Assembly: GCA_963726455.1 (NCBI GenBank) | Contig: CAVSCK010000004.1 | Coordinates: 1,024,001-1,088,000, forward strand | Direction of reading: 5' to 3' | Length of the DNA: 64,000 bases | Source: an uncultured bacterium | Lineage (GTDB): Bacteria; Zixibacteria; MSB-5A5; CAIYYT01 | Part shown: positions 1-64,000 of the stretch, piece by piece | How the letters are laid out: each line of letters opens with the position of its first letter | How positions within the stretch are numbered: the first letter of the stretch is position 1 | Notes under the pieces: model-generated | The model's input: only the letters and a program-made list of their open reading frames with translations | What the model was told of the DNA's origin: nothing | Databases searched by the model: none | Program-made: the position numbers and the translations under genes

Positions 1-1
1 C

Positions 2-247
2 ATGGAGCAGTTGGCGGCTGCGGTAACGTCCGGAGATGCTGAAGGTCTTCGCAAAACTGCGCACCGGCTTAAGGGAGCATCCGCCAATGTCGGCGGCATG
101 CAGATTCGGGCTTCGGCAGCGGCGCTGGAGGCAATGGGAGCGGCTCGAAATCTTAAGGGCGCGGCTGGAATAGTCGGGCAAATCGATCAGCAACTACAGA
201 TGTTCAATCAGAAGACGGCATTCCTGTCAGAAGTTGGCGGGAAATGA
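2..247 (+). CDS. Hpt (histidine phosphotransfer) domain protein, 5'-truncated by window edge
   Basis: AHRLKGASANVGG Hpt signature. Confidence 0.85.
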   Translation: MEQLAAAVTSGDAEGLRKTAHRLKGASANVGGMQIRASAAALEAMGAARNLKGAAGIVGQIDQQLQMFNQKTAFLSEVGGK

Positions 248-975
248 TGATAGTTGTGGTGGACGATGAATTAACCTCGCGTCGCTTGCTGGGGGGCACT
301 CTCAGAAAGCATCACTATGAAGTCGTGGAATTAACCAACGGCAAAGAAGCGCTCGATTTCCTACAGGGACATGGTACAGTCGACCTGATTGTTTCTGATG
401 TGATCATGCCGGAGGTGGACGGATTCGACATGCTGCGATTTCTCAAGGCGGACGAGAGATTCAAGAAGATTCCGGTGGTCTTGACGACTTCGCTCAATGA
501 CAATGAGTCGGTTATGAAGGGTATCGAACTGGGCGCCGTCGGCTATGTGACCAAGCCGGTCGTGGGCGCAGTGCTGCTGGCCAAAGTTGAGAAGATACTT
601 TCCCCTCAGCGATCCCGCGTCCTGGTGGTGGCAACCGAGCCGGCGATGCGAAATGCCATCATGCAGGTGGTGGAGCGTTGTGGCTTTGCAGTATTGGATG
701 TCGGTAACGGCGAAGAAGCGGTGATGATATTGCGATCGCACAAGGTGTCGGCGGTCATATCCGATTCGACGTTGCCGGGAATGTCGGGAATTGACCTGCT
801 GCGGTCGATCAAGAAAGACCATACCGGACTGCCGGTGCTGCTAATGACGGGCAACCATAGCCAATTCAGCGCACGCGAATTGTTACGCGCGGGCGCGGAC
901 GATTATATCACCAAGCCGTTTCATAATGTCGAGATCATCAGAAAACTGAGTTCAGTGACAGGACAGACGCTGTAA
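244..975 (+). CDS. Response regulator with two tandem receiver domains
   Basis: VVDD...SDVIMPEVDG...YVTKP and SDSTLPGMSG...DYITKPF; overlaps the Hpt stop codon. Confidence 0.9.
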   Translation: MMIVVVDDELTSRRLLGGTLRKHHYEVVELTNGKEALDFLQGHGTVDLIVSDVIMPEVDGFDMLRFLKADERFKKIPVVLTTSLNDNESVMKGIELGAVGYVTKPVVGAVLLAKVEKILSPQRSRVLVVATEPAMRNAIMQVVERCGFAVLDVGNGEEAVMILRSHKVSAVISDSTLPGMSGIDLLRSIKKDHTGLPVLLMTGNHSQFSARELLRAGADDYITKPFHNVEIIRKLSSVTGQTL

Positions 976-1399
976 TCTTCCCTAGTCAAAGCTGAACCTG
1001 TTTTGACGTACTCTTGCCTCGGGTGGGAGACCGCGCCGAACTCTCAATAGCCGAAACATCACAGACAGCATCAGAATAAGATACCCGTTCCACGCCTCGC
1101 TGCCGGCGAAGCACGTTCATACAATCTATCTCCCCTGCGTTGCCGGTTGCCAGTGACGATTGGTCACGAATTACTTCCGTGGCATAAATTGATACAATAC
1201 AGAACTTTTCCGCTATGATGTTGAGCATAATAAGGGGCTTGACTTCTTCTGTCTTGACAGTGTCGAAGACTTCAGTTAGATTAGCTTTAGATTAACACAA
1301 AGCAGATTAAGAATTGAGAGCCGGGTGATGAAGTCGTATCCGCTTTCATGTTCAGGGGGAAAAGTCCGTCCTTTGACATTTATCACGCAGGAGTAACAT

Positions 1400-3607
1400 A
1401 TGAAGTACATTGGTAGAACCTGGGTTATCGTATGGGTTTTGATGGCCGTGTGGTCGTCATACTCATACGGCGCGATTCCGTTATCAGTAAACTATCAAGG
1501 GCGGCTTACCGATGCGGTGGGTGCGCCGGTTAACGACACGGTTGACCTGGCCTTCTTCATTTGCGCTGATTCTCTTTGCGCAACGCAGCTTTGGACGGAG
1601 TCGCACCGAGGCGTTATCGTCAATAACGGACTCTTCGACGTGTTGCTGGGTCGATACATTCCGATTCAGGCCGCCGTCTTTGATGGTTCGGTGCGCTTTC
1701 TATCTGTCTCGTTGGGCAGTGGATCGGTAACGACGCACCGACTTGCCCTCACCAGTGTCGGCTATGCATACAAAGCGTTGAACGCCGACACGGCCAATTA
1801 TGCCAAGAGTGGTGGCGGAGTGGACTGCGCCGACTGCAACGAAGTTTTTGTCAATGTCGCCGGACCGGATAGCGTTTACACTACCACCGGCACCGCGTTT
1901 CTGGGAAAGTCGGCGGGAAGCAGTGGCTCGGACATGGTCGGTGTAAAGGGCAACGCGTCCAATAGCTCTGGCTACGCCTATGGCGGACTGTTCACTACAT
2001 CAAATGCCGGGACGTCCTTGCACGTCGGAGTCAAGGGGGACGCACAAGGCGCTTCCGCCGGCGATGTTTACGGTGTGCAGGGCTGGGGCAACAATACTTC
2101 CACCGGCGGCGCTTATGGCGGATATTTCAACTCGACGACTAACGGTACGGGCGTTCATTACGGGCTTTACACGAAGGGCTGGGGCAACTCTTCCTCGGCC
2201 ACTTACGGACTGAGTGCCGAAGCTGCCAGCGCGGGATCCGGCCCAGTTTACGGCGCGGCAATAAGTGCCGCCACTGGCGGTACCGGCATACACTTCGGGG
2301 CTTACGTCACATCGGAGGCATCAACTTCCAACACGATATACAGTGTTTGGGGCGAGGCGAGCAATACATCCACCGGTCCCGCTTACGGGGGAAACTTTAG
2401 AGCCACCTCTTCGGGAACAGGAACCCATTATGCCATAAATGGAAATGCCTACAGTGCTTCCGCAAGCGATGCCTATGGATCCAAGGGTTATGCTTCCAGC
2501 ACTTCAAGCGGTGACGCCTACGGCGGCTACTTCTCAACCTCCGTTTTCGGAACCGGAGTTCATTATGCCATGAAAGCGGACGGTTACGGTGGATCCGCCA
2601 GCCCGGTTCACGGGGTTAACGGACGAGCAGAGAATACTTCGAATGGCACAGTGTATGCAGGTCTGTTTACGGCAGCTTCGACGGGGACGGGATCGCATTA
2701 CGGAAGCTACGCGCAAAGCGGAGCAGCGTCCGCGGCTAGTTCATATGGTGCGCTGGGTACGGCTTCCAATAGTTCGACGGGGGACGTGTTTGGCGTCTCT
2801 GGTACTGCGACCAGCACGTCATCGGGTGATACACACGGCGGATATTTTTCGACTTCGAACACCGGCACGGGGGCTCATTTCGGCGTGGTTGGGCGCGGCT
2901 ACAATGATGACGCCACCGACTGTATTGGTGTTTATGGCTACGCGGCCAATACTGGTACCGGAGGAGCATTAGCGGGCTATTTCGTTGCGGCAAATGAAGG
3001 AACCGGACGGATAATTGGCGTCTATGGTGAAGCGGCTCCCCGCCCGGGCTACTCCTGGGCCGGCTGGTTTCAGGGGAACCTTGGTGCGGACAATGACCTC
3101 TTTGTCAATGGAAGCAAGAGCGCAGCCGTTCAGACTGCCAAGGGGGAATACCGTGCTCTGTATAGTCAGGAATCGCCCGAGATCTGGTTTGAAGATTTCG
3201 GAGAAGGTCAGCTAATCAACGGAAGAATGCATATCGAGCTTGATCCTGTCTACCTGCAAACGGTAACGATAGATGCCAGGTATCCGATGAAAGTATTCGT
3301 GCAACTGGAGGGAGATTGCGGCGGCGTGTATGTTCAGAAGGGCACAACCGGTTTTGATGTGAACGAGCTTAAGGGCGGGAACAGTAATGTGCCATTCTCT
3401 TATCGAGTCGTAGCAAAGCGCAAGGGCTATGAGGACAAGAGATTGCCGATCCTGGAAGGTTATGCGCCCGACAAAATTCGAGCCAGCAGCGCGGCAATTC
3501 AGGCCAGGTCGGAGGCCAGCCGCGTGAAAATGGACGCGGACGCACAACGTGCGGCCACAGAAAATAAGGCGGCGATGGAGACGAAGGCGCCTCCGGCTGA
3601 AGAATAG
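1400..3607 (+). CDS. Secreted Gly/Ser/Thr-rich repeat (beta-solenoid/fibre-like) protein
   Basis: Signal peptide; N-terminal NYQGRLTD domain; 15/45-aa YG repeats; C-terminal ESPEIWFEDFG...FSYRVVAKRKGYED domain typical of fibre-like surface proteins; RBS gcaggag. Confidence 0.75.
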   Translation: MKYIGRTWVIVWVLMAVWSSYSYGAIPLSVNYQGRLTDAVGAPVNDTVDLAFFICADSLCATQLWTESHRGVIVNNGLFDVLLGRYIPIQAAVFDGSVRFLSVSLGSGSVTTHRLALTSVGYAYKALNADTANYAKSGGGVDCADCNEVFVNVAGPDSVYTTTGTAFLGKSAGSSGSDMVGVKGNASNSSGYAYGGLFTTSNAGTSLHVGVKGDAQGASAGDVYGVQGWGNNTSTGGAYGGYFNSTTNGTGVHYGLYTKGWGNSSSATYGLSAEAASAGSGPVYGAAISAATGGTGIHFGAYVTSEASTSNTIYSVWGEASNTSTGPAYGGNFRATSSGTGTHYAINGNAYSASASDAYGSKGYASSTSSGDAYGGYFSTSVFGTGVHYAMKADGYGGSASPVHGVNGRAENTSNGTVYAGLFTAASTGTGSHYGSYAQSGAASAASSYGALGTASNSSTGDVFGVSGTATSTSSGDTHGGYFSTSNTGTGAHFGVVGRGYNDDATDCIGVYGYAANTGTGGALAGYFVAANEGTGRIIGVYGEAAPRPGYSWAGWFQGNLGADNDLFVNGSKSAAVQTAKGEYRALYSQESPEIWFEDFGEGQLINGRMHIELDPVYLQTVTIDARYPMKVFVQLEGDCGGVYVQKGTTGFDVNELKGGNSNVPFSYRVVAKRKGYEDKRLPILEGYAPDKIRASSAAIQARSEASRVKMDADAQRAATENKAAMETKAPPAEE

Positions 3608-3643
3608 CAGACACGCGATAAAACGATTCCCGCGTGGGATACG

Positions 3644-3677
3644 CCGCGCCGCCAGGAATGGATTCCTGACGGCGCGG
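3644..3677. repeat. GC-rich palindrome (REP-like), related copy at 4896-4926
   Basis: ccgcgccgccaggaat-gg-attcctgacggcgcgg; the right arm ttcctgacggcgcggtt recurs at ~4910 and partly at ~4943. Confidence 0.55.
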
Positions 3678-3842
3678 TTGTTTGTGGGAGTCGACACATA
3701 GTGGTGTTCGATGAGCGCGGCACAGTACTTACTTCTCACAGGATCGATTGGGTTTGCGGCCGCGTAATGTGATTGCGATGAAAAGGCGGCAGACGTAATA
3801 TGTAAGAGTCACCGGCAATTTGACCAGGAAGGACAATGCAAA

Positions 3843-4322
3843 ATGACAGATGTGGAATTGCTGAGGCACACGGTTGCCACTCTCGCCTATCGCGCGGCCA
3901 AGACTATGCGAGGGGCGCCGGAATCATTTGCTTCGTTTATGCCCGGACCGAAATCGCAGACACCGCTGCAAATCGTGGCGCATATGGGCGACCTGTTTGA
4001 CTGGGCGCTGACAATGATCTCGGGAGAGCCGAAGTGGAATTCGTCGACACCAAAGGATTGGAAGTCGGAATGCGCGCGATTCTTTGCGGCGCTGAAGAAG
4101 TTCGATAATGCTCTGGCCTCGGGAGAGACATTACACTACGAATTGACGCGCATTTTTCAGGGGCCGATTGCTGATGCGCTGACGCACACCGGACAGTTGG
4201 CGATGTTGCGCCGCTTGTCGGGATCGCCGATGAAGGGAGAGAGCTACAATCGCGCTGAGATAGTGATCGGACGCGTGGAATTCGAACAGACGCCGCCGAA
4301 TCCGAAGTATGAGTTTGACTGA
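3843..4322 (+). CDS. DinB/DUF664-like four-helix bundle protein
   Basis: IVAHMGDL and DALTHTGQLAMLRR His motifs of the DinB superfamily. Confidence 0.7.
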   Translation: MTDVELLRHTVATLAYRAAKTMRGAPESFASFMPGPKSQTPLQIVAHMGDLFDWALTMISGEPKWNSSTPKDWKSECARFFAALKKFDNALASGETLHYELTRIFQGPIADALTHTGQLAMLRRLSGSPMKGESYNRAEIVIGRVEFEQTPPNPKYEFD

Positions 4323-4741
4323 TGGCCCTCAGCGCATTTGATGACAAGTCACGGCCGCCGCAGGAAAAGGAGTTGGCGGCGATGTTGGGAGAGTCTTCCA
4401 CGCTTTGGAGCAATCTGCAGCAGTCGATCGTCGCGAAATTCTCCCCTGTCACCGTTGAGTGGGGATACGCGAGCAAGACCACCGGCTGGGGTCTGCGGCT
4501 CAAACATGAAAAGCGTGCGGTCGTGTATATGACCCCTTGCAAGGGTTATTTCCTGGCTTCCTTTGCACTGGGCGAAAAGGCAATCACGCAAATTCACGAG
4601 GCAGAACTTCCCGAAGCCATCCTTACAGTGATCGACAGCGCGCCGAAGTATGCCGAGGGCCGAGGCGTGCGGATTGAAGTGAGAACGGCGGCAGATGTTC
4701 GGAGTATTGAGAAGATTGCGGAAATCAAGATGAGGAGTTGA
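4322..4741 (+). CDS. DUF3788-like protein
   Basis: EW...GWGLRLK..KRAVVYMTP...YAEGRGVRIEV pattern; translationally coupled to the DinB-like gene. Confidence 0.7.
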   Translation: MALSAFDDKSRPPQEKELAAMLGESSTLWSNLQQSIVAKFSPVTVEWGYASKTTGWGLRLKHEKRAVVYMTPCKGYFLASFALGEKAITQIHEAELPEAILTVIDSAPKYAEGRGVRIEVRTAADVRSIEKIAEIKMRS

Positions 4742-4970
4742 GGGGACGGCGAGGGGGTCAGAACTTCGTCAATTATGATTCGCAGGAATACGGTGGGCGT
4801 GGAAACCAATCCCCTACGCGGGGATTCTCAGTGCCGGCGTGGGTGATGAAAAGATGAATCCACTCGTTGAAGAACGATGGCCAGTGTCCTCAATTCCGTC
4901 AGGAAGGGGTTCCTGACGGCGCGGTTACTGACCGGGCGATGACTGACGGCGCGGTTCCAAGATGCTAAAC

Positions 4971-4998
4971 AAAAACGGCGGAACGAGGGTTCCGCCGT
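4971..4998 (-). terminator. Rho-independent terminator of rpsU-yqeY
   Basis: acggcggaac-gagg-gttccgccgt hairpin with an A-run on + (U-run on -). Confidence 0.75.
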
Positions 4999-5019
4999 GT
5001 CGTGATGTCAAACGAGATG

Positions 5020-5466
5020 CTAATTCGATAATTTCAGCGCGATCAGTTGGCGAATCTTGTTGCCATCCGCCTGCCCTTTGACTTTGGGCATGATCGCTTT
5101 CATAACTTTGCCAAGGTCGGCGGGCGTAGTTGCACCCGTTTCCAGGATCGTGGCACTGACGATCTCCGCGAGTTTGTCATCCGACAACTGTTGCGGCAGG
5201 TAGCCGGTGATGATTTCGAGCTCACCGGTTTCCTTGGTGACGAGATCGTCCCGTCCACCCTGCTGGAATTGCTGGATCGAATCACGCCGCCGCTTGGCGG
5301 CAGAAGCCAGCACACCGATCATATCTTCATCGGTGAGCGGCTCCTTTTTGTCGATCTCTTTGTACTTGATGTCCGACTTCAGCCCCCTAATAACTTCCGT
5401 CCTGAGTTTGTCCCCCTTCTTGAGGGAGACTATGAGGTCAGAATTTAGGGTATCAAGAAGAGACAT
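5020..5466 (-). CDS. yqeY: GatB/YqeY domain protein
   Basis: KRRRDSIQQFQQGGRDDL...YLPQQLS...DLGKVMKAIMPKVKGQADG; conserved position after rpsU; ATG at 5466. Confidence 0.92.
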   Translation of the reverse strand: MSLLDTLNSDLIVSLKKGDKLRTEVIRGLKSDIKYKEIDKKEPLTDEDMIGVLASAAKRRRDSIQQFQQGGRDDLVTKETGELEIITGYLPQQLSDDKLAEIVSATILETGATTPADLGKVMKAIMPKVKGQADGNKIRQLIALKLSN

Positions 5467-5467
5467 C

Positions 5468-5659
5468 TTAGTCTTCCCTACTGTAGCGGCGGGCTTTACG
5501 CTTGGCCGCATTCAGCTTGCGTTTCTTGCGTTCCGACGGTTTCTCGAAATGCTGGTGCTTTTTGATGTCGGACAGAATGCCGCTTTTCTCGCACAGCTTA
5601 TTGAAGCGTCTCAACGCTTTTTCGAAAGACTCGTCATCGCGAACTTTGACTCCTGTCAA
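5468..5659 (-). CDS. rpsU: 30S ribosomal protein S21
   Basis: VRDDESFEKALRRF...HFEKPSERKKRK. Confidence 0.97.
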   Translation of the reverse strand: MTGVKVRDDESFEKALRRFNKLCEKSGILSDIKKHQHFEKPSERKKRKLNAAKRKARRYSRED

Positions 5660-5719
5660 GTATGGCTCGACCTCCTCTCAATGCCGGCAAAATTGTTAGC
5701 CCCGTACTCTTCCGGTACG

Positions 5720-5748
5720 AATATATCGACCGCTCAAAGTGGTGTCAA
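5720..5748 (-). promoter_or_regulatory. Sigma-70-type promoter of rpsU
   Basis: TTGACA-17 bp-TATATT on the minus strand. Confidence 0.65.
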
Positions 5749-5813
5749 CAGCATTCTCGAAAAAGAATTCTACCTAATTCACTGACAGACAACGGGAAAG
5801 GATTACGATAGAA

Positions 5814-5842
5814 AGAGGGCCGCCGATTTTGCGGCGACCCTC
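5814..5842 (-). terminator. Probable terminator after the cupredoxin-dockerin gene
   Basis: gagggccgccg...gcggcgaccctc hairpin followed by tttc on the minus strand. Confidence 0.5.
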
Positions 5843-5880
5843 GTCAGCAGAATCGTCTGGGAAGCATCAAGCGCGTCGCT

Positions 5881-6732
5881 TTACGCACAGTGCGGCACCG
5901 GGCCCCCTGCGAAAATGTATTGTATCAAATAGACGGCATCGGAGATATCGACTGCGCCATCGCCATTGGCGTCTCCCTTGCCATTGGGAATGACACAGGT
6001 GGCCGGCGCAGCCCCGCCGGCAAATATATACTGAATCAAGAAGACGGCGTCGGAGATGTCGATGCCGCCGTCGCTGTTGGCATCGCCACAACTGGTACAT
6101 TGAGGGGCGCCATTGACGAAGATCGTGTCGAACATGACCGTCGGATGGAACTCACAATGGTACGGAAACGGCCCGAATCCATCGGATACGTGAAAGACCA
6201 CCTGGAAGAACTGCCCGATACTCGCCAATGTCGGAGAATTCCACGCTTTGGGTGAGCTCGGGTCGGAAGTTGTCGTGTGCGTTCCGCTGGCCCAGGACCA
6301 GACTACGGTGTCACCCTGGTTTATTGTGGTATGAGGCGGAGTAAAGGCGAAATCGCCGACCTTGATGAGGTGAATTGACGAGGGGTAATTCACGAAAATG
6401 GTATCCATCATGGCCAGCGGATGAACTGAGCAGTGATAAGGAAAAGGTCCCGGGCCATCGGCAAGGGTAAACACAACGTCGAAGAATTGGCCGGGCGAAG
6501 TCAGGAGCGGGGAATTCCAACTCTTGACGGAGCTGAGGTCGGAAGTGGAAGTGTGCTGAATACCACTGGAATATGCCCAGCGCACGGTGTCTCCGGGAGA
6601 GACGTGCGTTTTTGCGGGTGTAAAGAAGAAATTACCAACATTGACTACGTGAATTACGGCAGCAGCGGGGGTGGCCATTGCCAGCAGCAGTGCTGCAATG
6701 ATGCCGGCGAAGCGCATGCACCCTTGTCTCAT
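5881..6732 (-). CDS. Secreted tandem cupredoxin (plastocyanin/azurin-like) protein with C-terminal dockerin
   Basis: Two repeats with H..., YHCSVHPLAM and YHCEFHPTVM Cu ligands; [45 protein letters not shown]; signal peptide; RBS ggaaggag. Confidence 0.85.
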   Translation of the reverse strand: MRQGCMRFAGIIAALLLAMATPAAAVIHVVNVGNFFFTPAKTHVSPGDTVRWAYSSGIQHTSTSDLSSVKSWNSPLLTSPGQFFDVVFTLADGPGPFPYHCSVHPLAMMDTIFVNYPSSIHLIKVGDFAFTPPHTTINQGDTVVWSWASGTHTTTSDPSSPKAWNSPTLASIGQFFQVVFHVSDGFGPFPYHCEFHPTVMFDTIFVNGAPQCTSCGDANSDGGIDISDAVFLIQYIFAGGAAPATCVIPNGKGDANGDGAVDISDAVYLIQYIFAGGPVPHCA

Positions 6733-7008
6733 GTTTTCTCCTTCCGTGTGCAATCGGCTGTGGCGGGACGCGGCGCAAACGCCAATTCCATTGCCAGTTG
6801 GCACCTATCGTCGGCCGCCTGCAAGGTGTTGTTAGTTTCGCAACGCATCGCTCAGGCGGTGCCGTCGCGTCTGTCGGAATCGAGTTCCGGCAGTTTTTGA
6901 CAACTGATACAGAAACTGTTACGTCAGTTAGCTAGATTATCCACAATGAATTCTGAGAACTTACGTGCCAATTCCGAAGAAAGTCTGTGGACGAGTGGTG
7001 CAGGCCGG

Positions 7009-8412
7009 TCAGTCGGTGCGAGAGGAATTGCTTTGGCGAAGATAGTTCATGGCGGGGTTGGAGATGACGAATTTGTATTTGCCGGAGTCGGTGCGGTTGA
7101 TCTGTTCGACCAGTTCGACCGACACTTTGAATTGATTCTGAAAGCAGTCTCGATAAGCGGCGGCGATGATGGACGGGTCGTGGCGGCGGTCGAAGGTTTC
7201 GCGCGGAATGACGCGGATGACCAAATCATCAACGGAGGTCTGCTCCAATTGGATGCGTTTGTATTTCCCCGGGCAGGCGCGTTCAATGACGGGAATGATC
7301 TGGGGCGCCATCAAGCCATTGCGGGTTAGCAGAAGATCCTTCCCCCTGCCACCGATCACTTCCATTGCCTCGAAATTGCGTGAAGCGCCGTCGGGATAGC
7401 CGCGCGAAACTCCAAAATCTTCGGTGTGATAACGGATCATGGGAAACGCGTAGTTCTGGAGTGACGTCGTAATGATATCGCCGGGTGACTGCCCTGCCGA
7501 ATGTCCGTCAGGGCCGAGAAATTCGACATAACAATATTCGGAATTGATATAAAGGTTGCCGTCCATTAGTTCGCCGGCCGAGACGGTGTTTTCACGATTG
7601 CCGTAATATTGAATGATATGGGTGCCAAAGAAAGACGCGATCAGGTCGCGGTATTCGGGATACAGTTTCTCGCCCACGCTGATGACGACTGGAATATGTA
7701 TGGGTGAAAGATTTTGCTGACGGAAGTACTCAATCAGAATGGCAGCGTTGGCGGGTTGGCAATAAAGCAAACGCGGCTTAAATTTGCGCAGCCGGGCGTA
7801 GATACGCGGACAGTTTTCGAGAGTAACACTGCGCGAATCGATGAGGAGTGCATTCTCGTTAAAATCAATCGGCATGTCTTTGGGGTCACGGACAAATTTC
7901 AAAGGCACCGTGAGCTGCGCACGGCGATCACGGAAACGGTAGCCGATGTTGAGAAAATGCCGCCAAACGATGGCGCGACGATATTCTTCGAGATATTCCG
8001 AACGGTAAGTGGTGAGGCCGTCACGTGTGGTGGCACTGGTCGTGGTCGGTATGGGATGGAAGCGTTCGAACTCGTCGGAGCGGAGTTCGACGTTGTGTGC
8101 GGCAACGTCTTCCTTGTGCAACACGGGAAGCTGCTCGAAGTCGGCCGGCGTCTTGATGTCCGACGGGTGGAGACCGAGAGCATGAAAACTGCGGTGATAA
8201 TACGGGACATGCTCGTAAGCGTAATCGAGGAGGGCCCGGAGTTGTTGCCACTGAAAATCGGCCAGTTCTTCGCGGGTACTATGTTGATGTTCGTTGAGAA
8301 ACCGAAGTAACCGACGAAACTCGCCGCCATATTTCACTGGCAGCGGCAACAACGTGTGCCGGAACCGGCGCAGCGTTCCGAAGAGGTTCATCTTTGTCGA
8401 ATAGGCAGGCAA
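7009..8412 (-). CDS. Phenylacetate-CoA ligase/CapK-like adenylate-forming enzyme
   Basis: AYEHVPYYH, TTSATT, YYGNRE, FPMIRYHTED, GGRGKD, SGKYKFVIS motifs. Confidence 0.85.
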   Translation of the reverse strand: MPAYSTKMNLFGTLRRFRHTLLPLPVKYGGEFRRLLRFLNEHQHSTREELADFQWQQLRALLDYAYEHVPYYHRSFHALGLHPSDIKTPADFEQLPVLHKEDVAAHNVELRSDEFERFHPIPTTTSATTRDGLTTYRSEYLEEYRRAIVWRHFLNIGYRFRDRRAQLTVPLKFVRDPKDMPIDFNENALLIDSRSVTLENCPRIYARLRKFKPRLLYCQPANAAILIEYFRQQNLSPIHIPVVISVGEKLYPEYRDLIASFFGTHIIQYYGNRENTVSAGELMDGNLYINSEYCYVEFLGPDGHSAGQSPGDIITTSLQNYAFPMIRYHTEDFGVSRGYPDGASRNFEAMEVIGGRGKDLLLTRNGLMAPQIIPVIERACPGKYKRIQLEQTSVDDLVIRVIPRETFDRRHDPSIIAAAYRDCFQNQFKVSVELVEQINRTDSGKYKFVISNPAMNYLRQSNSSRTD

Positions 8413-8579
8413 GTACGAGTGACCTCCATGTATGTACTATTTATCGGCCGGCCAGCCCGATTTGCGCACTCGACGTGCCGCACTGTCACTAAGACGTCGA
8501 CTACCGACCGGTGCGAGTTTGCTTGACAAGAAATATAACCTATGATGGAAGTTGACGAACGGATTTTCTGTCGGCACTC

Positions 8580-8706
8580 AAAATTGGGCCGGCGGCATGT
8601 CACCATACCGCCGGTTTCCTACCCCCGCCTCCGTAACGCCCCCGGACGGACTTTTGAGGTTATTCAGCCAGTCGCGCTGAGGTTCCAATCATCGCAACCG
8701 CTTTCA
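8580..8706 (-). ncRNA. Candidate sigma-54-dependent small RNA
   Basis: Lies between a -24/-12 motif (8718-8733) and an 11-bp GC hairpin (8589-8614) followed by aatttt; no credible ORF; inferred only. Confidence 0.35.
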
Positions 8707-8717
8707 GCCAGAGTAAA

Positions 8718-8733
8718 AGCAATCCGTGTGCCC
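8718..8733 (-). promoter_or_regulatory. Sigma-54 (-24/-12) promoter
   Basis: Minus strand GGGCACACGGATTGCT vs consensus TGGCACGNNNNTTGCW, exact GG-N10-GC spacing. Confidence 0.6.
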
Positions 8734-8827
8734 GACGTGACATGCAGGCAGAAACGCACCTAATTCACGTTTGGATCGACGGTTTTGATTCCTTAAATGT
8801 GAAGCTTAATCAGGGATGTCGTAAACC

Positions 8828-8856
8828 TGCCACAAATGCGGTGTCTGCTTGTGGCA
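8828..8856. promoter_or_regulatory. Inverted repeat, candidate enhancer (UAS) for the adjacent NtrC-type regulator
   Basis: TGCCACAA-N13-TTGTGGCA, ~95-125 bp upstream of the sigma-54 motif. Confidence 0.45.
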
Positions 8857-8873
8857 AAAATGCGTCAAATGAG

Positions 8874-10250
8874 CTACGAGATGTCTTTGAGTTGGTATTC
8901 GTTGATCAGTTTGTAAAGGTGGGTGCGGTCGATTTGCAGCACTTCGGCGGCCCTGACCACGCGCCCCTGGGCGAGATTCAGGGCTTTGATGATACACTCG
9001 CGGCGAAACTCCCTGGTCATGTCGTCCAGAGAGCGCAGGACGGCGCCTTTTTCGATCCAGAAATTGCCGAGCATGGCTTTGAGTTCATCGACACCGATTT
9101 CCGGTGAACTGGACAGAATCACTATTCGCTCGATGGTGTTCTCTAACTCACGGACGTTTCCGGGCCATTGATATTCGAGCAGGAGATTGACGGCCTCGGG
9201 CGCCAGACGACGGGCGTAGCCATTGCACTGCCGGGATTTGATCTCAGTAAAATGAGCCGCAAGCACGGGTATGTCCTGCTTGCGAGCACGCAACGGAGGA
9301 AGTTCAAGTTCGATTACTTTCAGGCGATAGAGCAGGTCTTCGCGGAACTTGCCATCCTTGACAAGTGAGCCCAGATCCTGATTGCTGGCGGCAACAATAC
9401 GAATATTGCAGCGGTGATTCTCGTTGTCGCCGACACGGCGATATTCGCGCTCCTGAATCAGGTGCAGCAGCTTGGCCTGTAGTGCGAGCGAGGCGTTGGT
9501 AATTTCGTCGAGAAACAGTGTGCCGCCTTCGGCCTCCTCGACAAGGCCGGCGCGATCAGCCAGAGCGCCTGTAAATGCTCCTTTGCGATGACCGAACAGT
9601 TCGCTTTCTGCGAGAGTGTCAGCCAAAGTTCCGGAGTCGATGCAGACGAATTTAGCCTCGCGACGGCGACTGTGGTAATGTATTTGCCGCGCGACGAGTT
9701 CCTTGCCGGTTCCGCTTTCGCCGGTGATCAGAACGACGCTGTCGCTGGGGCCGACACGTTGTATTTGTTCTCGCAGCGTACCGATCGCCGGACTGCTGCC
9801 GATGATTTCATATTTCCGGCGAATTTCGTTGAGGAATGAGCGATTCTCGCGTTTCAAGCGACCGCTTTCGATGGCGTTGCCGATCGTTACCATCGTCTTG
9901 TCGCGCTCGGCCAATTTGTCCAGATAGTCGAAAGCGCCTAGTTTCGTGGCTTCAATAGCGGTTGGAATTGAACCCTGGCCGGTCAGCATCACAACCGGAA
10001 GCAACGGATCAACAGCTTGAATGGCGCGCAGGACATCGACACCGTTCTTATCGCCATGCCCCCAGTCGAGATCGAGAGTCACGAGATCGTATTCGCGCTC
10101 GGCGACTGACTTCGCCACCTTGTCGATGTCGGTGATCACGTCGGCATCGTATCCCCTATTGACCAGCATCTGCCGAAAGCCATTGGCGAACGCCGGTTCA
10201 TTGTCGGCGACGAGAATCAAGCCCTTGCTTTTGGCGGCATTGTCAATCAT
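8874..10250 (-). CDS. Sigma-54-dependent NtrC/Fis-family response regulator
   Basis: REC domain; GESGTGKE, ESELFGHRKGAFTGA, WPGNVRELEN; C-terminal HTH. Confidence 0.95.
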   Translation of the reverse strand: MIDNAAKSKGLILVADNEPAFANGFRQMLVNRGYDADVITDIDKVAKSVAEREYDLVTLDLDWGHGDKNGVDVLRAIQAVDPLLPVVMLTGQGSIPTAIEATKLGAFDYLDKLAERDKTMVTIGNAIESGRLKRENRSFLNEIRRKYEIIGSSPAIGTLREQIQRVGPSDSVVLITGESGTGKELVARQIHYHSRRREAKFVCIDSGTLADTLAESELFGHRKGAFTGALADRAGLVEEAEGGTLFLDEITNASLALQAKLLHLIQEREYRRVGDNENHRCNIRIVAASNQDLGSLVKDGKFREDLLYRLKVIELELPPLRARKQDIPVLAAHFTEIKSRQCNGYARRLAPEAVNLLLEYQWPGNVRELENTIERIVILSSSPEIGVDELKAMLGNFWIEKGAVLRSLDDMTREFRRECIIKALNLAQGRVVRAAEVLQIDRTHLYKLINEYQLKDIS

Positions 10251-12793
10251 CGGTCGGAATCTCCATTGACCGGAAGCTTCACGGTGAAGCGAGTGCCCTC
10301 TTGGGGGCGACTCACGACATCGATTTGACCGCCGTGGTTTTCGACAATTTCCTTCACCAGTGCCAGTCCCACGCCGGTCCCCCCTGCCTTGCTGAAACCG
10401 GGCTGAAATATTCGTTCCAGATCAGACGCGTCGATGCCGATGCCGGTATCTTCAACCACGATTTCAATCATCCTCCTCGAACTTCCCAAGGGCAAAACAT
10501 CTGCCAAGCCCGTCCTTATTGTGAGTTTGCCCCCGGCTTTCATCGCGAACACTGCATTGGATAACAGGTTATCTATCAATTCGCGAATCTGGCCGGGATC
10601 AACGTCGATTGACGGCAGGTGATCTTGTTGCATTCTTGCGACAGTAAGATTCTCTTTGGGGTTTGCCAGATACGGCTCGACGGCACGATCCACCAAAGCG
10701 TTGACATCGCAAGACATCAACTCGGGTTTTCTGATGGAGGAGAATCGCAGGATCTTGCCGGCGGTTTCGGCAGTCTCCCGAATTTGATTCTTTACGGCGG
10801 GAAGATAGTCAGTCAGAACAAACTCGCGTGCGGTTGGATCAAGGCGTCGGTCCTCTTCGAGGTTTTCGAGATAAAGTCGCGCGGTCGCAAGATTGCCTTT
10901 GAGTTTGTGCAGCCAACGCTGTGCCGCCTCGCCCAATACGACCTTGCGCTGCCAGTCGGCGCGGCTCGTAATGTTCTCGATCAATACCACCTTGCCGAGG
11001 AACTTGTTGTTGCGGTCGATGCGAGGATAGGTGGCCACCAACAAATTCGCCGTGGCGCCGTCGACGTCAATCTCGACTTGATCCTGCAATGACTTCAGAG
11101 GTTGTTCGAAGGACTTGTCAATCTGACGCGACACCGGTGCAGCAGCCTTACTCAGAATCTCCCGATACGACCGCTGATGGCGGTTTTGCGGCGACAGCAA
11201 GTGTTTGACCAGCGCGTGATCATTGACATAGGTGACGTGCCCCTTGCGGTCGAGCACGAGCACCAGTGAGTCAACTTTATCGAGACCGGGCAATCCGGCG
11301 GCAGCGAGATACAAACGTCTGAACCACCGAAACGACCAGAATCCGAAAGACACAACAACAAGCGCAATAAGGATGGCCAGATGCCACTGGTATCTGGCAT
11401 ACCAATATTCCAGCAGTGGCCGCTTGGTGATCGAGAGCAGACTATAGGCGTTGCCATCGCGAACGGCGGTGAATCCTGCCAGACCGGAAGTGTCAATGTT
11501 AGCGGCATTTTCATTGGGGACGGCAACGGCGAGCAATTCGAAGTTCGAGTCAAGAACGGCATAACGATTGGTTCCGCTCAGGGCGACAATCTCGGGGTGT
11601 TTGTCGTGATTGAGGTCGGCCACGGTGAAGATTGCCACACCACCGACGCGGGAAATAGCCCGGAGGTCAGTGCCCAGCCGCAGCAAGTAAGGCTCGTTAT
11701 CATTGCTGACGTATACGAGGATGCTGCGGGTTCCGGACGTTGAATCGACGAACGCTTTCAGGTCAATACCAGTGCCGGGAAACTGCTCCGAACTGGTGAG
11801 GAGGTTTCCGGACTCGATATCGAAGCACTTGGCCGAAATGCTATGACTAGTTGGCTCATCCTGATGGTGGAAACCAACCACGGCTTCAGACACACCGTCA
11901 CCGTTGACATCCATGACAAGCAGGGGCGCGCCCCAGAAGGCCTCGCAGGCGGTGTGCCGCCATCTTTCTTTCCCGTTGATATCCACGCAAACGACATATC
12001 CATTCTTGCTGGTCATGTCATTGGAGGACGTGTAGGCGTTGCCGCTGGCATTGGTGGTAAATACGAAGACAGTTGCGCCGGAGGCCAATCGCACTGTCGA
12101 AAACGCAGGTCGGCCGACAGCATCCGCTACCGGAAAGAGCCAGATTTGTTTCTGGTTTTTCAGGTCATAGGCGATAACGGCGCGTTCGAAGGCGCTATCC
12201 GGTTTGACTGAGCGGCTATAGATCAGGTCTTTGTAGCCGTCGCCGTTGACATCTATCGTTGTCAAGGGGGTGATGGTCAGGTCATGGAAATAGCCGGCGG
12301 GATCTAGATTCTTGCCAATCGCAGCGACGACGAAAGTTGTATCCGTGGAACTGCTTAAGCTGTCATATGCGACGATCTCTAAGAACGCGGTATCGCCGTG
12401 TGTTCTGACCATGACGATGTCATCCGCCGGCGAACCGATGCAATCCAGATAATCGACAAACCATTGGTGCGCCCAGGCATCGGGGCCGTTGTATTGGAAA
12501 AGTGCGTGTCCAGTCAGTGGACTGTCATAAGCTATCACGGCACTCTTCCACATGCAGTTCGGAACCGGGTGGGAGAATGAGGCCAGATACTCGGGCCGGC
12601 CATCGCCGTTAATGTCGCTGGCGGTGAACTCAAGGTCGGGAGGTTGCATCGGGCGGACGAAGTCGAGGCGATACGGCAGCCGGTCGCCCGGAGTGGACAT
12701 GTCAAGGTGCTTCACGACCTCGGCGGACGCGACGGATGCACCGGTAATTACCAGAACAGCAACGACTCTGATGAAATTATAGCTTCGAAGAAT
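10247..12793 (-). CDS. Sensor histidine kinase with extracytoplasmic FG-GAP/beta-propeller domain
   Basis: DINGDG, DVNGDGYKD, DVNGDGVSE, DLNHDKHPE repeats; TM helix; H-box WLHKLKGNL; NLLSNA, DTGIGI, GGTGVGL boxes; frame stays open upstream of 12715 through a signal peptide to an ATT at 12793. Confidence 0.88.
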   Translation of the reverse strand: MLRSYNFIRVVAVLVITGASVASAEVVKHLDMSTPGDRLPYRLDFVRPMQPPDLEFTASDINGDGRPEYLASFSHPVPNCMWKSAVIAYDSPLTGHALFQYNGPDAWAHQWFVDYLDCIGSPADDIVMVRTHGDTAFLEIVAYDSLSSSTDTTFVVAAIGKNLDPAGYFHDLTITPLTTIDVNGDGYKDLIYSRSVKPDSAFERAVIAYDLKNQKQIWLFPVADAVGRPAFSTVRLASGATVFVFTTNASGNAYTSSNDMTSKNGYVVCVDINGKERWRHTACEAFWGAPLLVMDVNGDGVSEAVVGFHHQDEPTSHSISAKCFDIESGNLLTSSEQFPGTGIDLKAFVDSTSGTRSILVYVSNDNEPYLLRLGTDLRAISRVGGVAIFTVADLNHDKHPEIVALSGTNRYAVLDSNFELLAVAVPNENAANIDTSGLAGFTAVRDGNAYSLLSITKRPLLEYWYARYQWHLAILIALVVVSFGFWSFRWFRRLYLAAAGLPGLDKVDSLVLVLDRKGHVTYVNDHALVKHLLSPQNRHQRSYREILSKAAAPVSRQIDKSFEQPLKSLQDQVEIDVDGATANLLVATYPRIDRNNKFLGKVVLIENITSRADWQRKVVLGEAAQRWLHKLKGNLATARLYLENLEEDRRLDPTAREFVLTDYLPAVKNQIRETAETAGKILRFSSIRKPELMSCDVNALVDRAVEPYLANPKENLTVARMQQDHLPSIDVDPGQIRELIDNLLSNAVFAMKAGGKLTIRTGLADVLPLGSSRRMIEIVVEDTGIGIDASDLERIFQPGFSKAGGTGVGLALVKEIVENHGGQIDVVSRPQEGTRFTVKLPVNGDSDR

Positions 12794-12913
12794 AGTCTGC
12801 TCCCTCTCGACGAAAGGCCAGACTCAATATACTAAAATCGGCAGCGTTGTCAAGGATGGGACATGCTGGTGGAGACAGTTCCTGGCGAGGAAACAGCGCC
12901 CCTCGTTACAAAT

Positions 12914-12943
12914 GGCCGGAAATCCTGTAATAGATTTCCGGCC
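12914..12943. terminator. Hairpin/terminator downstream of the dockerin gene
   Basis: ggccggaaatc-N8-gatttccggcc. Confidence 0.5.
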
Positions 12944-12986
12944 TGGGTATTAGAGCATCGGACAGCTTGCTAGCGGAAGTTGTCCG

Positions 12987-15531
12987 CTACTTGCACGCCC
13001 CACAGGGAGCGGGGCCGCCTGCGAAGATATATTGAATCAGATAGACCACGTCTGAGATATCAACAGACCCATCGCAGTTGGCGTCGCCGGCTGCAATCGG
13101 ATTCGGAGCGGGTCCACCGCTGAAGATGTACTGAATTAAGAAGACAGCGTCAGAGATGTCGATGGCGCCGTCACCGTTGGCGTCGCCGCAAATGTAGGAA
13201 GGCACGACCTCGACATCGAGAATCGTGAACGATATCGGGTCCACCTTGGCGCCGTTGTCCCCGCACATCCTGGTGTGAGTAACACCGAAGAGTCTGGTGC
13301 CCGGTACTTCCGTACTGATACTCAGGTAGTCAATCTGAAGATTCGAAACACCTTGGGCCGCCCAAGTCCACCGGACGCCGTTGGGTGAGGCCGTGAAGTC
13401 ATAGTCGGCTGACGCGACCACACTTGCGGGTTTGCCAGTAGTTGAACCCTTGAAGCCGGTCGGGTAGACGCCCTTGGGGGTCTCCACGATATAGCCGAGG
13501 CCAGTGGTGCCGGCGACGATGCGCGAGTATACTTGCGAGCCGTTGTTAAAGGCCTTGATGGTAGAGGTGCCCGCAGCCGAGGCAACCGCCAGGTTCCAGT
13601 TGTTGGCAGCGGCTTTGGTCATGGAAATACGCATACTGAGCGAGTCCGGGTGAGTAGGCGTGGCGAAGAAGAACTCCGTGCCGAGTGACGCGCTCACCGG
13701 CAGAGCGCCGATTGGGTCGGGGTTTGCGATCGTAATGGACCATATACCGTCATCTTTGTCTGCTTGTGCCGCTACGCCGTCGGAGCCACTGGGACCGATG
13801 TTGCCAACGACCAATGTCGTCTCGACCGGCGTAACGGTGGCGTTGCCGAGTGGGGTTACCATAGCATCACCGTAGCCGAAGGAGCAGGTCTCGGAAGCGA
13901 TCGTCAGGGAGTCCATTTGTTGCGCGTAGATTCCGACACTGCTCAGACCTGTGCAACTGACGTCGATGTTCGTGCTGATACTCAGGTAGTCAATTTGAAG
14001 ATTCGAAACGCTGTGCCCCGCCCACGTCCAGCGGACGCCGTTGGGTGAAGCGGTGAAGTCGTAATCTGATGATGCGACTACACTCGCGGGCTTGCCGCTT
14101 GTACTACCCTTGAAGCCGACCGGGTAGATGCCTTTGGCGGTCTCGACGACATACCCGAGACCGGTGGCGCCGCCGGCAGAGGTCGCATAGACCTGAGTGC
14201 CGTTATTGAAGGCTTTCACACTGCAAGCGGCCGCACTCGACTGAACCGCCAGATTCCAGGTGTTGGCAGCGGCTTTGGTTTGGGATATGGACATGGTGAA
14301 AATTCGGCCTGTGATCGGAATGGGGAAGCTGAATTCAGTTTCCAGTGCCGCACCCGCCGGCAATATATCGCCCTGATCAGGATTCCGTAACTCTCCGCGC
14401 CAGACGATAGTAGACGGCGGGCTGGAGATAGCATCGGGGATGTCTACAGTAACCCCGTCGGGAGTCATGTCGGCGGTGAAGCGGGTGACAGTCAACTGGC
14501 CCCCGCTCACGCCAAGGCAGGTCGTCCCGGCAGAGACATGTTCCAAGCCAAAGATGTTCACAGTATCCGGCCGCGGTGAAGGAATTGGGTTACACGGGCC
14601 GGGCACTGGATAGCCGCCGTACGGGACGAAGGCGCTAAGGCCGTACGTGAAGTAGTTTTGATAGACTTTGATATCCATCGTGTCAATAATGCCGTCACCA
14701 TTCAGGTTGCAGTTATAAATGACGGCAGGGACCGGGCCGCAACCATTGATAAAGGCTGCAAGGTAGGACAAATCAGCGACCGTCAGGCCAATGCCATTGT
14801 TGTCGGCATCGGCGTTGGCGTAACAGATCGGGCTGCATAGATTGGCCTTTATGAGAAAGTTGTAATCGGGTCCGGCGTCATCGGCAAAGCGGTACCAGAG
14901 ACCTCCAGCGTAATAGCAGGAGCGACCGTAGTCGGTGGTGCCGCTGTCACTAAGGATTGACTCCCAGTCAATTGTCCCGCTGGTAGAGATTCCGATATGA
15001 AAATCAGCGGAGAAGACCAGTTGATCTGCTGCAAACGAGACCACGGTAGGAGTGGGGTACTTATTGTATGAACCGGGGGGCAATTTCCGCGAGGAAAGAA
15101 GTGACCCCGGAAGTCCGAAATTATCCGAATAGATGGAGATCTTCACCGTGTCATTACCCCATGCACCGTCCCCGTGATCATAGAAATAAACTGTGGCGGT
15201 CTTTCAGTGTGTCCTGCGAGATCGGGGAAAAGCGCATAGAGAGTGACGTCATTGCGCCGGTCGGTATCGGGAAATAGAACGCCGGATTACCTGCGTAACT
15301 CAGAGTCGAGCAGGGAAATGATGCGGCGCCCAGAGCCGAACTGAGCGGCGATCCTTTGCCCACCTGTTCGAACATGCCCCCTGGCTGGGGTGCGGATGGC
15401 GCGCTACCTCCGAAGATGCCGGAAGAGAGCATTAGACTGACCACCAGCACAATCGGGATGAAAACCGAATTCCTTTTTGTTGTTCCCTGGATTACTGAGA
15501 CCTGTGGGCCCGCGCCTTCTCGCCTTTTCAT
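12987..15531 (-). CDS. Large secreted protein with internal and C-terminal dockerins and a duplicated domain (frameshift near 15150-15190)
   Basis: ORF 15178-15531 (hydrophobic leader) + ORF 12987-15146; ADADNNGIGLTVADLSYL and [23 protein letters not shown] motifs. Confidence 0.75.
13315..14280 (-). repeat. Intragenic direct repeat (~300 bp copies, 660 bp apart)
   Basis: 13315-13620 vs 13975-14280; TKAAAN.WNLAV...FKGST.GKPASVVAS.DYDFTASPNGVRWTWA...SNLQIDYLSIST occurs twice. Confidence 0.85.
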
Positions 15532-15929
15532 GTGTGACCTCCGAAAATTAGTTAATACGGTTGTTCGAGATTTCGTTTTCAAGGGATTATGAAAAGCTAA
15601 TTGACCTCGCTTGATGTCTGAGCGGTCCCCAATCATTCTCCGAACATTCGGAGCGTTCCCGTCGTCCCTTACTGAAAGCACATTTCAGTCCGACGTCGAC
15701 GCATTGCTGCCGTTACCGGTCGTCGGGATACGACTACCGGGCAGACCCCTGTGATGCTGTGAAAAGCGAAGTTGTGGTGATCTCAGGTCTGCGACTTCCA
15801 AGAAGCCGGACTCGTAATCAAAATCACCCAAGCTCTGATTTTCTGATTTACGCAATTAACCTAAGTAATGAACGTCTGTTTGTCAACCTATTTTGCCATG
15901 TTCTGGAAGATTATCTGCTAGAATTGAAG

Positions 15930-15947
15930 AAAGCCGGTGAAGGGACT
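15930..15947 (+). repeat. att site (displaced 3' end of tRNA-Thr)
   Basis: Identical to 30244-30261. Confidence 0.92.
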
Positions 15948-16026
15948 GCACACATTAATGCACTTTCAATTCCCCTGTCGATCAAAATAGTTTCGAAAAG
16001 GCGAATAGCGTAGTATCGTCGCGCTG

Positions 16027-16572
16027 ATGATAGTGCGAACACGACAGCGACCGCAAAATGAGCCTGAGCGGCCGTGGATACTGGCTACTCACAAAGGCGA
16101 TTACGGAAAGTTGCTTCTCGCAGCGCGGCCATTCCAGAAGTCACTTTGTATAGTCCGGCCCGCCATCAAGAGGACGTCACCAAGAATTTCCTATGAGCCG
16201 CTCTATTTCGATTATGTCTTCCTGAGAGCATTGTCGGGCAGCCTGTTTGTCACGATCAAACACCTTCCGGTAAAGGTAGTCTGCTTGGGCGACAAGACTC
16301 TGTCGATCACACAGGCGGAAATGGATAAGATCACTGAGATTACTCGGACTCTCGCCTATCAAGCCGCTCACCCACCGGGGGCGCAAGAATTTGTACAGGA
16401 ACACAAGGGCAAGCAGGTCACCATCACCGGCGGCTCGGCGTGCGGAATGTCCGGTATCGTCGATTCTGAGGCCAGCACGCGGGACGTGTTTGTCAGGATC
16501 GCGGGCCTGCGAATACGGGTGCCGATGGACAGGTTGGATGTTGAGACTGTTGGCGTAACGTCTTCCCCTTGA
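16027..16572 (+). CDS. NusG/RfaH/UpxY-like transcription elongation factor paralogue
   Basis: EPLYFDYVFL (cf. xPLFPGYVF of the NGN domain) and KOW-like GKQVTITGGSACGMSGIV. Confidence 0.65.
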   Translation: MIVRTRQRPQNEPERPWILATHKGDYGKLLLAARPFQKSLCIVRPAIKRTSPRISYEPLYFDYVFLRALSGSLFVTIKHLPVKVVCLGDKTLSITQAEMDKITEITRTLAYQAAHPPGAQEFVQEHKGKQVTITGGSACGMSGIVDSEASTRDVFVRIAGLRIRVPMDRLDVETVGVTSSP

Positions 16573-17016
16573 GCCTTCTGCCGCTTCTCTACGATTATGC
16601 CCTTATTGATGTACCCGTTGTTTCTGAACGATTCTTCGCCTTTTTAGGTGTCAACTTTGTCAAATTTGCGATACGCTTGTCTCTGTTACTTCTCTGCTTA
16701 TCAGTGCTCATGTCGAATTATCCGGGGCGTCCGGCAGTTGTCCGATGGAATCGGACGACTTACACAAATTCCCCGCGAATCATTGTTAATTCGTTGTTCT
16801 CAATGCCTTCCTGAAGGCGGCATTTTCCCCACCAAAACAACAGCATAGCATTGACATTTATCTCTCCTAGCCTGATATTGAGGTCACGTTCACGAAGTAG
16901 AGCACAAATCTAATTGCAGTCTGGAAGCTGATCACGTCCAGGCGCAACTCCTCTGAGTGCGCAGAGTGTCCTGCTGGAACCTCAGCCGCAAAGACCGAAG
17001 GGAGACAATAAAAATC

Positions 17017-17562
17017 ATGTTGGGAAAGATACTGATTGCGGCGGTATTGACGTTTTGGCTGCCAGCCGTCGGCGGGAATCTCACAGTCACGGTGGATACT
17101 GGCATGGCCTTGAACGGCGGCTTATCCAGCCTAAACTTTCATAGCCGACTCAGCGTGTTGAAGATCGTAATTAATGATGATGCTTGCCCTGCCCAATTGA
17201 CAGAAGCGGGCCTGTGGCCGAACAACAATAAGGTTGACTTTCTGTTCTCGACCACCGGCAAACTAACTTCACTGGATAGCATCGATGCTGTTGACATCAC
17301 ATTCCTCGCCTATGATTATTTTGACCGTGCTATACTGAGATTCGCGACGCCAGAAGCATTCTCCCTGTCGCCCGGTAAGGAGATGGATATTGGCAAGCTA
17401 ATGGGGCAAGTCGTCAACGAACGTCAAAGAAGACTATTATTCAAGTCTGTCACCTTTGTTTCTGCAATCAGAAGAAAGGACGGAAGCCTTTGGTTCGCAG
17501 ACGAATCAGCAATCATTGCGCTCGTCAAATCGCTGAATCTCGAATTTCCAACGCAAAACTAA
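17017..17562 (+). CDS. Hypothetical secreted protein
   Basis: RBS gaagggag; signal-peptide-like MLGKILIAAVLTFWLPAVGG. Confidence 0.6.
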   Translation: MLGKILIAAVLTFWLPAVGGNLTVTVDTGMALNGGLSSLNFHSRLSVLKIVINDDACPAQLTEAGLWPNNNKVDFLFSTTGKLTSLDSIDAVDITFLAYDYFDRAILRFATPEAFSLSPGKEMDIGKLMGQVVNERQRRLLFKSVTFVSAIRRKDGSLWFADESAIIALVKSLNLEFPTQN

Positions 17563-17578
17563 AATTGGAGAATCAATC

Positions 17579-17959
17579 ATGTTCAAGAGATTTTCGCTGA
17601 TCAGTCTTGTCGCAATTCTGTCATTGTTGTTCGCCTGCACCGGCAAACAAGGGCCGACGGGGCCGCAAGGTGATAAGGGCGATCCGGGCGATCCGGGGAC
17701 GGGAACTCGAATTGTCTATCAAAGTACCGCACCCGCAAACAGCCAGCAGTTTGTCGTGATGATCCCAGAGATTGACACCCACGATATGCCGTCAGTCACC
17801 GCGTATACCGCCACGACAACTTATCCGAACTCTTGGTTTCCAATTCCGTTGTATGTTTCTGGCGGGCCGGACTTGGGCGCATGTTTCATCGTTGAAACCG
17901 GAAAGGTTACGCTCGTGAATTGCAGCGGCCTTCTCTACAAGATTGTCATTGTGATCTGA
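17579..17959 (+). CDS. Small lipoprotein with collagen-like Gly-X-Y repeat
   Basis: Lipobox LFAC followed by GKQGPTGPQGDKGDPGDPG. Confidence 0.75.
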   Translation: MFKRFSLISLVAILSLLFACTGKQGPTGPQGDKGDPGDPGTGTRIVYQSTAPANSQQFVVMIPEIDTHDMPSVTAYTATTTYPNSWFPIPLYVSGGPDLGACFIVETGKVTLVNCSGLLYKIVIVI

Positions 17960-18108
17960 TGCGCGTTTGCCGGTGATCCTGGAGGTCAATACTGACTTGA
18001 CGATGGAAATGAGTTGCCCCTTGCCCGGCGGAAGACTCTGAAAATAAATAAAGAAAACTAAAGGTTTTTAGTTGCGTCGCCGATGACATTTGCGTATATT
18101 GGGTGAGA

Positions 18109-18291
18109 ATGAAAACAGGCACAACCGCGAAATCAGATCGGCAGCTTATCAACTTCGAGATTGAACCAGAGCTGAAGGCACGTCTTGAAACTCAGGCCAA
18201 GAGGGAGCATCGCACTCTCAGCGGTCTAGTAAAGCATATCATTCTGTCGTACTTGGAGTCTCGGGAAAGCGAGAAGAAACGTAGCAGATAA
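18109..18291 (+). CDS. Ribbon-helix-helix (Arc/CopG-like) DNA-binding protein
   Basis: INFEIEPELKARLETQAKREHRTLSGLVKHII pattern. Confidence 0.75.
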   Translation: MKTGTTAKSDRQLINFEIEPELKARLETQAKREHRTLSGLVKHIILSYLESRESEKKRSR

Positions 18292-18379
18292 GTAAACGGC
18301 GATGCAGACCAGGCACGGTCTACACCGCCTTTGAGAGGCTCAAATGAGCCAGTACACAGTATAACTTGAGAGGTATCAA

Positions 18380-18757
18380 ATGACAACCCGCAAATCTACA
18401 ATCCCCGCCAACGGTCACAAAGACTCGAACCCGTTCCTTACCGATGAAGAGCAGAGACAAGCTATCAGTGGCCTCCAACTCGCTTCATTTGGTCTCGAAG
18501 AGGCAGCGAAATTTGAGAAGCTGGTGGAAGACAGGAGGCGCAATCCCAACTGGCAAAAGGAATTCAAACCCGCTCCCACCCAGCCGTCAAATAGAGAGCT
18601 CCGCAAGTTTCTCAGAGGGAATGAGAGACGTCGTTTCGACGGGGCTATCTCGAAGATGGATTCAGCGATAAGACTGATGAGGGGCAGCAGCGGTCTCCTG
18701 TCGCAATACAGGGAACTCGCCACTAAGAGAATGAATCAGGCCGGAGGCGCGCTGTGA
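18380..18757 (+). CDS. Hypothetical protein
   Basis: RBS gagagg; stop overlaps the recombinase start (GTGA). Confidence 0.55.
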   Translation: MTTRKSTIPANGHKDSNPFLTDEEQRQAISGLQLASFGLEEAAKFEKLVEDRRRNPNWQKEFKPAPTQPSNRELRKFLRGNERRRFDGAISKMDSAIRLMRGSSGLLSQYRELATKRMNQAGGAL

Positions 18758-19695
18758 ATTCAAGTATTACTCAGACCACTCTGCCGAGCACTAACAGTGT
18801 CGGCTTTCAGCAGCTTATCGATGCTTTTCTGTCCCGCCGAAGTCGAGAGACTCGGCGGGCTTACTCAAAGGACTTGGCCGACTTCGCGACGTATCTTGAA
18901 GTCGCTGACAATGAAACTGCCCTACTGCGGCTCGTGTCCAGTGGCCAAGGACAAGCGAATTCGATGGTCATGGGTTACAAGACGGCGCTGATCGAAGGCG
19001 GCAAATCGCCGAACACGGTCAACCGCCGACTGGCAACCTTGCGCTCGGCCGTCAAGTTAGCAATCACGCTCGGACTTGTGAACTGGACAATAAGCATCGA
19101 AAACGAGCGAGTCGAAGCCTATCGGGACACGACCGGGCCAGGCATTGAGGGATTCAGGAAACTACTCAGGTATTCGGCTCTTTCGGCACCGCCCTTTATG
19201 GGATCTCGGAATACCGCAATTCTGCGGTTATTGTTCGACCTGGCGCTTCGGCGCGGAGAAGTTGCCCAACTCGACTTGGCCGACTTGGACATCGACAACG
19301 GCACTATTCAGGTCATTGGCAAAGGTCGGAGCCAGAAAGCCACTCTGACACTGCCAGCGGCAACATGCGGGGCTTTGAGAGCTTGGCTCATGGTCAGAGG
19401 CGCCCAACCGGGGCCGCTGTTTAGGAACTTTGACCGGGCGCGCAAAGGCAACCGGCTGACCGACGGTGGAATTTACCGGATGGTGCGAAACCTGGGGCGC
19501 AAGATCGGTTTGGTAGTCCGACCTCACGGCTTGCGCCATGCCGCGATCACAAAGGCGCTTGACCTCACCGGCGGCAACGTCCGTAGCGTGCAAAAGTTCT
19601 CCCGACACCGGAACATGCAGACCTTAATGGTCTATGACGACAACAGACAGAATCTCGCCGGTACAGTCTCAAATCTGATTGCCGAGGCGGTTTAA
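18754..19695 (+). CDS. Tyrosine recombinase (XerC-like, no arm-binding domain)
   Basis: SAM-like N-terminus; catalytic R (LRRGEV), K (GKG), HGLRH, SRH...Y (LMVYDD). Confidence 0.92.
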   Translation: MNSSITQTTLPSTNSVGFQQLIDAFLSRRSRETRRAYSKDLADFATYLEVADNETALLRLVSSGQGQANSMVMGYKTALIEGGKSPNTVNRRLATLRSAVKLAITLGLVNWTISIENERVEAYRDTTGPGIEGFRKLLRYSALSAPPFMGSRNTAILRLLFDLALRRGEVAQLDLADLDIDNGTIQVIGKGRSQKATLTLPAATCGALRAWLMVRGAQPGPLFRNFDRARKGNRLTDGGIYRMVRNLGRKIGLVVRPHGLRHAAITKALDLTGGNVRSVQKFSRHRNMQTLMVYDDNRQNLAGTVSNLIAEAV

Positions 19696-19760
19696 ATTCG
19701 GTAGAATATGAGCACGGAAACCATCATTATCAGGCTCATATTCAGCCGGGGAAGTGAACT

Positions 19761-19994
19761 ATGAGTAGCGTTTACATGACCACAGCACAAGCCGCCGAGC
19801 GCCTGCAATACAGTTATAGCCACTTCGTGAGGGTCTTATTGCCAAAGTTGCCGGGCGTCATCAGAAATGGCAAGAATGGCGCTTATCGAATTCCCGTCGC
19901 GTCGTTGGTCGAATTTGAACGAAAGCATTTGGTCACTCACAACCCGGATTCGAAACCAGCAGCCTTTCGAGGGGGCACTGAGCAGAAGGAATAA
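19761..19994 (+). CDS. Helix-turn-helix (excisionase/MerR-like) protein
   Basis: YMTTAQAAERL...GAYRIPVASLVEF. Confidence 0.7.
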   Translation: MSSVYMTTAQAAERLQYSYSHFVRVLLPKLPGVIRNGKNGAYRIPVASLVEFERKHLVTHNPDSKPAAFRGGTEQKE

Positions 19995-20020
19995 TCAAGA
20001 GACATTCAAGTGGCTCAATA

Positions 20021-21400
20021 TTAGCTCCCAGCATTGGGTGACCTGAGAATTCTCTCCAGCTTCCGCCTGCTGATCCCCAACGCCCTCATAGTCGCACTCT
20101 TGTTGCCGTTATTCTTTTCCATGACAGCCGTCACAAAACGCTGTTCGAGCGTCACGATCGGCCAATTAGTATCAGCAACAAAACGGTGTGTGGGAGCGAT
20201 CTTATTGGGCTCGGCGATGGTTTGAGTCCCTTCAAAATTCATTGCCCACTTGGAACCGTATCTTCGAAAGAAATCGAGGGGACTTTCATCCGGGATATAA
20301 GTATCGAGCGGATTCTCGTGAATCTTTCGTTTGGCCGCTTTGATGAGGAACTTCTCTGCGAGCAGACGATAATCCTTCTCGCCAAAAGCGAGTATTGTTT
20401 CTCTACTCCACGCCCACTTCTTGAGTGTGCTCCGGTCAATGAACGAAAGTTGCCATCGGAAGGGATTCAGTCCAGCGAAACTTATGTCGGCCGCAAGCCA
20501 TCTTTCGGAGAAATACTCCCCCCCGAAGTAAGTGTCGGCATCGAGAAACCAACTGTAATTTCCTCGCCAGTGCTTCCACATAGGATGAGACCAGCGATGC
20601 CTATCGATACAGATATATCTCAGTACTTCATTCTTCAACTGCCGCACGTTGCCCTCCCATTCGTTCATCAGAAGTATGTGGACCAGAGCAGCCGGAAATA
20701 GGTCTATTCTTGCGATCTTCTCGTCGGCGCAAAATTCGTCGCAGAAATGCAGGAATAACTCTACCGCGTCAAGTCTTCTGTTTCTAAGGGGTTCCACTTC
20801 TATCTTCAATGGAAATCGCCAATACAGATCAGGACGGATTCCATATCTCCAGTCGTCTTCATTATTTCCTGTGGTGACACCACCACCGGCGTTCTTGACC
20901 GGCCGATTTGTTGCCGCAATGATTCGGCAATCAGACTTCTTGATTTCTGGAGACCCGAGTTTGTGGTATTCGCCCGACTCTATGAAACGGAGGATTTCTC
21001 CCTGAACCGACGAATCCAATCCGCCTATTTCATCGATAAAAAGAGTGCCTCCATTCGCCTCGAATACGAGGCCTTCCCTGTTCTCGGCACCAGTGTAAGC
21101 CCCTTTCTTGCATCCGAAAATCTGGCCGTGCGCCAACTGAGGATTTCCCTGAAAGTCGTACGAATTTACCGGCAGAATTCTTCCGCCTCGATTTCGGTCA
21201 CTCTTCTCATGCAAAAGATGCGCGACAACTTCTTTGCCAACACCCGACTCCCCCACGATCAGCACCGGCTCCCGCCGCGGAGCGTAAAGCTCGACATCGC
21301 CGCGCACTTGAGTCGTCGGTCCACTGCTACCGATCATCTTCTGTCTGGATACTTGGGTTTTCTCGGGTTGAACCGTCACTTCATTATGTGCGTTTTGCAT
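20021..21400 (-). CDS. Sigma-54 enhancer-binding AAA+ protein lacking an N-terminal regulatory domain
   Basis: GESGVGKE, FGCKKGAYTGA, TLFIDEIG, RIIAATN, WEGNVRQLKN; Trp-rich insertion; Fis HTH NGNKSATMRALGISRRKL. Confidence 0.88.
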   Translation of the reverse strand: MQNAHNEVTVQPEKTQVSRQKMIGSSGPTTQVRGDVELYAPRREPVLIVGESGVGKEVVAHLLHEKSDRNRGGRILPVNSYDFQGNPQLAHGQIFGCKKGAYTGAENREGLVFEANGGTLFIDEIGGLDSSVQGEILRFIESGEYHKLGSPEIKKSDCRIIAATNRPVKNAGGGVTTGNNEDDWRYGIRPDLYWRFPLKIEVEPLRNRRLDAVELFLHFCDEFCADEKIARIDLFPAALVHILLMNEWEGNVRQLKNEVLRYICIDRHRWSHPMWKHWRGNYSWFLDADTYFGGEYFSERWLAADISFAGLNPFRWQLSFIDRSTLKKWAWSRETILAFGEKDYRLLAEKFLIKAAKRKIHENPLDTYIPDESPLDFFRRYGSKWAMNFEGTQTIAEPNKIAPTHRFVADTNWPIVTLEQRFVTAVMEKNNGNKSATMRALGISRRKLERILRSPNAGS

Positions 21401-21500
21401 AATATGGTTCCTTTAGCTTAAGCATTTCGCTAAGGCCAAGCTAACACAAGTTAATAATAACGCAATCACTTTCTTCCAGACATCAGCATAATCCTTTGCA

Positions 21501-21513
21501 CATCAAGCAGTTA
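21501..21513 (+). promoter_or_regulatory. IHF-binding-like site
   Basis: CATCAAGCAGTTA vs WATCAANNNNTTR, just upstream of the -24 box. Confidence 0.45.
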
Positions 21514-21531
21514 TTTACGCGCCTTCCGGTT

Positions 21532-21547
21532 TGGCTCGGCTCTTGCT
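21532..21547 (+). promoter_or_regulatory. Sigma-54 (-24/-12) promoter of the element's main rightward operon
   Basis: TGGCTCG-GCTC-TTGCT, one mismatch to TGGCACG-N4-TTGCW. Confidence 0.75.
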
Positions 21548-21583
21548 ATACATACGGGAATGAAGCGATCCAAAGGAGATAAG

Positions 21584-21796
21584 ATGAATCAGTTTCGCTT
21601 GAAAAGAGTGCGGCTGGGGTTGACCCAGTACGACCTGTGGAGGGAGACCGGCATACCGCAATCTCGGATTTCGCTACTCGAACGCGGCTTCTACGAATTG
21701 AAGCCAGACGAAGACGAGAGGCTGAGATCGGTGTTGAAGATGCGCCCTCGGACTCCCAAAAATGACAAAACATCACTTGGCGCAACGGCTGCGTGA
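21584..21796 (+). CDS. XRE/Cro-like HTH protein
   Basis: RVRLGLTQYDLWRETGIPQSRISLLERG; RBS aaggag before ATG 21584. Confidence 0.85.
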   Translation: MNQFRLKRVRLGLTQYDLWRETGIPQSRISLLERGFYELKPDEDERLRSVLKMRPRTPKNDKTSLGATAA

Positions 21797-22002
21797 ACTT
21801 GAGGAACCCAGTGCCGCGACAAAGGCCACAGACGAAAGTGAATGTCAACCTCGGGACACCTAACCCAGACGGCCTTGCTCTGCTTGTCAACTTCGTTTCG
21901 ACCCGACTCGTGGTATCGATTCTCCAAAGTAACCAAGAACACAACCAAGAGGGCGACACCGTTGGGAGCCCTTCACCGGAAAGGAGTTCACAACGTGTGT
22001 AG
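21793..22002 (+). CDS. Small hypothetical protein
   Basis: GTGA overlap with the HTH gene, operon-like packing. Confidence 0.35.
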   Translation: MNLRNPVPRQRPQTKVNVNLGTPNPDGLALLVNFVSTRLVVSILQSNQEHNQEGDTVGSPSPERSSQRV

Positions 22003-22213
22003 CAAACTCGATTCGTTCAAAGAGTTTGTCCTCCGAGGTCACAAGTTAATCAGCGAGGGACAGGCCGACAAAGCTTTGTCTCTTGCATTCTGTCTACTCG
22101 ACAGCTTGGGCAATGTGGCGTTTCGCGAACAGGAACCTAAGAGAGCGTGCGTTTCCAAAAGCGTGCAGCCTTCGAATTCGAAACGAATTAACCAAATACA
22201 AAGGAAGAGGTAA
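21995..22213 (+). CDS. Small hypothetical protein
   Basis: RBS aaggag at 21981, GTG start. Confidence 0.45.
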   Translation: MCSKLDSFKEFVLRGHKLISEGQADKALSLAFCLLDSLGNVAFREQEPKRACVSKSVQPSNSKRINQIQRKR

Positions 22214-22217
22214 AACG

Positions 22218-22667
22218 ATGACAGGCGAGATCAAGGTACTCGGACAAAAGCCAGTTCAAGTCAGCTTGGCAGGACAGGAATTCACCATCTATCCGGCGAC
22301 ACACTATCGGATGAATCAGATCCTTGAGTGCGCCGCAACGGCGAGAGCAAATTCGGAAGCCATGCGCAAAGCAGAGGAGACCGAAGATGCGGCAATCAAA
22401 GCGCGGGGCGAAGAAATCCCCATCAGACCACTCAAGTCGACGCCGGTCGATTACGGAATTCTCCGGCTTATCTGCAAGGCTCCAGACACTTTCGAGAACA
22501 GCAAATTGGTTGAAGGCAAGGTTCCCGCTGTACTGACCAACGAATTCTGGAGCCAGCAAGTCCAGACGGCGGAAATAGCGGGCTTATTCGAGGTCTTTGT
22601 GTCCCTGCTTGACATCGACAAGCTCATTAAGAACGCTCTCTCACTCGTGGGACAGACCCGTGTGTAG
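22218..22667 (+). CDS. Putative tail assembly chaperone-like protein
   Basis: 149 aa with N-terminal VSLAGQEFTIYP strands then helices; directly upstream of the tape-measure-like gene (positional inference). Confidence 0.45.
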   Translation: MTGEIKVLGQKPVQVSLAGQEFTIYPATHYRMNQILECAATARANSEAMRKAEETEDAAIKARGEEIPIRPLKSTPVDYGILRLICKAPDTFENSKLVEGKVPAVLTNEFWSQQVQTAEIAGLFEVFVSLLDIDKLIKNALSLVGQTRV

Positions 22668-22715
22668 CCCCATGACAGAAGATGACTCGGATTTTCCAAA
22701 AAACTTGGAGCGTAA

Positions 22716-25504
22716 ATGCCCGGTGTAGTTGACATCCTGAAATATGTGTTGGAGCTGGACTCCGGCCAACTCAAAGCCGAAGCGAAACAATCCGACACAA
22801 TAATCAACCAGTTGTCAGGCACAATCAAGGGCGCGCTTGTTGGCGCATTGGGTGCCGCCGCTGTTGGTTTCGCTACGGTCAAGATCGGCGAATTTCTGAA
22901 AGATGCCACCCTGACGGCGGCACGTACCGAAGTGTTGGGAACTGTCTTGCATCAGGTCGGCAAGGTGGCGGGTGAATCAAGCGGATATCTTGACGGCTTA
23001 GCCGACAAGGTTGAGGCGCTAGGGGTCACTACCCAAGCAAGTCGCACTCTGCTTATTCGACTGATGCAGTCTCATCTTGACCTTGCCTATGCCGTGAAGA
23101 TTGCGACAGTTGCGCAAGACTTAGCCGTAGTCGCTGATCAGAATTCCTCTGAGGCCGCCGAAGGAATTACGATAGCAATTGCCAAAACCGATGTTGAGCT
23201 GTTGCGGCAATATGGTATCGTCATTAACGCAGAGCGACTATTCAAACAGTACGCCCAGACAATCAATAAATCAGCGTCCGAACTTTCCGATCTCGACCGT
23301 CGCACGGCGATTGCTAACGAGGTATTTCGCCAAGGGGCTGCCTCCGCTGGTACTTACGAAGCGGCAATGGCTGATGTCGGCAAGCAGATAACATCAATGC
23401 CTCGATACGTCGAGGAGATGAAGAACGCTCTCGGAAAGGGGTTTCTCCCCCTGCTCGCTGACATTGTGCATTTACTTCGCGACGCCACAGTCGGCCTTAC
23501 CGATTTTCTGACACCGGCGACAGAACTAAAAACAGCCGAACTAAACAAACTACAGTCAGAATTTAGCAAGATCACTGGAATCTTACCTGACTTGGTAAAG
23601 GAATTTGTAAATCTATCCACCAAGACAAGACTCACCAACACCGAACAAGATCGGCTCCTTACCATTCAGCAACAGATCGCCGCGCTCGCTCCCGGCTATA
23701 TCACAGCACTCAACGATGAGGGTATGGCGCTCGACCTTAACGCCAAATCCTTAGCCAACTACACCGGATTGCGCAAGGAACAGATTGAAACTATTAAGAA
23801 TGATCTGATTTCAGCACTGTTAGCGGAGGAGGAGGCACAAGATCGCGCCAACAAGAAGAACCTTGCTGCGATTGAGAATTTCAAGAAGATAGCCGCTTCG
23901 AACAAAGCTGCTGGTGTTAAGGTTGGCTATGGCATCCCAGGCCAAATCAATGAGATAGTGATCGAATTGTCGAAGGGCATCCAGCGCTCACTTGAATTAC
24001 AACAGCGCATCGCGGCACTTGGAAGCGAGGGGAGGATGCTGCCAAGAAAATTGAGAAGATACCAGAAGACCTGAAAATCGAGATCAAATTCGGCAGCGAG
24101 AACTTGTCCTCCGCCGAGGAGCAGATAAAGCGCATTCAGTCATTAGTCGAGGCGGTTCAATCCCAATTCGGCGACCAAGGGATTACGCCCGATAGCGACA
24201 AGTTGATTGCGGCATTGCGGTCACTTATCAATTCGGAAGCGGCGATGCTTTCGACCGATGCCCAGAGGATTATCATTGACGCACTCAACAAGGCGCGGGA
24301 CAACCAACGCAGTGATGCTAAGTCGAAATCCGATCAGGAGCGATATTACAAGGACATACAGGAGAGCGAAGCCAATGCAGCGAAAGATCGCCTCAATGAC
24401 ATAGAAAAGGAAAAGCGGGCGCGTGTAAATGCAGCCGTCGATGTCGCTGACGCCCTTGGTTATGCCGCTACCAATTTCTTTGGTCTCTTCGATGAAGGTA
24501 TTGCCCGAATCGCCTCGAATCTCAGTAACGCGATCAGTGGCGCAATTTCTGGATTCTCACAAGGCGGAGTTGCCGGGATTGCCGGAGCTATCGGCTCGAT
24601 TCTTTCAGGATTCGCTTCCCTTTTCAGCGGTGGAGCGGACAAGATTGTCGTGTCGCAATACGAATTGATCGAAGCCATCGAAAATTGGGAGTCTACCATT
24701 GAGACATTGACGCCAAAAGAAAAAACCGCGCAACAAGAGATGGCCGAACTCGGTATTGAGGCGGCCAGCAGATTAATGGGCAACGGTTGGGACTGGAATC
24801 AGATTGTGGCACTGCTCAGACCCCTATTTGAATCTGTCGGGTTATCCATTCCACAAGGCATTACATATGAGCAATTTCTTGGTTGGGGAAATGACATCAT
24901 CGCGGACATTGGCGCATCAAATGCACAAACGACCGCTGAATTGAAAGCGGATAATGCCGCGTCGCGCAGGGAACTTGTTCTGAGTCAAAAGACGGGAACT
25001 GACGCGCTTGAGACCATCGCCGATCTTGATAAACTCTATGCCTTGAGCCCCGAGGAATTGCATGCTCTCTATGAAGAAACGATGGCGAAGTTTGGTGACA
25101 AAATGTCAGATAGCGACAGAATCAACACACAGGCATTGATTAACGATTACCACAGAGGAGAGGCTGAGCGAGCGCAGAGCGGGGCCGGAGCCGAGCAGAC
25201 TCAGGCGTCCCGCTCGATTCAGAAAATAACCGAACGCCAGGTCGACTCGCTCATTTCCGCGTTGTCCACCATCGACCTGCACATAACCGAGGGCATACAG
25301 AAATTGCTCGATGGCATCCGCAACACGACTAACAGGACAACCATGAATGCGGCGGCGACTATCGAAGTGGCGGTAATCAACGCGGGTGTAATCAACACGG
25401 GGTCGATCAGAGTAGCGGGATCGATGAGTGGCAATAATGGCGCATCGGCGAATACGAAGCAATTACTTACTGTCGAATCACGCAGCCTAGGTAGGAGGGT
25501 GTAA
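22716..25504 (+). CDS. Phage tail tape-measure-like protein, split by a frameshift near 24030
   Basis: Ala/Gly-rich amphipathic helical segments, ELLRQYGIVI...SELSDLDRRTAIANEVFRQG core, IAGIAGAIGSILSGFASLFSGG segment; second frame open from ~24032 (EDAAKKIEKIPEDL...) into ORF 24104-25504. Confidence 0.72.
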
Positions 25505-25574
25505 GGCATGTCATCGGAAGCAAACACAGCGTGTGCGAGAATCACCGGAGTTGACTGTGTCTAACCGCGCAAAA

Positions 25575-25985
25575 ATGACACCTGAAAAAAGAGAGACGTT
25601 CCTCGCTACGCTTGAGACTACGGGAGGGCAGATAACAAAGGCATGTAAGGCCTGTGCTGTTTCGCGCGACGTAATCTATCGACTTCGCAAAAGTGATGAA
25701 CAATTCGGGAAAGACTTCGAAGCCGCACTCGACAAAGGCATTGACCTGCTCGAAGCGGAATGCAAGCGGCGCGCATTTGAAGGCGTTCCCAAACCCGTGT
25801 TCTATAAAGGCAAAGAGTGCGGGATCATTCAGGAATACTCCGATACACTTGCGATCTTCCTGATGAAGGCTCACCGGTCGAAGTACAAAGAGAAATTCCT
25901 ACTGACTGGTGAAGGCGGCGGCGCAGTCAAAGTCCTCGTTGAATATGTGAACAAACCCAATGGAGTGTATCGTGAAGTGTGTTGA
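25575..25985 (+). CDS. Terminase small subunit-like HTH protein
   Basis: FLATLETTGGQITKACK...EAECKRRAFEGVPKPVFYKG...YSDTLAIFLMKAHRSKYKE pattern of phage TerS-like proteins. Confidence 0.72.
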   Translation: MTPEKRETFLATLETTGGQITKACKACAVSRDVIYRLRKSDEQFGKDFEAALDKGIDLLEAECKRRAFEGVPKPVFYKGKECGIIQEYSDTLAIFLMKAHRSKYKEKFLLTGEGGGAVKVLVEYVNKPNGVYREVC

Positions 25986-26397
25986 CCTCAAGACAGTTTT
26001 CGGACGGAGATACAAGATTGCTGCTGATCCCTCGGCCGGGGCCCGCAACGTCGATCCGTGGTACTGGACTATCCCCTGCCGGCGCGGCGAAATCTATCCC
26101 TATGGCGGCGACTTCCTTTGTGCCTCGGTACGAAATGGGGCGGTTTCCAAGTCGATGCGCTCCTGGCCCGAGCTGACGGTTTTGCAGGACGCCGACGACG
26201 AGACAGTCTTCAAGTTTCACGTCAACAACTTCGAAAAGGTAGCTCAGGCCGTGGGTGCCAAGAAACGGCGGCGAATGTCAGTCGAGACCATGAAGAAAAT
26301 TGGTGCAGACACGGCGTACGTGACGCCAAACGGGGGTGAATTTCAACGATCTCCCCAAGGGGCGAGTGATTTGACACGGGGGGCAGTTCGTGTATGA
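25960..26397 (+). CDS. Hypothetical MGE protein
   Basis: Overlaps both neighbours; DPWYWTIPCRRGEIYPYGG...QDADDE motif; function unknown. Confidence 0.6.
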   Translation: MECIVKCVDLKTVFGRRYKIAADPSAGARNVDPWYWTIPCRRGEIYPYGGDFLCASVRNGAVSKSMRSWPELTVLQDADDETVFKFHVNNFEKVAQAVGAKKRRRMSVETMKKIGADTAYVTPNGGEFQRSPQGASDLTRGAVRV

Positions 26398-27022
26398 TTT
26401 AGACACCCTAAAGGCCGGCGTCACCATCGAGAACATCCTTGACGATTTCGGGATTGCCCACCGCCATCACAGGGCAGCCTGTCCCGTTCACCGTGGCGAC
26501 AATAGGTCTGCTTTCAGCTTCAACGATGAGGCTTTCTACTGCCACACCCAAGGATGCAAGGGCGGCGTTATCGACCTGGTCATGGCTCTGGCCGGGACTG
26601 ATTTCAGGGGCGCGCTGGACTATCTGGCTCGCAAGAAGGGAATCGCGAATGATTTCGGAATCACCGGGACGACTCAGTTTACAAGGAGTCTGCCTGACAA
26701 TTCTGATCCATTCAGGGAAGAAAGGAAACGGCTCTCACCAAAAGACTATGTGGAGTTGCTTTGTATGGCCGACGATCTTAACCGCGCTGAATCCGACCTC
26801 GCCGAATGCAGGAGTAACATTGGCACACTGACCGCCCAATTATCCCAACTTATCCACCTCAAGAGGCGGAAACAGATTGCCAAATCGCTGTACTACTTGA
26901 ACACACAGAAGATCGACGACAACCGGCTCGCACTGTTCGACGAGCAGGAAGCACAACTCAACTACAAGGTCAAAGAGATAAAGCGGCAAATCAGCGAGTT
27001 CAGGAAGAAGGTAAGGCAATGA
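26390..27022 (+). CDS. CHC2 zinc-finger (DnaG zinc-binding domain) protein with C-terminal coiled coil
   Basis: CPVHRGDNRSAFSF...FYCHTQGCKGGVIDLVM...FRGALDYLA. Confidence 0.85.
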   Translation: MYDLDTLKAGVTIENILDDFGIAHRHHRAACPVHRGDNRSAFSFNDEAFYCHTQGCKGGVIDLVMALAGTDFRGALDYLARKKGIANDFGITGTTQFTRSLPDNSDPFREERKRLSPKDYVELLCMADDLNRAESDLAECRSNIGTLTAQLSQLIHLKRRKQIAKSLYYLNTQKIDDNRLALFDEQEAQLNYKVKEIKRQISEFRKKVRQ

Positions 27023-28263
27023 TTAGCGACTGCGAAATTGACGCCGAGTTTTGCCAAGAGACCGACGCTGACATCGACCTGACGATACCCGAATCCGGCT
27101 TTCTCCTGAAATATTACAACCTAATCTGCCCTATCACAGAGGCGCCTGAAGTCTACCATCTGTTTATGGGAATGTCTTTGATCGCCGGTGTCCTCGGGCG
27201 CAAAGTGTTTCTCGACTGGACGGCTTACAAGATTTACCCGAACCTGTATATCATCCTGGTCGGCGCGTCTTCAGCAATCAAGAAATCGACGTCAATCAAC
27301 CAAGCCCGACCGTTTCTTAACGCCGTCGATCCCAACCTGATCTTTCCAAATGAATTCTCGAATGAAGCTTTCTTGGAGCTCCTTGTCACTCAGCCGCAAG
27401 GTTCGCTGTTCTGGGATGAATTCGGCGGCGTGCTCGCGACATTCGAGCGTTCGTACATGTCCGGTACCAAAGAAATGCTGACCTCGATGTTTGACTGTCC
27501 GAGTGACTATCGACGGTTGCTCAAAGGCAACGCCAAGAGCAAAGAGTCGGGCAAGGTCGTTATCATCCGGGAACCGTACATCAATATCGCCACTACTTCA
27601 ACCCTTGAGTGGCTCGTCAATCGGATCAAGGAACAGGATATCAAGTCGGGTTTCCTGGCTCGATTTGTCTACGTGCCCGGTAAAGAGCCGAGCAAACGAC
27701 TTTCGCGCCCGCCCAAATTAGATCAGAAGTTGAGGTCCGAAATCATCATGGAGTTGAAGGCTATTCGAGAGATTTCGGGCGAAGCGGAACTCACTGACGA
27801 CGCGTTTCTGTACTATGACACCTGGTACAACGGTGTCTTTGATCAGATACAGAAGGGCGACAATCGCGACAAGCTCTCCCCTTTCTTTAGCCGGCTACTG
27901 GTCTACGCTCTCAAATTCGCCCTGATCTACCAAGTGTCCGAAGATCACTCGCTGACAATTCAGGAACACAACATGATCAGGGCGTGTCAGTTGGTCGACT
28001 TCCTCAAGCGCAACATCAAAGACATGGTCGAAAATGAACTGGTTTTTGGTGTGGACGCCATTCAGTTGAAGAGAGTGTTGGAAGTCATCAAGTCAGAGGG
28101 TGCGATTGAACGGAGCAAACTTTTCACGCGAGTGAACTATCGAAAAGACATTCTCAACCGACTCATCGATACCCTTCTTGAGCAGGAACAGATTTCGGTT
28201 TCTCGGGAACAGTGGCACAAGGGGAAGAAGCCGAGAACGATTTACACCTATAACGGTAAGTGA
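27019..28263 (+). CDS. DUF3987/YfjI-like P-loop NTPase (replication helicase-like) with C-terminal winged helix
   Basis: PNLYIILVGASSAIKKSTS, WDEFG, SGFLARF motifs. Confidence 0.8.
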   Translation: MISDCEIDAEFCQETDADIDLTIPESGFLLKYYNLICPITEAPEVYHLFMGMSLIAGVLGRKVFLDWTAYKIYPNLYIILVGASSAIKKSTSINQARPFLNAVDPNLIFPNEFSNEAFLELLVTQPQGSLFWDEFGGVLATFERSYMSGTKEMLTSMFDCPSDYRRLLKGNAKSKESGKVVIIREPYINIATTSTLEWLVNRIKEQDIKSGFLARFVYVPGKEPSKRLSRPPKLDQKLRSEIIMELKAIREISGEAELTDDAFLYYDTWYNGVFDQIQKGDNRDKLSPFFSRLLVYALKFALIYQVSEDHSLTIQEHNMIRACQLVDFLKRNIKDMVENELVFGVDAIQLKRVLEVIKSEGAIERSKLFTRVNYRKDILNRLIDTLLEQEQISVSREQWHKGKKPRTIYTYNGK

Positions 28264-28290
28264 CAACCACTTAGGGCGCTTGAAAGGAAA

Positions 28291-28590
28291 TCAAAACTTT
28301 GGTAAATTTAGATAAACTTCGCGAAATGGTATGTTATGCGCAGACAATGAGTTACCATATAACTTCTAAACTACTAACTACTACTACTACTACTACAGGG
28401 GGCGCTGACTCACCTGAAATCAAAGGGAAAAAGAGGGAGAGATGCAAGAAGTTGTCGAAGTTTAGAAGTTTACACCTAAACCCTTTTATCTAATTACGAT
28501 ACCTATTCGCGAACATTTGCGAAGTTTACGACTGCTTCTGTTGCCCACTTGGACTCGGGGAAACAAGTTGCCAAAGACCTTTAGGGCGCA
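28291..28590. other. Putative replication origin (iteron-like repeats)
   Basis: GAAGTTTA/TAAACTTC octamers in both orientations, (CTA)n tract, ttagggcgc repeated at 28271 and 28581; non-coding and directly after the helicase-like gene. Confidence 0.5.
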
Positions 28591-28626
28591 TACTGTGACA
28601 CCGACTACCGAAAGGAATAACAGACG

Positions 28627-30372
28627 ATGAAGTGCGCCGTCTATGCCCGGTACAGCTCCGACATGCAGAAACAGACCAGCATCGAAGATCAGGTGCGGGA
28701 GTGTCGGCAGTTCATCGAGCACAGACAGTGGGAAGTTGCCGACGGCCGGGTGTACTCTGACTACGCCATCAGTGGAGCTGATATCAACCGCACGGGTTAC
28801 CAGGCACTCAAGGCAGACGCATACAAGAAACTGTTTGCCTGCATCGTAGTTGACGACTTATCGCGACTCGGAAGGGACGCCGGAGAAGCAATCCAAATCT
28901 ACGGGGAATTGACTGCCTATGGAGTTAACATCGTCTCTGTGTCGGATGGAATCGAAACGGCTTCATCTTCTTCGAAGATTCCCTACTACTTCAAGAGCAT
29001 TGCCAACGAACTCTTTCTGGATGAACTGAAGGCCAAGATCGTTCGCGGTCTCAAAGGTCAAGTCTCTCGCGGTTACTCTGCCGGCGGCCGGACCTACGGC
29101 TACTACTCCGAGCCGGAACTTGTTCCGGGTGGCGGCGCTGACAAATTCGGCAGACCTCGGCGGCACGGGGTTAAGATCAAAATCAATGAGAAAGAAGCGG
29201 AAGTCGTGCGAATGATCTTCCGACTCCGCGCCGATGGTCTTGGACAACGTGCGATTGCCACTCGCCTGAATGAACTGAAAATCCCTTCCCCATTTGCACA
29301 CGTCGACCACTTTAGCGGAACTTGGTCGCCCGACACGGTACGCCACATGTTGCAACAGCGGAGATATATCGGCGACTGGACTTGGAACAAGAGCCGGTCT
29401 CTCAAGAAGAATCCTCTCGGTAAGCGAATTGTCAGAGAGAAGACAGTCGACCAATGGATTGAACACGTCGACGAATCATTGCGGATCATTCATCAAGATT
29501 TGTGGGACGCTGTACTGGCGACATTTGCAGACAAAGAAACACGATTGCGGTTCACGCCGGGGCCGAAAGGTGTCTATCTCTTGGGTGGGCTGCTTAAGTG
29601 TTCTCGCTGCGGATCGTCACTTGTCGGAATGAAATCGAAAGGATGGACTGCCTATGTGTGCAGCGGCAACAGAAGTAAAGGCAAGGTGTACTGTCCAGCC
29701 TCACACCGACTACCGCTCATCGAGGCTGACTCCGGAGTTCTGCAAGGCTGCAAAGAAATTCTGTTTTCTGATGAAACACTCGCATTGATTTCACGCCAAG
29801 TCAACGAAGCGTTGGCGACTATCGAGAAGCAGACTCCCAAGCGGCGAGATCGCTTAGCGAGAAGACTCAACACTCTTGACACGTCCATTGAGCGCCTACT
29901 TGATTTTGCGGAGACTGAACCGAGTAGTCCTGCTCTTGGTGAACGCCTACGGACTCTGGAAGCGGAAAAGCGCACTGTCCAGGCCGAACTTGATGCACTC
30001 AAAACCGAAACCCGTAGGACTAACCGACTGTCCGAAGAGTTCATCAAGGCCAGTCTGCAAGGGCTCCTACCTGCCGTGAGCGCTGACGAAAGCAGCCGCC
30101 AGGAGCTGAAATTCATCCTCAGCAAGATGTTTCCGGAAAAATTGTCTGTCACGATTCGCGAAAAAAATGGCTATGTTGAGTTTGGCGTGCTTGGTAACCT
30201 AATGCCCCTCAATATCCTTCCGAAGGCTTCTGCGTTAATGTATAAAGCCGGTGAAGGGACTCGAACCCCCGACCAGCTGATTACAAATCAGCTACTCTAC
30301 CAACTGAGTTACACCGGCTTAAGAAATCTGCCTGCCCGTTTCAAGTACCGTCACTCCGACGCGCAGGATTAG
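28627..30372 (+). CDS. Large serine recombinase (integrase)
   Basis: YARYSS catalytic Ser, DDLSRLGRD, recombinase domain, Zn ribbon LLKCSRCGS...YVCSG...YC, coiled coil; 3' end crosses the att repeat and tRNA. Confidence 0.95.
   Translation: MKCAVYARYSSDMQKQTSIEDQVRECRQFIEHRQWEVADGRVYSDYAISGADINRTGYQALKADAYKKLFACIVVDDLSRLGRDAGEAIQIYGELTAYGVNIVSVSDGIETASSSSKIPYYFKSIANELFLDELKAKIVRGLKGQVSRGYSAGGRTYGYYSEPELVPGGGADKFGRPRRHGVKIKINEKEAEVVRMIFRLRADGLGQRAIATRLNELKIPSPFAHVDHFSGTWSPDTVRHMLQQRRYIGDWTWNKSRSLKKNPLGKRIVREKTVDQWIEHVDESLRIIHQDLWDAVLATFADKETRLRFTPGPKGVYLLGGLLKCSRCGSSLVGMKSKGWTAYVCSGNRSKGKVYCPASHRLPLIEADSGVLQGCKEILFSDETLALISRQVNEALATIEKQTPKRRDRLARRLNTLDTSIERLLDFAETEPSSPALGERLRTLEAEKRTVQAELDALKTETRRTNRLSEEFIKASLQGLLPAVSADESSRQELKFILSKMFPEKLSVTIREKNGYVEFGVLGNLMPLNILPKASALMYKAGEGTRTPDQLITNQLLYQLSYTGLRNLPARFKYRHSDAQD
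30246..30318 (-). tRNA. tRNA-Thr (anticodon UGU)
   Basis: Reverse complement GCCGGTGTAACTCAGTTGGTAGAGTAGCTGATTTGTAATCAGCTGGTCGGGGGTTCGAGTCCCTTCACCGGCT folds as a cloverleaf; CCA not encoded. Confidence 0.97.
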
Positions 30373-30464
30373 ACGCAATATTTACGGGACAACGCCGGAG
30401 TTGTCAACCGGAATTTGACAAGAAGTCGCTTCGGGTCGCAAACACCTGGACGAAAGTTCTGCGG

Positions 30465-31868
30465 TTACTTGCGGGACTTGGAGCTACCGGCGACATCGGG
30501 CGCCTTGACGGGTTCGAGTTGCAGTGATTTGACTGTCACTCCCCCACCGACTGTTGAGACCGCAACATAGATCGCCTGGCATTTGGCGGGGTCAATTGGC
30601 TGCAACCAGCGTTGATGCGCATTAGAAATCGGATGCAGGCGCAACAGGGAGCCGTCGATTGACTGCTGCACGACGTAAGGATAATTTTGGAAGATGGGTG
30701 CCTCCGTCGCAATCGTGACGGTGTCGCCGTTTCGTTGCAGTTTGACGACGGGAGGCGGTTCACGTCGAATTTCCAGAACACCGCGCATCGCTTCGGTAGC
30801 AGTGGCAAAAACATATTTGATGTCTTTGGCTCTGAATTCGTCCTGCAGAGTCCCGAGCAGTTGGCTGTATGTGAATACAATGTCGGAGAATGAATGGACT
30901 GGCACGGACAGGATTTGGTCGCGGCCGGCGGCTATTCCGGCCTCGATCTCGGCGACATTTTGAGGACGGATACGAACGGCGAGCGATCTGGTGATTGCGC
31001 GATGCAAGTTGCCTGATCGTTGATAGTCGCCAGAATCGGGATGATACGGAAACCAATCTCGCGTGGCACGTGACCAGTCGTAGGCATTGCCGCCGCAGGT
31101 CGAGGTATCACTCTTGATAGTGCGGCCGGGAGGCATGCTGGAAAAATCGAACGGCACAACATTTTCCAACCAGCGAGAGAAATCATTGTTTTCCCAGCCC
31201 CAACCCGAACGGAAGCTGAGCGGAAAGAAACCCTGATCCACAACCAGCTCGTTCAGGCCGCTTTCGCACATGCCGATGTCGGTGAAACCGTCGTAGTTCG
31301 AACCGTTGAAAGTGAGAATTTGCGTCCAATAGGTGGTGCGCTGGCCGGCCTCCTCGCACTCGATCCAGGCGGTGTTGTGAAAATGCCAGGCGATTTCGTC
31401 CTCCCAGTCTTTCATCTCTTTGGAGAAGTTCAGCAGTTCCTGATAGACAGCGGCACAACCGACAGTCTCGCAAAGTTGCTCGGAGGTCAGCGCAAACCAG
31501 GTGAGTTTGGGGCGGTGTCCCTCGCTATCGATGAATGGCTCGCGCCAGGTTTTGGCCATGGTTCTGGCGACATAGCCGGAGTCGGGCTCGCTGACGAAAT
31601 TTGCAAATTCGACCTGTCCGCGCCGGGTGCCGCCATCCATTCGTAACGGTTCAGTGTCAACGGACAGCACGATGTAAACAGTCGGTTTTTTCGCGGGATT
31701 ACCGGGAGCAGAATCCGCCGTCAACTGCGCGGTTGATGTAACTGCAAGCGCAGCAGACAAACACAAGTAACGACCGTGTAGAACAAGTTTACGCATGTTG
31801 CCCCGGATGTCATTTGCGAGCGCGTCTGCAATCCGCATTTGCGGATCGGCAAACGCGTTCTCCGACAT
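30465..31868 (-). CDS. Secreted polysaccharide-deacetylase (NodB)-like fold protein
   Basis: VLSVDTE, WHFH, SFRSGWGW motifs; true start probably the internal MRKLV. Confidence 0.55.
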   Translation of the reverse strand: MSENAFADPQMRIADALANDIRGNMRKLVLHGRYLCLSAALAVTSTAQLTADSAPGNPAKKPTVYIVLSVDTEPLRMDGGTRRGQVEFANFVSEPDSGYVARTMAKTWREPFIDSEGHRPKLTWFALTSEQLCETVGCAAVYQELLNFSKEMKDWEDEIAWHFHNTAWIECEEAGQRTTYWTQILTFNGSNYDGFTDIGMCESGLNELVVDQGFFPLSFRSGWGWENNDFSRWLENVVPFDFSSMPPGRTIKSDTSTCGGNAYDWSRATRDWFPYHPDSGDYQRSGNLHRAITRSLAVRIRPQNVAEIEAGIAAGRDQILSVPVHSFSDIVFTYSQLLGTLQDEFRAKDIKYVFATATEAMRGVLEIRREPPPVVKLQRNGDTVTIATEAPIFQNYPYVVQQSIDGSLLRLHPISNAHQRWLQPIDPAKCQAIYVAVSTVGGGVTVKSLQLEPVKAPDVAGSSKSRK

Positions 31869-32235
31869 AAGAGAACCTTGTTTACTTCGACGTCAAAATT
31901 CAGCCCGCCCGATCTGCGCTTTATCGGAACGACCGAAGTCATCTTGCGCTCCCTGTTTGTTCGAGCCACCCAGGTTTGGGAGCGCTACGATATATATTGG
32001 GACAGTACCGGCAAATAATACTTCACGAACCCGATTTTGTCAAGCGCTAGCGGCAACTTGCGCGCACCGGAGGCTCCAGCAAACACGACAGTATTTGTCT
32101 CCTAAGAGTTCCACGTTAGGACGAAAATTGCTACCTGTCGCTGCGACCAAGGGCTATATTGTTCGAAAGAACAAGTAACAATCTCAAGGTGGATCAGATA
32201 TACCCGATTCCGCAAGATTGGGGCAGGAGGAAACA

Positions 32236-33207
32236 ATGAAAGCAAGAATTATGATTTGGTGCCTGGTTATGGCGACCGTGGCGATGGTATTCGGTTTGTT
32301 GTCGTGCTCAAAGAAGGGTGGTAATGGAGGCGAGGACGACGGGAATACTCCGTACAACATCATTGATTTGCGGGTTGCCAAGGTCACCGACAGCTCCATC
32401 ACCATAATCTGGACGGCGACCGGCGATGATGCTGATGTCGGCACGGCCACTTACTATGACGTTCGGCTTTGGGACGACTGGCTTACGATGGAGAGTTGGG
32501 ACAGCGCCACACAGGTACAGGGTGAGCCGCACCCACGTCCTGCCGGACAGACTGACAGCATGGAAGTTCGCGGCTTGATGAAGGACTCGACTTACTACAT
32601 CGGACTTCGGGCCGGCGACGAGGCAGGTAACTGGAATGCGCCCAGTTGCGTACGCGCCGTCTGTTTTGAGGACGTCATCGTAAACTTCCCCGACACCGCA
32701 GTGGAGACCGCGGTGCGACTGAATATATCGAAACCGACGGGCGACATTCACCGGTCGGATGTTATGAACATGTGGTTTTTGGTCGCGAATTCGGCTAATG
32801 TCACGAATCTAACCGGGCTGGAGTATTGCACGAGTTTGGCGGTGCTGTTTATGTCGAGCAATTCGATTACAAATCTGACTCCGCTGGCATCACTCAAAAA
32901 GCTGAATGATCTGCAACTGGTGCAAAACGATATTTCTGACATTACGCCGCTTGCCAGTATAACGAATTTGCAGAATCTGTATCTGCGAGACAACCATCTC
33001 ACCGAAGTGCCGGCGGTATCCGGCTTGAATCGGCTCCACATTCTCGACATCGGCAACAACTATATCACCGACCTGGCGCCGCTGGTGGCTAATGCCGGTC
33101 TGGCGACTGCGGACACGGTGTACCTGACCAATCTCCAGCTTTCCCAGCAGGCGATTGATGTGCAGATTCCGGCGCTGCAGGCGCGGGGCGTGCAAATCAT
33201 CAGATAG
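32236..33207 (+). CDS. Lipoprotein with FN3-like domain and internalin-type leucine-rich repeats
   Basis: Lipobox LLSC; WTATGDD...YYIGLRAGDEAGNW; NSITNLTPLASLKKL, NDISDITPL repeats. Confidence 0.85.
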   Translation: MKARIMIWCLVMATVAMVFGLLSCSKKGGNGGEDDGNTPYNIIDLRVAKVTDSSITIIWTATGDDADVGTATYYDVRLWDDWLTMESWDSATQVQGEPHPRPAGQTDSMEVRGLMKDSTYYIGLRAGDEAGNWNAPSCVRAVCFEDVIVNFPDTAVETAVRLNISKPTGDIHRSDVMNMWFLVANSANVTNLTGLEYCTSLAVLFMSSNSITNLTPLASLKKLNDLQLVQNDISDITPLASITNLQNLYLRDNHLTEVPAVSGLNRLHILDIGNNYITDLAPLVANAGLATADTVYLTNLQLSQQAIDVQIPALQARGVQIIR

Positions 33208-33349
33208 GCGGACGAGACAATTCCGATCACGATGCGGCGCACGGAGACGTGCGCCGCGCACAATCCCCACACTCCTTCGCAAGAACTTAAAGTGGCATTA
33301 TCAGCGGCCAAGCTCGCAGAAATGAGAGTCTCCGCGAATGGCAAATGAA

Positions 33350-33377
33350 AAGGCAGGTGTCACGTGACACCTGCCTT
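33350..33377 (-). terminator. Perfect 28-bp palindrome, probable terminator for PFOR
   Basis: aaggcaggtgtcac|gtgacacctgcctt between convergent genes. Confidence 0.7.
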
Positions 33378-33418
33378 GAGGACAGCAAATCAAAGCTCAG
33401 GGACAGTGCCCTGACAAT

Positions 33419-37077
<3,659 letters not shown>

Positions 37078-37158
37078 AAGTATTACCTTGACCTTTCCTG
37101 GACCGTGGATGTCGCCGTGAGCACCCATCTATCAATGAATATGACTGATGATTCTAGT

Positions 37159-37721
37159 TCATGATTTGATTTTGGCATTGGTAATCTTACGCTGCGCCTG
37201 ATACTTCCCTTTCTTGTCGGCGTAGGAAACCCGGCAGACTTCATCGGCTTCAAGAAATATGATCTGAGCGATCCCTTCGTTGGCATATACTCGCACCGGC
37301 AATGGCGCGGTGTTGGAGATCGAGATCGTCGCGAATCCCTCCCATTCCGGTTCGAACGGCGTGACATTGACCACGAGACCGCAGCGAGCATAAGTCGACT
37401 TGCCGAAGCAGATGGTCAGAATTTCGCGCGGAATACGGAAATATTCCAGACTGCGACCGAGAATAAAAGAATTCGGCGGAATGAGCAGCGACTTGGCCTT
37501 GACGGAAACAAAGTTTGCCGACTGATGATTCTTGGGGTCGATTTCTTCGCCATTGACCGGCGTAAAGACCTGAAACTCGTCGGACAACCGCATGTCATAG
37601 CCATAGGCGGACAGTCCGTAGGAAATCACCTTACGTGATACCTGCTTATGCGCAAACGGAGAAATTATCTTTCTCTTTCTTGCCGCCATCGAGTAATCCA
37701 ACGATCAGACTTGATCGACAC
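37159..37721 (-). CDS. dcd: dCTP deaminase (frameshift near the 5' end)
   Basis: [39 protein letters not shown]; [11 protein letters not shown] start in another frame. Confidence 0.92.
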
Positions 37722-37792
37722 ATCCAATCCTAATATCGAGTATACATCGGCAGCTCCCATATGCCGACCGTAATCATCTTGAATTAATTAAG

Positions 37793-38201
37793 CTAATCCT
37801 GCCATTCCGTCAAATCTTTTATCGTATGACTGGAGAAGACCTTAAGCAAACTTCCCTGCGCCCTCTCCAGCAGCTTGCGCAGACTGAGCATCGCCGGCGA
37901 CTGGCCGTCAATTGGTTCCGTCAGACACTTGGAAATGTAGTAAGGTCCCTGGATGGACTCCACAACCTCTTTGATCGTGATTTTGTCGGCGTGTCCTTCC
38001 CAGAGAGAATCCGCCCTTGACACCACGGTGGGAACGGACCAGTCCGGAGCGGCAAAGGGACTGGAAGATCTTTGCCAGGAATTTCTCGGGAACGTGCTGG
38101 TTTTCGGAAATCTCCGAAAGTGGAGTGATCTTGCCCTTGGTCTGCGTGGCAAGATACATGATACCAAAGATGCCGTATTCCTCGGCTTTTGTGAATTGCA
38201 T
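37793..38201 (-). CDS. Rrf2-family transcriptional regulator (frameshifted)
   Basis: FTKAEEYG...FLAKIFQSL..GLVRSHRGVKGGF, then ITIKEVVESIQG in the next frame. Confidence 0.85.
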
Positions 38202-38549
38202 GAGGTTACCTCTTGTTATATATGGTCCCGATGATAGTCATAGCCACGACGCCGAGGGTGCGTATTGTGAATGATTTCACAAGACCTTGCGCCATAAAAA
38301 CCGTATGCTGCGTGCTTAATATCAATGTTTCCTCGGAGTCTAGTTTAACACCATGGTCATTCCAAAAGTGAACATAATTACTCATGTCTCTAAAGTCAAC
38401 TACTATTTCGTGACTTTTTTCACATGATTGGATATATCTTTTTTTGTGTCCCCCTGCCCCCTCGACGGCTTTGGAAGACCGCATTTGACTTGGATTTGCG
38501 CCCCCTAAAGCGGTAAATTTACAGGTAGTTTCGACGCCGGGAGGGAGTT

Positions 38550-39099
38550 TTGGCGAAGCAAAACGAGGAAAAAGGTTTGACAATCGTTTATACCGGCGAC
38601 GGCAAAGGCAAGACCACTGCGGCCCTGGGAATGTGCATTCGTGCCGCCGGATACAAAAAGAAGATCAAAATTCTGCAGTTTGTGAAAGGGAGTTGGAAAT
38701 ACGGCGAGTTGGAAGGGATCAAACTGCTGAGTGATTTCGTCGAGATGGAACAAGTTGGTGAGGGCTTTGTTGGAATAGTTGATGACACCAAGGAATTTTC
38801 AGTTCATCAGGAAGCGGCCCGCCAGGGTTTGGAACACGCACGACAGGTGATGCATTCCGGGCAGAATATGATATCGTGATTCTGGATGAACTGAATATTG
38901 CGATTGATCTGGGGCTGGTGATCGCTTGATGAAGTGCTTGAGTTGGTTAAGAACAAGCCGGAAAAGCTGCATCTGGTGATAACGGGCAGAAATGCGCGCG
39001 CCGGAATTGATCGAAATTGCCGATCTGGTAACGGAGATGAAGGAGATCAAGCACCCCTATCAGAAAGGGATTCTGGCACAGCGGGCAGTTGATTGGTGA
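38550..39099 (+). CDS. cobO: Cob(I)alamin adenosyltransferase CobO/BtuR (frameshifted)
   Basis: [39 protein letters not shown]. Confidence 0.88.
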
Positions 39100-39199
39100 G
39101 TGGCGCGCAGATCGCTCACGGCTGCCGCGGGCATTGTGTGACTTGAGTCGGAAAGTTGGAATTGGAATATAATCTGTAAGTATATATTTGCGGAGAATT

Positions 39200-40125
39200 A
39201 TGAAGACGGATTATGACATCATAATCGTGGGGGGCGGACCGGGTGGATCTCACGGCCGGAATGTACGGCTCACGCGCGAATCTGAAGACTGTTGCCATCG
39301 AGAAATATCTTCCCGGCGGCCAGATTGCGGCAACCGAGGAAGTCGAGGATTATCCCGGATTCGAGCACATATTGGGTTCGGAGCTCGCAGCCAAGTTCGA
39401 ATCGCATGCACGCAAATTCGGGCTGGAGATTTTATCCGATACGGTGGAAGAAATCTATCAGGAAGGGCGCGTCCATTTCGTCAAGACGTCGGAAGGGCTG
39501 TACACTTCCAAGACGGTGATCATCTCGACCGGCGGTTCGGCAAACAAGCTGAATGTGCCGGGCGAAATAGAATTTGCCGGCAAGGGCGTCTCCTACTGCG
39601 CGATTTGCGACGGCGCTTTCTTTAAGGATCAGGTGATCGTCGTGGTCGGAGGCGGTGACGCGGCCGTTGAGGAAGGGATGTTCCTGACGAAGTACGGTAC
39701 GAAGGTGATTCTGATACATCGTCGCGATAAACTTCGGGCGCAAAAGATTATTCAGGAACGCGCTTTCAAGAATCCGAAGATGGAATTTGTCTGGGAGAGC
39801 GTGGTCGACTCGATTGAAGGCGATAAGAAAGTGTCGCATATCAACGTGCGCAATGTCAAGACCGGCGTGGTGTCTCGCAGTAGATTGCGGCGCCGTGTTC
39901 GTGTTTGTCGGCTTTGTGCCGAATTCCAAACTAACGCGCACGCCGCTGGAACTTGATGCCAACGGTTACATCATGACCGATCAGAATATGGCGACATCGA
40001 TACCGGGCGTATTTGCGTGCGGTGATGTTCGTCATCAGTTGGTGCGGCAGGTGACTAATGCTGTTGGTGATGCCACCACGGCGGCGATGGCGGCGAGCAA
40101 GTATATTGAAGAGTTGGATGATTGA
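39200..40125 (+). CDS. trxB: Thioredoxin-disulfide reductase (frameshifted)
   Basis: IIVGGGPGG, GVSYCAICDG, VVGGGDAAVEE, GVFACGD. Confidence 0.93.
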
Positions 40126-40189
40126 ACGGAAATCACCTCGGCCAGATGAAATCCACGAATTTCAGATGATCCTGCACCTGTGGTAATGG

Positions 40190-40543
40190 TTACAGTTCGA
40201 CGGATGACTCGTCGATCAGAAACGTTTCCAGCTTCCGGCGCACCGCCTGAAGGAACGCTTCATCCTGGTGGACGTCGCCCGTCCGAACGGTACAGGCCGA
40301 CAAGAGGAATTCTGCTTCCGCTTCGCTGAAATTGCAGATTCCCTTTCCCCACTTGTATTCCAACTTGAACCCGCCCAGGAAGGGATCGTTGACTACCGGA
40401 AAATTAGCCTCCGAAATGGCTGTCAGATAGCGGTAGGCGGTCCACCGACTGACGCCACATTCTTGTTGAATCATTCGGATCGATACTGCCCGCCGGTGAT
40501 GCAGCAGGTTTAGTACTAATAGAATGTTGGTTAGAACCGCCAA
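40190..40543 (-). CDS. Small winged-HTH protein (YafY/PafB-type HTH without WYL domain)
   Basis: ECGVSRWTAYRYLTAISEANFPV...GGFKL...FSEAEAEFL. Confidence 0.65.
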   Translation of the reverse strand: MAVLTNILLVLNLLHHRRAVSIRMIQQECGVSRWTAYRYLTAISEANFPVVNDPFLGGFKLEYKWGKGICNFSEAEAEFLLSACTVRTGDVHQDEAFLQAVRRKLETFLIDESSVEL

Positions 40544-40600
40544 GTAGGCGCTGCGCTTCCGTGTAGCCCCAGCATTGGTCCCAGTTAATTCAACCGCAAG

Positions 40601-42190
40601 CTACTGTCCTTGACACTTGCGTGGCAAAATGCCGTCCGAAAATATGTAACTGATCAATGCCACCACATCCGAAATATCCACCACGCCGTCACTGTTGTCG
40701 TCACCTAGGATGACATCCTTGGGCGCATACCCGCCCGAAAAGATATAGTCGATCAGGTAAACCGCATCCGAAATGTCAATACGCTTATCGTCATTGGCGT
40801 CACCGCAGGTGTAGCCAATGTCGGACACATCCATCGTCTGCATCAGCAGGTTCCACCCGGGCGCCAGCGAACCCCAGTCCCACCAAACTACGGCTACCAG
40901 CCCGTTGCGATTCATGTCCGCAGCATATATGTCTATGGCCGCTTCGTATGGTTTTCCCGGGACGTCGTTGATCCGATAATTGTCCCCAATTCGCTTACCG
41001 AGATAGTCAAATCGCTGGGCATAGTTGTCGAAATACGTGACGCCCCCTGCAACATTGACGTGAAAGACGCAAGTAAGGTTGCCAACTGAGTCTGACAACA
41101 TGAATGGATACCACGGAAACACGTAACAGTTGGATCGATCACTCACCAGAAAGTTAGGCCCCTTCGGCACCCCCTGCGCGGTAAATTGACGCGCGAAGTA
41201 ATGTTCTGTCCGGCAGTCCCAATCGTAATCCTTGCGATAGGCGACCGCAAAATCGCCATTGTCCTGAATGGAGGCACTGCACCAGTGTCCTGCCGCATTT
41301 CCCTGATAGAAGTATGTTGAATCGCCGCTGCAAGTTTCGGGGTAACCTTCACATGCAACAATGATCTCGTCAGTAACGGGATTACCGGCAACATCAAATA
41401 CTCTTGCCGTCGGCTGCGAAGGGTAGAACGGCCAGGAAATGACTTCTCGATCAGTGTCCCAGACGAGGACAAATCTACCCGATGGCGAAATCGCGATGGC
41501 CGGATAGGCGGCTTGATAATACTCGCCTGAGGAGTGGGAAGATGCCGAACGCGAATAGCCAATCCTCTGATTGTCCTTATCGTACATTGCATAATATAGC
41601 GAATCACCACTGGATATTTTGGAATTCTGCCACACGATGATAGTTTGACCCAGTTCATTGATAGCTATGTCGTTTCCCACTCCCGGCTCAGTCGGCTGCC
41701 GGTCAAGATCGTACTCTACTGGTGGTTGGAAGACTCCCGAGTTGTCCGACATCCACAAATAGGAACGGCGCCTCTTATCGCCATACATCATTGTTGATGA
41801 AACGGCAACCTTGCCCCAGGAATTTGCGGCAACAGACACACATCCCGTGGCGCTGGAGCCCGGTGACGTCAAGTCAACGACATCACACAATGGATTGCCT
41901 AATGTGTCATAGCATCGGTAGTACAGATGAAACCAATACGATGAGTCGATAGAACTCACCTGCCACGCCACATGAATCCGATTGAGGCCGTCGACCGCGA
42001 CTTCCAGGTTGTTTGGAACGACGCCGGAGCCGTCCCATGGGTCGATAATAAATGCTTTGTTTAGGGGAAACTTGGCCAGGGCGGGCGAGACAGTCAAACC
42101 CACGAACAAAACGACAACACCTAAGATGAGAATAGCGCTTCGCATCAAGTGCACCCTCCCCAAAAAACAAGTCGACAGTAACGACACCAA
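40601..42190 (-). CDS. Secreted beta-repeat protein with C-terminal dockerin
   Basis: Signal peptide; repeated PAIAISPSGRFVLVW/ARQFTAQG.P.G.NF units; [23 protein letters not shown]. Confidence 0.8.
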   Translation of the reverse strand: MVSLLSTCFLGRVHLMRSAILILGVVVLFVGLTVSPALAKFPLNKAFIIDPWDGSGVVPNNLEVAVDGLNRIHVAWQVSSIDSSYWFHLYYRCYDTLGNPLCDVVDLTSPGSSATGCVSVAANSWGKVAVSSTMMYGDKRRRSYLWMSDNSGVFQPPVEYDLDRQPTEPGVGNDIAINELGQTIIVWQNSKISSGDSLYYAMYDKDNQRIGYSRSASSHSSGEYYQAAYPAIAISPSGRFVLVWDTDREVISWPFYPSQPTARVFDVAGNPVTDEIIVACEGYPETCSGDSTYFYQGNAAGHWCSASIQDNGDFAVAYRKDYDWDCRTEHYFARQFTAQGVPKGPNFLVSDRSNCYVFPWYPFMLSDSVGNLTCVFHVNVAGGVTYFDNYAQRFDYLGKRIGDNYRINDVPGKPYEAAIDIYAADMNRNGLVAVVWWDWGSLAPGWNLLMQTMDVSDIGYTCGDANDDKRIDISDAVYLIDYIFSGGYAPKDVILGDDNSDGVVDISDVVALISYIFSDGILPRKCQGQ

Positions 42191-42245
42191 GTTAGTCTAA
42201 ATTCCCCGATTGTCAAGTACAAAATCTGAAAAAATTCTGGGAAGG

Positions 42246-42262
42246 TGTGTCACGGATTGACA
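42246..42262. promoter_or_regulatory. Palindromic operator candidate in the divergent intergenic region
   Basis: GTGTCA-cggat-TGACAC; second imperfect palindrome cactgacagaagctgacagtg at ~42321. Confidence 0.4.
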
Positions 42263-42537
42263 CAGTCGCTAGTTAAAATAGGAAGCACTGGTTTATCAGT
42301 TCCGGCGCGCAAATCAGTCTCACTGACAGAAGCTGACAGTGAGGCGATCAGTCGTCCCATGTTGGAATGGTGAACGTATGTCGCCCGAATGCGAAAGGAG
42401 GTGGGAAATCACGGACCGATGGTGACGGCGAAGTGACCACTTCAGCATCTCACGAACTGTCACCTTTTCCACAATGTTGCGTGTCATCTAGCCATCAACA
42501 GATCAACCATCACAGCAATCTAGGGAGGAATTTGCTC

Positions 42538-45288
42538 ATGATCACTGGTACAAAGCGTTACAGCATACTCAGCGAATCCTTCGTCGCTCTATCAGTAGGT
42601 CTATTGCTGATAGCGGCGGGCCTTTTCGCGAGCGGCGGTGGACCCGGGCAAAAGGCCCTGAACGAAGTAGACTCGCAGGCAAAATTCTCGATTTCGGATG
42701 CGACCAACTTGCGGTTTGACGACCTTCATCAGGGCAAGCGGCTTGACGTATCTTTTGCTGATCCAGACACCAATCAAGTAGATGTCATCAGTGTCACTTT
42801 TTTGTATGATACTCTGTTCATAGCGATTGATTCCCTGGACGCTCACCAGGCCAACGGGTATCTCGATCCCACGGCAGGCACCGTTGACTCTATCAAGGTC
42901 AAAGAGGGGCCCGGCTGGTACGAGGTCGACTGCTTCGGAACCAAGTGCGCCCGCTTCGCCGATCGAGCGATTTTCGGTCTGTGGGTAAGCACGGACTGTA
43001 TGGAGCCGGAGGCATCTACGTCCATCATAATTGCCGATGGCCAGAATCCTCCGCCTTCTGCGGCATGCCAGTTTGAGGTATGTCCTTATGGTGACTTCTG
43101 GCCCGGAATCCGTGACACAAGTACCATTGCGCTCGCTGCCGATACAACATACATGTGGTTCCTTGGACAGGACTACGGTGACAGCACGTATGTTGGCGGT
43201 CAGGTCAAGATACCGGTCGAAATCTGGTCGACTTTTGCCCCAACTCATGGTTTCGGTGTAACAATAATCTACGATACCCTGCACCTGAGTTATGACGGCA
43301 TACAGAACGATGGGACTTGCTGGGCGACCTCAGGCGTAAGTGCAACGACCTCCTTAGACACGATCTTCATTATGTGTGGGGCAAACGGCTTCGCTCGCCC
43401 ACAATATACTTATAACGTCCTCACGTACGTCAAATGGAGTATTAGAGACAGTACATCCCTAAACAGTGAGCACGAAATCAATATCATCGCCGGGTATGCG
43501 TATGCCTGCGACGATTACGGCGGGCAGGCGAATGCCACCAGTAGCTCGCACGTCAAAGTGTGGCAATATAACGCCACATTCAAACTTGACCCCATATCTA
43601 TGCCTCGCAATTGTGACTACGCACACAGAAGAACCCAATCGGCGTCGCTAAAGAGCAACTTCCCTGTCGTGACGCGCTGGGGCTCGGGAAGCAGTCTTTC
43701 GGGCATGGCGTTTCATGTTCGAGATTCAAGCAGATTCACCACACTTACCAGCGATATCGACGGGGTCGCATATGGCCAAGACACCCTCATCTCCTGGGCG
43801 GTCTCGAACCATGGCAGCGGGGGAAAAGTATTCTCCACTGATTCGTGGTGTACCCCCTTCACAATTCCACCTTCCGAGTCGTACACGACCATCGGGTATC
43901 CGACATATACGTCTGGGAACTACTTAGGTACGGATACAACACGACTCCTAGCTGTTGATACTCTGGATTGTTTTCTCATGCCGGGTTACGGAGTTCCACT
44001 AATCAATGCTCATGACAATCCAGACAAGATACACTTCATGCACGGCACTGTGACAGTCCAAAATCCTCCGCCCGGTTGTCCTTACTTGTTTGCCTGGGAT
44101 GGCGCTCGCTTCGCTGAGGAAAACACGATCGTCGGAGATATCGCCAACGGAGCCCTGGCAAAACCTGCTCTTGACTTCTATAGGCTGCAGACCCGCATTG
44201 CTCCGGACAAAGGCCACTATCGTCTGCAAATCCGGGAGTTTGAACAGGAACGGTCAACCTTCGACAACTTCACCTTGGCCGCCATTGATCACCCCGAAGG
44301 GACGACGATCAATATCACGAGTGACGGTCGCATAACGGCTCACCGTGGTGAACTGCAACCGGTGTCCGCTGTGGACGATCGAGGGGTAGACTGCTTGGCC
44401 GAAATCAACAAAGAGGACGGCATCTTCTACTCGCGGGAAACGGAGGGCTCGCTGACATTGATCTACTCAATCGGTAAGGACTTTCTCCGTCAGTCGGTGG
44501 CGCTAGAGGACGAACCGCCACCACCTCCGGGACAGAAGAAGCTTGCTGCTGATTCCGGCAGCGCTTCAGGGCCGGGTGTCATGATTACGGAGGTTCAGAC
44601 AGCCGACGGCAATTGGGTGCGCGTGGATGCTCTCGCCGACCGCGCCAACGACGCCACCGAGAATGTCGCATTCAACCTTGCCGACTTCGTAGTGGACGGA
44701 CAGATCACGATAAGAAGAAGCTGGGAAACGCGAGCGTATGTCGACAAGATTTCACTCCTGTTGCCGAGCACAGTCGCTCCGCAAGCAAACCCGCTTCGAC
44801 TTACTTATGCCGCTCATTCCCTTCAAGGCGATGTGCTGGGTCTCTTGGCTGATGCTGACGATAACGTGACGACGCTTTCGCCGGGCGAGTCGATCGAACT
44901 CAGCTTCGAAGATTCCCAGCTGCAACCGGTGACTCCCGGATACGTGCGTGATTTCGTCTTTAGTGCGAAAGGATTCTACACTTCCTACAAGACGAATGCC
45001 ACGCTTCCCGAGACCTATCGTCTGTCACAAAACTACCCGAATCCGTTCAACCCGTCGACCTCCATCTATTACAATCTGGCCACCAACTCGCGAGTTGAAC
45101 TTTCCGTATACAATGCGCTCGGCCAGAAGGTCAGAACGTTGGTAGACGAGTCGCAGCAGGCCGGCAGCCACTCGGTATTGTGGGACGGAAAGGATGACGG
45201 AGGAAGTAACGTCGCCAGCGGCGTCTACCTCTACAAACTCACAGCCGGCGATTACACCGCCTCGCGTAAGATGATCCTGATGAAATAG
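42538..45288 (+). CDS. Large secreted protein with cohesin-like modules and FlgD-Ig/T9SS-type C-terminal sorting domain
   Basis: Signal peptide; GGQVKIPVEIWS...GFGVTIIYDTLHLSYDG; GCPYLFAWDG domain; LSQNYPNPFNPST...YNALGQKVRTL...WDGKD...SGVYLY. Confidence 0.8.
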   Translation: MITGTKRYSILSESFVALSVGLLLIAAGLFASGGGPGQKALNEVDSQAKFSISDATNLRFDDLHQGKRLDVSFADPDTNQVDVISVTFLYDTLFIAIDSLDAHQANGYLDPTAGTVDSIKVKEGPGWYEVDCFGTKCARFADRAIFGLWVSTDCMEPEASTSIIIADGQNPPPSAACQFEVCPYGDFWPGIRDTSTIALAADTTYMWFLGQDYGDSTYVGGQVKIPVEIWSTFAPTHGFGVTIIYDTLHLSYDGIQNDGTCWATSGVSATTSLDTIFIMCGANGFARPQYTYNVLTYVKWSIRDSTSLNSEHEINIIAGYAYACDDYGGQANATSSSHVKVWQYNATFKLDPISMPRNCDYAHRRTQSASLKSNFPVVTRWGSGSSLSGMAFHVRDSSRFTTLTSDIDGVAYGQDTLISWAVSNHGSGGKVFSTDSWCTPFTIPPSESYTTIGYPTYTSGNYLGTDTTRLLAVDTLDCFLMPGYGVPLINAHDNPDKIHFMHGTVTVQNPPPGCPYLFAWDGARFAEENTIVGDIANGALAKPALDFYRLQTRIAPDKGHYRLQIREFEQERSTFDNFTLAAIDHPEGTTINITSDGRITAHRGELQPVSAVDDRGVDCLAEINKEDGIFYSRETEGSLTLIYSIGKDFLRQSVALEDEPPPPPGQKKLAADSGSASGPGVMITEVQTADGNWVRVDALADRANDATENVAFNLADFVVDGQITIRRSWETRAYVDKISLLLPSTVAPQANPLRLTYAAHSLQGDVLGLLADADDNVTTLSPGESIELSFEDSQLQPVTPGYVRDFVFSAKGFYTSYKTNATLPETYRLSQNYPNPFNPSTSIYYNLATNSRVELSVYNALGQKVRTLVDESQQAGSHSVLWDGKDDGGSNVASGVYLYKLTAGDYTASRKMILMK

Positions 45289-45325
45289 AGGCGAGCGGGA
45301 TATCAGTCGAACTTGCATCCAAACG

Positions 45326-45353
45326 AAACAGGGCGCCGAAGGCGACCTGTTTT
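45326..45353. terminator. Terminator hairpin between convergent genes
   Basis: aaacagggcgcc-gaa-ggcgacctgtttt. Confidence 0.6.
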
Positions 45354-45412
45354 CACGAGTGAAGTTTGAAATAGCAGTAGTGCAACCGGATCACCGCCGG
45401 TTTGTAACGTAG

Positions 45413-46794
45413 CTAGCCGGGGTTCTCCCGGTTGTTATCAATTCCGTACTTCTTGATCTTCTCGAATAGCGTCGTGTAATCGATCTTAAGAATTTCCGCC
45501 GTCTTGCGTTTGTTGCCGTGAGTCTGCGCGAGTATCCGCAGGATCATGCCGCGTTCGGCCTGTGCCTGGGCATATTGTCCCACTTCGCGCAGTCCGGCGC
45601 CCTCGCGCAAGGCGAATTTCTTCGGTACTGGGCAGACGAATCGCCAGATGCTCCGGCTTGATCTTCTTCCCTTCCGCCAGAATGATCGAGCGCTCGACCG
45701 TGTTTTCCAGTTCGCGGACATTGCCCGGCCAGTGGTAGCGTTCGAGAATGGCGATGGCCTCGCGCGACAGCGACTTCTCCCCCTTTTTCATACGGCGGGA
45801 GTATTTCTCGACAAAGTAATTGGCGAGCGGCACGATGTCGTCGCGGCGTTCACGCAACGGAGGAATATGAATCGGAAACACCGACAAACGATAGAAAAGA
45901 TCCTCACGGAACTTCTGTTTGCCGATGGCTTCCTGCAAGATTCTGATTGGTGGCGGCAATAATGCGGACATCCACCTCAATCGGTTTGTTGCCGCCAAGA
46001 CGCTCGAATGAGTGCTCCTGCAGCACGCGCAATAGTTTCGCCTGCAGCGAAAATTCGAGATCACCGATTTCGTCGAGAAAGACGGTGCCACCATCGGCGA
46101 TTTCGAACTTGCCCATCTTGCGGGCATGCGATGAAGTAAACGCACCCTTCTCGGAACCGAACAATTCGTTCTCCAGAAGTTCGCCCGGAATGGCGGCGCA
46201 GTTGATCGTGATATAGGGTTTATTCTTGCGCTGCGACAACGAGTGGATGGCATGCGCGAACAATTCTTTACCGGTACCCGATTCGCCGGTGAGCAGAACG
46301 GCGGTGTCTGAGGGCGATACCTTCTGCACCAGCCGCGAGACTTCCAGCATGTTTTCGCTGGCGCCGATGATCTCGGCGAAACCGAGCGACTGCGCAAGTT
46401 CTTCACGCAGCAGCATATTCTCCGCAACCAGCCGCTGGTTTTCCAGAGCGCGTTCGACCAGCATTTGCAGATGATTGATGTCGAACGGCTTCTGCAGGAA
46501 ATCGAAAGCCCCGCGTTTCATCGCCTCGACAGCATTCTCGATTGTGCCGTAGGCGGTCATGACGATCACGGCGGTATCGGGGTCATGTTCCTTCACCTGC
46601 GACAACACTTCCAGCCCCGAGATGTCGGGCATCTTAAGATCGGTCAGCACCACATCGAAATGCTTCTCTTTGCTCTTGGCGATACCAATATCACCCGAGC
46701 CCGCGGCATCAACATCGTATCCTTCCGAAGTCAATGACGCCGACAACATGTCGCGCATGCTGTCCTTGTCGTCGATAACCAAAATAGCCGGCAT
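45413..46794 (-). CDS. Sigma-54-dependent response regulator (two frameshifts)
   Basis: REC ILVIDD...TDLKMP; GESGTGKE; ENELFGSEKGAFTSS; FREDLFYRL; WPGNVRELEN; HTH GNKRKTAEILKIDYTTLFEK. Confidence 0.9.
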
Positions 46795-46938
46795 AATTCC
46801 TTTCGCTACGGTTGGCGACAGTTGAACTGCTCCCATTCTCTTGTATCGTCATCGGCGGCAAAAGCTAAAGGGGACGGGTCAGTTGTGAAAACTACCGAAA
46901 TCGAGGAAGAGCCGGAATATTGTTGCGTTCTGAAACAG

Positions 46939-47604
46939 TCAGGCGCGTTTGGCGGCCACGAGTTGTCTGAGGAAATTGTACCAATTGTCCAGGCCGGCGC
47001 CGGTACGGCAGGAAGTCTCGAAGATCGTCAAATTGCCGTTGATGCTGAGCGCATTGCGGCGGACCCGCGCCATGTCGAAATCGGACAGGCCGAGCAGGTC
47101 GGTCTTGTTGACCACCATCACGGAAGAGCGCCGAAACATTGACGGGTATTTGAGCGGTTTGTCGTCCCCCTCGGTGGCACTGATCAACACGACCTTCATG
47201 TCTTCGCCGAGATCGTAACCAGCCGGACAGACCAGATTGCCGACGTTTTCGATGAAGAGCAGATCGACAACATTGAGATCGATTTGCGATAGCGCCTGCG
47301 TGACCATGCGCGCATCGAGATGACACGCGCCGCCGGTCACGATCGGCCGCACCAGTTTGCCACCCGCGCGCGTCAAGCGGTTGGCGTCGTTTTCGGTTTG
47401 AACATCTCCCGCAATCAGAGCAAGGCGCATTTCGGAATTGAGAGCGATGATGGTCTTTTCGAGCAGACTGGTCTTACCAGAACCGGGAGAACTGACCAGA
47501 TTGAGCGCGACAATCTTGTGTGCCGAAAGCCGCTGTCGGATGTCAGACGCCAGACGGTCGTTTTCGGATAGGACCTTCTTCTCGATGGGAATGCGATCGA
47601 CCAT
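46939..47604 (-). CDS. hypB: Hydrogenase nickel incorporation GTPase HypB
   Basis: SSPGSGKTSLLE, GGACHLDA, ENVGNLVCPA, EGDDKPLKYP, NKTDLL. Confidence 0.95.
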   Translation of the reverse strand: MVDRIPIEKKVLSENDRLASDIRQRLSAHKIVALNLVSSPGSGKTSLLEKTIIALNSEMRLALIAGDVQTENDANRLTRAGGKLVRPIVTGGACHLDARMVTQALSQIDLNVVDLLFIENVGNLVCPAGYDLGEDMKVVLISATEGDDKPLKYPSMFRRSSVMVVNKTDLLGLSDFDMARVRRNALSINGNLTIFETSCRTGAGLDNWYNFLRQLVAAKRA

Positions 47605-47870
47605 GCTTATAGCATAGGCGAGATTTAAGGGAAAATCAAGGGTGAAGTATCGCTTAATAATACGAACATTCAGTTTGGCATCGCGATGACAAGGTCAAAC
47701 AAAAAGAGGTTATCCGAAGAGTTCCTTATATTCAATTTCGAGATCGCGCCAGTTCACAATTTCGCGCTGGGAGATCGGTTGTGTCAACGGTTTGCGAAAT
47801 GACCGCGCGAAATCAAGAACCGGCGCAACAACGCGAATGTCACTTGTGGGACGGCTTCGGAATGTTCAAC

Positions 47871-48212
47871 CTACTCGGCTTCGATGAATGTGATATCCAG
47901 TTCCTGCCCTTGAATGACCTCATTGTCAGAGGATTCGCAGTTAGGACAGACGAAGATGAAATCATTCGCTTCGAAGGACAATCCGCACTTGCGGCAGGTG
48001 GCTTTGATCGGCACCGCTTCGATTTCCAGAGTGCTGCCGGCCAAAGTCGTGTCGGCGATGAGAGTATCGTAGCCAAAGCGCAACGCCTCGGCATCGACGT
48101 TGGCAAGCGCGCCGATCCGCAGGCCGATTCGCTTCAGAGACTTCAGCCCTCGTTGTTGCATTTCCCCGGTTACGGTTTCGATGATCGAGGAGGCGATTGA
48201 AAGTTCGTGCAT
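47871..48212 (-). CDS. hypA: Hydrogenase maturation nickel metallochaperone HypA
   Basis: MHELSIA, CRKC...CPNC. Confidence 0.95.
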   Translation of the reverse strand: MHELSIASSIIETVTGEMQQRGLKSLKRIGLRIGALANVDAEALRFGYDTLIADTTLAGSTLEIEAVPIKATCRKCGLSFEANDFIFVCPNCESSDNEVIQGQELDITFIEAE

Positions 48213-48231
48213 ACCGCGCGTCTAAACAGAA

Positions 48232-49614
48232 CTACTTGTGAATGTGCTTGAGAAATTCCTCAACCTCAGGTACGCCGCCCTGTAAAATCAAGTATCCGTT
48301 GTAAGGTTCGCGCTCGGTGATGTCGCTGGAAATCGGAGTTAGCATCATCTCTTTGACCTTGTCCAGGTCATTGGTCTGTCCCATCACCCAGCCGAGCTTG
48401 ATATAGGCAACTTCCGGCAGCATGTTAGACAGCGGGATAATACCTTTCGACATCAGGTCGCGGCCGGTGTCGTACACGAACATGTGGACATAACCCCAGA
48501 GCGTCTGTACGGTCATGAACATGGCGACGCCACGGTCACGGGCGCGTTCGATAGCCGGATACAGTGGTTTGTTGACATGTCCGAGGCCGGTGCCGGCGAT
48601 AATGATTCCGCGATAGCCGTTGTCCACCAGTGAATCGATGATGTCGGGCTGCATGTTGGGATAGTAATAAACGATGGCCACCTTCTCTTCGAAGAAGGGA
48701 TAAACTTTCGCTTTGCGATCGGTGCGACGATGATTGTAGTCGGATTGCAGCGGCGAAATTTTCTGGCGGTTGACCATCGCGAGCGGGATATCCCCTATCG
48801 TGCGAAAAGTCGAACGATAGGAGGAATGCATTTTGCGCACACGTGTACCGCGATGCAGCAAGCCGTATTCGTCAGAAGTTGGCCCAAACATGCAAACCAT
48901 TACTTCCGCCAGATCGGACTCGGCGGCCGTTTTTGTGGCATGCATGAGATTGAGGGCGGCATCGGAGCTAGGCCGATCCGAGGAACGCTGCGAGCCGACC
49001 ATCACGATCGGCACCGGCGAATCCTGAACCATATAGGCCAGCGCCGCGGCGGTGTGATGCATGGTGTCGGTGCCGTGACCAATCACTATACCGTCGATTC
49101 CCTTTTCGATTTCGCGGCCGATGGCGATTGCCAATGTCTTGTATTGTTCCGGCCCCATGTTCTCGCTGAAGACGGCGAATAGTTTCTCAGTGGTAAGATT
49201 ACAGATGTCGGCCAACTCGGGAACGGCGCCGTAAAGTTCCCCGGGAGAAAACGCGGGAATCACCGCGCCGGTGCGATAATCAAGACGTGAAGCGATCGTT
49301 CCGCCGGTGCCGAGAAGTTTGACATACGGCCTGCCCTTGGTGATCGGAAATTCCTTTTCGGGGATCTTGTAGTGCGCCTCTTTGTAGCCGACTTCTTTCA
49401 TTGCGAGAATGGTGCTAATGGCTACGCCGACGTTGTAGCCGCTCTGGAGTTTAACGACGATATGTTGGTCGTCATCAAATTCGCTGCGAGGCAGCAGAAT
49501 GCCGCGAAAATCTCCGCGAGTCGTCTTGATTTCCGTATCGCCCCAGACGCGCATATTGAATTCTTTCAGCGTGTTCAGCGCCGCGCCCTTATAGCCCTTG
49601 AATATGTCAGCCAT
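48232..49614 (-). CDS. gatD: Glu-tRNA(Gln) amidotransferase subunit D
   Basis: GatD N-terminal domain (KLQSGYNVGV) + asparaginase core TGGTIASRLDYRTGAV, HGTDTM, GSQRSSDRPSSDA, RKMHSSYR. Confidence 0.92.
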   Translation of the reverse strand: MADIFKGYKGAALNTLKEFNMRVWGDTEIKTTRGDFRGILLPRSEFDDDQHIVVKLQSGYNVGVAISTILAMKEVGYKEAHYKIPEKEFPITKGRPYVKLLGTGGTIASRLDYRTGAVIPAFSPGELYGAVPELADICNLTTEKLFAVFSENMGPEQYKTLAIAIGREIEKGIDGIVIGHGTDTMHHTAAALAYMVQDSPVPIVMVGSQRSSDRPSSDAALNLMHATKTAAESDLAEVMVCMFGPTSDEYGLLHRGTRVRKMHSSYRSTFRTIGDIPLAMVNRQKISPLQSDYNHRRTDRKAKVYPFFEEKVAIVYYYPNMQPDIIDSLVDNGYRGIIIAGTGLGHVNKPLYPAIERARDRGVAMFMTVQTLWGYVHMFVYDTGRDLMSKGIIPLSNMLPEVAYIKLGWVMGQTNDLDKVKEMMLTPISSDITEREPYNGYLILQGGVPEVEEFLKHIHK

Positions 49615-51589
49615 TAGCCACCTCTTTCACGACCTGATCGTACAATTCCTTAAGCGGCACGTTCCCGAGAGCGCGTTTGCGCAGATGCCCCATAATCCAG
49701 TCGACTTCCGCCTCCGGCCTGGTTGTTCTTCTGATCTCACGGAACTTGCGTCGGAAGGCAGAAGCGTACGACATGACCTCCGCTATTGAGAAGCGCCGGT
49801 AGTCGAGAGTTATCAGGACGGATTCAAAAGCCATGTTGGGATGTTGGTAGATAACCGGCAGCATGTCCTTCAGAATTTCGCGCTCCAAATTGCGCTCTTT
49901 GGCGAACAAGAACATGCCATAGATTTTTTTGTAGGTGAAGCCGGCCGCCGGGGGAAATTTGCCTTCAATGCGTTTGAGATGCTGCGCAAAGAGTGCGGCA
50001 GCAAAACGCGGTTCCTGACTGCATTCCAGCACGATACGCTCGATCATGCCGACCAGGTTGCGCCGCAGCAGGTAGGCGAATTGATCGACCGGGACATTCC
50101 ATTCTTTCAACTGACGGAAACGGTCGGAGATGTCCAACGGCAAATCCTTTTTCTTAGCTTCGATCAGGGATTCGGGAATCGGAATCGGCGCCGAATCGGT
50201 GTCGGGATACATGCGATCGGGACCGGGCAGCACACGTTCAAAAATAGTTGTGCCGTCCGGAAGGCCTTTGCGCGTTTCGTTGGGGACTCCGACCATGGCA
50301 AGTCGGCAGCGCTCTTCGATAGTCTCGATTGCCGTCTTGATGTCTTCGGCTGGTCCCCAGATGATCAATTGCGCGTCGTTTTCCTGCGAATTCAGAAGTC
50401 TTCTAATGATCTTAAATTCGGCGTCACCGAGAACGGGTTGTAACTCTTCCGAGTGAATCAAGTTCGGCCTTTCAAGGCAGGCGATAACCTTGACGCGTTC
50501 GCTGAGTTCGTCGGCGAACATCCTGCCGGGCTGCGTGAAGAATGACAAAATTCCTTTGAACTGCGGCAGATTCATCGCTACCAAACCTGAACCGTCCGTT
50601 CTGGCCAAACTCAGAGGCAGGTATTCGGAAAATAGCAGGTCGAAGTCAATTTCCTTATGGGTCGGCCGCCACTCGCGCGCATCAGGAATACGTTCGATGA
50701 GCCGCTTGCGGATTTCCAGCAGCGCCCACTGGCGGAAGGCCTCGTTGTGGACTAACTCGGGAATCCAGCGAATGTGAGCGACGCCCTTGATTTCCACGCG
50801 GCTGCCGCCGGTGACGCTGACATTGACGTCCTCACGCGCAGCGCCGATACCGGTGCGGACTTTACCCGAGCTGCGAGCTAAGAACCGCAAGTAGTTGGCG
50901 GCTTCAGCAACTTCATCCGGGGTTTTCATGTCGGGATAAGTTACGGTTTCGATCAACGGCATGCCGAGTCGGTCGGTGGTGTAAACTCGCCAGTGCCCCT
51001 GATCCGAGACTTCCCGGCAGGCGTCTTCCTCGACACTCAACTGGATGATCCGGACTTCCTTGTTCCGGAGCGGTATCTTGCCCTCGATGGCGACGATGCC
51101 GGTTCGTTGAAAGCCGGTGGGGATACTGCCGTCCAGGTACTGCTTGCGCGTGATGTGAAACTCGCCGACAATGCTCATCTTGAGCAACAACGCCACTTCG
51201 ATGGCAATGTCGAGCGCCTCGCGGTTGACCGGAAACGGCGGCGTGTCATCGTAGTCGTAGGTGCAGGCGGTTTCCTTCTTGATGCGATAAATCACGTTCT
51301 TGCGGGTCTTGAATTCCATCAGCGCCGTACCGTCGTACTCACCCAACTCCGAGAGGGTCGGTCGCATGTGGCGGACGACTTCCTGGTCGAAATCGGTGCC
51401 TTCCTGGTAAACACCGGCCGGGCAATGGCAGAACAACTTCTTGGCCGTTCGCAGTTGCTGATGTATTTCCAGTCCGCATTTGAACCCCAGGTGGTTATAG
51501 ATTTCCGGCGAGGCATCCTTGCGTGCGACGTAGCCGACAACCTGACGGGATGAGTCATAATTATTGGTGGGATCAAGTATTTGCTTCAT
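49607..51589 (-). CDS. gatE: Glu-tRNA(Gln) amidotransferase subunit E
   Basis: GLEIHQQL..KKLFC.C, SELGEYD, DGSIPTGFQRT, DRLGMPLIE, DVNVSVTGG.RVEIKGV, LPGPDRMYPDTD; overlaps the gatD start. Confidence 0.92.
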   Translation of the reverse strand: MKQILDPTNNYDSSRQVVGYVARKDASPEIYNHLGFKCGLEIHQQLRTAKKLFCHCPAGVYQEGTDFDQEVVRHMRPTLSELGEYDGTALMEFKTRKNVIYRIKKETACTYDYDDTPPFPVNREALDIAIEVALLLKMSIVGEFHITRKQYLDGSIPTGFQRTGIVAIEGKIPLRNKEVRIIQLSVEEDACREVSDQGHWRVYTTDRLGMPLIETVTYPDMKTPDEVAEAANYLRFLARSSGKVRTGIGAAREDVNVSVTGGSRVEIKGVAHIRWIPELVHNEAFRQWALLEIRKRLIERIPDAREWRPTHKEIDFDLLFSEYLPLSLARTDGSGLVAMNLPQFKGILSFFTQPGRMFADELSERVKVIACLERPNLIHSEELQPVLGDAEFKIIRRLLNSQENDAQLIIWGPAEDIKTAIETIEERCRLAMVGVPNETRKGLPDGTTIFERVLPGPDRMYPDTDSAPIPIPESLIEAKKKDLPLDISDRFRQLKEWNVPVDQFAYLLRRNLVGMIERIVLECSQEPRFAAALFAQHLKRIEGKFPPAAGFTYKKIYGMFLFAKERNLEREILKDMLPVIYQHPNMAFESVLITLDYRRFSIAEVMSYASAFRRKFREIRRTTRPEAEVDWIMGHLRKRALGNVPLKELYDQVVKEVANG

Positions 51590-52028
51590 GGGCTGCTGTC
51601 AACTCCAGTAATCGGTTCCATGTCATCCGCAGCCGAAGCTTGCGGAAACGCAAATTAGGCGAAGCCATGCAGGCATTCAAGAAGATTCGACGACTTCCCG
51701 GAAAAATAGTCATGCAGCGGAGGTACTAAGCATACTGACTTAATCTGCAATTCCCCGGCCATTGTGTTGCCGCGATTTGAGACCGTTGATACTAACTGAG
51801 ATGGGGCAAACTTTGATTGGGTCAAAAATACGATGGCAAACTCTAAATAGGCCTTGACATTAGCAGAAACCTACGCTTAATTATCAATACGGTTGAGCAC
51901 CAACCTTTCAAACCGTTTTAACTTTCAGGTACTTTTCTTGAATTAGAGTAACTCACGATAATTGCAGGTAATGTAGCGCAATTGTGTAAATGGATTTTGT
52001 AACACAAACCTTATCGGAGGAGGGAACA

Positions 52029-54305
52029 ATGAGGAACATCCGTCAGGCAGTTCTGTTGTTGTCAGTCTTTTTGCTGATAGGCGGGGCAGTGTTCGCTCAG
52101 GACCCGGGTATTCCGGACACAGTTCGGCTCGCCCATGTTTCCACGAATGCCGGCCAACGCGTGGGCGTACCGGTCTACGTCATTAACGATGAAGATCTGG
52201 GCGGATATTCGCTCGGATTTATCTGGAACACGGGGGACATCAGCGTCGATTCCGTGTCGTACATTGGGACGCGTCTGTCACCCGATGTAAACAAGATGAA
52301 GACGATTAATAATCCGGCACACCGGATCCTGGTCGGCATGGCGGATTTTACGGCCGGCAATCCACTGACGCCCGGTAACGGCCTGGTATTTACGATGTGG
52401 TTCACTGTAGGCGTCGGGGTACCGGATCAGTTCGTGGACATCGATACGTCATTTTTCCCGCCGGCCGGAAAAGTGGTATTGTCTGCCACCAGCGGGGCCA
52501 GTATCACGCCCCAATATTCGATGGGACAAATCAAAATCGGCAATCCGCAACCACCGCCGGTGATCGTGTTGAGCGGAAGTCTCTTCACTTTTGACGCTCT
52601 GGTTGGTGGCGGTAATCCGACCTCGCAAGTTCAGCAAATAATCAACGGCGGTGGACAGAGTCTTAACTGGACGGCAACCAAGAATACCAGTTGGTTGAAT
52701 CTGTCGCCGATGTTCGGGACGGCACCTTCCGTAATGGTGGTAGCCGTCAACACAACGGGACTAGGAGGCGGTGTATACGTCGACACTGTGACGATTTCTG
52801 CGACGGGGGCGACAAATACTCCGCAGAAGTTCGCTGTGCAACTGACGATGACAATTCCGCCGCCAACGATAAAGCTTACACCGACGCAATTCAGTTTTGC
52901 GGCGCAACAGAATTCGACGAATCCGCCGGGGCAAAATCTGAACATTGCCAATATCGGCCAGGGCGTGCTCAACTGGACTGCGACGAAGAATGCGTCCTGG
53001 TTGACACTGTCGGGCTACAGCGGCACAGCGCCGTCCAATGTTACGGTCACGGTAGACAATACCGGACTGGTCGCAGGAGTATATGTCGATTCGATCGCGA
53101 TTGCCGATCCGACGGCCACCAATAGCCCGCAATATGCGCGCGTGACTTTCGAAGTGTTCTCAGAGTTCCCGGTGATATTGCCTGATCCGGACTCAATCTT
53201 TGCCGTCGGCAGCGACACCCAGAACCCCTATCCGCACATTTTGCTGATTAGGAACAACGGCAGCGGTGTGATGAATTGGCATGTCTCCAAAAAGTCAAGC
53301 TGGATGAGTTTCGACAAGGATTCCGGCTCGGCGACGCAGGCCGAACCGGGGGTGCTGACGCTCAATTTCGATCGCACACAGGTCTACTTCGGCCAGAGTC
53401 GCGATACGATCGTGATTACGTCGACCAACGCGATCAACTCGCCGCAGCGGGTTCCGGTTATATTCTGGAAAGCGGAAGTTCCGCAACAGCTCAATGTCAG
53501 CACTCATGCTCTCACCTTCTGGGAGTTCGAGTGCGGTAGCTATCCGGGCGTACAACCGCAAACTTTCAATGTTACGCCCAGCACGATATCGCCACCTTTG
53601 GCGTGGCATTCCACCCACAACGCAAGTTGGCTCACGGTGACTCCAACATCTGCCCCTAACGCCGCGGCGGTGACAGTGCGCGTGTCGGTGGCCGGGCTTA
53701 CACCGGGAGTTTACACCGATACGATAACGATTACATCGGCAGTGGTGATCAACCCACCGGAGAAAGTCGTCGTGACCTTCAATGTGAATCCGACTCCGGG
53801 GATAAAGAACCTGGCACTGACGCGCGATTCGCTGCTCTTTATTTACAAGTACACTCAAGTCGGATCGGCGGAGCAGGACGTAACGGTCTACAACTTCGCC
53901 GGCGGCTGTATCGACTGGCAAGCCACCGCGAATGTGCCGTGGGTGGAGGCGGTACCAAACTCGGGCACCACTACCGAGACAATTGTGGTTCGCGCCAACT
54001 CGGTTGGTGTGCCGTTGGGAAGGCATGAAGGCAAACTTATCTTCACTTCCAGCGTTGCCGCCAATTCACCAAAGAATCTGCCGGTTGTCCTCTGGATCTA
54101 CACGTTCGGGGATGCCAACGGCGACGGCTACATCGACATCAGCGACGTGGTCTACATCATGCAGTACATATTCTATGACGGTCCGGCGCCGGTTCCAGTG
54201 TTCTGGTCGGGAGATGTGGACTGCTCCAGAACGATTGACATAAGTGATTGCGTCTACCTTATTAACTACATTTTCGACCAAGGTGCACCGCCTTGTCTCT
54301 GGTAG
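52029..54305 (+). CDS. Secreted scaffold-like protein: cohesin-like domain + repeated BACON/Ig-like domains + dockerin
   Basis: PDTVRL...VGVPVYVINDEDLGGYSLGF...PGNGLVFTMWF; repeated LNWTATKN.SWL.LS...GTAPS units; GDANGDGYIDISDVVYIMQYIF. Confidence 0.82.
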   Translation: MRNIRQAVLLLSVFLLIGGAVFAQDPGIPDTVRLAHVSTNAGQRVGVPVYVINDEDLGGYSLGFIWNTGDISVDSVSYIGTRLSPDVNKMKTINNPAHRILVGMADFTAGNPLTPGNGLVFTMWFTVGVGVPDQFVDIDTSFFPPAGKVVLSATSGASITPQYSMGQIKIGNPQPPPVIVLSGSLFTFDALVGGGNPTSQVQQIINGGGQSLNWTATKNTSWLNLSPMFGTAPSVMVVAVNTTGLGGGVYVDTVTISATGATNTPQKFAVQLTMTIPPPTIKLTPTQFSFAAQQNSTNPPGQNLNIANIGQGVLNWTATKNASWLTLSGYSGTAPSNVTVTVDNTGLVAGVYVDSIAIADPTATNSPQYARVTFEVFSEFPVILPDPDSIFAVGSDTQNPYPHILLIRNNGSGVMNWHVSKKSSWMSFDKDSGSATQAEPGVLTLNFDRTQVYFGQSRDTIVITSTNAINSPQRVPVIFWKAEVPQQLNVSTHALTFWEFECGSYPGVQPQTFNVTPSTISPPLAWHSTHNASWLTVTPTSAPNAAAVTVRVSVAGLTPGVYTDTITITSAVVINPPEKVVVTFNVNPTPGIKNLALTRDSLLFIYKYTQVGSAEQDVTVYNFAGGCIDWQATANVPWVEAVPNSGTTTETIVVRANSVGVPLGRHEGKLIFTSSVAANSPKNLPVVLWIYTFGDANGDGYIDISDVVYIMQYIFYDGPAPVPVFWSGDVDCSRTIDISDCVYLINYIFDQGAPPCLW

Positions 54306-54329
54306 CAACAATACGCTCATGATCTTCGC

Positions 54330-54364
54330 AAGGGATCGCGCTACGGCGCGATCCCTTCTTTTTT
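54330..54364 (+). terminator. Rho-independent terminator
   Basis: aagggatcgcgc-tacg-gcgcgatccctt followed by a T-run. Confidence 0.85.
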
Positions 54365-54583
54365 GAAGGGGCGTCTGGGCATCACTCGAGCGGCTTGACT
54401 ATTTCGCGAAAGTCGTTATATTGCTTTGACAAGCGGAACTGAACGGTGTCCGCTACTGGTCTGATCTTGATACTTCTAACGCCTTGCAGCGTACGAGATA
54501 GTGACAATACGTACCATTCCAGTCAGGCCGTCAGGCCCTTTCGACTTCCTTCCCGAAGAACCGAGCATCTATAGGAGGAACGT

Positions 54584-56840
54584 GTGCTTCATTGGTTAAC
54601 TTCTTGGAAATCATCCGGACTATCAGTGGCAATGCGAGCGGCCTTGTTATGTCTAATTCCCTTTTCGCTTGCCGTCTCCGCGGATTACCAAAGAATCCCG
54701 ATTGAACAGGCCATTCGCGAGTCCAAAGAGTCTCATCAACTCGAACAGCAGATGAAAGCGCGCCAACTGCAGAAGCAGCGCGGACTTCAACAGACGTTAG
54801 GCACCATGGGAGCGCTGCCGTCTCAATACCTTTACGACGTGAAATATTATCGCATGGAAATGAGAGTCAATGTTGCCGCGGAGACGATCTACGCGCGCGT
54901 CGACCAGATGTCAATGGCGACGCAGGACAACGTTACTTACTGCGACATCGACCTTTACTCCAATATGGCAATAGACTCCGTTCGAGTGGACGATGCGACG
55001 GCCACGTACACTCGCAACGGTAATGTCTACCGCGTGAATCTGCCGAGTCCGGTCAATACCGGCCAGATGTTCACCGTGCGTACCTGGTATCGCGGCCATC
55101 CGGTCGAGGGCGGGTTCCAGGCGATGAGTTTCGAACTTGTCGATGGACAGCCGCTGGTATCGACTCTGTCCGAACCATACCTGGCGCGCACCTGGTGGCC
55201 CTGCAAGGACTATCCGGAGGACAAGGCGGATTCAGTTGACATCATCGTTACCAATCCGGTCGACATGTTTTGCACTTCGAACGGCAAGATGACGAACAAT
55301 GTCGACAACGGCAACGGCACTCGTACGACCACGTGGAAAATTCGTTACCCGATCACGACCTATCTCATAAGTCTGACGATTTCTGATTTTTCTCACTGGC
55401 GCGATTGGATGAAGTACTCACCATCCGACTCGATGCCGGTGGACTTCTGGGTTTTCCCGGCCGATTCGGTCGGCGCTTCGTCAGGATATGCGGTAACGGT
55501 GCCGATGCTGGACACCCTGTCGCGGTTGTTCGGGCTGTATCCGTTTATCAACGAGAAATACGCCATGACGGAATTTACCTGGGGCGGCGCAATGGAGCAT
55601 CAGACGAACACTTCGATTATCAGGGATTACTATGCCCAATCGATAATCGTCCATGAAATGGGACATCAGTGGTGGGGCGATATGATCACCTGCCGCGACT
55701 GGCACCATATCTGGATGAACGAAGGATTTGCCAGCTATGTCGAAGCGCTGTGGTTCGAGACATCAGGAGGAGCCACCGCTCTTCACGATTACATGTACAG
55801 TATGCGCTATCTGTCAGGCGGATCGGTTTACTGCGTCGACACCACCAACGTCTGGGCGATATTCGACAGCAGAGTGTACGACAAGGGTGCGTGGGTGCTG
55901 CACACGCTGCGGCACGTCGTAGGCGATCAGACCTTCTTCAATATTCTCCGCGCCTATTACGCCGACCCGCGCTACAAGTGGAAAGATGTTTCGACCGAAG
56001 ACTTCCGCGATCTTTGTGAGCAGGTGTCCGGTATGGATTTGCACGCGTTCTTCCAGGATTGGGTCTATGGCACATATTATCCGAGGTACGCGTACTCCTT
56101 CACGTCCGAACAGCTTGGCACCGGGTCCTATCGCGTATATGTTCACGTCCGGCAAACGCAGGCCACTCTTCCGCAGGTGTTCCACATGCCCAAGATTGAC
56201 CTGTCGATATACAACGGCGGTTATATAGATTTCCACGTGCCGATGATGGACCGGGAGAAGGATTACGTTATCGATCTGACAAACGCGCTGGCGGCGCCGA
56301 CAGCAATTGCGGTTGACCGCAATGATTGGATCATCAAGACGGCAACGTCGGAGGCCTACGGCTTGCACGTGATCTATGACACTTTGAAGTCCGGCGTGCA
56401 GTTCTACCCCCTATCTCGATTCGGTCATTGTGCGTGGCGGCACCAAGCCGTATACGTTCACCGTGACAAGCGGCAGCTTGCCGGCCGGGCTCGCGCTCGG
56501 GTCAACCACCGGATTTTTGACCGGCACGCCGGTTGACACCGGTACTGCGACTTTCACAGTAACAGTCACCGGAACGGGCGCAGGCGGGGGTTCAGATTCG
56601 AAGCAAATAACCACGCATTTTACTCCTGGAGCATACGTGGCCGGTGATGCCAACGGTGATGGCGCCGTCGATATATCCGATGCCGTCTTTCTAATAGAAT
56701 ACATCTTTGCGGGCGGCCCGGCACCGACACCAACCGGTGCGGGAGACGCAAACCATGATTGCTCGGTTGATATCAGTGACGCCGTGTATTTGATCAGTTA
56801 TATCTTTGGCGGCGGACCGGCTCCCCTGCCCGGCTGTTAG
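54584..56840 (+). CDS. M1-family zinc aminopeptidase with Ig (He_PIG-like) and dockerin domains (frameshift at C-run ~56410)
   Basis: [14 protein letters not shown]...[16 protein letters not shown]; [10 protein letters not shown]...GTP; [22 protein letters not shown]. Confidence 0.9.
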
Positions 56841-56885
56841 CTGAACTGGCTCTGAAGCCATCTTACCAGGAAACGCCACTATATT

Positions 56886-56916
56886 GGGGCGGACCTCGAG
56901 TCCGCCCCTTTCTTTT
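56886..56916 (+). terminator. Rho-independent terminator
   Basis: ggggcggac-ctcga-gtccgcccc-tttctttt. Confidence 0.85.
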
Positions 56917-57030
56917 GTGCAGGCGCGCTGATTGCCGTCTTTGGGCCGAATTTGGGCCAAATTCAAAAATTGCTTGCCGGAGATTCAAACTTTAACTTTA
57001 ATCTTAGCAGCTAACCTTAGGAAGAGGGCG

Positions 57031-57183
57031 ATGTTCGTAGCATTCTTTTTGGTGGCACTGGGAGTATTATTTCTCCTGAAAAATTTGGACGTGATACAGG
57101 GCGATGTTTGGGACATATTGTGGCCGCTCTTGATCATCGCGTTCGGAGCATCGTTGATTTTCAAGAGACGGCACCGCTGTTGA
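57031..57183 (+). CDS. Small membrane protein (LiaF/DUF5668-like TM hairpin)
   Basis: LGVLFLLKNL...WDILWPLLIIAFG. Confidence 0.7.
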   Translation: MFVAFFLVALGVLFLLKNLDVIQGDVWDILWPLLIIAFGASLIFKRRHRC

Positions 57184-57339
57184 GGATAGCGGTGCGACCA
57201 GTGATTTGATATTACTTCGCAGTGTGTGTTTCGGCGGCAGTCGCTGAGAGTACTTCTATAACAGGCAGGATATCCGCCAGGAATTCATGCTGTTAGACTT
57301 CGTTAACCGGTCGGTACAGAAGGCAGAATAGAGTAATCT

Positions 57340-60040
57340 ATGGGCGCTCAAGTTTATGGTTTGATCATTGCCGCAGTCGCCGGCGGATTGATGCCGGTGG
57401 TGGCGAATTTGCGCAGGCAGTTATTCAGTGTGAGTCCGTTCGGGTGGGGAAAGTTGTATGGTGGGTTGGCCGGTTTTGTGATTGCGGGCCTGTTGTTTGC
57501 GTTTCGATCGACCACAGCGCTGGTAGGTCTGTTTGTTCCGGCGGTCGGCGACTGGCTGAGCGCGATTGCATATTTGATAGTGGCGGGTGGATTGGTGATG
57601 TTGATGTGGGGCATTGGTACAATCGTGTCTTCCGTCAAGCAGATTGAATATCAGAAGAGCGACGACGAAGAATGGCGCAATCTATACTTACAGTTGCAGG
57701 ATCTCTCGCAGCAACCATACTCATTCGTCGAGATACTGAATCTGGCCTTGAATCAACTCCTGAAACGCGCCGAGGCGGATGGCGCCGCGGTCATGCTGTT
57801 CAAAGAGAATTCGACTGAGTTGATATTGGCGTCTTTCTCGAACCTTTCACCTGATACCACCAAAAAGTTCGAACTGCTGAAGGTTTCGGGCGATATCTTC
57901 GGCCGAGCGCAAAAACTGGGACGCATCCAGACAGTGGCGAACCTGTCCGAGGGCGATCGTGCCACGGTGCAATTGTTCGAAGGTTCGGGATTCATGTCGG
58001 CATCGGTGTTCCCGTTGCGTTCACGGGACAAAATACTGGGATCGATAGGCCTGTTCTCGGCGCGTCCGTTCTTCTTTTCGCCGACACGGAATGAAGCGAT
58101 TGCCGTTGCCACGAATCATCTGGCGACCTTGTTGGAAGCCGTTCGCAATGACAAGGAAATCACGCGGCTCAAGGATCGGCTGAAACCCTCAGAGGAAGCC
58201 AAACGCATTGTCGAGGAATTGTTCTTCCGTCGTGGTATGGGCGGCAATCTCGAATTGCGGGAAGCGCTGGAATTCGAGCGCGTGCGGCGCTTTTTCGACG
58301 CCGATTCGATCAAGCTTGTTTTTCGCGACAACGACGGCGAATATCGCATCAAGGCGTCATCCGGTGGCGCCGAAACCGGCCTATTGCTCGATCGTCGCAA
58401 ACTGACGGGTATGAACCGCGCTGTCTCCGAGAAGAAACTGTTGCTGTTGACATCCCCTGCTTCATCCCCGGCTGGAAACGGATACGATTCCATGCCGCGC
58501 CAGACGCTGTTTATTCCGGTCCCCTATCCGGATCGCGATGATCTGGTGCTGCTATTGGAAAGCGAAACCGCGGGTCTGGAATTTTCCGAGGAGAAATTGT
58601 CGGCGGTACGGGTGGCATCAGTCTATCTGGCTGACCTGCACTTCTTGTTTATAGCGAAGAGGGACGGCGACCGCTTCCGCACCTCGCTGGCCCAACTCGA
58701 TGAAGCAATCGCCCGCATCATGCACGCCACATCGCGCAGTCAACTGGCGGCGGCCTTGGGTGAGGCCTGCGCGACTGTGCTTCCGGCCAGCAAGGGGCGA
58801 CTGGTTATTCTTGCGGCCGCCGAAGGTGACGACGATTTGTTGATTGCCGATGCATCCGGATTGACTGTGTCGGACGAGATGGACTGGATTCGTTATAATC
58901 GTTTCCTAAAAGCCATGCAAAGCATCCTGGTCGAGAGCGGTACCGGAGAAAGACGCGTCGATAAGTCAGCGCTCGCGAACGGCATTCCGCAGGATTTGCG
59001 GGAGCGCTTCGAAAAATACAGTGCGAATCTGCCCCAGGTGATGATGCAGCAAGTGATTCCGATTGAATATGGCGATCGCCAATACGGAGTAGTCGGCTTG
59101 TATTTCTCGGAAAATGAACCGGCTCCGCGCGAAACGTTGGCGCTGTTCCGCCGCCTGGTGCACTTGACGTCACTGGAACTGTACGCTACGGGACGCCTGT
59201 CGACCAGCGATCGCGACGTCAGAGGCACGGTAGCTCCTGTCGAAACGGTAACGACGCCGGAAAATGGTAATAGCCCTGAAGAGGGGAATAACTCGACCGG
59301 CTGGGAGGCAATCGATACCAATCTGGTGTTGGATCAGATGCCGATTAGCGAGCGTAGCACGCTGACGACTACTGTTGAGATGCTGGTTATGCGCCTGTTC
59401 CAATCGTATCCAAAAGAGAAACTATATCTATCTACCTTCAGCGACGAGGGTCTTTCGATATTACCAGATTTCGCTGGACCGCACGGAGAGTGTGCGTTTC
59501 CGGGAAGGCATTGTTGAAAGCGATGAGTGGAGCGTTTGCGCGGCAGCGACGGCGATGCCGGACGGATTCAGGTCGCTATCGGGTGAATATCAGAACCGGA
59601 TTGCGGATGGGAAATTGCTCAGTGTCACCTGGCGCCTGCCGGCGGAGGAAAAGCCGAAGGATCGTACGCGCCGAATCAACGTGCTGGGCATAGATGACCA
59701 GGAGGTCATTCGCGACCTGCTGCAAAACATCATCAGCAGAATGGGACATAGAATCGTGACCGCCACCAACGGTTACGAGGCGCTCAAGCTCTTCAAACAG
59801 GAAACGTTCGACGTCGTGATAGTCGAATCCGGCCTGCCCGGCATTGATGGCTGGGACATTGCTGCGCAAGTAAAAGCGTTGTCTCCGGCGACACCGGTGA
59901 TCATGCTTTCCGGCTGGGGTCCCTTCTCGGATCGCGAAAGTGTTCTGCAACGAAACGCCGATTTCGTGCTGACTAAGCCCTTCAAAATGGATCAGTTGGG
60001 TGAGGTGATCTCGGCGGCGTGCCAGATGATTGCTAGCTGA
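57340..60040 (+). CDS. Membrane-anchored GAF-domain signalling protein with C-terminal receiver domain (frameshift ~59480)
   Basis: N-terminal TM helices, FPLRSRDKILGSIGL GAF motif; IDDQEVIRDLL...LTKPF in the next frame. Confidence 0.75.
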
Positions 60041-60114
60041 AGAACCTGCTTTAGAATCCCTTCGTTTCTTCCGATACCTCTAATAATTGAAGTATCTCCT
60101 TTCCGACGGATAGT

Positions 60115-61416
60115 ATGGAAAAGATTCGCCTGCTTGAAAACATCGACGCCCTCAAGGATCTGCTTTCCCTGCCGGATACGCTGGTAAAAATTCTGGAAGT
60201 CGTCTCCAATGATGAGACTTCTCCCGAGCAGATAGCCACCATCATTCTCAGAGATCCATCGTTGACGGCGAGAACGTTGCGCATGGCAAATTCCAGCTAC
60301 TATCGCCGGGCTGCCGCGATCAAGACGGTCCATCAGGCAGTGATGGTCCTGGGCGCCAACGCGGTGAAATGCATTGCATTGTCGGTCAGCGTATTTACGC
60401 CGCCGAAAGGCAAAGCGGCCGAGTTGGAGATGTTCCGCCAATTCTACTTCCATTCGTTGGGCGTAGGTATTCTGGCGCGTGCCATCGCCGAAAAGACCGG
60501 AAACCAGAATGCCGAAGAGGCGTTCATCGCCGGCCTGCTTCACGATCTCGGCAAGTTGCACATCATGCAACGGTACCCGCAGATTTGTCTGGAAATGAAG
60601 CCGATGCTCGAAAGAGGCGATGATATTATCGAGGTCGAACGGAGATTTTTCGATGTCGATCACGCCGAATTGGGAAGTATAATTGCCAATCGCTGGCGCC
60701 TGCCCGAAGGCCTGCAGCGTTCGATTCGCGGACACCATCATATTAACGACATCAAGTCCGACCATTTGACCAATATCGTCATGTTGGCCAATCTCATGGC
60801 GGTCATAATCCAGACGCCAAACTTGAAAATGATGGAGCGATATGCCGGTATCACTGCGCGACTGGCGGAGACACTGGCACTGGACCGGGAGACTCTGGAC
60901 TGCCTGACATTCCTGCTGCTCGAGGAGACCATCCGCGCTGCTTCGAATATCGGCCTCGACATCGGCGAGACCAATGAGTTGTTGAACCGCGCCAATCGTG
61001 AAATCTGCAAAGCGTACCTGCTGATCGAGGGATTGTTCCGGGAACGCCAGGAACTCTCCGGAAAGTTGCTAGCTGAGGAGCGGATGGCGGGAATGATGCG
61101 CTCCAAAAACATCGCTATTGCCACGCTCTCCCACTATCTCAACAATGTTGCCACGGCGATTTCCGGCCGCGTACAGTTGATGCAGATGTCGCTGGAAAAG
61201 AAGGAAATCGTTGACACCTCAGATAAGTTTTCGGGTTCCCTTAAGGTAATCGAAAGCTCGATTCTCAAGCTGTTGGCGGTGCTGGCCGAACTGAAATCTT
61301 TGTCACGCTTCGACGATCAAAGCTTCTACAACGACTCCGACGCGCTAAACATTGACGAGCGCATCAAGGTGCGGATGCAGTCAATCGATCAGGGCATGGC
61401 AAAAACCACCCAATAG
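60115..61416 (+). CDS. HDOD-domain signalling protein
   Basis: DPSLTARTLRMANS, AGLLHDLGK, DHAELG...W.LP. Confidence 0.9.
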   Translation: MEKIRLLENIDALKDLLSLPDTLVKILEVVSNDETSPEQIATIILRDPSLTARTLRMANSSYYRRAAAIKTVHQAVMVLGANAVKCIALSVSVFTPPKGKAAELEMFRQFYFHSLGVGILARAIAEKTGNQNAEEAFIAGLLHDLGKLHIMQRYPQICLEMKPMLERGDDIIEVERRFFDVDHAELGSIIANRWRLPEGLQRSIRGHHHINDIKSDHLTNIVMLANLMAVIIQTPNLKMMERYAGITARLAETLALDRETLDCLTFLLLEETIRAASNIGLDIGETNELLNRANREICKAYLLIEGLFRERQELSGKLLAEERMAGMMRSKNIAIATLSHYLNNVATAISGRVQLMQMSLEKKEIVDTSDKFSGSLKVIESSILKLLAVLAELKSLSRFDDQSFYNDSDALNIDERIKVRMQSIDQGMAKTTQ

Positions 61417-61498
61417 ATATTTCACTGAAACTATTTCCTTCACGTATAAATAAGCATACTTTCGGGGCGGGCTTATAACGAAAGGACCCCTATCGGTC

Positions 61499-62463
61499 AT
61501 GTTGAAATCGACTATTTCAGGAAACTATCCCAAATTGCCTACGCAAAGGGGAGACGTTAACATTCGCCGCGTTTTGCATCGTTTCGACCAGGGCGAAATC
61601 GATCAGAAGGAAGTCGAGAACGCCTACGAAAAGGTCACCGCGCGCGTTGTCAACGAACAAATTGAGGCAGGAATTGATCTCCCCACTGACGGTCAAATCC
61701 GTTGGGACGACATTGTCACGCCGTTTGCGGGCAAAGTCGGCGGCTTCGAGATCAACGGCCTGATCCGGTGGTTCGACAATAACGTGTACTACCGCAAGCC
61801 GGTAATCGTTGACGACATCAAATGGCGGGAGCCGGTCGCGGCACCGGCATACAAGCAGGCAGCGTCTCTGACGGCCAAGCCACTTAAGGCCGTACTGCCG
61901 GGACCGTACAGCTTCGTGATGTTGTCGGAAAATAAGCATTACGCGAAGCGGGAGACTTTACTGAAAGACATGGCGACAATGTTGCGGGAAGAGGTCAATG
62001 CCCTGATTCAAGCGGGCTGTCGCCAGATCCAGTTCGATGAACCCTGCCTGGCTGATCATCCCGAAGATTGTGCAATGGCGGCAGATGCGGTAAACGGTAT
62101 GATAAAAGACTTTCCCGGCCTGTTTTGGATCAATTTCTATTTCCAAAGCATCGATAAGATAGCAAAAGAGCTGGAGCGGTTCAAAGTCAACGTGCTCTCA
62201 GTCGATTGCGTGTCGGCGCCGGGCAACTTTGAGATACTGCTTCAGTATGCCAGTCACGTACTCCCTGTTTTGGATTATTCGACGCGCGAAATATCAAGCT
62301 TGAAGACGAGAATGGCTTGCGCCGTATGTACGGCAGGATTGCCGAGCGCTATCCCGATGCTTACGTCAGTTCCTCGTGCGGACTGGAGTTTTTGCCGCAC
62401 GTAAATGCGTTGGAAAAGGTGAGACTATTGGGCCGCACAGTCAGGGAATTCCGTGGAGAGTAA
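61499..62463 (+). CDS. MetE N-terminal-half-like protein (split cobalamin-independent methionine synthase), frameshifted ~62260
   Basis: TDGQIRWDD, RWFDNNVYYRKP, LPGPYSF, IQFDEP; the other frame gives GLFDARNIKLE...SSCGLEFLP. Confidence 0.75.
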
Positions 62464-62467
62464 GATC

Positions 62468-63434
62468 ATGTTGCCTACCACAACCGTGGGAAGTTTTCCC
62501 AAACCGGATTATTTGCAGAAGGCGCGAACGCAGTTTTCAGCCGGCAAACTGACTGAGGCGGACTTACGAGCGCTGGAATTGCAGGCGACCCGCGAAGTTG
62601 TGAGGCAACAGGAAGAAGTCGGGCTGGACATACTCGTTCACGGTGAGATGGAACGCGGCGACATGACGACCTACTTCGCGGAGAAGTTGGTAGGCATGGG
62701 AATCAGCGACCTCGTGAGATCATACGGCAACCGGTATTATCGCAAGCCGATCGTTGAGGGCGCGCTGCAACGTCCGGCGCCTATGACCGTGGAGAGTGTT
62801 CAACTATACGCAGTCATTGACATCCAAGCCCGTCAAAGGCATGCTCACCGGTCCGTACACCATGTGCGACTGGTCGTTCAACACCTACTACGAGACGAGG
62901 CGCGAAGTCGTGCTGGCGTTCGCAAGATTGTTGCATGACGAGGTTGCCGACCTGGAGAAGGCGGGAGCAAAGTATATACAGATCGACGAACCGGCAATTT
63001 CGACACGTCCGGAGGAGCTTGATCTGGCTATCGAAGCGATGGGAATAGTGACCAACGGCATCAGGGCGAAGACGATTTCGCATATCTGCTATGGAGATTT
63101 CAAGACGATCTATCCGCACATTCTCGACTTACCGGTCGATCAGCTTGATCTGGAGTTTGCCAATTCGGGATATTCCAACCTCGACATCTTCCGCAAGCCG
63201 AAATTCCGTAAAGAGATCGCGTTTGGTGTGCTCGACATTCACAGCCATCGGGTCGAAAGCGTCGACGAAATCGTGGCGGGTATTCGCAAGGGGCTGGATG
63301 TATTTGATGCGGACAAGATGACTATTGATCCTGATTGCGGCCTCAAAACACGCACCACTGAAGAAGCATTCGCTAAATTGCGCAATATGATAGCCGCCGT
63401 TCGACAGGTAAAGGCGGAACTGAATTTTAGCTGA
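62468..63434 (+). CDS. MetE C-terminal catalytic-half methionine synthase, frameshifted ~62797
   Basis: TTTVGSFPKP, LVHGEMERGDM, KGMLTGPYT, IQIDEPA, HICYG, DPDCGLKTR Zn ligands. Confidence 0.88.
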
Positions 63435-63443
63435 TCGCCGATT

Positions 63444-64000
63444 ATGAATCCATTCATCGCGAGAATCAGGGAGGGTCCGCTTTTGGGCGACGGCGCCATG
63501 GGCACTTACCTGTACGCCAAGGGCGCATCTGCAACACGCTGCTTTGACGAACTCAACATCACAAATCCGCAATTGGTTGGGCAGGTTCACGATGATTATA
63601 TCGCCGCCGGCAGTGAACTGGTCGAAACCAACACCTACGGCGCCAATCGGCAGAAACTCGCGCAGCACGGCTTGGCATCGTTTGCGCGCGATATAAACCT
63701 GAAGGGGGCGAAGATCGCCCGCGATCGTCGCGAGGCGTCCGGCAAGGACATCTACATAGCCGGATCGATTGGACCAATCGGCAAACGCGTTGGTCACCAC
63801 AGCGGCATAACCAAAGCCGATGCGCGCAGTGCATTTGCCGAACAGGCCGAAGCGCTCTTGGAAGGCGGTGTCGATCTGTTCATGGTGGAAACCATTGCCG
63901 ATGTGGAAGAGTTGCGAATCGCCGTCGAGGAAATCCGCAGGATTTGCAGTCTACCGGTCGTCGCGCAGTTGACGATTACAGATGACCTGACTACGATCAA
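63444..64000 (+). CDS. Homocysteine S-methyltransferase-domain protein (MetH N-terminal or YitJ-type), 3'-truncated
   Basis: Manual translation MNPFIARIREGPLLGDGAMGT...HDDYIAAGSELVETNTYGAN...IAGSIGP. Confidence 0.85.
   Translation, partial: MNPFIARIREGPLLGDGAMGTYLYAKGASATRCFDELNITNPQLVGQVHDDYIAAGSELVETNTYGANRQKLAQHGLASFARDINLKGAKIARDRREASGKDIYIAGSIGPIGKRVGHHSGITKADARSAFAEQAEALLEGGVDLFMVETIADVEELRIAVEEIRRICSLPVVAQLTITDDLTTI

Follow-up and report, generated by a model that had tools for sequence, protein, structure and literature searches.

Classical large serine integrases, such as those of TP901-1, phiC31 and Bxb1, use protein-coding or intergenic targets that share only 2-12 bp with an attP situated outside the integrase gene. 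An attP located within a gene of the element itself is known from SSV1-type archaeal integrases and from mycobacteriophage integration-dependent immunity, both of which involve tyrosine integrases. For a serine integrase that targets a tRNA gene, the only printed precedent that we found is Paracoccus phage vB_PamS_Pami6 (PMC6536676), whose serine recombinase has a tRNA-Met(CAT) integration site and which is treated as an isolated case in the accessible text of that paper. Among phage satellites, PICIs are described by five core components, with tyrosine and serine integrases exchangeable, and tail genes, which are consistently present only in phages, are forbidden in the cfPICI model (PMC10085698, accessible sections). 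Some tycheposons of Prochlorococcus are PICI-like and have TerS or a capsid gene, others carry cargo, and the available part of the preprint states that PICI-like tycheposons were never seen with extra cargo (bioRxiv 10.1101/2020.12.28.424599).

We analyzed a 64-kb window (the whole stretch of 64,000 nucleotides) from an Ignavibacteria genome of 3.64 Mb in 5 contigs, which holds one copy of a 14.3-kb element. A preliminary description of the window had reported a discrete tRNA-integrated element of ~14.3 kb with intact ends and a compact operon, bounded by an exact 18-bp repeat of the tRNA-Thr 3' end. All of this was borne out (blastn-short, ARAGORN, Rfam), and nearly all the genes that it had named were recovered by Pfam, PHROG and PDB searches of the element ORFs. 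The direct repeat AAAGCCGGTGAAGGGACT is found at 15930-15947 and 30244-30261 (E = 1.8e-5, blastn-short) and equals the 3' end of tRNA-Thr(UGU), whose gene lies on the minus strand at 30245-30319 (anticodon TGT; Rfam tRNA 70.1 bits). By arithmetic, ~0.002 chance 18-mer repeats are expected per 16 kb, and the one observed coincides with a tRNA 3' end; blastn-short found no third convincing copy within the element. The G+C content is ~0.47-0.55 in the element against 0.55-0.58 in the flanks. The features are the following:

15930..15947, no strand: attL core, 18 bp identical to the tRNA-Thr 3' end
15948..16013, +: displaced terminal part of the serine-integrase gene (21 codons and stop), aligning with the G024 integrase C-terminus
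16027..16572, +: putative NusG/UpxY-like antiterminator, 181 aa (NF033644, E = 3.8e-7)
16569..16814, +: hydrophobic (membrane) protein, 81 aa, putative cargo (read by eye)
16957..17562, +: 201-aa protein with N-terminal signal/transmembrane segment, putative cargo (read by eye)
17579..17959, +: lipoprotein, 126 aa, with a short collagen-like G-x-x run (lipobox LLFAC by eye)
18103..18291, +: ribbon-helix-helix-like ORF, 62 aa (weak PDB matches)
18380..18757, +: 125-aa protein, its end overlapping the tyrosine recombinase gene start by 4 nt
18754..19695, +: XerC/D-sized tyrosine recombinase, 313 aa (PF00589, 2.6e-20; PF02899)
19761..19994, +: HTH_17 (excisionase/AlpA-type) candidate, 77 aa (PF12728, E = 2.6e-4)
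20021..21400, -: sigma-54 enhancer-binding protein without receiver domain (PF00158, 3.2e-38; PF25601; PF02954)
21532..21546, +: sigma-54 -24/-12-like promoter TGGCTCGGCTCTTGC upstream of the XRE operon (one mismatch to consensus)
21560..21796, +: XRE-family HTH regulator that opens the long operon (PF01381, 3.5e-5)
22083..22667, +: tail-assembly-chaperone-like protein, 194 aa (27% identity to an L029 ORF)
22716..24074, +: tape-measure N-terminal half, 452 aa (42% identity to the L029 tape-measure protein)
24104..25504, +: tape-measure C-terminal half, 466 aa, other frame (match to the L029 tape-measure protein)
25533..25985, +: phage small terminase subunit, TerS (phrog_4044, 2.4e-35)
25960..26397, +: conserved 145-aa protein (homologues 48% identical in L129, 40% in L119)
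26390..27022, +: CHC2 zinc-ribbon (DnaG-type) primase-like protein (PF01807, 3.9e-7)
27019..28263, +: DUF3987 primase/helicase-type replication protein (PF13148, 5.3e-13; phrog_14296, 4.9e-30)
28264..28626, no strand: ori-like region between genes, containing GAAGTTTA iterons, an (ACT)8-9 run and inverted repeats
28627..30372, +: large serine integrase, 581 aa as integrated (PF00239, PF07508, PF13408)
30244..30261, no strand: attR core, exact repeat
30245..30319, -: tRNA-Thr(UGU), the regenerated target gene (ARAGORN, Rfam)

The preliminary description had named the serine integrase but missed its role as the tRNA integrase and the attachment site within its gene. Like the integrases of TP901-1, phiC31 and Bxb1, the protein possesses the resolvase, recombinase and zinc beta-ribbon domains of a large serine recombinase (3.8e-24, 2.5e-22 and 1.7e-7, respectively). 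It matches phrog_95 at 1.1e-85, its catalytic domain matches TP901-1 integrase at 3.7e-18 (family profile), and residues R8, S10, D76/D77, R80 and R83 are invariant across 15 relatives. The 18-bp core constitutes six in-frame codons of the gene (K-A-G-E-G-T, residues 540-545), and the final 36 residues of the integrated 581-aa form are translated antisense across the tRNA gene. At attL, the displaced tail aligns with the C-terminus of the integrase of G024 (E = 7e-6), an enzyme with 49% identity to the element's integrase over 548 aa, and both end at the stop codon: beyond the core, the G024 protein reads SGAGT-CNAIGVSIPFEVIVVSKRRAA-stop and the attL side of the element reads, in frame, AGEGT-AHINALSIPLSIKIVSKRRIA-stop. 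The same tail is carried by L112. In G024, the core 15-mer within the integrase gene is the 3' end of a tRNA-Met on the same contig, so that the core differs according to the target tRNA while occupying the same codons. Because the last 21 codons lie at the opposite end of the element, the full 566-aa integrase would be encoded only on the excised circle. Integration removes a conserved 21-residue tail, and the integrated copy encodes a 581-aa variant with a tRNA-derived tail.

In contrast to the sites of TP901-1, phiC31 and Bxb1, the element's attP is thus placed within the 3' coding end of the integrase gene and has 18 bp in common with the tRNA gene; in the relatives L137/L140, 45 bp are common to both. 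As in the SSV1-type and mycobacteriophage systems, integration alters the product of an element gene and the integrated and free states encode different proteins, but in this case the protein is a serine integrase and the exchange is confined to its last 21 residues. Any regulatory use of this exchange would be speculative. Phage vB_PamS_Pami6, likened here by its description in the accessible text, is a complete active siphovirus of 38.8 kb, whereas the present element is a small island.

This arrangement is found in many related integrases. Of the metagenome relatives, 58 are non-duplicate and have a clean ORF; in 23 of these, the ORF stops within a tRNA gene on the opposite strand (15 tRNA-Met, 3 tRNA-Glu, 3 tRNA-Lys, 1 tRNA-Phe and 1 tRNA-His). 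The same holds for four further metagenome loci (L110, L111, L115 and L120), for G014 at tRNA-Thr and for G004:C24 at tRNA-Met. Loci ending in a tRNA are scattered through all major clades of a 64-row tree, which joins the two tRNA-Thr loci G000 and G014 as sisters (support 99). The near-identical pair L137/L140 represents an attP-type and a tRNA-Lys-joined form, whose divergence begins at the anticodon loop.

The replication genes (CHC2 and DUF3987) and the ori-like repeats of the preliminary description were all confirmed: the two proteins match their families, and the 64-kb window has six GAAGTTTA sites (1.26 expected), of which four fall within 28313-28528. The excised circle would replicate from this iteron region via the CHC2 and DUF3987 proteins. 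The 145-aa protein has a homologue directly upstream of the serine integrase in two relatives, and its nearest ESM Atlas clusters are unnamed and mostly viral.

The divergent sigma-54 activator and the XRE regulator also stood up to the domain searches. The activator has the AAA+ domain (from residue 22), GAFTGA-type loop (GAYTGA, by eye) and HTH of a bEBP, with a ~150-aa C-terminal insert and HTH_8. Its residues 22-392, unusual C-terminal part included, are 36% identical to the protein of the L129 element, and this one distant relative shows the same arrangement of a receiver-less activator divergent to a -24/-12-like promoter, with a perfect -24/-12 sequence, TGGCATCCAAGTTGC, at the homologous position. 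Near-matches to the promoter are only mildly enriched in the window (8 versus 4.8 expected), and at least 30 further bEBP-like loci are present in the host. From the predicted promoter, the activator would switch on the operon running from XRE to the helicase (XRE, chaperone, tape measure, TerS, 145-aa gene, primase and helicase). The reported HTH gene does match HTH_17, but below threshold (21.7 bits; cut-off 27).

Three genes of this operon are phage-derived. The 194-aa protein resembles the ORF directly upstream of the tape-measure gene of viral contig L029 (E = 6e-13). The 452-aa protein aligns with residues 7-351 of the 932-aa L029 tape-measure protein, and its homologues match tape-measure PHROGs down to 4e-21; the 466-aa protein aligns with residues 546-878 (27% identity, E = 3e-30). 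Both halves are therefore collinear with a full-length siphovirus tape-measure protein sited between a chaperone gene and distal tail genes, and transitive homology confirms the "tape-measure-like" and "chaperone-like" labels. The tape-measure gene occupies two frames, which overlap at ~23993-24074; this split may stem from an assembly error or from decay after passive capture of the fragment. The reported TerS without TerL proved to be a genuine phage-type TerS, 31-36% identical to the TerS annotated in PaMx11/PaMx28-type phages and with matches in 148 phage records, and Pfam and PHROG searches of the element ORFs detected no TerL, capsid or portal family.

Counted by function, the element would have four of the five core components of PICIs. 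The large serine recombinase supplies the integrase, the CHC2 and DUF3987 proteins with adjoining iterons supply the primase-replicase as functional analogues, and the phrog_4044 protein supplies TerS; for regulation (alpA, merR or stl homologues), the element shows the HTH_3 of XRE and the sub-threshold HTH_17, but its main regulator seems to be the sigma-54 activator. No capsid-related Pfam or PHROG, as for the capsid morphogenesis gene, was detected in the element ORFs, some of which are unknown proteins. The element resembles PICIs and SaPIs in its ~14 kb, site-specific integration, regulator, primase/replicase with ori and TerS without TerL, and in cargo genes that adjoin an attachment site. 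It differs from PICIs in that its integrase is a large serine recombinase at a tRNA with a second recombinase present, in its putative control by a sigma-54 activator and XRE rather than Stl or AlpA, in its tail-assembly chaperone and tape-measure gene and in its Ignavibacteria host. The chaperone and tape-measure homologues depart from the absence of tail components that characterizes satellites in the accessible sections of PMC10085698. Pfam and PHROG scans of the element ORFs revealed neither the capsid, portal, protease, head-tail connectors and TerL that cfPICIs possess nor a P4-like psu-delta-sid operon, epsilon or alpha primase. PLEs are recognized by 15 Vibrio markers (capR, repA, nixI, lidI and others), and the element's host is unrelated. 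The preliminary placement outside PICI, cfPICI, P4 and PLE thus holds for SatelliteFinder families, with P4 judged by Pfam/PHROG and PLE by host. As described in the available part of the preprint (bioRxiv 10.1101/2020.12.28.424599), tycheposons are likewise tRNA-associated integrative elements with their own replication genes, but the element combines TerS with cargo and belongs to a different phylum, and an attachment site inside a serine integrase gene is not described there.

Taken as a whole, the element is real and probably active, and it belongs to a family of integrative replicating elements that has hardly been described. The three borrowed phage genes suggest that it may spread inside another phage's particles, its TerS redirecting the terminase of an infecting siphovirus to package the element, as in the satellite strategy of PICIs. 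We give a probability of about one half to this whole explanation, i.e., a self-replicating 14.3-kb element that is driven by a serine integrase, switched by sigma-54 and packaged through TerS by a siphovirus. Its first step, integration and excision at the tRNA, would be catalyzed by the serine integrase, and we infer that this enzyme, rather than the tyrosine recombinase, is the integrase at the tRNA. It is improbable that the tyrosine recombinase (18754-19695) integrates the element at tRNA-Thr and that the serine recombinase has another purpose. Long identity blocks are classical for tyrosine integrases, the only ones known to target tRNA genes according to the accessible text of PMC4383910, and the G004:C16 element has a 44-bp repeat at the same tRNA-Thr(UGU) with a 56% identical tyrosine recombinase and without a serine integrase. 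Homologues of the recombinase (50-61% identity; seven loci in 6 of 284 other Ignavibacteria-class genomes) are accompanied by the serine integrase at three of the seven loci. However, at three of the seven (G013, G273 and G012), the 11-20 kb analyzed contain no tRNA and no fragment of tRNA-Thr; G004:C24, with such a homologue, sits at tRNA-Met rather than tRNA-Thr. The recombinase has a SAM-like domain only, without an arm-binding N-domain (Pfam), and the att core is embedded at the same integrase codons for two different tRNAs. Moreover, at least 27 metagenome loci without this recombinase have a tRNA that adjoins or overlaps the serine integrase gene, and tblastn (1e-4) found no homologue of the recombinase in 80 metagenome integrase loci. 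Our guess is that the tyrosine recombinase module resolves multimers of the replicating circle.

A PICI-like satellite lifestyle is plausible but unproven. Four sibling elements of 10-14 kb in Ignavibacteria (G219, G014 and two loci of G004) share a backbone in which a tyrosine recombinase and a primase/helicase are combined with a serine integrase at a tRNA (G004:C16 without the serine integrase), and all four lack the chaperone-tape measure-TerS block, which is therefore unique to this copy. The element's TerS found no counterpart in 284 other genomes of the class either, so that the satellite status is inferred from one gene in one copy: the replication module with ori and the TerS without TerL agree with the satellite class proposed initially, but the hallmark TerS is in this copy only, tail genes are present, and the architecture as a whole is a singleton. 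The same absences, the split tape-measure gene and the failure to find helper prophage markers anywhere in the host genome (two TerL families, capsid and portal; four families tried) favor a less likely alternative, in which the island is plasmid-like when excised and independent of phages, the three genes are a decaying piece of passively captured siphovirus DNA without a role in spread, and any transfer occurs by other means, e.g., vesicles, transformation or mobilization. Against it, TerS is full-length (the phrog_4044 match spans 138 of 150 residues), and the block is not at the element's edge but within a compact operon of genes in one orientation, which overlap or are spaced by 28-48 nt; it is flanked there by regulator and replication genes. 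Its gene order is not obtainable from a phage genome by one deletion, which implies that specific genes were selected. Pfam and PHROG searches of the element ORFs detected neither a relaxase nor any other transfer gene, and L142, an 8.55-kb satellite-like element with a 19-bp repeat at tRNA-Met and a related integrase, carries an AEP-D5 primase-helicase and a TerL-like gene (phrog_2, 6.6e-26), showing that elements with related integrases can hold terminase genes. Still less credible is a remnant of a full temperate siphovirus that has lost its capsid, TerL, tail and lysis genes, although TerS, tape measure, chaperone, XRE, primase/helicase and integrase are of phage type and one is frame-split. 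The element has exact ends, with a displaced integrase tail at attL that is still open and conserved, the operon is free of intergenic debris, and the order of XRE, chaperone, tape measure, TerS, replication genes and integrase would need several deletions plus rearrangement. None of the 24 PHROG families matched by 40 further sibling ORFs is a head, packaging, tail or lysis family, so the backbone is a small element in its own right; this agrees with the earlier argument against a decayed prophage or simple deletion remnant.

In the packaged-element reading, the left arm (NusG/UpxY-like gene and three small envelope proteins) would be cargo. The NusG-like label agrees with the NF033644 (UpxY) match, yet this reaches only 30 bits (cut-off 100), and Pfam and PDB gave no match. 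Likewise, the ribbon-helix-helix ORF matches PutA RHH/CopG chains in PDB only at E = 0.16-0.22. No homologue of the 125-aa protein adjoins the sibling tyrosine recombinases, and the 81-aa and 201-aa proteins have no family match in Pfam or PHROG. Residues 20-47 of the 126-aa lipoprotein resemble collagen-like stretches of tail-fibre PHROGs (E = 1e-4).

The only tRNA gene of the window, tRNA-Thr(TGT) at 30245-30319 on the minus strand (ARAGORN; Rfam score 70.1 bits), defines one end of the element. The 18-mer AAAGCCGGTGAAGGGACT, which spans the final 17 nt of this tRNA and one further base, is present at 30244-30261 and again at 15930-15947, and the 14.3-kb interval between these positions occurs once in the 3.64-Mb, five-contig genome, with a G+C content slightly below that of its flanks. 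This exact repeat and the single-copy interval bear out the preliminary description of a discrete element integrated at tRNA-Thr. When the tRNA region was compared with the element by short-word BLAST, the attL copy was recovered (E 1.8e-5), and no convincing third att copy turned up inside the element. We rejected the arrangement of two fused elements with an internal att site, since the best match was 11 nt long (18422-18432) and at chance level. Flank searches for an empty attB, using DNA and protein in same-genus and same-family genomes, revealed neither conserved synteny nor an unoccupied site. Just outside attL, a region of about 125 bp (15770-15894) is conserved at ~74% identity in all three same-genus genomes, on contigs without tRNA-Thr; it may be the leader or regulatory region of a 167-aa gene at 15178-15681.

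The gene families of the element were assigned by Pfam, PHROGs and NCBIfam scans.

Gene families assigned in the element
NusG/UpxY-like protein; 30 bits, below threshold
Three small envelope proteins, among them a lipoprotein that contains a collagen-like run
18103-18291, RHH-like ORF of 62 aa; weak PDB similarity only
Tyrosine recombinase of 313 aa; PF00589
HTH_17-like protein; score below threshold
Sigma-54 activator, opposite strand; lacks a receiver domain
XRE protein; PF01381
TerS; phrog_4044, 2.4e-35
CHC2 zinc-ribbon protein; PF01807
DUF3987 protein; PF13148
28627-30372, large serine recombinase; three Pfam domains

These scans recovered the gene list proposed initially, except that the NusG-like and HTH_17-like assignments stay below threshold and the RHH-like one is weak; a PDB sequence search returned nothing for the NusG-like protein. 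None of the element's ORFs matched TerL, portal, capsid or lysis families, such that the reported TerS without TerL holds. Known defence genes were not found among the cargo; the sole PADLOC match was that of the activator's AAA+ part to RtcR/PspF models. No conserved partner gene of the tyrosine recombinase was found. A 145-aa protein, which matched only unnamed and mostly viral clusters in the ESM Atlas, is a candidate directionality factor for the serine integrase. The ori-like repeats were likewise recovered: the intergenic region before the integrase contains four of the window's six GAAGTTTA octamers (1.26 expected) as well as inverted repeats. An (ACT)8-9 microsatellite lies within this region (28370-28396) and could differ in length among copies.

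The serine integrase carries the attachment site within its own gene. Its ORF passes through the repeat and the entire tRNA, and the 18-bp core corresponds to exactly six integrase codons (KAGEGT). In the integrase of another genome, G024 (49% identical), 21 further residues, CNAIGVSIPFEVIVVSKRRAA, separate the core from the stop, and the attL side of the element encodes AHINALSIPLSIKIVSKRRIA and a stop in the same frame; the integrase of the metagenome locus L112 has the same C-terminal tail. Because the tail codons are found at attL, as judged by these two tails, the complete 566-aa gene would exist only on the excised circle. In G024, a 15-mer within the integrase gene is identical to the 3' end of a tRNA-Met on the same contig, and the embedded core therefore tracks the target tRNA. 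By sequence comparison, the serine integrase is thus probably the tRNA integrase of the element.

A metagenome scan with the integrase alignment yielded 80 loci, none of which encodes a homologue of the element's tyrosine recombinase. Among the 58 non-duplicate loci with clean ORFs, the stop codon lies inside an antisense tRNA gene in 23 (Met 15, Glu 3, Lys 3, Phe 1 and His 1), at least 100 nt without a tRNA follow the stop in 30, and the remaining five are of insufficient length for a call. A separate analysis identified four more metagenome loci ending inside an antisense tRNA. The loci without a tRNA include attP-type forms: L137 and L140 are almost the same up to the end of the integrase and over 45 nt of the 3' half of tRNA-Lys, and part at the anticodon loop. 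A quick maximum-likelihood tree built from 64 sequences places tRNA-linked integrases in all major clades, and those of the genome studied here and of G014, both at tRNA-Thr, are sisters (support 99). An integrase-only search of viral contigs gave no relative. These results indicate that large serine integrases aimed at tRNA 3' ends (Met, Glu, Lys, Thr, His and Phe), with the att site in their own gene, are a widespread family.

We found no description of this integrase family or of the embedded site in the main texts of the literature searched. On tape-measure genes in satellites and on tRNA genes as targets of serine integrases, the search returned only three items, to which supplements such as Supplementary Table 5 of the tycheposon preprint may add. 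According to that preprint (bioRxiv 10.1101/2020.12.28.424599), 27 of 937 elements lack a tyrosine recombinase and have a large serine recombinase instead. PMC6536676 lists a serine recombinase and a tRNA-Met site for Paracoccus phage Pami6, and a statement in the Islander paper (PMC4383910) holds that only tyrosine integrases were known to target tRNA genes. Because of the latter, islands of such serine integrases may be missed by tools of this kind. Serine integrases with short, defined and conserved target sites are also useful enzymes for genome engineering.

The backbone of the element recurs in related genomes. Homologues of its tyrosine recombinase (50-61% identity) were found at seven loci in six of the 284 other class genomes (Ignavibacteria), and three of these loci also encode the serine integrase. 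DUF3987 homologues were present in two of 60 relatives; searching genome contigs with an alignment of DUF3987 added no locus to these two, and in viral contigs the one match was an ordinary phage contig whose primase and helicase are fused into a 720-aa protein.

Sibling elements (genome and contig)
G219:C82, Tyr recombinase, 509 aa, CHC2, DUF3987, integrase
G014:C14, tRNA-Thr, integrase, DnaB helicase, CHC2, further genes, Tyr recombinase
G004:C24, Tyr recombinase, ~8 kb of small genes, DnaB helicase, integrase, tRNA-Met
G004:C16, tRNA-Thr with 44-bp repeat; Tyr recombinase, CHC2, DUF3987; without serine integrase

One genome, G004, which belongs to the same family as the host, thus contains two related elements (L005/L006 and L201/L204), and the one at tRNA-Met has both recombinases. 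Forty further ORFs of the four siblings match 24 PHROG families, all of them replication, nuclease or regulator families and none of them head, packaging, tail or lysis families; the siblings are not the full prophages that the preliminary description had set against its own reading. With this query, TerS was found in none of the 284 other class genomes. Taken together, these results indicate that the backbone is a recurring small element and that the chaperone, tape-measure and TerS block is a singleton acquisition. Of the architecture initially proposed, only the backbone was found elsewhere.

The block itself resembles siphovirus genes. A search of 5.8 billion proteins yielded only seven relatives of the 452-aa protein, which match tape-measure PHROGs (down to 4e-21), and IMG/VR contains at least 481 stretches that code for relatives. 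In the viral contig L029, a single 932-aa ORF is collinear with both the 452-aa gene (42% identity, residues 4-349) and the 466-aa gene (27% identity to L029 residues 546-878, E 3e-30), and the gene just before it, where a normal siphovirus structural module has its chaperone, encodes a homologue of the 194-aa protein. The gene first described as tape-measure-like, together with its neighbor, is thus, by homology, a real tape measure split in two. The halves lie in different frames that overlap at ~23993-24074, near an A-run, and the split could reflect either a genuine frameshift or an error in the assembly. If functional, a tape measure on a satellite would be unprecedented. TerS matches 148 phage records and shares 31-36% identity with the TerS annotated in siphoviruses of the PaMx11/PaMx28 type; in PaMx11, terS is followed by terL, portal and head genes. 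TerS was not found in the L029 record, which is only 50% complete.

The description that fits the element best is that of a self-replicating island which integrates at a tRNA and belongs to an undescribed family, built around a serine integrase with an internal att site. Whether it is also a phage satellite stands at about even odds: the functional outline of PICIs is present (integrase, regulator, primase-replicase with ori and TerS), but relative to the usual satellite criteria the element carries tail genes and has no demonstrated helper. We detected no TerL (PF03354, PF03237), capsid (PF05065) or portal (PF04860) in the complete-looking genome, nor any match to the TerL and portal proteins of PaMx11; any helper would therefore come from outside. 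The main rival, a phage-independent island with a captured and decaying phage fragment, is less probable and yet a serious possibility. A decayed prophage, against which the preliminary description also argued, is very unlikely, since the small backbone recurs without virion genes. Such decay would account for phage genes in the block, but one deletion in a phage genome cannot give the order chaperone, tape measure, TerS.

The element offers testable regulatory ideas, namely a state-dependent integrase tail and a sigma-54 switch. Integration swaps the conserved C-terminal tail of the integrase. The activator begins directly with the AAA+ domain and has a GAYTGA loop and an insert of ~150 aa ahead of HTH_8. 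In the 160-bp divergent region, a -24/-12-like site with one mismatch, TGGCTCGGCTCTTGC, lies just upstream of the XRE gene; the metagenome locus L129 has a perfect TGGCATCCAAGTTGC at the same position and an activator that is 36% identical, insert included. At least 30 other activator-like loci indicate that the host uses sigma-54. The activator would drive the operon from XRE to helicase from this promoter; the proposal relies mainly on the conserved position of the site, because the count of such motifs in the window is only mildly above chance. A chromosomal paralogue of the activator (45684-46374, minus strand) appears as two separate tblastn pieces and may contain a frameshift or insertion. 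The most elaborate reading is a new kind of Ignavibacteria satellite with its own activator switch, with its own TerS, tape measure and chaperone re-sizing or re-targeting helper tails, and with a tRNA-specific integrase that senses integration state through the tail swap and might thereby favour either excision or integration; we consider it speculative and improbable. As a satellite, the element would extend satellite-like elements to Ignavibacteria, a lineage for which we found no described satellites in the literature consulted.

More distant relatives were found among the metagenome loci. L129 and L119 share the activator and the 145-aa protein with the element; in both loci the gene of this protein immediately precedes that of the integrase, and both also have a RepO-like initiator. 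In L129, the serine integrase beside tRNA-Met (10001-11668) is split into ORFs of 406 and 146 aa, and this element may be fixed in place. Another locus, L142 (contig VAPK010417643.1, 83-8652), spans 8.55 kb with a 19-bp repeat at tRNA-Met. Besides a related serine integrase and a small upstream ORF, it has a TerL-like gene and an AEP-D5 primase-helicase. Given the latter two, this locus is itself satellite-like and is a candidate minimal satellite. When 14 phage structural proteins were searched against the 80 loci (tblastn), the sole matches were those of the two panel proteins derived from L142 to L142 itself, the panel being too narrow to inform. Finally, L007 (G024:C64, 613-7456) has two copies of the tRNA-Met core 6.8 kb apart, one in tRNA-Met and one in an intact integrase gene, with ORFs of 696 and 1357 aa (CarboxypepD_reg repeats) and a truncated NusG-like start between them; the arrangement suggests either a tandem array or a second, decayed element that used this tRNA as well.

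Follow-up and report, generated by a model that had tools for sequence, protein, structure and literature searches.

We found that a 14.3-kb island in the window (the whole stretch of 64,000 nucleotides that was analysed) carries a leftward gene for a sigma-54 enhancer-binding protein (bEBP) and, in the 160-nt gap beside this gene, a candidate -24/-12 promoter facing the island's rightward operon. With a probability of about 0.55, we read the two as a cognate pair that would lock this operon. The locus, a single one, suggests that an activator, not a repressor, would switch the island on.

The 3' end of a tRNA-Thr(TGT) gene (30245-30319, minus strand) is the insertion site of the island (about 15948-30243). 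The left boundary of the island is an 18-bp att core (15930-15947) that duplicates the tRNA 3' end, and the right core (30244-30261) overlaps that end, so that repeat and tRNA calls together span 30244-30319. Both cores lie in a direct repeat (15925-15947 and 30239-30261) whose copies share 18 identical bp and are 14.3 kb apart. The G+C content of the island is 0.47-0.55 versus 0.53-0.58 in the flanks. In size and att site the island is PICI-like: it falls in the 10-15 kb class, is bordered by direct repeats and has both a tyrosine and a large serine recombinase.

The left-hand module (16027-18757) comprises ORFs without known family, apart from a 181-aa ORF (16027-16572, plus strand) with weak NusG/UpxY-like similarity (NCBIfam antiterm_UpxY, E 3.8e-07, 30 bits, below the cut-off of 100). 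It is followed by a XerC/D-like tyrosine recombinase of 313 aa (18754-19695, plus strand; Pfam Phage_integrase, E 2.6e-20; phrog_1 integrase), a 77-aa HTH_17-like protein of the excisionase/AlpA-type fold, which is a weak call (19761-19994, plus strand; Pfam, 21.7 bits, cut-off 27), and the bEBP gene (20021-21400, minus strand). The rightward operon begins with a gene for an XRE-family HTH protein (21560-21796, plus strand; Pfam HTH_3, 24.2 bits, cut-off 23); its likelier start is the ATG at 21584, which has a Shine-Dalgarno sequence and is preceded by AAAGGAGA. Next come ORFs of 123, 194, 452, and 466 aa (21842-25504, plus strand) with no known family in Pfam or PHROG, the 452-aa one resembling virus-derived hypothetical proteins by language-model features only. 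A 150-aa homologue of the terminase small subunit, TerS (25533-25985, plus strand; phrog_4044, E 2.4e-35), matched 87 phage records by tblastn, 62 of them with at least 80% coverage; the matches listed have 32-36% identity and are mostly annotated as terS. The replication module (26390-28263, plus strand) encodes a primase zinc-ribbon protein (26390-27022; Zn_ribbon_DnaG) and a DUF3987 primase/helicase (27019-28263), and has matches to several PHROGs for primase/helicase, the best with E 5e-30. The last gene encodes a large serine recombinase (28627-30372, plus strand; Pfam Resolvase, Recombinase, and Zn_ribbon_recom; phrog_95, E 1e-85), and its ORF spans both the tRNA gene and the right att core. 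All downstream genes with family support are co-oriented and closely spaced. The label 'replication/packaging operon' draws on the terS, primase, and helicase genes only, as several of the ORFs that separate XRE from terS belong to no recognised family.

Pfam and PHROG searches of the island ORFs recognised no gene for a capsid, portal, large terminase, lysis, or capsid-size-redirection protein; because the ORFs at 16027-18757 and 21842-25504 have no reliable family, this does not permit the claim that virion genes are lacking. From the 14.3-kb length, the insertion at tRNA-Thr, the terS homologue, the primase/helicase, the recombinases, and the fact that no virion gene was recognised, we infer that the island is phage-satellite-like. 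We also considered that the bEBP/promoter pair is real but belongs to an integrative island that may be mobilisable or decaying, or to a prophage remnant, in which the bEBP answers a physiological signal. This would agree with the list of virion functions not recognised, with the absence of a visible helper prophage within the 64-kb window, and with the general behaviour of bEBPs, which normally answer metabolic or stress signals; moreover, two recombinases and a left-hand module without known families do not fit the PICI layout. On the other hand, a terS gene without a large terminase, combined with a primase/helicase and an integrase in 14.3 kb, is a satellite hallmark according to passages of PMC6092414, and a Pfam scan of 22 ORFs (the island's ORFs plus 4 flanking ones) found no relaxase or coupling protein. 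We regard such a non-satellite element as a real possibility but a rather unlikely one.

The first-pass annotation had described the leftward gene as encoding an AAA+ bEBP with a GAYTGA loop, Walker A and B motifs, and a Fis-type HTH, with no receiver or sensor N-terminus and with a Trp-rich insertion before the HTH, occupying the map position of a satellite repressor. Each of these points was confirmed. The gene is the leftward member of a pair divergent from the XRE-led operon; a regulatory pair of the Stl/Rpr or AlpA type was not found there, since the leftward gene encodes the bEBP and the HTH_17 match lies elsewhere. The ORF is the longest possible in its frame and encodes 459 aa. Pfam places Sigma54_activat (PF00158) at residues 22-171 (E 3.2e-38, 131.5 bits against a cut-off of 20.2), AAA_lid_14 at residues 206-268 (35.3 bits, cut-off 27), and HTH_8 at residues 418-450 (23.4 bits, narrowly above the cut-off of 22). 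On the minus strand of the window the AAA+ core corresponds to 20597-21337, the GAYTGA loop to 21086-21103, the Trp-rich module to 20150-20596, and HTH_8 to 20051-20149. The translation contains Walker A as GESGVGKE, Walker B as LFIDEIG, and GAYTGA at residues 100-105. In an alignment of 36 bEBPs, residues G50, G53, G55, K56, D123, R195, and R253 fall in invariant columns, and the Walker motifs, arginine fingers, and sensor II are intact. The AF2 model has a mean pLDDT of 85, with three C-terminal helices (residues 415-453) at pLDDT 88-94, and the modelled AAA+ core matches structures of NtrC1, FleQ, NtrX, and PspF with E 1e-15 to 1e-18 (PspF AAA+ structures at about 2e-15). GAYTGA and GAFTGA are both present among the closest relatives of the protein, and PspF F85Y is described in PMC3467059 as still binding sigma-54 region I fragments. 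The AAA+ core begins at residue 22, and the protein therefore has no receiver or sensor domain. Its domains and motifs mark the product of the ORF at 20021-21400 as a complete sigma-54 activator that has no regulatory domain at its N-terminus.

It could be argued that the protein does not act as a sigma-54 activator here, and is instead a DNA-binding ATPase or repressor, like certain members of the family that work independently of sigma-54, or an AAA+ enzyme for replication, packaging, or defence. It is indeed divergent, with 131 bits on Sigma54_activat versus 215 and 204 for the two chromosomal bEBPs of the window; its model has a 10-residue extra loop at residues 166-188 with low confidence; it has a match, with E 4.5e-23, to the functionally uncharacterised family phrog_7998; and a phage AAA+ protein that resembles bEBPs without having GAFTGA and an HTH has been described (bioRxiv 10.64898/2026.10.06.757011). 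We nevertheless consider this very improbable, as the protein has an intact set of GAYTGA loop, Walker motifs, arginine fingers, and HTH, and the PADLOC match runs through the AAA+ core of RtcR-type models only, with no CARF domain. Sigma-54-independent members of the bEBP family are not known to have a GAFTGA loop, whereas this protein retains the loop as GAYTGA.

The DNA upstream of the operon contains TGGCTCGGCTCTTGCT (21532-21547, plus strand), a candidate sigma-54 promoter with one mismatch to TGGCACG-N4-TTGCW (11/12 bases). The box lies on the operon strand of the 160-nt gap, ahead of the XRE gene and 37 nt before the ATG at 21584; its distance from the bEBP start, which is on the opposite strand, is about 131-132 bp. 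From the GC at -13/-12, transcription is predicted to start near 21558. TGGCTCGGCTCTTGCT is the only 11/12 site among 23 core-intact -24/-12 sites in the window, and no other site of the island scores 10/12 or more. A second similar site (20011-20026, plus strand) shares the TGGCTC hexamer but scores 9/12, like 16 other sites in the window, and was treated as a chance match. The near-consensus box facing the operon, which the first-pass annotation had pointed out, is thus present, but a match of this quality anywhere in the window is not rare: the window has two matches with at most one mismatch, where 100 shuffles averaged 0.70 and 20 of them had two or more. Its place and strand are the unlikely part, the chance of such a match in the 160-nt gap beside the bEBP gene on the correct strand being about 1e-3 by our estimate.

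Two accessory motifs noted in the same annotation were found in the DNA but do not exceed chance. The IHF-like site CATCAAGCAGTTA (21501-21513, plus strand; one mismatch) has its centre about 51 bp before the predicted start; when the intergenic DNA was shuffled 2000 times, 363 of the shuffles contained a site as good, and the window holds 45 such sites. The palindromic tract is a dyad of TTAGCTT (21413-21419) and AAGCTAA (21438-21444) separated by 18 nt, with GCTTAAGC as inner palindrome (21413-21444 overall); it lies about 129 bp before the predicted start and is a candidate binding site for the activator, although arms of 7 bp were reached in 316 of 2000 shuffles and the repeat search, at its own thresholds, did not report it.

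The match might therefore be fortuitous, in which case the operon would be transcribed from a housekeeping-sigma promoter under the XRE protein (Cro/CI-like), and the bEBP would be cargo or an accessory regulator that serves different sigma-54 promoters, whether those of the host or others. The roughly 0.7 chance matches expected per window, the chance level of the IHF-like site and the dyad, and the position of an XRE regulator at the head of the operon, as in classical switches, are compatible with this, and CTnDOT regulators are reported to alter host chromosomal expression (PMC1976400, PMC3809561). The low chance of a match in this gap and on this strand argues against it, as does the lack of any second island site of 10/12 or more. 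A scan covering canonical promoter types found no sigma-70-like promoter in the 160-nt gap. bEBP genes commonly adjoin their target promoters, and the -24/-12 sites of 80 unrelated bEBP loci agree: sites of at least 11/12 had roughly double the density (8 in 362 kb versus 11 in 954 kb) where the bEBP gene was no more than 2 kb away. These loci were kept from at least 601 stretches matching the generic motif W[PE][GR]NVR, taken from a full-length alignment of five sequences. We consider a fortuitous match unlikely, and prefer a cognate pair.

The window also encodes a T9SS sorting domain and a BACON domain, by which the host resembles an uncultivated FCB-group-like bacterium; promoters of such a host may be non-canonical for a sigma-70 scan. 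Two further bEBP genes are present in the window, at 8874-10250, which is followed by a 10/12 -24/-12 site, and at 45486-46836, where the gene is split between two frames. The host therefore appears to use sigma-54; rpoN itself is not in the window. Frameshifts interrupt several of the window's chromosomal genes, so that base-level errors are possible.

The Trp-rich module spans about 150 residues between the AAA+ lid and the HTH; residues 262-417 contain 10 Trp in 156 residues versus 3 in the preceding 261. An exhaustive search found the module conserved in only about 4-7 proteins. By tblastn, residues 265-417 were detected at none of the 80 bEBP loci, with five hits only, at E 2.1 or worse. 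A word-indexed search of proteins with residues 262-459 gave 322 candidates, none at E <= 0.01, and a profile of the C-terminal alignment gave two hits among 8000 candidates, both of which were already rows of the query. Among phage records, 63 matched the bEBP and none covered 80% or more of it; those listed consist largely of bacterial contigs deposited as phage and of virome scaffolds that are unverified, and one of them (L081) encodes a 510-aa bEBP with an N-terminal extension. Likewise, none of 2566 matching plasmid records covered 80% or more. A BFVD fold search returned generic AAA+ proteins only (TM-score on the query at most 0.41 and identity at most 17% among the 50 listed). Modelled alone from the C-terminal alignment, the module reached a mean pLDDT of 51, too low for a fold search, and residues 262-417 had no usable match in the ESM Atlas. 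Bacteroidota bEBPs of 401-424 aa, with an apparent query coverage of 90-95%, were rejected as relatives; in the alignment of one of them (P0045) a non-homologous linker replaces the module. At the four Bacteroidota bEBP loci viewed (L006, L011, L022, and L047) the neighbours are mostly co-oriented. The bEBP defines a very small subfamily with a conserved module between the AAA+ lid and the HTH and nothing before the AAA+ core.

We infer the following switch from the gene arrangement and the promoter match. The leftward gene would supply a complete sigma-54 activator without an N-terminal sensor, and the rightward operon would start at the -24/-12 promoter at 21532-21547. Through its Fis-type HTH the bEBP would bind somewhere in the 131-bp spacer and assemble its AAA+ ring, and transcription would then proceed through XRE, the ORFs without known family, terS, the primase/helicase genes, and the serine recombinase gene. 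As sigma-54 promoters have no basal activity, expression of the genes for replication, packaging, and recombination would have to await production or release of the bEBP. As there is no N-terminal domain, control would most likely operate via the Trp-rich helical module, via a partner in trans in the manner of PspF and HrpS, or via synthesis of the bEBP. Sensing of a helper phage by the bEBP is speculation, and the most specific version of the model, a satellite whose excision, replication, and packaging are locked by a sigma-54 promoter and opened by its own sensor-less bEBP, with the Trp-rich module detecting a helper-phage product, seems to us distinctly doubtful.

Until the right moment comes, satellites and islands have to remain silent, and the known solutions are repressors inactivated by the helper (Stl) and small activators induced by the helper (AlpA). 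Because no transcription starts from a sigma-54 promoter unless its ATPase acts, such a promoter would provide a leak-free lock, and with it a new entry point for a helper phage or a host signal. If the model is true, a zero-leak, enhancer-dependent sigma-54 induction switch would be a first among satellites and among small mobile elements in general. A regulatory role of the Trp-rich module would broaden the known modes of bEBP control and reveal a novel type of regulatory domain for bEBPs, one that follows the AAA+ core. We found no description of a sigma-54-gated satellite in the literature. The first-pass annotation knew of no satellite described with this logic; positive gating in itself is already known from AlpA in Gram-negative PICIs (PMC6092414), but the sigma-54 route does appear to be undescribed.

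The closest parallels in architecture are PspF and HrpR/HrpS, which like the island bEBP consist of an AAA+ core and a C-terminal HTH with nothing in front, and whose genes are divergent from the sigma-54 operon that they serve, as is the bEBP gene from the XRE-led operon. PspF and HrpR/HrpS are controlled in trans by a partner protein and not by an in-built sensor. The island bEBP is not a PspF equivalog (TIGR02974, 140.3 bits against a cut-off of 443.55) and, unlike PspF, contains the Trp-rich module of 150 residues between lid and HTH. In contrast to the PspF system, no PspA-like partner was found by Pfam among the 22 ORFs scanned, and the island bEBP is located in a mobile element, where it faces replication, packaging, and recombination genes.

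Stl/Rpr of SaPIs and PICIs holds the same map position as the bEBP, that of a leftward gene facing the xis/replication/packaging operon, as described in PMC6092414. Its logic is the opposite, as Stl is a repressor that a helper protein inactivates, whereas the bEBP would be an obligate activator. RteB of the conjugative transposon CTnDOT is a member of the NtrC/sigma-54-activator family. It turns on a cascade toward excision and transfer, according to passages of PMC3809561. RteB is a response regulator with a paired sensor kinase and acts through RteC, whereas the island bEBP is sensor-less; CTnDOT is 65 kb long and conjugative, and the island is 14 kb long and terS-bearing. That prophage genes can control a bEBP is illustrated by RtcR, the activation of which needs a three-gene region of Gifsy-1 (PMC9879122); RtcR is chromosomal and senses via a CARF domain, which the island bEBP does not have. 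The phage protein Htm is presented in bioRxiv 10.64898/2026.10.06.757011 as a bEBP-like AAA+ transcription modulator without GAFTGA and HTH, whereas the island protein has both the loop (as GAYTGA) and the HTH.

The Gram-negative PICIs (EcCICFT073) are, like the island, small, integrated at a tRNA gene or att site, and equipped with an integrase, pri-rep, and packaging genes, and passages of PMC6092414 describe their cycle as switched on by the element-encoded activator AlpA and not by the lifting of a repressor. Any helper dependence of the island would be putative, and its gene order differs from theirs, with two recombinases and a tyrosine recombinase gene convergent with the regulator. AlpA is a small HTH protein that those passages do not describe as acting via sigma-54, whereas the putative activator of the island is an ATP-driven bEBP facing a -24/-12-type promoter.

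The gene at 20021..21400 (minus strand) encodes a sigma-54 enhancer-binding protein (bEBP) of 459 residues, the longest ORF possible in its frame. Pfam models matched above their curated cut-offs for Sigma54_activat (residues 22-171, E 3.2e-38) and AAA_lid_14 (residues 206-268), and HTH_8 (residues 418-450) narrowly passed its threshold of 22 with 23.4 bits. The translation carries the Walker A sequence GESGVGKE, the Walker B sequence LFIDEIG and a GAYTGA loop at residues 100-105, and when the protein is aligned with 35 other bEBPs, the catalytic columns G50, G53, G55, K56, D123, R195 and R253 show no variation. From this alignment an AlphaFold2 model was made (mean pLDDT 85, pTM 0.77), which superposes through its first 250-265 residues on the cores of NtrC1, FleQ, NtrX, FlrC, LuxO and PspF (E 1e-15 to 1e-18). 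The domains and motifs agree with the first-pass annotation, which had described an AAA+ bEBP with a GAYTGA loop, Walker A and B motifs and a Fis-type HTH. Its further statement that the protein has no receiver or sensor N-terminus also holds, because the AAA+ core begins at residue 22 and leaves no space for such a domain. Many NCBIfam bEBP equivalogs matched the protein partially, every score lying far under its cut-off (for PspF, 140 bits against 443.55), so that by its scores it is a bEBP belonging to no named orthologue group.

About 150 residues (269-417) separate the lid from the HTH. Ten of the 156 residues at 262-417 are Trp, compared with three in the 261 before, in line with the long Trp-rich insertion seen earlier at this place. 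This module is mainly helical in the full-length model (block pLDDT 53-95); folded by itself it reached a pLDDT of 51, too poor for a fold search. When 1.84 billion cluster representatives were searched exhaustively with HMMER, 115,298 bEBP-like proteins matched at E up to 1e-3. In the best 150 of these, three close relatives match in a single stretch running beyond the lid (P0125 to query residue 345, P0126 to 326 and P0002 to 357), the score of a fourth, P0124, comes via two stretches, and P0122 and P0163, the only near-identical database copies, are truncated, 99%-identical fragments of the bEBP itself. The four relatives align in a common architecture of 451-491 residues, in which 2-43 residues stand ahead of the AAA+ match (an N-terminus that is short or missing) and the module is followed by the HTH; P313, W316 and R323 within the module are invariant in all four and in the bEBP. 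P0002, which one source traces to a Zixibacteria MAG, is 36% identical to the bEBP across residues 22-392, and three further proteins (P0138, P0169 and P0177) share the architecture more loosely. Word-indexed protein searches with the module alone gave nothing new, and an ESM Atlas search with it gave no usable match. The module was found in none of the 80 bEBP loci retained from a genome-contig scan flooded by generic bEBPs, and none of the 63 matching phage records or 2566 matching plasmid records covered at least 80% of the bEBP or held a family member. By these alignments, module-bearing bEBPs are a very small subfamily and not a private oddity of the window.

The 160-nt gap adjoining the bEBP gene holds a candidate sigma-54 promoter, TGGCTCGGCTCTTGCT (21532-21547, plus strand), which departs from TGGCACG-N4-TTGCW at one base and is on the same strand as the divergent operon; this corroborates the near-consensus -24/-12 box reported as facing that operon. 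It is the sole 11/12 match among the 23 sites of at least 9/12 in the 64-kb window when GG and GC are required intact. Taken alone, the window-wide number of matches with at most one mismatch is not significant (2, against a shuffle mean of 0.70, with at least 2 in 20 of 100 shuffles). For a match placed in this way we estimate a chance of about 1e-3, whether the background is taken from the shuffles or from unrelated bEBP loci (19 sites of at least 11/12 across 1.3 Mb). A weak -24/-12-like site, TGGCTCAATATTAGCT (20011-20026, plus strand, 9/12), has the TGGCTC hexamer in common with the main site; it lies in a 26-nt gap behind an HTH_17 ORF, reads antisense into the bEBP gene at its 3' end, and is probably due to chance since 17 window sites score 9/12.

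Given GC at -13/-12, the predicted transcription start lies at about 21558. The XRE ORF (21560..21796, plus strand), first gene of the operon, opens at 21560, and an ATG at 21584 preceded by AAAGGAGA is the likelier start codon. A consensus scan for sigma-70-type promoters of the canonical types found none in the gap. The IHF-like site (21501-21513, plus strand, one mismatch) and the palindromic tract, a TTAGCTT-N18-AAGCTAA dyad with 7-bp arms at 21413-21444, are both present, but neither exceeds chance: sites as good as the former occurred in 363 of 2000 shuffles and at 45 places in the window, and the latter was equalled in 316 of 2000 shuffles. Their centres lie about 51 bp and 129 bp ahead of the predicted start, distances that would fit a bend site and an enhancer, respectively; this is a matter of compatibility and not evidence.

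No rpoN gene lies in the 64-kb window. The window does hold two chromosomal response-regulator bEBPs, one at 8874-10250 (minus strand) preceded by a histidine kinase gene and one at 45486-46836 split across two frames as two overlapping ORFs. Since bEBPs work with sigma-54 only, the host almost certainly possesses this factor. The bEBP at 8874-10250 belongs to a pair of an FG-GAP/PAS histidine kinase and an NtrC-type bEBP (8874-12715, minus strand), followed by the 10/12 -24/-12 site GGGCACACGGATTGCT (8733-8718, minus strand) and then by an unassigned 467-aa ORF (7009-8412); together they are probably a host sigma-54 regulon unit. Another 10/12 -24/-12-like site (51746-51761, minus strand) is situated some 160 nt ahead of the GatE-like ORF of GatD/GatE-type, archaeal-style amidotransferase genes (48232-51589, minus strand), in a genome with T9SS sorting-domain, BACON and dockerin proteins. 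Several chromosomal genes are split by frameshifts, including a MetE-like gene in three ORFs (61499-63434), the bEBP at 45486-46836 and pieces of a pyruvate:ferredoxin oxidoreductase (35340-37128), which suggests assembly indel errors or pseudogenes. Together with the truncated bEBP copies, they make base-level assembly errors a real possibility; the island bEBP ORF is intact despite these neighbours.

The 14.3-kb island is bounded by a direct repeat with an 18-bp core (15930-15947 and 30244-30261), whose right copy is formed by the 3' end of tRNA-Thr(TGT) (30245-30319, minus strand). The G+C content is 0.47-0.55 between the repeats, compared with 0.53-0.58 in the 10-kb flanks. A left module of ORFs with no reliable family (one has a weak, sub-cut-off NusG/UpxY-like match) precedes a XerC/D-like tyrosine recombinase at mid-island (18754-19695, plus strand), which is followed by the 77-aa HTH_17-like ORF (Pfam, below cut-off). 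Between the left module and the recombinase region, a strong 14-pair minus-strand hairpin with a T-rich tail (18298-18329) may indicate either a genuine gene on the minus strand (18415-18723) or the border between modules. The bEBP is the island's sole family-supported gene on the minus strand. The plus strand continues with the XRE gene, familyless ORFs of 123, 194, 452 and 466 aa, a terS homologue, a 145-aa ORF, a primase zinc-ribbon protein, a DUF3987 primase/helicase, a 64-aa ORF and a large serine recombinase (28627-30372; phrog_95, E 1e-85). The terS homologue matched phrog_4044 (E 2.4e-35) and, by tblastn, 87 phage records, 62 of them with at least 80% query coverage; the matches listed show 32-36% identity and mostly carry the annotation small terminase subunit. 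By language-model features only, the 452-aa ORF is similar to hypothetical proteins of viral origin; it also has weak tape-measure-like matches. The 466-aa ORF (24104-25504, plus strand) shows faint, unreliable similarity to primary sigma factor regions 2-4 in PDB sequences (E 0.03-0.08) and an equally unreliable match to the PADLOC LeoBC model (E 6e-06). Relaxase, capsid, portal, large terminase and lysis families were not recognised among the island ORFs, several of which have no family assignment.

A terS gene unaccompanied by a large terminase, together with a primase/helicase and an integrase within 14 kb at a tRNA gene, is a gene content typical of phage satellites. The layout is non-canonical, with two recombinases and the tyrosine recombinase convergent with the bEBP regulator. 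One recombinase lies mid-island and the other adjoins the tRNA gene; either may have produced the 18-bp repeat, and the island could be composite in origin. The serine recombinase ORF reads through the right att core (about residues 540-545 of its 581) and continues antisense to the tRNA-Thr gene. Excision would alter the C-terminus of the recombinase, with a 566-residue product at a modelled junction, and attP therefore lies within the 3' end of this gene.

The locus, as read here, combines a complete activator with a promoter-like site well placed at the head of a long co-oriented gene set, and to this extent the proposal that a bEBP and sigma-54 gate induction has support; the IHF-like site and the palindrome, at chance level, lend it nothing. 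The bEBP would bind within the 131-bp spacer and open the sigma-54 closed complex, and firing of the operon would lead to expression of the XRE protein, terS, the replication genes and the serine recombinase. Because a sigma-54 promoter stays off unless its ATPase acts, the lock on the operon, if used, would be tight. As the bEBP has no N-terminal domain, it might be controlled in trans (like PspF and HrpS), through the conserved Trp-rich module or through its own expression; the candidate dyad falls in the 5' leader of its gene, making autoregulation possible. A helper-phage trigger is plausible solely by analogy, with the Gifsy-1 genes that RtcR needs and with the induction of AlpA by helper phages. 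We give a probability of roughly 0.55 to the bEBP and the promoter forming a cognate pair at this one locus, and consider the full reading, a satellite whose bEBP senses a helper phage, unlikely. The observation of bEBP and promoter is real, the satellite-switch interpretation is supported in part, and the whole is a lead that is cheap to test and not a demonstrated system.

Literature searches that covered few subscription journals found no paper joining sigma-54 with phage satellites, or with helper phages and satellites together. Nothing relevant came from the literature on RpoN and PICIs (one review was set aside by its listing) or, among the matches listed, from the best-ranked papers on bEBPs, islands and excision. 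RteB of CTnDOT is of the sigma-54-activator type. PMC3809561 describes it as an element-encoded activator of an excision cascade, and according to PMC9879122 activation of the bEBP RtcR needs Gifsy-1 genes. A 2026 preprint (bioRxiv 10.64898/2026.10.06.757011) reports a phage protein that resembles bEBPs but lacks GAFTGA and HTH. The island bEBP resembles PspF/HrpS-type activators in having no N-terminal sensor, here in the PICI master-regulator position; in map position it corresponds to Stl/Rpr as portrayed in PMC6092414. The bEBP fails the PspF equivalog score, and the island lacks the defining PICI regulators Stl/Rpr or AlpA; on these grounds the locus is placed in neither group. Gating by an activator has precedent among satellites in AlpA, the PICI activator, which PMC6092414 describes as induced by helper phages. 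Both parts of the present arrangement are known, and it is the combination of a sensor-less bEBP and a sigma-54 promoter with the switch of a satellite-like island that appears to be new.

Follow-up and report, generated by a model that had tools for sequence, protein, structure and literature searches.

A tRNA-Thr island carrying an orphan small terminase and an interrupted tape-measure gene as a plausible phage satellite

The window, i.e. the whole 64,000-nucleotide stretch of DNA analysed here, contains a 14.3-kb integrative island (15930-30261) with phage-derived cargo, namely a small terminase (TerS), a siphovirus-type tape-measure protein (TMP) and a 149-aa partner. Judged from its sequence, the island may be a phage satellite; this reading is plausible, and we give it about an even chance of being correct. 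The initial annotation had already proposed a satellite, and that proposal was borne out in part: the island is discrete and carries replication and recombination genes, whereas its TMP gene is broken and the genome yielded no helper siphovirus. To our knowledge, satellites have long been held to remodel only heads and packaging; the first demonstration that a satellite manipulates tails through its own TMP dates from 2025-2026 and is limited to PLEs.

The island is bounded by an 18-nt direct repeat that corresponds to the 3′ end of tRNA-Thr(TGT). The sites that define it are as follows:

15930-15947, + strand: left att core AAAGCCGGTGAAGGGACT, first copy of the direct repeat and displaced duplicate of the tRNA-Thr 3′ end
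30244-30261, + strand: right att core, the second copy of the 18-nt direct repeat
30245-30319, − strand: tRNA-Thr (TGT), the integration target (ARAGORN; Rfam 70.1 bits)

The 18-nt core has exactly two exact copies in the 3.64-Mb genome, one of which is the tRNA-Thr 3′ end, and an identical core is found in a 12.1-kb island from another genus (L146) at its own tRNA-Thr. The copy number of the core and its identity at this second tRNA-Thr indicate that the island is discrete and mobile. Three further genomes of this genus were also examined for an empty site. In these, the left flank matched at only 74% over ~125 nt, off the tRNA-Thr contigs, and the small loci matched no flanking protein.

Apart from the cargo, the island carries two recombinases, a primase and DUF3987 replication module, and a sigma-54 activator:

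16027-16572, + strand: NusG/UpxY-like antiterminator-like gene, 181 aa (NF033644, E 3.8e-7, far below cut-off)
16957-18757, + strand: three ORFs of 201, 126 and 125 aa without a family (Pfam, PHROGs, NCBIfam)
18754-19695, + strand: XerC/D-like tyrosine recombinase (PF00589, 2.6e-20), common to the related islands
19761-19994, + strand: small HTH_17 protein of the excisionase/AlpA type (PF12728, E 2.6e-4, 21.7 bits, cut-off 27; TIGR01764, E 0.017)
20021-21400, − strand: sigma-54 activator with AAA+ core and HTH_8 (PF00158, 3.2e-38 from residue 22; PF02954)
21532-21547, + strand: possible sigma-54-type promoter-like site TGGCTCGGCTCTTGCT, one mismatch to TGGCAC-N5-TTGCW, weak evidence
21560-21796, + strand: small XRE/Cro-type HTH gene, likely start ATG 21584 (PADLOC HTH_VI, E 6.8e-4)
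25960-26397, + strand: 145-aa ORF without a family, overlapping the end of TerS
26390-27022, + strand: CHC2 zinc-finger primase-like protein (PF01807, 3.9e-7)
27019-28263, + strand: DUF3987 primase/helicase-like replication protein (PF13148, 5.3e-13; phrog_14296, 4.9e-30)
28627-30372, + strand: large serine recombinase (PF00239, PF07508, PF13408)

The cargo and the replication genes form a single tightly packed plus-strand gene row, with gaps of 48 and 28 nt and overlaps of 26, 8 and 4 nt. Upstream of this row lies the small XRE repressor-like gene, and beside the latter the divergent sigma-54 activator, from which the N-terminal sensor domain is absent. The promoter-like site is one of four in the 64 kb with at most one mismatch to TGGCAC-N5-TTGCW, and a simple scan for sigma-70 promoters and terminators gave results no better than chance. 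At the other end of the island, the serine recombinase ORF crosses the right att core and continues into the tRNA gene. Five island ORFs match no family in Pfam, PHROGs or NCBIfam. A short collagen-like stretch was observed in the 126-aa ORF. Capsid, portal, TerL, tube and baseplate families were matched by no island ORF in the same three collections, in agreement with the initial annotation, which had recognised no such gene. The predicted gene set, consisting of recombinases, regulators and a replication module without a recognisable head, portal, TerL or tube gene, follows the gene logic of a phage satellite.

The cargo lies in the middle of the island:

22218-22667, + strand: 149-aa gene in the tail-assembly-chaperone position, 48 nt before the TMP gene (22667 to 22716)
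22716-24074, + strand: TMP homologue, first part, 452 aa, frame 0
23996-24072, + strand: stretch in which the TMP frame shifts by −1, from the frame limits and the relatives' alignments
24029-25504, + strand: TMP homologue, second part, frame 2; the ORF from TTG 24104 has 466 aa
25533-25985, + strand: orphan TerS of the Sf6/PaMx11 type, 150 aa (phrog_4044, E 2.4e-35, residues 1-138)

The first part of the TMP homologue contains a conserved N-terminal domain (~residues 52-270) and a hydrophobic Gly-rich segment (residues 35-59), and a further segment of this kind is present at residues 179-202 of the second part. Both parts match the 933-aa frame of a viral contig (L007), at 42% identity (346 aa) and 27% identity (348 aa), and the alignment of a 922-aa relative (P0002) with the second part begins 10 codons before the TTG (37% identity, 432 aa, E 1e-77). 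These alignments indicate that the two long ORFs (452 and 466 aa) are one gene, with a length of ~929 aa after rejoining. Frame 2 is open from 23996 onwards and frame 0 ends at 24072-24074, and therefore a single −1 frame change must lie within 23996-24072. Inspection of this stretch by eye revealed no canonical slippery heptamer that would point to programmed −1 frameshifting. Unlike the split island gene, the relatives P0001, P0002 and L007 are uninterrupted ORFs of 922-933 aa. Each island half has no stop in its own frame and 21-28 stops in the other frames; there is one break, probably a recent one, with both halves still fully open.

The frame change could also be an assembly artefact in the G4 or A4 run, in which case the gene would be intact and the island a fully working satellite. 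GGGG (24029-24032) and AAAA (24047-24050) are the only two homopolymers in the stretch, and the perfectly open halves would be expected under such an error. However, the genome-wide frame statistics are clean (83% in frames of at least 200 aa; 80 frames of at least 1000 aa). As the assembly does not look indel-ridden, the break is probably real, and we consider an artefact rather unlikely.

The assignment as a TMP was supported by profile comparison. The TMP alignment profile (A1) searched against PDB sequences matched 8hqo_x, 'Tape measure protein' (E 3.6e-8), and T5 pb2 (7zhj_f, 4e-4). In addition, tblastn of the TMP against phages returned 11 records, of which five are annotated as tape measure, one as pore-forming tail tip protein and one as hypothetical, the remaining four being unannotated. 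Pfam TMP_2 stayed below its cut-off on the island protein (E 0.036, 14.2 bits vs 30.2), and PF10145 had no match anywhere in the genome. Single-protein scans of the genome and the viral contigs returned no TMP relatives; these came with the A1 alignment. A search for relatives of near-equal length yielded seven proteins, the best at 43% identity, none of which was split or closer. The gene neighbours also bear on the assignment, the upstream gene fitting a tail module and the downstream gene being TerS. Thus, the tape-measure-like ORF of ~930 aa that the initial annotation had expected after rejoining was confirmed by homology to solved TMPs and to the L007 frame. The HMM search for tail families suggested with it gave a divided result, in which TMP_2 was below cut-off, PF10145 was absent and no chaperone family appeared, whereas the profile matched solved TMPs.

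The closest full-length TMP relative, that of L007, lies within a complete siphovirus-like structural module, in which portal, protease, scaffold, major head and major tail genes are followed by a homologue of the 149-aa gene and the TMP gene. The L007 orthologue matches three TMP PHROGs and is located between the chaperone-position gene and the distal tail genes. The 149-aa protein shares 28% identity (E 1e-15) with the product of the 164-aa gene directly upstream of this orthologue. L007 and the island have a homologous adjacent pair, whose neighbours are major tail and distal tail genes in L007 but a regulator and TerS in the island. This homology indicates that the TMP gene and the 149-aa gene belong together as a pair of phage origin.

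Chaperones of the gpG/gpGT type are made with a programmed frameshift that yields a longer second product. The 149-aa gene lacks such an extension, with no open alternative frame past its stop, and the other two frames across the TMP start contain 24-26 stops, leaving a frameshift extension no room. The protein has nine relatives among 1.84 billion representatives, the best at 68% identity, and matches no chaperone or other family in Pfam, PHROGs or NCBIfam. Its alignment (A3) gave nothing relevant against PHROGs and PDB sequences, phage records gave no match at an E of 1 or less, and a second alignment (A4) found no viral contig. Of the tail-assembly chaperone that had been proposed, the position and the L007 homologue hold, whereas a chaperone family and a frameshift extension do not. 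Position and L007 synteny hint weakly at a chaperone.

The gene after TMP had been called TerS-like, and the phrog_4044 match, the only one in the genome, agrees with this. TerS has 140 relatives, many with PF20901; the own Pfam match of the island protein is below cut-off (E 0.069). Among phage records, 148 matched at 34-36% identity, and most of the best 12 of these 148 are annotated terS. Among 16 sampled ORFs that immediately follow TerS relatives, 15 match TerL families, whereas the island TerS is followed by the 145-aa ORF and the primase and by no TerL, an orphan state as in PICIs. These results indicate that the predicted TerS is genuine and orphan. In 80 metagenome loci with TerS relatives, no other island gene was found, bar one weak tyrosine-recombinase match. 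The cargo is of mixed origin, in that no single phage could be traced as the source of both TerS and TMP; the ORF in the TerS position of the L007 contig is unrelated to the island TerS.

The distribution of the cargo was then compared with that of the island backbone. L146 has the tyrosine recombinase, primase and DUF3987 genes in common with the island, and homologues of the recombinase are present in both related islands with readable cargo (L145, E 8.5e-113; L146, E 1.6e-99). The family is a rare one, defined by the XerC/D-like tyrosine recombinase and the CHC2-primase/DUF3987 replication module. Homologues of TerS, TMP and the 149-aa protein are absent from L145 and L146. As these related islands lack all three, the three genes are cargo of this island alone. 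Of the 284 other genomes in the class, 2 have the TMP domain and 4 gave TerS matches, which were marginal only (E about 3e-4). A 744-aa protein of L146, which by eye resembled a TMP in being helical with a Gly-rich hydrophobic end, was rejected as a candidate (hhalign probability 0.4; no PHROG or PDB match).

This distribution bears on an alternative in which the island is an inert mosaic, that is, a self-integrating and self-replicating element whose TerS, TMP and 149-aa genes are a dead recombined phage fragment, the TMP being a pseudogene without a role in transfer. The cargo missing from L145 and L146 and nearly absent from the 284 other genomes would be expected of such a fragment, as would the frameshifted TMP, the lack of a single traceable phage source for TerS and TMP, and the order TMP, TerS, primase, which is unlike that of a phage or a classical PICI. 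Decay of this kind is difficult to reconcile with just one break in ~929 codons and two open halves, or with whole genes retained at short gaps and overlaps in the same row as the replication genes. Moreover, TerS retains all 16 invariant columns of a 29-sequence alignment (A2) in which it is the first row, and TMP and its partner stayed together, as in L007. We therefore treat the inert mosaic as a serious but doubtful alternative to the satellite.

A satellite would need a helper, and the genome was searched for one. PF03237, PF05065, PF03354, PF10145, PF04984 and PF04860 had no match in the genome, and tblastn of the genome with 2153 and 2102 phage ORFs revealed no siphovirus region. A portal-TerL-major head cluster, detected by tblastn and PHROGs and missed by the Pfam models, lies 33 kb upstream of the island, outside the window, and contains the sole TerL match of the genome. 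This cluster is syntenic in other families, and 255 of the 285 genomes in the phylum have its major head gene. Neither a TerS nor a TMP was recognised among the cluster genes, and the genome's sole TerS match and sole TMP are both in the island. The island might parasitise or complement the domesticated phage-head cluster of the phylum rather than a free phage, which we judge highly improbable; if so, a gene-transfer-agent-like particle would obtain its packaging specificity and its tail length from the island.

The cargo could alternatively serve defence, as the initial annotation had also suggested. TMP, or its 452-aa first part, would together with the 149-aa protein enter or block the assembling tails of an infecting phage, thereby shielding the population, with an outcome that would resemble Tab or Rta. 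Tail assembly is a known target of defence (PMC10884400; PMC12987554), and a truncated TMP could conceivably act as a dominant-negative partner. Nevertheless, PADLOC returned nothing relevant: there was no defence-specific match, only generic ones (AAA+/HTH, primase-like, coiled-coil LeoBC). Furthermore, known tail blockers are not TMP homologues, and no sequence feature separates poisoning from a satellite or an inert mosaic. Poisoning of helper tails is thus very unlikely, and this suggestion was not upheld.

If the island is a satellite, infection by or induction of a helper siphovirus would lead to its excision and replication. The island TerS would then steer the helper TerL onto island DNA, and the island TMP and its partner protein would displace those of the helper, such that helper tube and tip proteins form satellite-specific chimeric tails, as in PLEs. 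Because the TMP gene is interrupted once, the tail part of this scheme would presently be disabled, provided that the assembly is right.

PLEs assemble chimeric tails in which TMP and chaperone are their own (PMC12987554). The PLE of Vibrio cholerae resembles the island in being a small integrated element without tube or sheath genes that brings a tmp of its own as well as a chaperone-position gene, and its tails are made from helper parts around its own TMP, which for the island is only proposed (PMC12987554). The helper of the PLE is a myovirus, whereas that of the island would be a siphovirus (PMC12987554). The two differ further in that no baseplate hub gene was seen in the island, whereas an orphan TerS, two recombinases and a sigma-54 activator are present there; the TMP of the island is broken, the island is known from sequence alone, and the likeness is one of gene content. 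The EPIP satellites of Mycolicibacterium likewise combine a TMP with TerS and a serine integrase, and they share with the island a size of about 11-14 kb and an HTH protein (PMC12822802, preprint). In contrast to the island, in which none of these was seen, EPIPs encode a major capsid protein, scaffold and head-tail adaptors, and they were isolated as particles, whereas knowledge of the island is limited to its integrated sequence (PMC12822802). Since PLE (2026) and EPIP (2025) satellites with their own TMP have been published, the idea of tail hijacking is no longer new.

With PICIs and SaPIs the island shares its size, tRNA-type att repeats, integrase, regulators, primase-replicase module and orphan TerS, which would redirect the helper TerL. 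It differs in that its TerS lies upstream of the primase, its regulator is a sigma-54 activator, and it has a tail gene and no capsid-morphogenesis gene. The latter, of which none was recognised in the island by Pfam or PHROGs, is also missing in SaPIs according to the SatelliteFinder paper. All of the SatelliteFinder PICI components integrase, regulator, primase-replicase and TerS are present, the regulator only as an AlpA/excisionase-like protein below cut-off and an XRE HTH. The published PICI model lists tail genes as 'forbidden' components, and the island departs from the model here, as it carries a TMP homologue. If the satellite reading is true, detection models that forbid tail genes would overlook such elements. 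An independent island lineage in a different phylum would then carry an orphan TerS, a TMP and a partner gene without head genes, which would suggest more than one evolutionary origin of tail hijacking. For excision and induction, simple handles would be provided by the sigma-54 control and by the att core shared at tRNA-Thr.

The genes in question lie on a 14.3-kb island at tRNA-Thr(TGT), which carries the following features in order.

Features of the island, from left to right
15930–15947, left copy of an 18-nt direct repeat (repeat search)
First gene after the left repeat, NusG/UpxY-like
Next, three family-less ORFs
Next, XerC/D-like recombinase
Next, excisionase-like HTH
20021–21400, minus strand, sigma-54 activator with no sensor domain
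21532–21547, sigma-54-like promoter site (weak evidence)
Next, XRE HTH
22218–22667, plus strand, 149-aa ORF (ORF calling)
[quoted passage not shown]
24104–25504, plus strand, 466-aa ORF, second TMP part, in a frame differing from that of the 452-aa ORF (ORF calling)
25533–25985, plus strand, 150-aa ORF, small terminase (TerS) (ORF calling)
Next, 145-aa ORF
Next, CHC2 primase, then DUF3987 protein
28627–30372, large serine recombinase, last island gene
30244–30261, right copy of the repeat, the 3' end of tRNA-Thr(TGT) (repeat search)

The 452-aa and 466-aa ORFs, described in the initial annotation as tape-measure-like if rejoined, are a single gene. The 933-aa frame of L007, the viral contig with the closest full-length TMP relative, aligns to both halves. 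A word-index search for longer proteins yielded 25 matches with E ≤0.001 among 7997 scored candidates, including the single ORFs P0002 (922 aa) and P0001 (933 aa, covering 96% of the query at 43% identity). The second TMP part aligns with P0002 from 10 codons upstream of its TTG start. Frame 2 is open from 23996 and frame 0 closes at 24072–24074, indicating one −1 frame change in between; the only homopolymers in this stretch are one G4 and one A4 run, and both halves read through without a stop in their own frame, against 21–28 stops in the other frames. An assembly error, a reading that overlaps with the satellite reading discussed below, was considered rather improbable.

The tape-measure identity was supported by a 17-sequence profile of TMP relatives, which matched the solved tape measures 8hqo_x (E 3.6e-8) and T5 pb2 (E 4e-4), although the window TMP did not attain the threshold of the curated Pfam TMP models. 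Moreover, a tblastn search of 50,697 phage records returned 11 weak matches, annotated as tape measure (5), pore-forming tail tip protein (1) or hypothetical (1), or unannotated (4). The N-terminal domain is common to 44 loci (6 genomes and 38 viral contigs), within ORFs of ~700–3000 aa, and more distant relatives contain a phage lysozyme domain or the lambda TMP C-terminal domain. Two hydrophobic glycine-rich segments are present in the TMP. The product was classified as a TMP homologue with a broken frame.

Pfam, PHROGs, NCBIfam and PDB sequences yielded no family for the 149-aa protein, the phage records contained no match to it, and a search of 1.84 billion representatives recovered just 9 relatives. 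The one informative relative is a 164-aa gene of L007 (28% identity, E 1e-15) directly 5' of the orthologous TMP gene; portal, protease, scaffold, major head and major tail genes precede this pair, and a minor-tail-like gene lies downstream of the TMP. Lambda-type tail chaperones typically have a frameshift extension, and none of this kind is present at the 149-aa gene. Since no family matched and one relative was informative, the proposed tail-chaperone identity is drawn from conserved position and pairing, which suggest it weakly.

The TerS-like gene was confirmed. It is matched by phrog_4044 (E 2.4e-35) and has 140 relatives, many carrying PF20901; 148 phage records matched at 34–36% identity, with a terS annotation in most of the 12 shown. 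Among 80 metagenome loci with TerS relatives, most of those with enough downstream sequence have a 420–670-aa ORF directly after TerS, and 15 of 16 such ORFs sampled against PHROGs matched large terminase (TerL) families, the remaining one matching only phrog_2472, which co-occurs with TerL matches in others. The window TerS is followed by the 145-aa ORF and the primase and is therefore an orphan. The claimed lack of recognisable capsid, portal, TerL, tube and baseplate genes also held, as island genes matched none of these families, and the 18-nt repeat has only these two exact copies in the 3.64-Mb genome. Taken together, an integrase, regulators, its own replication genes and an orphan TerS, within 14 kb bounded by intact att repeats and without head or tube genes, follow satellite gene logic.

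A helper was sought in the same genome. Six Pfam phage families had no match anywhere in it, and no siphovirus region was hit by 2153 and 2102 phage-locus ORFs used as tblastn queries; these queries did detect a TerL that lies 19 kb upstream of the window. PHROGs placed this TerL in a ten-gene cluster on the minus strand of the contig (C4:993,666–1,007,302; L129:8666–20000 plus L130:1–3302), flanked by dockerin/beta-propeller host genes and ordered as portal, TerL (phrog_2, 1e-30), 194-aa, 615-aa, virion structural protein, major head protein (phrog_3922, 1e-63), 483-aa, Ig-like 279-aa, 486-aa and 352-aa. Common Pfam TerL and capsid models fail to detect the cluster, and none of its genes was recognisable as an integrase, TerS or TMP. 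Its major head gene occurs in 255/285 genomes of the phylum (189/198 good-quality ones) at 53–85% identity, and four genomes from other families show synteny across the cluster. It appears to be a domesticated, gene-transfer-agent-like head module that is inherited vertically. A short peptide-like motif, SPLERG.RGV, occurs between the portal and TerL genes (L130:1517–1708) and again within the adjacent dockerin protein (L130:4150–6651), where REGGNPGSF repeats are present as well; the motif may reflect a small DNA element that is repeated.

DUF3987 homologues were found in 4 of 284 other genomes of the class. Two related islands contain a tyrosine recombinase, primase and DUF3987, with a serine recombinase in L145 as well, and L146 (12.1 kb; L146:1760–13887, genome G004) occupies its own tRNA-Thr(TGT) between two copies of the identical 18-nt core. 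A tyrosine integrase adjoins the tRNA in L146, where the window island has the serine recombinase. Both lack TerS, TMP, the 149-aa gene and the sigma-54 activator, carrying a 509-aa protein (L145) or 472-aa and 744-aa proteins (L146) as cargo. Elsewhere in the class, 2/284 genomes encode the TMP domain (31% and 21% identity) and phrog_4044 gave only marginal matches (E about 3e-4, 4/284). This distribution marks the backbone as a mobile island family, with TerS, TMP and the 149-aa gene as cargo of the window copy alone. The 744-aa protein of L146, in the cargo position, is helical with a glycine-rich hydrophobic end; it was considered as a TMP, and no TMP homology was found.

The proposed tail-hijacking satellite was retained in part. 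The gene logic fits, and there is precedent: PLE satellites of Vibrio cholerae have a TMP with a partner gene and demonstrated chimeric tails (PMC12987554), an addition that the window island matches in gene content, and a TMP is likewise reported in the EPIP satellites of Mycolicibacterium (PMC12822802). As far as these sources go, the concept of a satellite-borne TMP is therefore not categorically new. However, the broken TMP, the absence of a same-cargo relative, the failure to find a helper and the unrecognised 149-aa family argue against a working system. We give about even chances to a satellite whose tail function is now disabled or mis-assembled, and regard inert captured DNA as possible but doubtful. 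A defence role is highly improbable, as PADLOC gave nothing defence-specific in the island. As far as tested, the backbone is unrelated to PLE, EPIP and classical PICI satellites, PLE and EPIP being set apart by their published descriptions, and the PICI model, as described in the SatelliteFinder preprint, would reject this island because it carries a tail gene.

The island-borne, sensor-less activator (20021–21400) is divergent from the sigma-54-like site (21532–21547), which precedes the row of phage-derived and replication genes. To the left, ~125 nt beside the att core (15770–15894) are the sole part of the left flank matching same-genus genomes in DNA (74% identity); the neighbouring gene may have a conserved leader or a small RNA here. 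At the right end, the serine recombinase ORF (28627–30372) crosses the att core, reaching the tRNA-Thr gene region (30244–30319) and continuing there for 37 codons. In an excised circle its last codons would derive from sequence past the left core and encode another 22-residue tail, so that the enzyme's C-terminus would change on excision from the integrated state.

Follow-up and report, generated by a model that had tools for sequence, protein, structure and literature searches.

We found that the att core of an integrated element lies inside the gene for the element's large serine recombinase (LSR) in the 64,000-nt stretch of DNA analyzed here (the window), and that, because of this position in the open reading frame (ORF), the prophage form of the enzyme and the form predicted for the excised element differ at their C termini. 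We give a probability of roughly 55% to the whole explanation, including some functional consequence of the tail exchange; the anatomy taken by itself (an att core within the integrase gene, a pair of isoforms, a family-wide layout) we regard as highly probable. This kind of layout was already known from Dehalococcoides dsiB and Mx8 IntP/IntX and had earlier been noted only in passing. What is new is evidence, from sequence comparison and structure prediction, suggesting that the excised-form tail is functional.

An att core inside the gene of a large serine recombinase

The integrase gene (positions 28627 to 30372, forward strand) encodes a prophage form of 581 residues ending in ...HSDAQD, which we classified with Pfam, PHROG, NCBIfam, and AF2. 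Pfam identified a Resolvase domain (residues 4 to 149; E value, 3.8e-24), a Recombinase domain (2.5e-22), and a Zn_ribbon_recom domain (1.7e-07). The protein matched the phrog_95 integrase at 1.1e-85, and its top NCBIfam match was CcrB (3.2e-32, under the cut-off). In a 36-row LSR alignment, the catalytic residues S18, D21, Q22, R80, and R83 and the zinc-ribbon cysteines C325, C328, C345, and C356 were invariant, while S10 and R8 were nearly so. AF2 models of the LSRs showed long helices at residues 364 to 501 and then a hairpin, and a Foldseek search with the model of the relative P0004 (pLDDT, 85.9) returned full-length serine integrases as top matches, among them an attL-bound serine integrase (9y66), Bxb1 (9iu2), and phiC31 (9rah), with E values from 4e-19 to 6e-17. 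With a Resolvase catalytic domain, a Recombinase domain, a four-cysteine zinc ribbon, and a coiled coil, the product is an LSR. A Sigma-70-like promoter, found by consensus match only, lies in the 363-nt gap 5′ of the gene (28280 to 28308, forward strand).

A repeat search identified an 18-nt core, AAAGCCGGTGAAGGGACT, that occurs exactly twice in the window, with identical copies at 15930 to 15947 and 30244 to 30261. In a control, 0 of 100 shuffles gave a match, even at 2 mismatches. The right copy (attR) lies at the 3′ end of an intact tRNA-Thr(UGU) gene (30245 to 30319, reverse strand; ARAGORN, anticodon tgt; Rfam tRNA, 70.1 bits), which is the sole tRNA that ARAGORN found in the window and the apparent integration target. 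Since bases 30245 to 30261 are the final 17 nt of this tRNA, the element supplies the tRNA 3′ end, and the left copy (attL) would be its displaced duplicate. The LSR ORF covers the whole tRNA gene antisense and extends 53 nt past it. Position 30244 is a codon start (30244 − 28627 = 1617 = 539 × 3), so the core translates as KAGEGT. In the 581-residue form, residues 1 to 539 come from the element, residues 540 to 545 (KAGEGT) from the att core, and residues 546 to 581 from antisense tRNA-Thr and host DNA.

Joining the element ends would instead provide 21 codons and a stop (15948 to 16013, forward strand), as read in frame from the left core copy and as indicated by homology to the natural tails of P0004 (locus L001) and P0007. 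Positions 15948 to 16010 read AHINALSIPLSIKIVSKRRIA, the stop codon occupies 16011 to 16013, and the predicted excised-form integrase has 539 + 6 + 21 = 566 residues. An earlier, sequence-only reading of this DNA had proposed that the att site lies inside the integrase gene, that recombination must exchange the C terminus, that the ORF continues in frame through KAGEGT and antisense over the whole tRNA to a 581-residue product ending ...HSDAQD, and that the joined ends give an in-frame alternative tail of a 566-residue protein with its stop at 16013. Core position, frame, coordinates, and lengths all agreed with this description. A symmetry script also detected an imperfect inverted repeat flanking the core in the predicted attP, with a left arm GCGTTAATGT (30232 to 30241) and a right arm ACATTAATGC (15952 to 15961). 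This dyad, centered within the core, is symmetric at 15 of 26 positions, which 5.3% of random windows equal; at L001, 12% of random windows do as well, and at L033 no attP dyad symmetry was seen. Symmetry alone is thus not significant and constitutes weak evidence for an att site.

The element body between the cores (15948 to 30243; 14,314 nt core to core), delimited by the core repeats and by Pfam and PHROG scans, encodes a terminase small subunit-like protein (25533 to 25985, forward strand; phrog_4044, 2.4e-35) and, by Pfam and PHROG, a CHC2 zinc-finger primase piece with a DUF3987 primase/helicase (26390 to 28263, forward strand); the CHC2/DUF3987 order before the integrase recurs in L001. 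No capsid genes were recognised in the element by Pfam or PHROG, and matches to tail-fibre and tape-measure PHROGs were weak (E values, 1e-04 to 7e-04) and limited to short stretches. The LSR is the only protein with a Pfam Resolvase domain among the 17 element ORFs. The element, which combines an integrase, replication genes, and terS with no capsid/tail module and sits in a tRNA gene, is therefore satellite-like. In gene content and tRNA site it resembles the tycheposons, which occupy tRNA genes, carry integrase, primase/helicase, and terS, and use an LSR in 27 of 937 elements (10.1101/2020.12.28.424599). The host group differs, and the excerpts of that source used here describe no att site inside an integrase gene.

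Related integrases also end within antisense tRNA or tmRNA

We assembled a set of 80 homologous loci, 79 of them with an LSR ORF and 67 with a complete one (profile score of at least 400). The earlier reading had named homologous integrases that stop before att as evidence against it; this was not borne out, as 35 of the 67 complete loci read into the core or the tRNA and terminate within an antisense tRNA or tmRNA. Their targets are tRNA-Met (26), tmRNA (3; L020, L028, and L060), tRNA-Glu (2), tRNA-Ser (2), tRNA-Thr (1), and tRNA-Pro (1). We rely on this DNA-based count rather than on a regular-expression search for tRNA-like tails, a crude lower bound that matched 72 of the 113 proteins with 500 residues or more. 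On visual inspection, antisense tRNA/tmRNA motifs are also present in many of the remaining 41.

When the targets were mapped on an LSR tree built with the last 60 residues omitted, the 7 states of the 36 labelled rows required 7 changes, a number that none of 300 label shuffles matched or undercut. The integration target thus follows the LSR tree. Locus L016, the sister of the window (SH-aLRT, 97), shares its 18-nt core exactly, likewise in tRNA-Thr. Across the clade, which includes Zixibacteria, Ignavibacteria, Planctomycetota, Proteobacteria, and others, cores of 18 to 21 nt lie in tRNA/tmRNA genes.

Natural isoform pairs exist among these relatives. P0004, the 573-residue integrase of L001, bears ..SGAGT-CNAIGVSIPFEVIVVSKRRAA, whereas P0002, P0003, and P0005, which are 90, 85, and 84% identical to it, end at ..SGAGT. 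At L006, the T-arm of the tRNA supplies a TGA immediately past the core. Similarly, L050 and L057 form a pair whose DNA is identical up to 12 to 13 nt into the tRNA and then diverges. Tandem elements in which a neighbour supplies the 3′ piece of the integrase gene were found at L001, L033, and L053. At only 5 of the 38 loci with tRNA overlap did the retrieved DNA contain an upstream repeat of 13 nt or longer (L032, 21 nt; L042, 16 nt; L041, L043, and L051, 13 nt each and possibly due to chance, with L041 running into Ns). These were too few for a broad comparison of excised-form tails by attL reconstruction, which we dropped.

The excised-form tail is predicted to be a conserved, structured element

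Conservation of the tail was assessed on three sequences, those of the window, P0004/L001, and P0007. The tails of the window and L001 have the same length (21 residues) and the same stop position; 9 of the 21 residues are identical, 7 of these through different (synonymous) codons, and 35 of 66 nt are identical. A search for further tail-bearing proteins with residues 515 to 573 of P0004 returned just P0004 and three tail-less relatives. The conserved motif VSKRRxA lies approximately 51 to 71 nt from the predicted crossover and is thus beyond a phiC31-type contact range, the phiC31 integrase being described, in the part of the literature consulted, as contacting DNA over roughly ±27 bp.

In the AF2 model of P0004, the tail forms a strand at residues 560 to 567 (block pLDDT, 83). 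When the tail (residues 540 to 573) and the body (residues 1 to 538) of P0004 were supplied as separate chains, the ipSAE was 0.63, compared to 0.00 for the best of 3 controls; a mark of 0.63 is attained by 58 of 80 solved complexes and by 2 of 110 mismatched pairs. The runs had at least 72% of contacts in common, with a partner pLDDT of at least 49, i.e., about 50, so that the partner's own fold is uncertain. Predicted contacts join tail residues 556 to 570 to body residues 522 to 534, 508, 512, and 366 to 401; the predicted docking strand reads SIPLSIKIV, and the basic end of the tail reads SKRR. Docking was modelled on this relative and not on the window's own 566-residue form. The tail is thus predicted to form a β-strand alongside the final hairpin of the zinc ribbon, at the coiled-coil base. 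In contrast, residues 533 to 581 of the window's prophage form all had an AF2 pLDDT below 50, and the integrated-form tail is predicted to be disordered. Taken together, sequence and models suggest that the excised-form tail, being conserved and structured, is a selected C-terminal element that integration removes.

Alternatively, the overlap could be incidental packing, in which the integrase gene simply borders on attP, the final residues of the enzyme act as a dispensable linker, and the isoforms behave alike, so that integration state would act at the transcriptional level only (tRNA-promoter collision in the prophage, read-through in the circle). Indeed, all LSR domains are already contained in the body up to residue ~532, and post-core tails vary widely in length and sequence across the wider LSR family. 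Two LSR clades at L033 translate one tRNA-Met core in different reading frames, which leaves the residues encoded by the core unconstrained. Furthermore, the authors of a study of the Dehalococcoides integrase DsiB judged its overlapping part divergent and doubted its functionality (PMC3146451), and the last 28 residues of the SPbeta integrase are disordered in cryo-EM (PMC11722253), which indicates that LSR tails can be dispensable; both statements are drawn from excerpts of these papers. Yet the tail codons of the window and L001 have diverged synonymously while residue pattern, length, and stop position were kept, the tail strand is predicted with confidence and to dock specifically against null controls, and the tRNA-like P′ arms of L031 and L040 carry TGC in place of the tRNA's TGA, so that the frame stays open. 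We therefore consider incidental packing possible but rather unlikely. Within a Phycisphaerales-type subclade, a codon comparison of two rows showed conservation that is partly at the DNA level (GAATCGACA) and that could stem from recognition of the att site and not from a role of the protein. We do not take this comparison as a sign of selection on the protein.

An RfaH/NusG-like gene would follow the integrase gene in the circle

The first gene past the left att core (16027 to 16572, forward strand) encodes a 181-residue RfaH/NusG-like protein (P0121), assigned by profile search, NCBIfam, and an atlas lead. A profile of P0121 and 4 relatives matched RfaH at an E value of 4.4e-07 (positions 22 to 159) and NusG at 5e-04, and the relative P0123 scored above the Pfam NusG cut-off (23.1 versus 22.2). 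The Pfam scan of P0121 itself gave no passing domain, its sole entry being KOW5_SPT5 (E value, 0.13); the match to the NCBIfam UpxY antiterminator (3.8e-07) was far under the cut-off, and the atlas lead pointed to NusG/KOW clusters (score, 0.92). A search for close homologues found the protein itself alone, and tblastn gave 0 matches in the 80 related loci, where most left ends lie outside the retrieved DNA. The ATG at 16027 follows the tail stop by 13 nt, which would place the gene directly 3′ of the integrase gene in the predicted circle. The position given in the sequence-only reading was exact, and the NusG-like kinship it proposed holds as a remote one. Neither a terminator-like site 3′ of the integrase gene nor a promoter-like site in the interval from the left core to the RfaH-like gene was found.

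Discussion

We propose that a satellite-like integrative element of 14.3 kb, carrying a small terminase, a primase/helicase, and an LSR, inserted in the 3′ end of tRNA-Thr(UGU), with the LSR as its integrase and the attP core in integrase codons 540 to 545. Because the attP core would lie within the integrase gene, the element would make two integrases. The excised circle or a tandem junction would encode the 566-residue protein with the conserved 21-residue tail, while the prophage would encode the 581-residue protein, in which the tail is replaced by 36 residues of presumably unselected antisense-tRNA and host sequence. In close relatives targeting tRNA-Met, the TGA in the tRNA T-arm would end the prophage form right past the core, so that the shared outcome of integration would be loss of the tail. 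The tail strand is predicted to pair with the last zinc-ribbon hairpin and to lean on the coiled-coil base. Since this region sets directionality in other serine integrases, tail loss would probably alter integrase behaviour, be it activity or direction on att sites or stability. The sequence-only reading had likewise raised the possibility that integration state toggles integrase stability (ClpXP) or directionality and antiterminator expression. Integrase transcripts of the prophage would have to pass head-on through an active tRNA gene, whereas in the circle the same transcript could continue, with no terminator-like site in its way, through the RfaH-like gene and on into the following genes of the same orientation.

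A stronger version would make the 21-residue tail a built-in directionality element that, docked at the coiled-coil base, the site of action of separate RDF proteins in other serine integrases, sets the excised form to integrate and whose removal by integration leaves a prophage enzyme altered in direction or competence. In this way, a DNA rearrangement would by itself reset the recombinase that performs it, with no additional factor, and a large, phylum-spanning, tRNA/tmRNA-targeting clade would share this self-editing switch. We offer this version as a speculation and consider it unlikely as it stands.

The element could also be a fixed, immobile remnant, with the 581-residue fusion merely a leftover open frame and no two-isoform cycle operating here. 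Its GC content, only mildly different from that of the flanks, would fit such a history. The integrase ORF is nevertheless intact, with every invariant family residue aligned, the two core copies match at all 18 nt, and the tail segment is still open with its stop at the conserved position, which makes a remnant improbable. It is very improbable that insertion was the work of the Xer-like tyrosine recombinase (313 residues; 18754 to 19695, forward strand; Pfam, PHROG, and NCBIfam) and the 77-residue HTH_17 protein of an excisionase-like fold family (19761 to 19994, forward strand; Pfam E value, 2.6e-04; 21.7 bits versus a cut-off of 27), with the 18-nt repeat as a tyrosine-integrase core and another role for the LSR: although tRNA 3′ ends with cores of 15 to 20 nt are typically the sites of tyrosine integrases (Islander, as excerpted), the pair resembles an int-xis module, and homologues of the recombinase with 54 to 61% identity accompany the LSR in L006, L008, and L016, the gene lies 2.8 kb from one element end and 10.5 kb from the other, its product is Xer-sized with top NCBIfam matches (XerC/XerA) far under the cut-off, a homologue occurs in just 5 of the 80 LSR loci in the retrieved DNA, the recombinases of L006 and L016 are similar yet their targets differ (Met and Thr), and it is the LSR genes that end in tRNA/tmRNA (35 of 67) and the LSR tree that the target tracks.

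The reading that integration exchanges the tail of the LSR has its closest parallels in two known systems, described here from parts of the sources. In Dehalococcoides, ssrA-specific genomic islands encode DsiB, a CcrB-like LSR; its gene is at the island edge with a 3′ end that always overlaps the att repeat of the structured-RNA gene, its stop codon lies outside the island, and islands occur in tandem, where the neighbour gives the 3′ piece (McMurdie et al. 2011, PMC3146451). The authors suggested that the gene is perhaps fully functional only on the circle. Similarly, the window LSR lies at the element edge with its 3′ end overlapping att and has CcrB as its top NCBIfam match, a likeness drawn from the description of DsiB. 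Unlike the ssrA (tmRNA)-targeting DsiB, however, it targets tRNA-Thr, and no companion small serine recombinase (DsiA) is present among the 17 element ORFs scanned. Whereas the excerpts of that paper report divergence only, the excised-form tail is here conserved and predicted to be structured. [quoted passage not shown] In contrast to the LSR, the Mx8 Int belongs to the tyrosine recombinases, and Mx8 itself is a complete phage.

The sequence-only reading had invoked phage BPs, where attP is inside the repressor gene and the tail of the viral form is an ssrA-like degradation tag (PMC4557955, excerpt). The placement of attP inside a gene stands, and the tRNA-Met relatives likewise lose 21 residues, but the analogy is a loose one for which Mx8 IntP/IntX and Dehalococcoides dsiB are closer: the gene here is an integrase, and its tail ends in IA or AA and is predicted to dock. 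Phage R4 sre was also considered as an earlier LSR example with attP inside its gene, but a literature search did not back this. [quoted passage not shown] The tail modelled here is likewise predicted to touch the coiled-coil base, although in SPbeta integration leaves the C terminus unaltered and a separate RDF protein determines direction.

Serine integrases are valued for genome engineering because they are unidirectional, and what determines their direction is under active structural study. If the enzyme is tuned by a tail that recombination itself adds or removes, integration state would be sensed in a new and highly compact manner. The tRNA/tmRNA-targeting clade offers many natural isoform pairs for testing the switch idea. 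For annotation, integrase C termini such as GFEPxTFGL, GTRTPD, or DSNPRP are antisense-tRNA sequence and pinpoint element ends.

The att core lies within the integrase gene

The window carries a gene for a large serine recombinase (LSR) of 581 aa at 28627..30372 on the forward strand. The protein contains the Pfam domains Resolvase, Recombinase and Zn_ribbon_recom and matches the PHROG integrase family phrog_95 (1.1e-85), and its closest NCBIfam model, CcrB, was under the cut-off. The ORF crosses in antisense the whole of a tRNA-Thr gene (anticodon tgt; 30245..30319, reverse strand; ARAGORN, Rfam 70.1 bits), the sole tRNA found within the window, and stops 53 nt past it. A repeat search returned an 18-nt att core, AAAGCCGGTGAAGGGACT, at 30244-30261 and 15930-15947, with no third copy in the window and no match in 100 shuffles, even allowing two mismatches. 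The right copy corresponds to the final 17 nt of the tRNA-Thr plus one base and is translated as KAGEGT in the LSR frame. [quoted passage not shown] Read in the LSR frame, the left copy is followed by 21 further codons (AHINALSIPLSIKIVSKRRIA) and a stop at 16011-16013; the next gene starts at 16027. The sequence-only reading had placed the att core within the integrase gene and had proposed an alternative in-frame tail upon joining of the element ends. The ORF, the core repeat and the tRNA call confirmed this, and all of its coordinates and lengths were correct.

The LSR is taken as the integrase

The element also encodes an Xer-like tyrosine recombinase (18754-19695), homologues of which (54-61% identity) accompany the LSR in three of the related loci that we fetched from genome contigs (L006, L008 and L016). 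It is nevertheless highly improbable that this enzyme integrates the element: it has the size of a Xer protein and lies within the element, only 5 of the 80 LSR loci contain a homologue in the DNA fetched, L006 and L016 carry similar tyrosine recombinases at different tRNAs, and family-wide the tRNA association is a property of the 3' end of the LSR gene. On these grounds of size, position, distribution and tRNA association, we take the LSR as the element's integrase. The tyrosine recombinase and the HTH_17 protein that follows it (18754-19994) may serve dimer resolution or represent a nested element.

Two weaker observations fit an LSR-type site. In the reconstructed attP, the site on the excised circle, the arms GCGTTAATGT / ACATTAATGC of an imperfect dyad lie 13-22 bp away from a centre within the core (GGTG|AAGG); 15 of 26 positions match, a value equalled by 5.3% of random windows. 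Furthermore, L050, which sits in tRNA-Met, and L057, which lies outside any tRNA, have nearly identical integrase genes, whose DNA is identical until 12-13 nt into the tRNA and unrelated beyond, so that the exchange maps to the junction of acceptor stem and T stem.

The layout is widespread in the LSR family

We inspected the C termini of the 60 best protein homologues. Most were peptides from three frames of the antisense tRNA T-arm (GTRTPD, GNRTPV, GLEPRTRGL and GFEPATFGL). In the 80 loci, we located LSR ORFs by family profile and tRNAs by ARAGORN; 79 had an LSR ORF, of which 67 were complete with a score of at least 400. More than half of these (35/67) ended within an antisense tRNA or tmRNA, the targets being tRNA-Met (26), tmRNA (3), tRNA-Glu (2), tRNA-Ser (2), tRNA-Thr (1) and tRNA-Pro (1). 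Among the other 32, ARAGORN called no tRNA at several whose tails are nonetheless tRNA-like (L010, L036, L046 and L053), some stop at a contig edge, and three (L001, L033 and L053) adjoin a second core copy farther downstream. On an LSR tree that excluded the C-terminal 60 residues (36 labelled rows, 7 target states), the target changed 7 times for 7 states, and 7 or fewer changes occurred in 0 of 300 label shuffles. This supports the view that the target tracks the LSR lineage; kin share labels, and hence it is not proof. The sister of the window LSR, in L016 (SH-aLRT 97, 49% identity), has a core of 18 nt, a frame and a tRNA-Thr identical to those of the window.

Two further arrangements were seen among these loci. 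At a single tRNA-Met, L033 carries a tandem pair of serine integrases from different clades (9950-11743 and 18774-20444), which share a 21-nt core read in different frames (..NGSGGRI.. vs ..MVAGAGF..). In L031 and L040, the arm after the core resembles the tRNA T-arm, but TGC replaces the tRNA's TGA, so that the integrase frame stays open; within this subclade, the motif GAATCGACA is conserved as nucleotide sequence.

Both isoforms occur among relatives

L001 has the gene order of the window (primase finger, DUF3987, LSR). The frame of its integrase, P0004 (573 aa), passes a 21-nt core (4242-4262) into ..CNAIGVSIPFEVIVVSKRRAA and a stop codon, and the homologous protein P0007 has a similar tail (..CSTFGFFIPFEVTVTSKRGAA). 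A degenerate tRNA remnant (4398-4458; Rfam 29.4 bits) lies 72 nt past the integrase stop, and a second core copy beside a tRNA-Met is found 6.8 kb downstream (11071-11148). The stretch between the copies lacks an integrase and contains two large surface-protein genes; it looks like an accreted, integrase-less island, a tandem or accreted arrangement known also from Dehalococcoides.

The homologues P0002, P0003 and P0005 (90, 85 and 84% identity with P0004) have ..SGAGT as their very last residues. In L006, the T-arm of the tRNA-Met reads GGG ATT TGA in the integrase frame, and a TGA right after the core would likewise account for these tail-less ends. Both isoforms thus appear to occur naturally, as P0004 versus P0002, P0003 and P0005, and in this tRNA-Met subclade (the latter three and L006) integration would be a plain loss of the tail. 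In the window, the sequence is ACT CGA and stop-free, giving 36 residues, which we call unselected, in place of the tail.

We compared the tails of the window (15948-16013) and L001 (4261-4326) codon by codon. They have equal length and the same stop position and share 9 of 21 residues (S, I, P, V, S, K, R, R, A), 7 of them through differing codons, with just 35 of 66 nt identical. The first codons vary and coincide with the dyad arm of the respective element. Farther out, at ~51-71 nt from the predicted centre, is the conserved VSKRRxA, outside the span contacted by phiC31 integrase, which reaches roughly +/-27 bp. This pattern, drawn from three sequences only, is evidence of the kind expected under protein-level selection on the excised-form tail. 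A search aimed at the C terminus gave no further tail-bearing proteins.

The tail is predicted to dock on the integrase body

The AlphaFold2 model of P0004 (58-row alignment, pLDDT 85.9) has a disordered linker at 539-555, core-coded residues included, followed by a strand at 560-567 (block pLDDT 83). In the model of the window prophage form (pLDDT 80.0), residues 533-581 are all below 50. When the P0004 tail (540-573) and body (1-538) were predicted as two chains, using our own alignment, ipSAE values were 0.63, 0.63 and 0.62, versus 0.00 in all three controls. Of 80 solved complexes, 58 scored this high, as did 2 of 110 mismatched pairs; this calibration is approximate for predictions from our own alignment. 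The runs shared at least 72% of contacts, with a partner pLDDT of at least 49. Tail residues 556-570 are predicted to pair with strand 522-534, in the hairpin after the coiled coil, and to contact 508, 512 and 366-401 (first helices, coiled coil base). This supports, rather than shows, docking of the tail at the coiled coil base. As the extreme C terminus of an LSR and the coiled coil base have been implicated in controlling direction (PMC11722253), an effect of the tail on the direction of recombination is plausible; counting against it, the same paper notes that SPbeta integrase is disordered over 28 C-terminal residues.

Gene content and transcription of the element

The leftmost gene (16027-16572) encodes an RfaH/NusG-like protein. 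A Pfam scan of the protein alone was empty at E<=0.01 (KOW5_SPT5 only at E 0.13), and its NCBIfam match to UpxY (3.8e-07) was under the cut-off. A profile of this protein and four distant relatives matched RfaH (4.4e-07) and NusG (5e-04) in the PDB, one relative exceeds the Pfam NusG cut-off, and the Atlas lead pointed to NusG/KOW clusters (score 0.92). We consider the label "NusG-like" remote but supported by these profile matches. No RfaH-like gene was matched in the 80 related loci (0/80), most of whose left ends lie beyond the 10-kb flanks.

By consensus scan, a promoter-like match precedes the integrase gene (28280-28308). Because such scans gave neither a terminator-like site after the integrase gene nor a promoter-like site from the left core to the RfaH-like gene, integrase transcripts in the circle could run on into the latter and the co-oriented genes to 19994. 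In the prophage, they would meet the tRNA gene head-on. In the 363-nt gap ahead of the integrase gene, an (ACT) repeat (28370-28396, 8.7 copies) lies between the promoter-like site and the start of the gene and could be a slippage-prone tract.

To the right of the RfaH/NusG-like gene lie four small ORFs without family match. A sigma-54 activator (20021-21400, reverse strand) has AAA+ and HTH_8 domains and neither a receiver nor a sensor domain, and two ORFs of ~450 aa each without match separate it from a small terminase subunit in the right part (phrog_4044, 2.4e-35). The latter adjoins the CHC2 primase finger and DUF3987 primase/helicase (all three within 25533-28263), and these two precede the LSR at the right end. 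Pfam, PHROG and NCBIfam gave no recognisable capsid or tail module among the element genes, and the element therefore resembles a phage satellite or an island of the tycheposon type (10.1101/2020.12.28.424599).

Sigma-54 activators of the receiver type are encoded at least twice in the host flanks (8874-10250 and 45904-46836), and a GatD-like gene (Asparaginase + GatD_N) adjoins a GatE/GatB_N-like gene (48232-51589, reverse strand). GatD/GatE pairs are usually described from archaea; other genes of this genome bear T9SS sorting tails and dockerins.

Precedents and implications

The closest report is that of McMurdie et al. 2011 on Dehalococcoides (PMC3146451), where the LSR gene dsiB overlaps its att site at ssrA. 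Its stop codon lies beyond the island or within a neighbouring one, and the overlapping region was found divergent; the authors raised the possibility that the gene attains full function only in the circular form. A review (PMC6070905) describes attP within int of Mx8, a tyrosine integrase, where integration creates a new 3' end and altered properties, and an equivalent attP-driven swap affects the repressor of BPs (PMC4557955). Within the literature that we searched, which contains few subscription journals, we found no account of the layout as a general trait among serine integrases that target tRNA genes, and none of an excised-form tail that is conserved.

The sequence-only reading had suggested that integration state may toggle integrase stability or directionality and antiterminator expression. 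This is only partly supported overall: the tail swap holds, and the excised-form tail appears conserved and is predicted to dock. Layouts of this kind have precedents in dsiB and Mx8, and the element of the window is a further case. The present analysis adds the breadth of the trait and the natural isoform pairs, together with evidence of protein-level selection on the excised-form tail and a predicted docking site for it at the coiled coil base.
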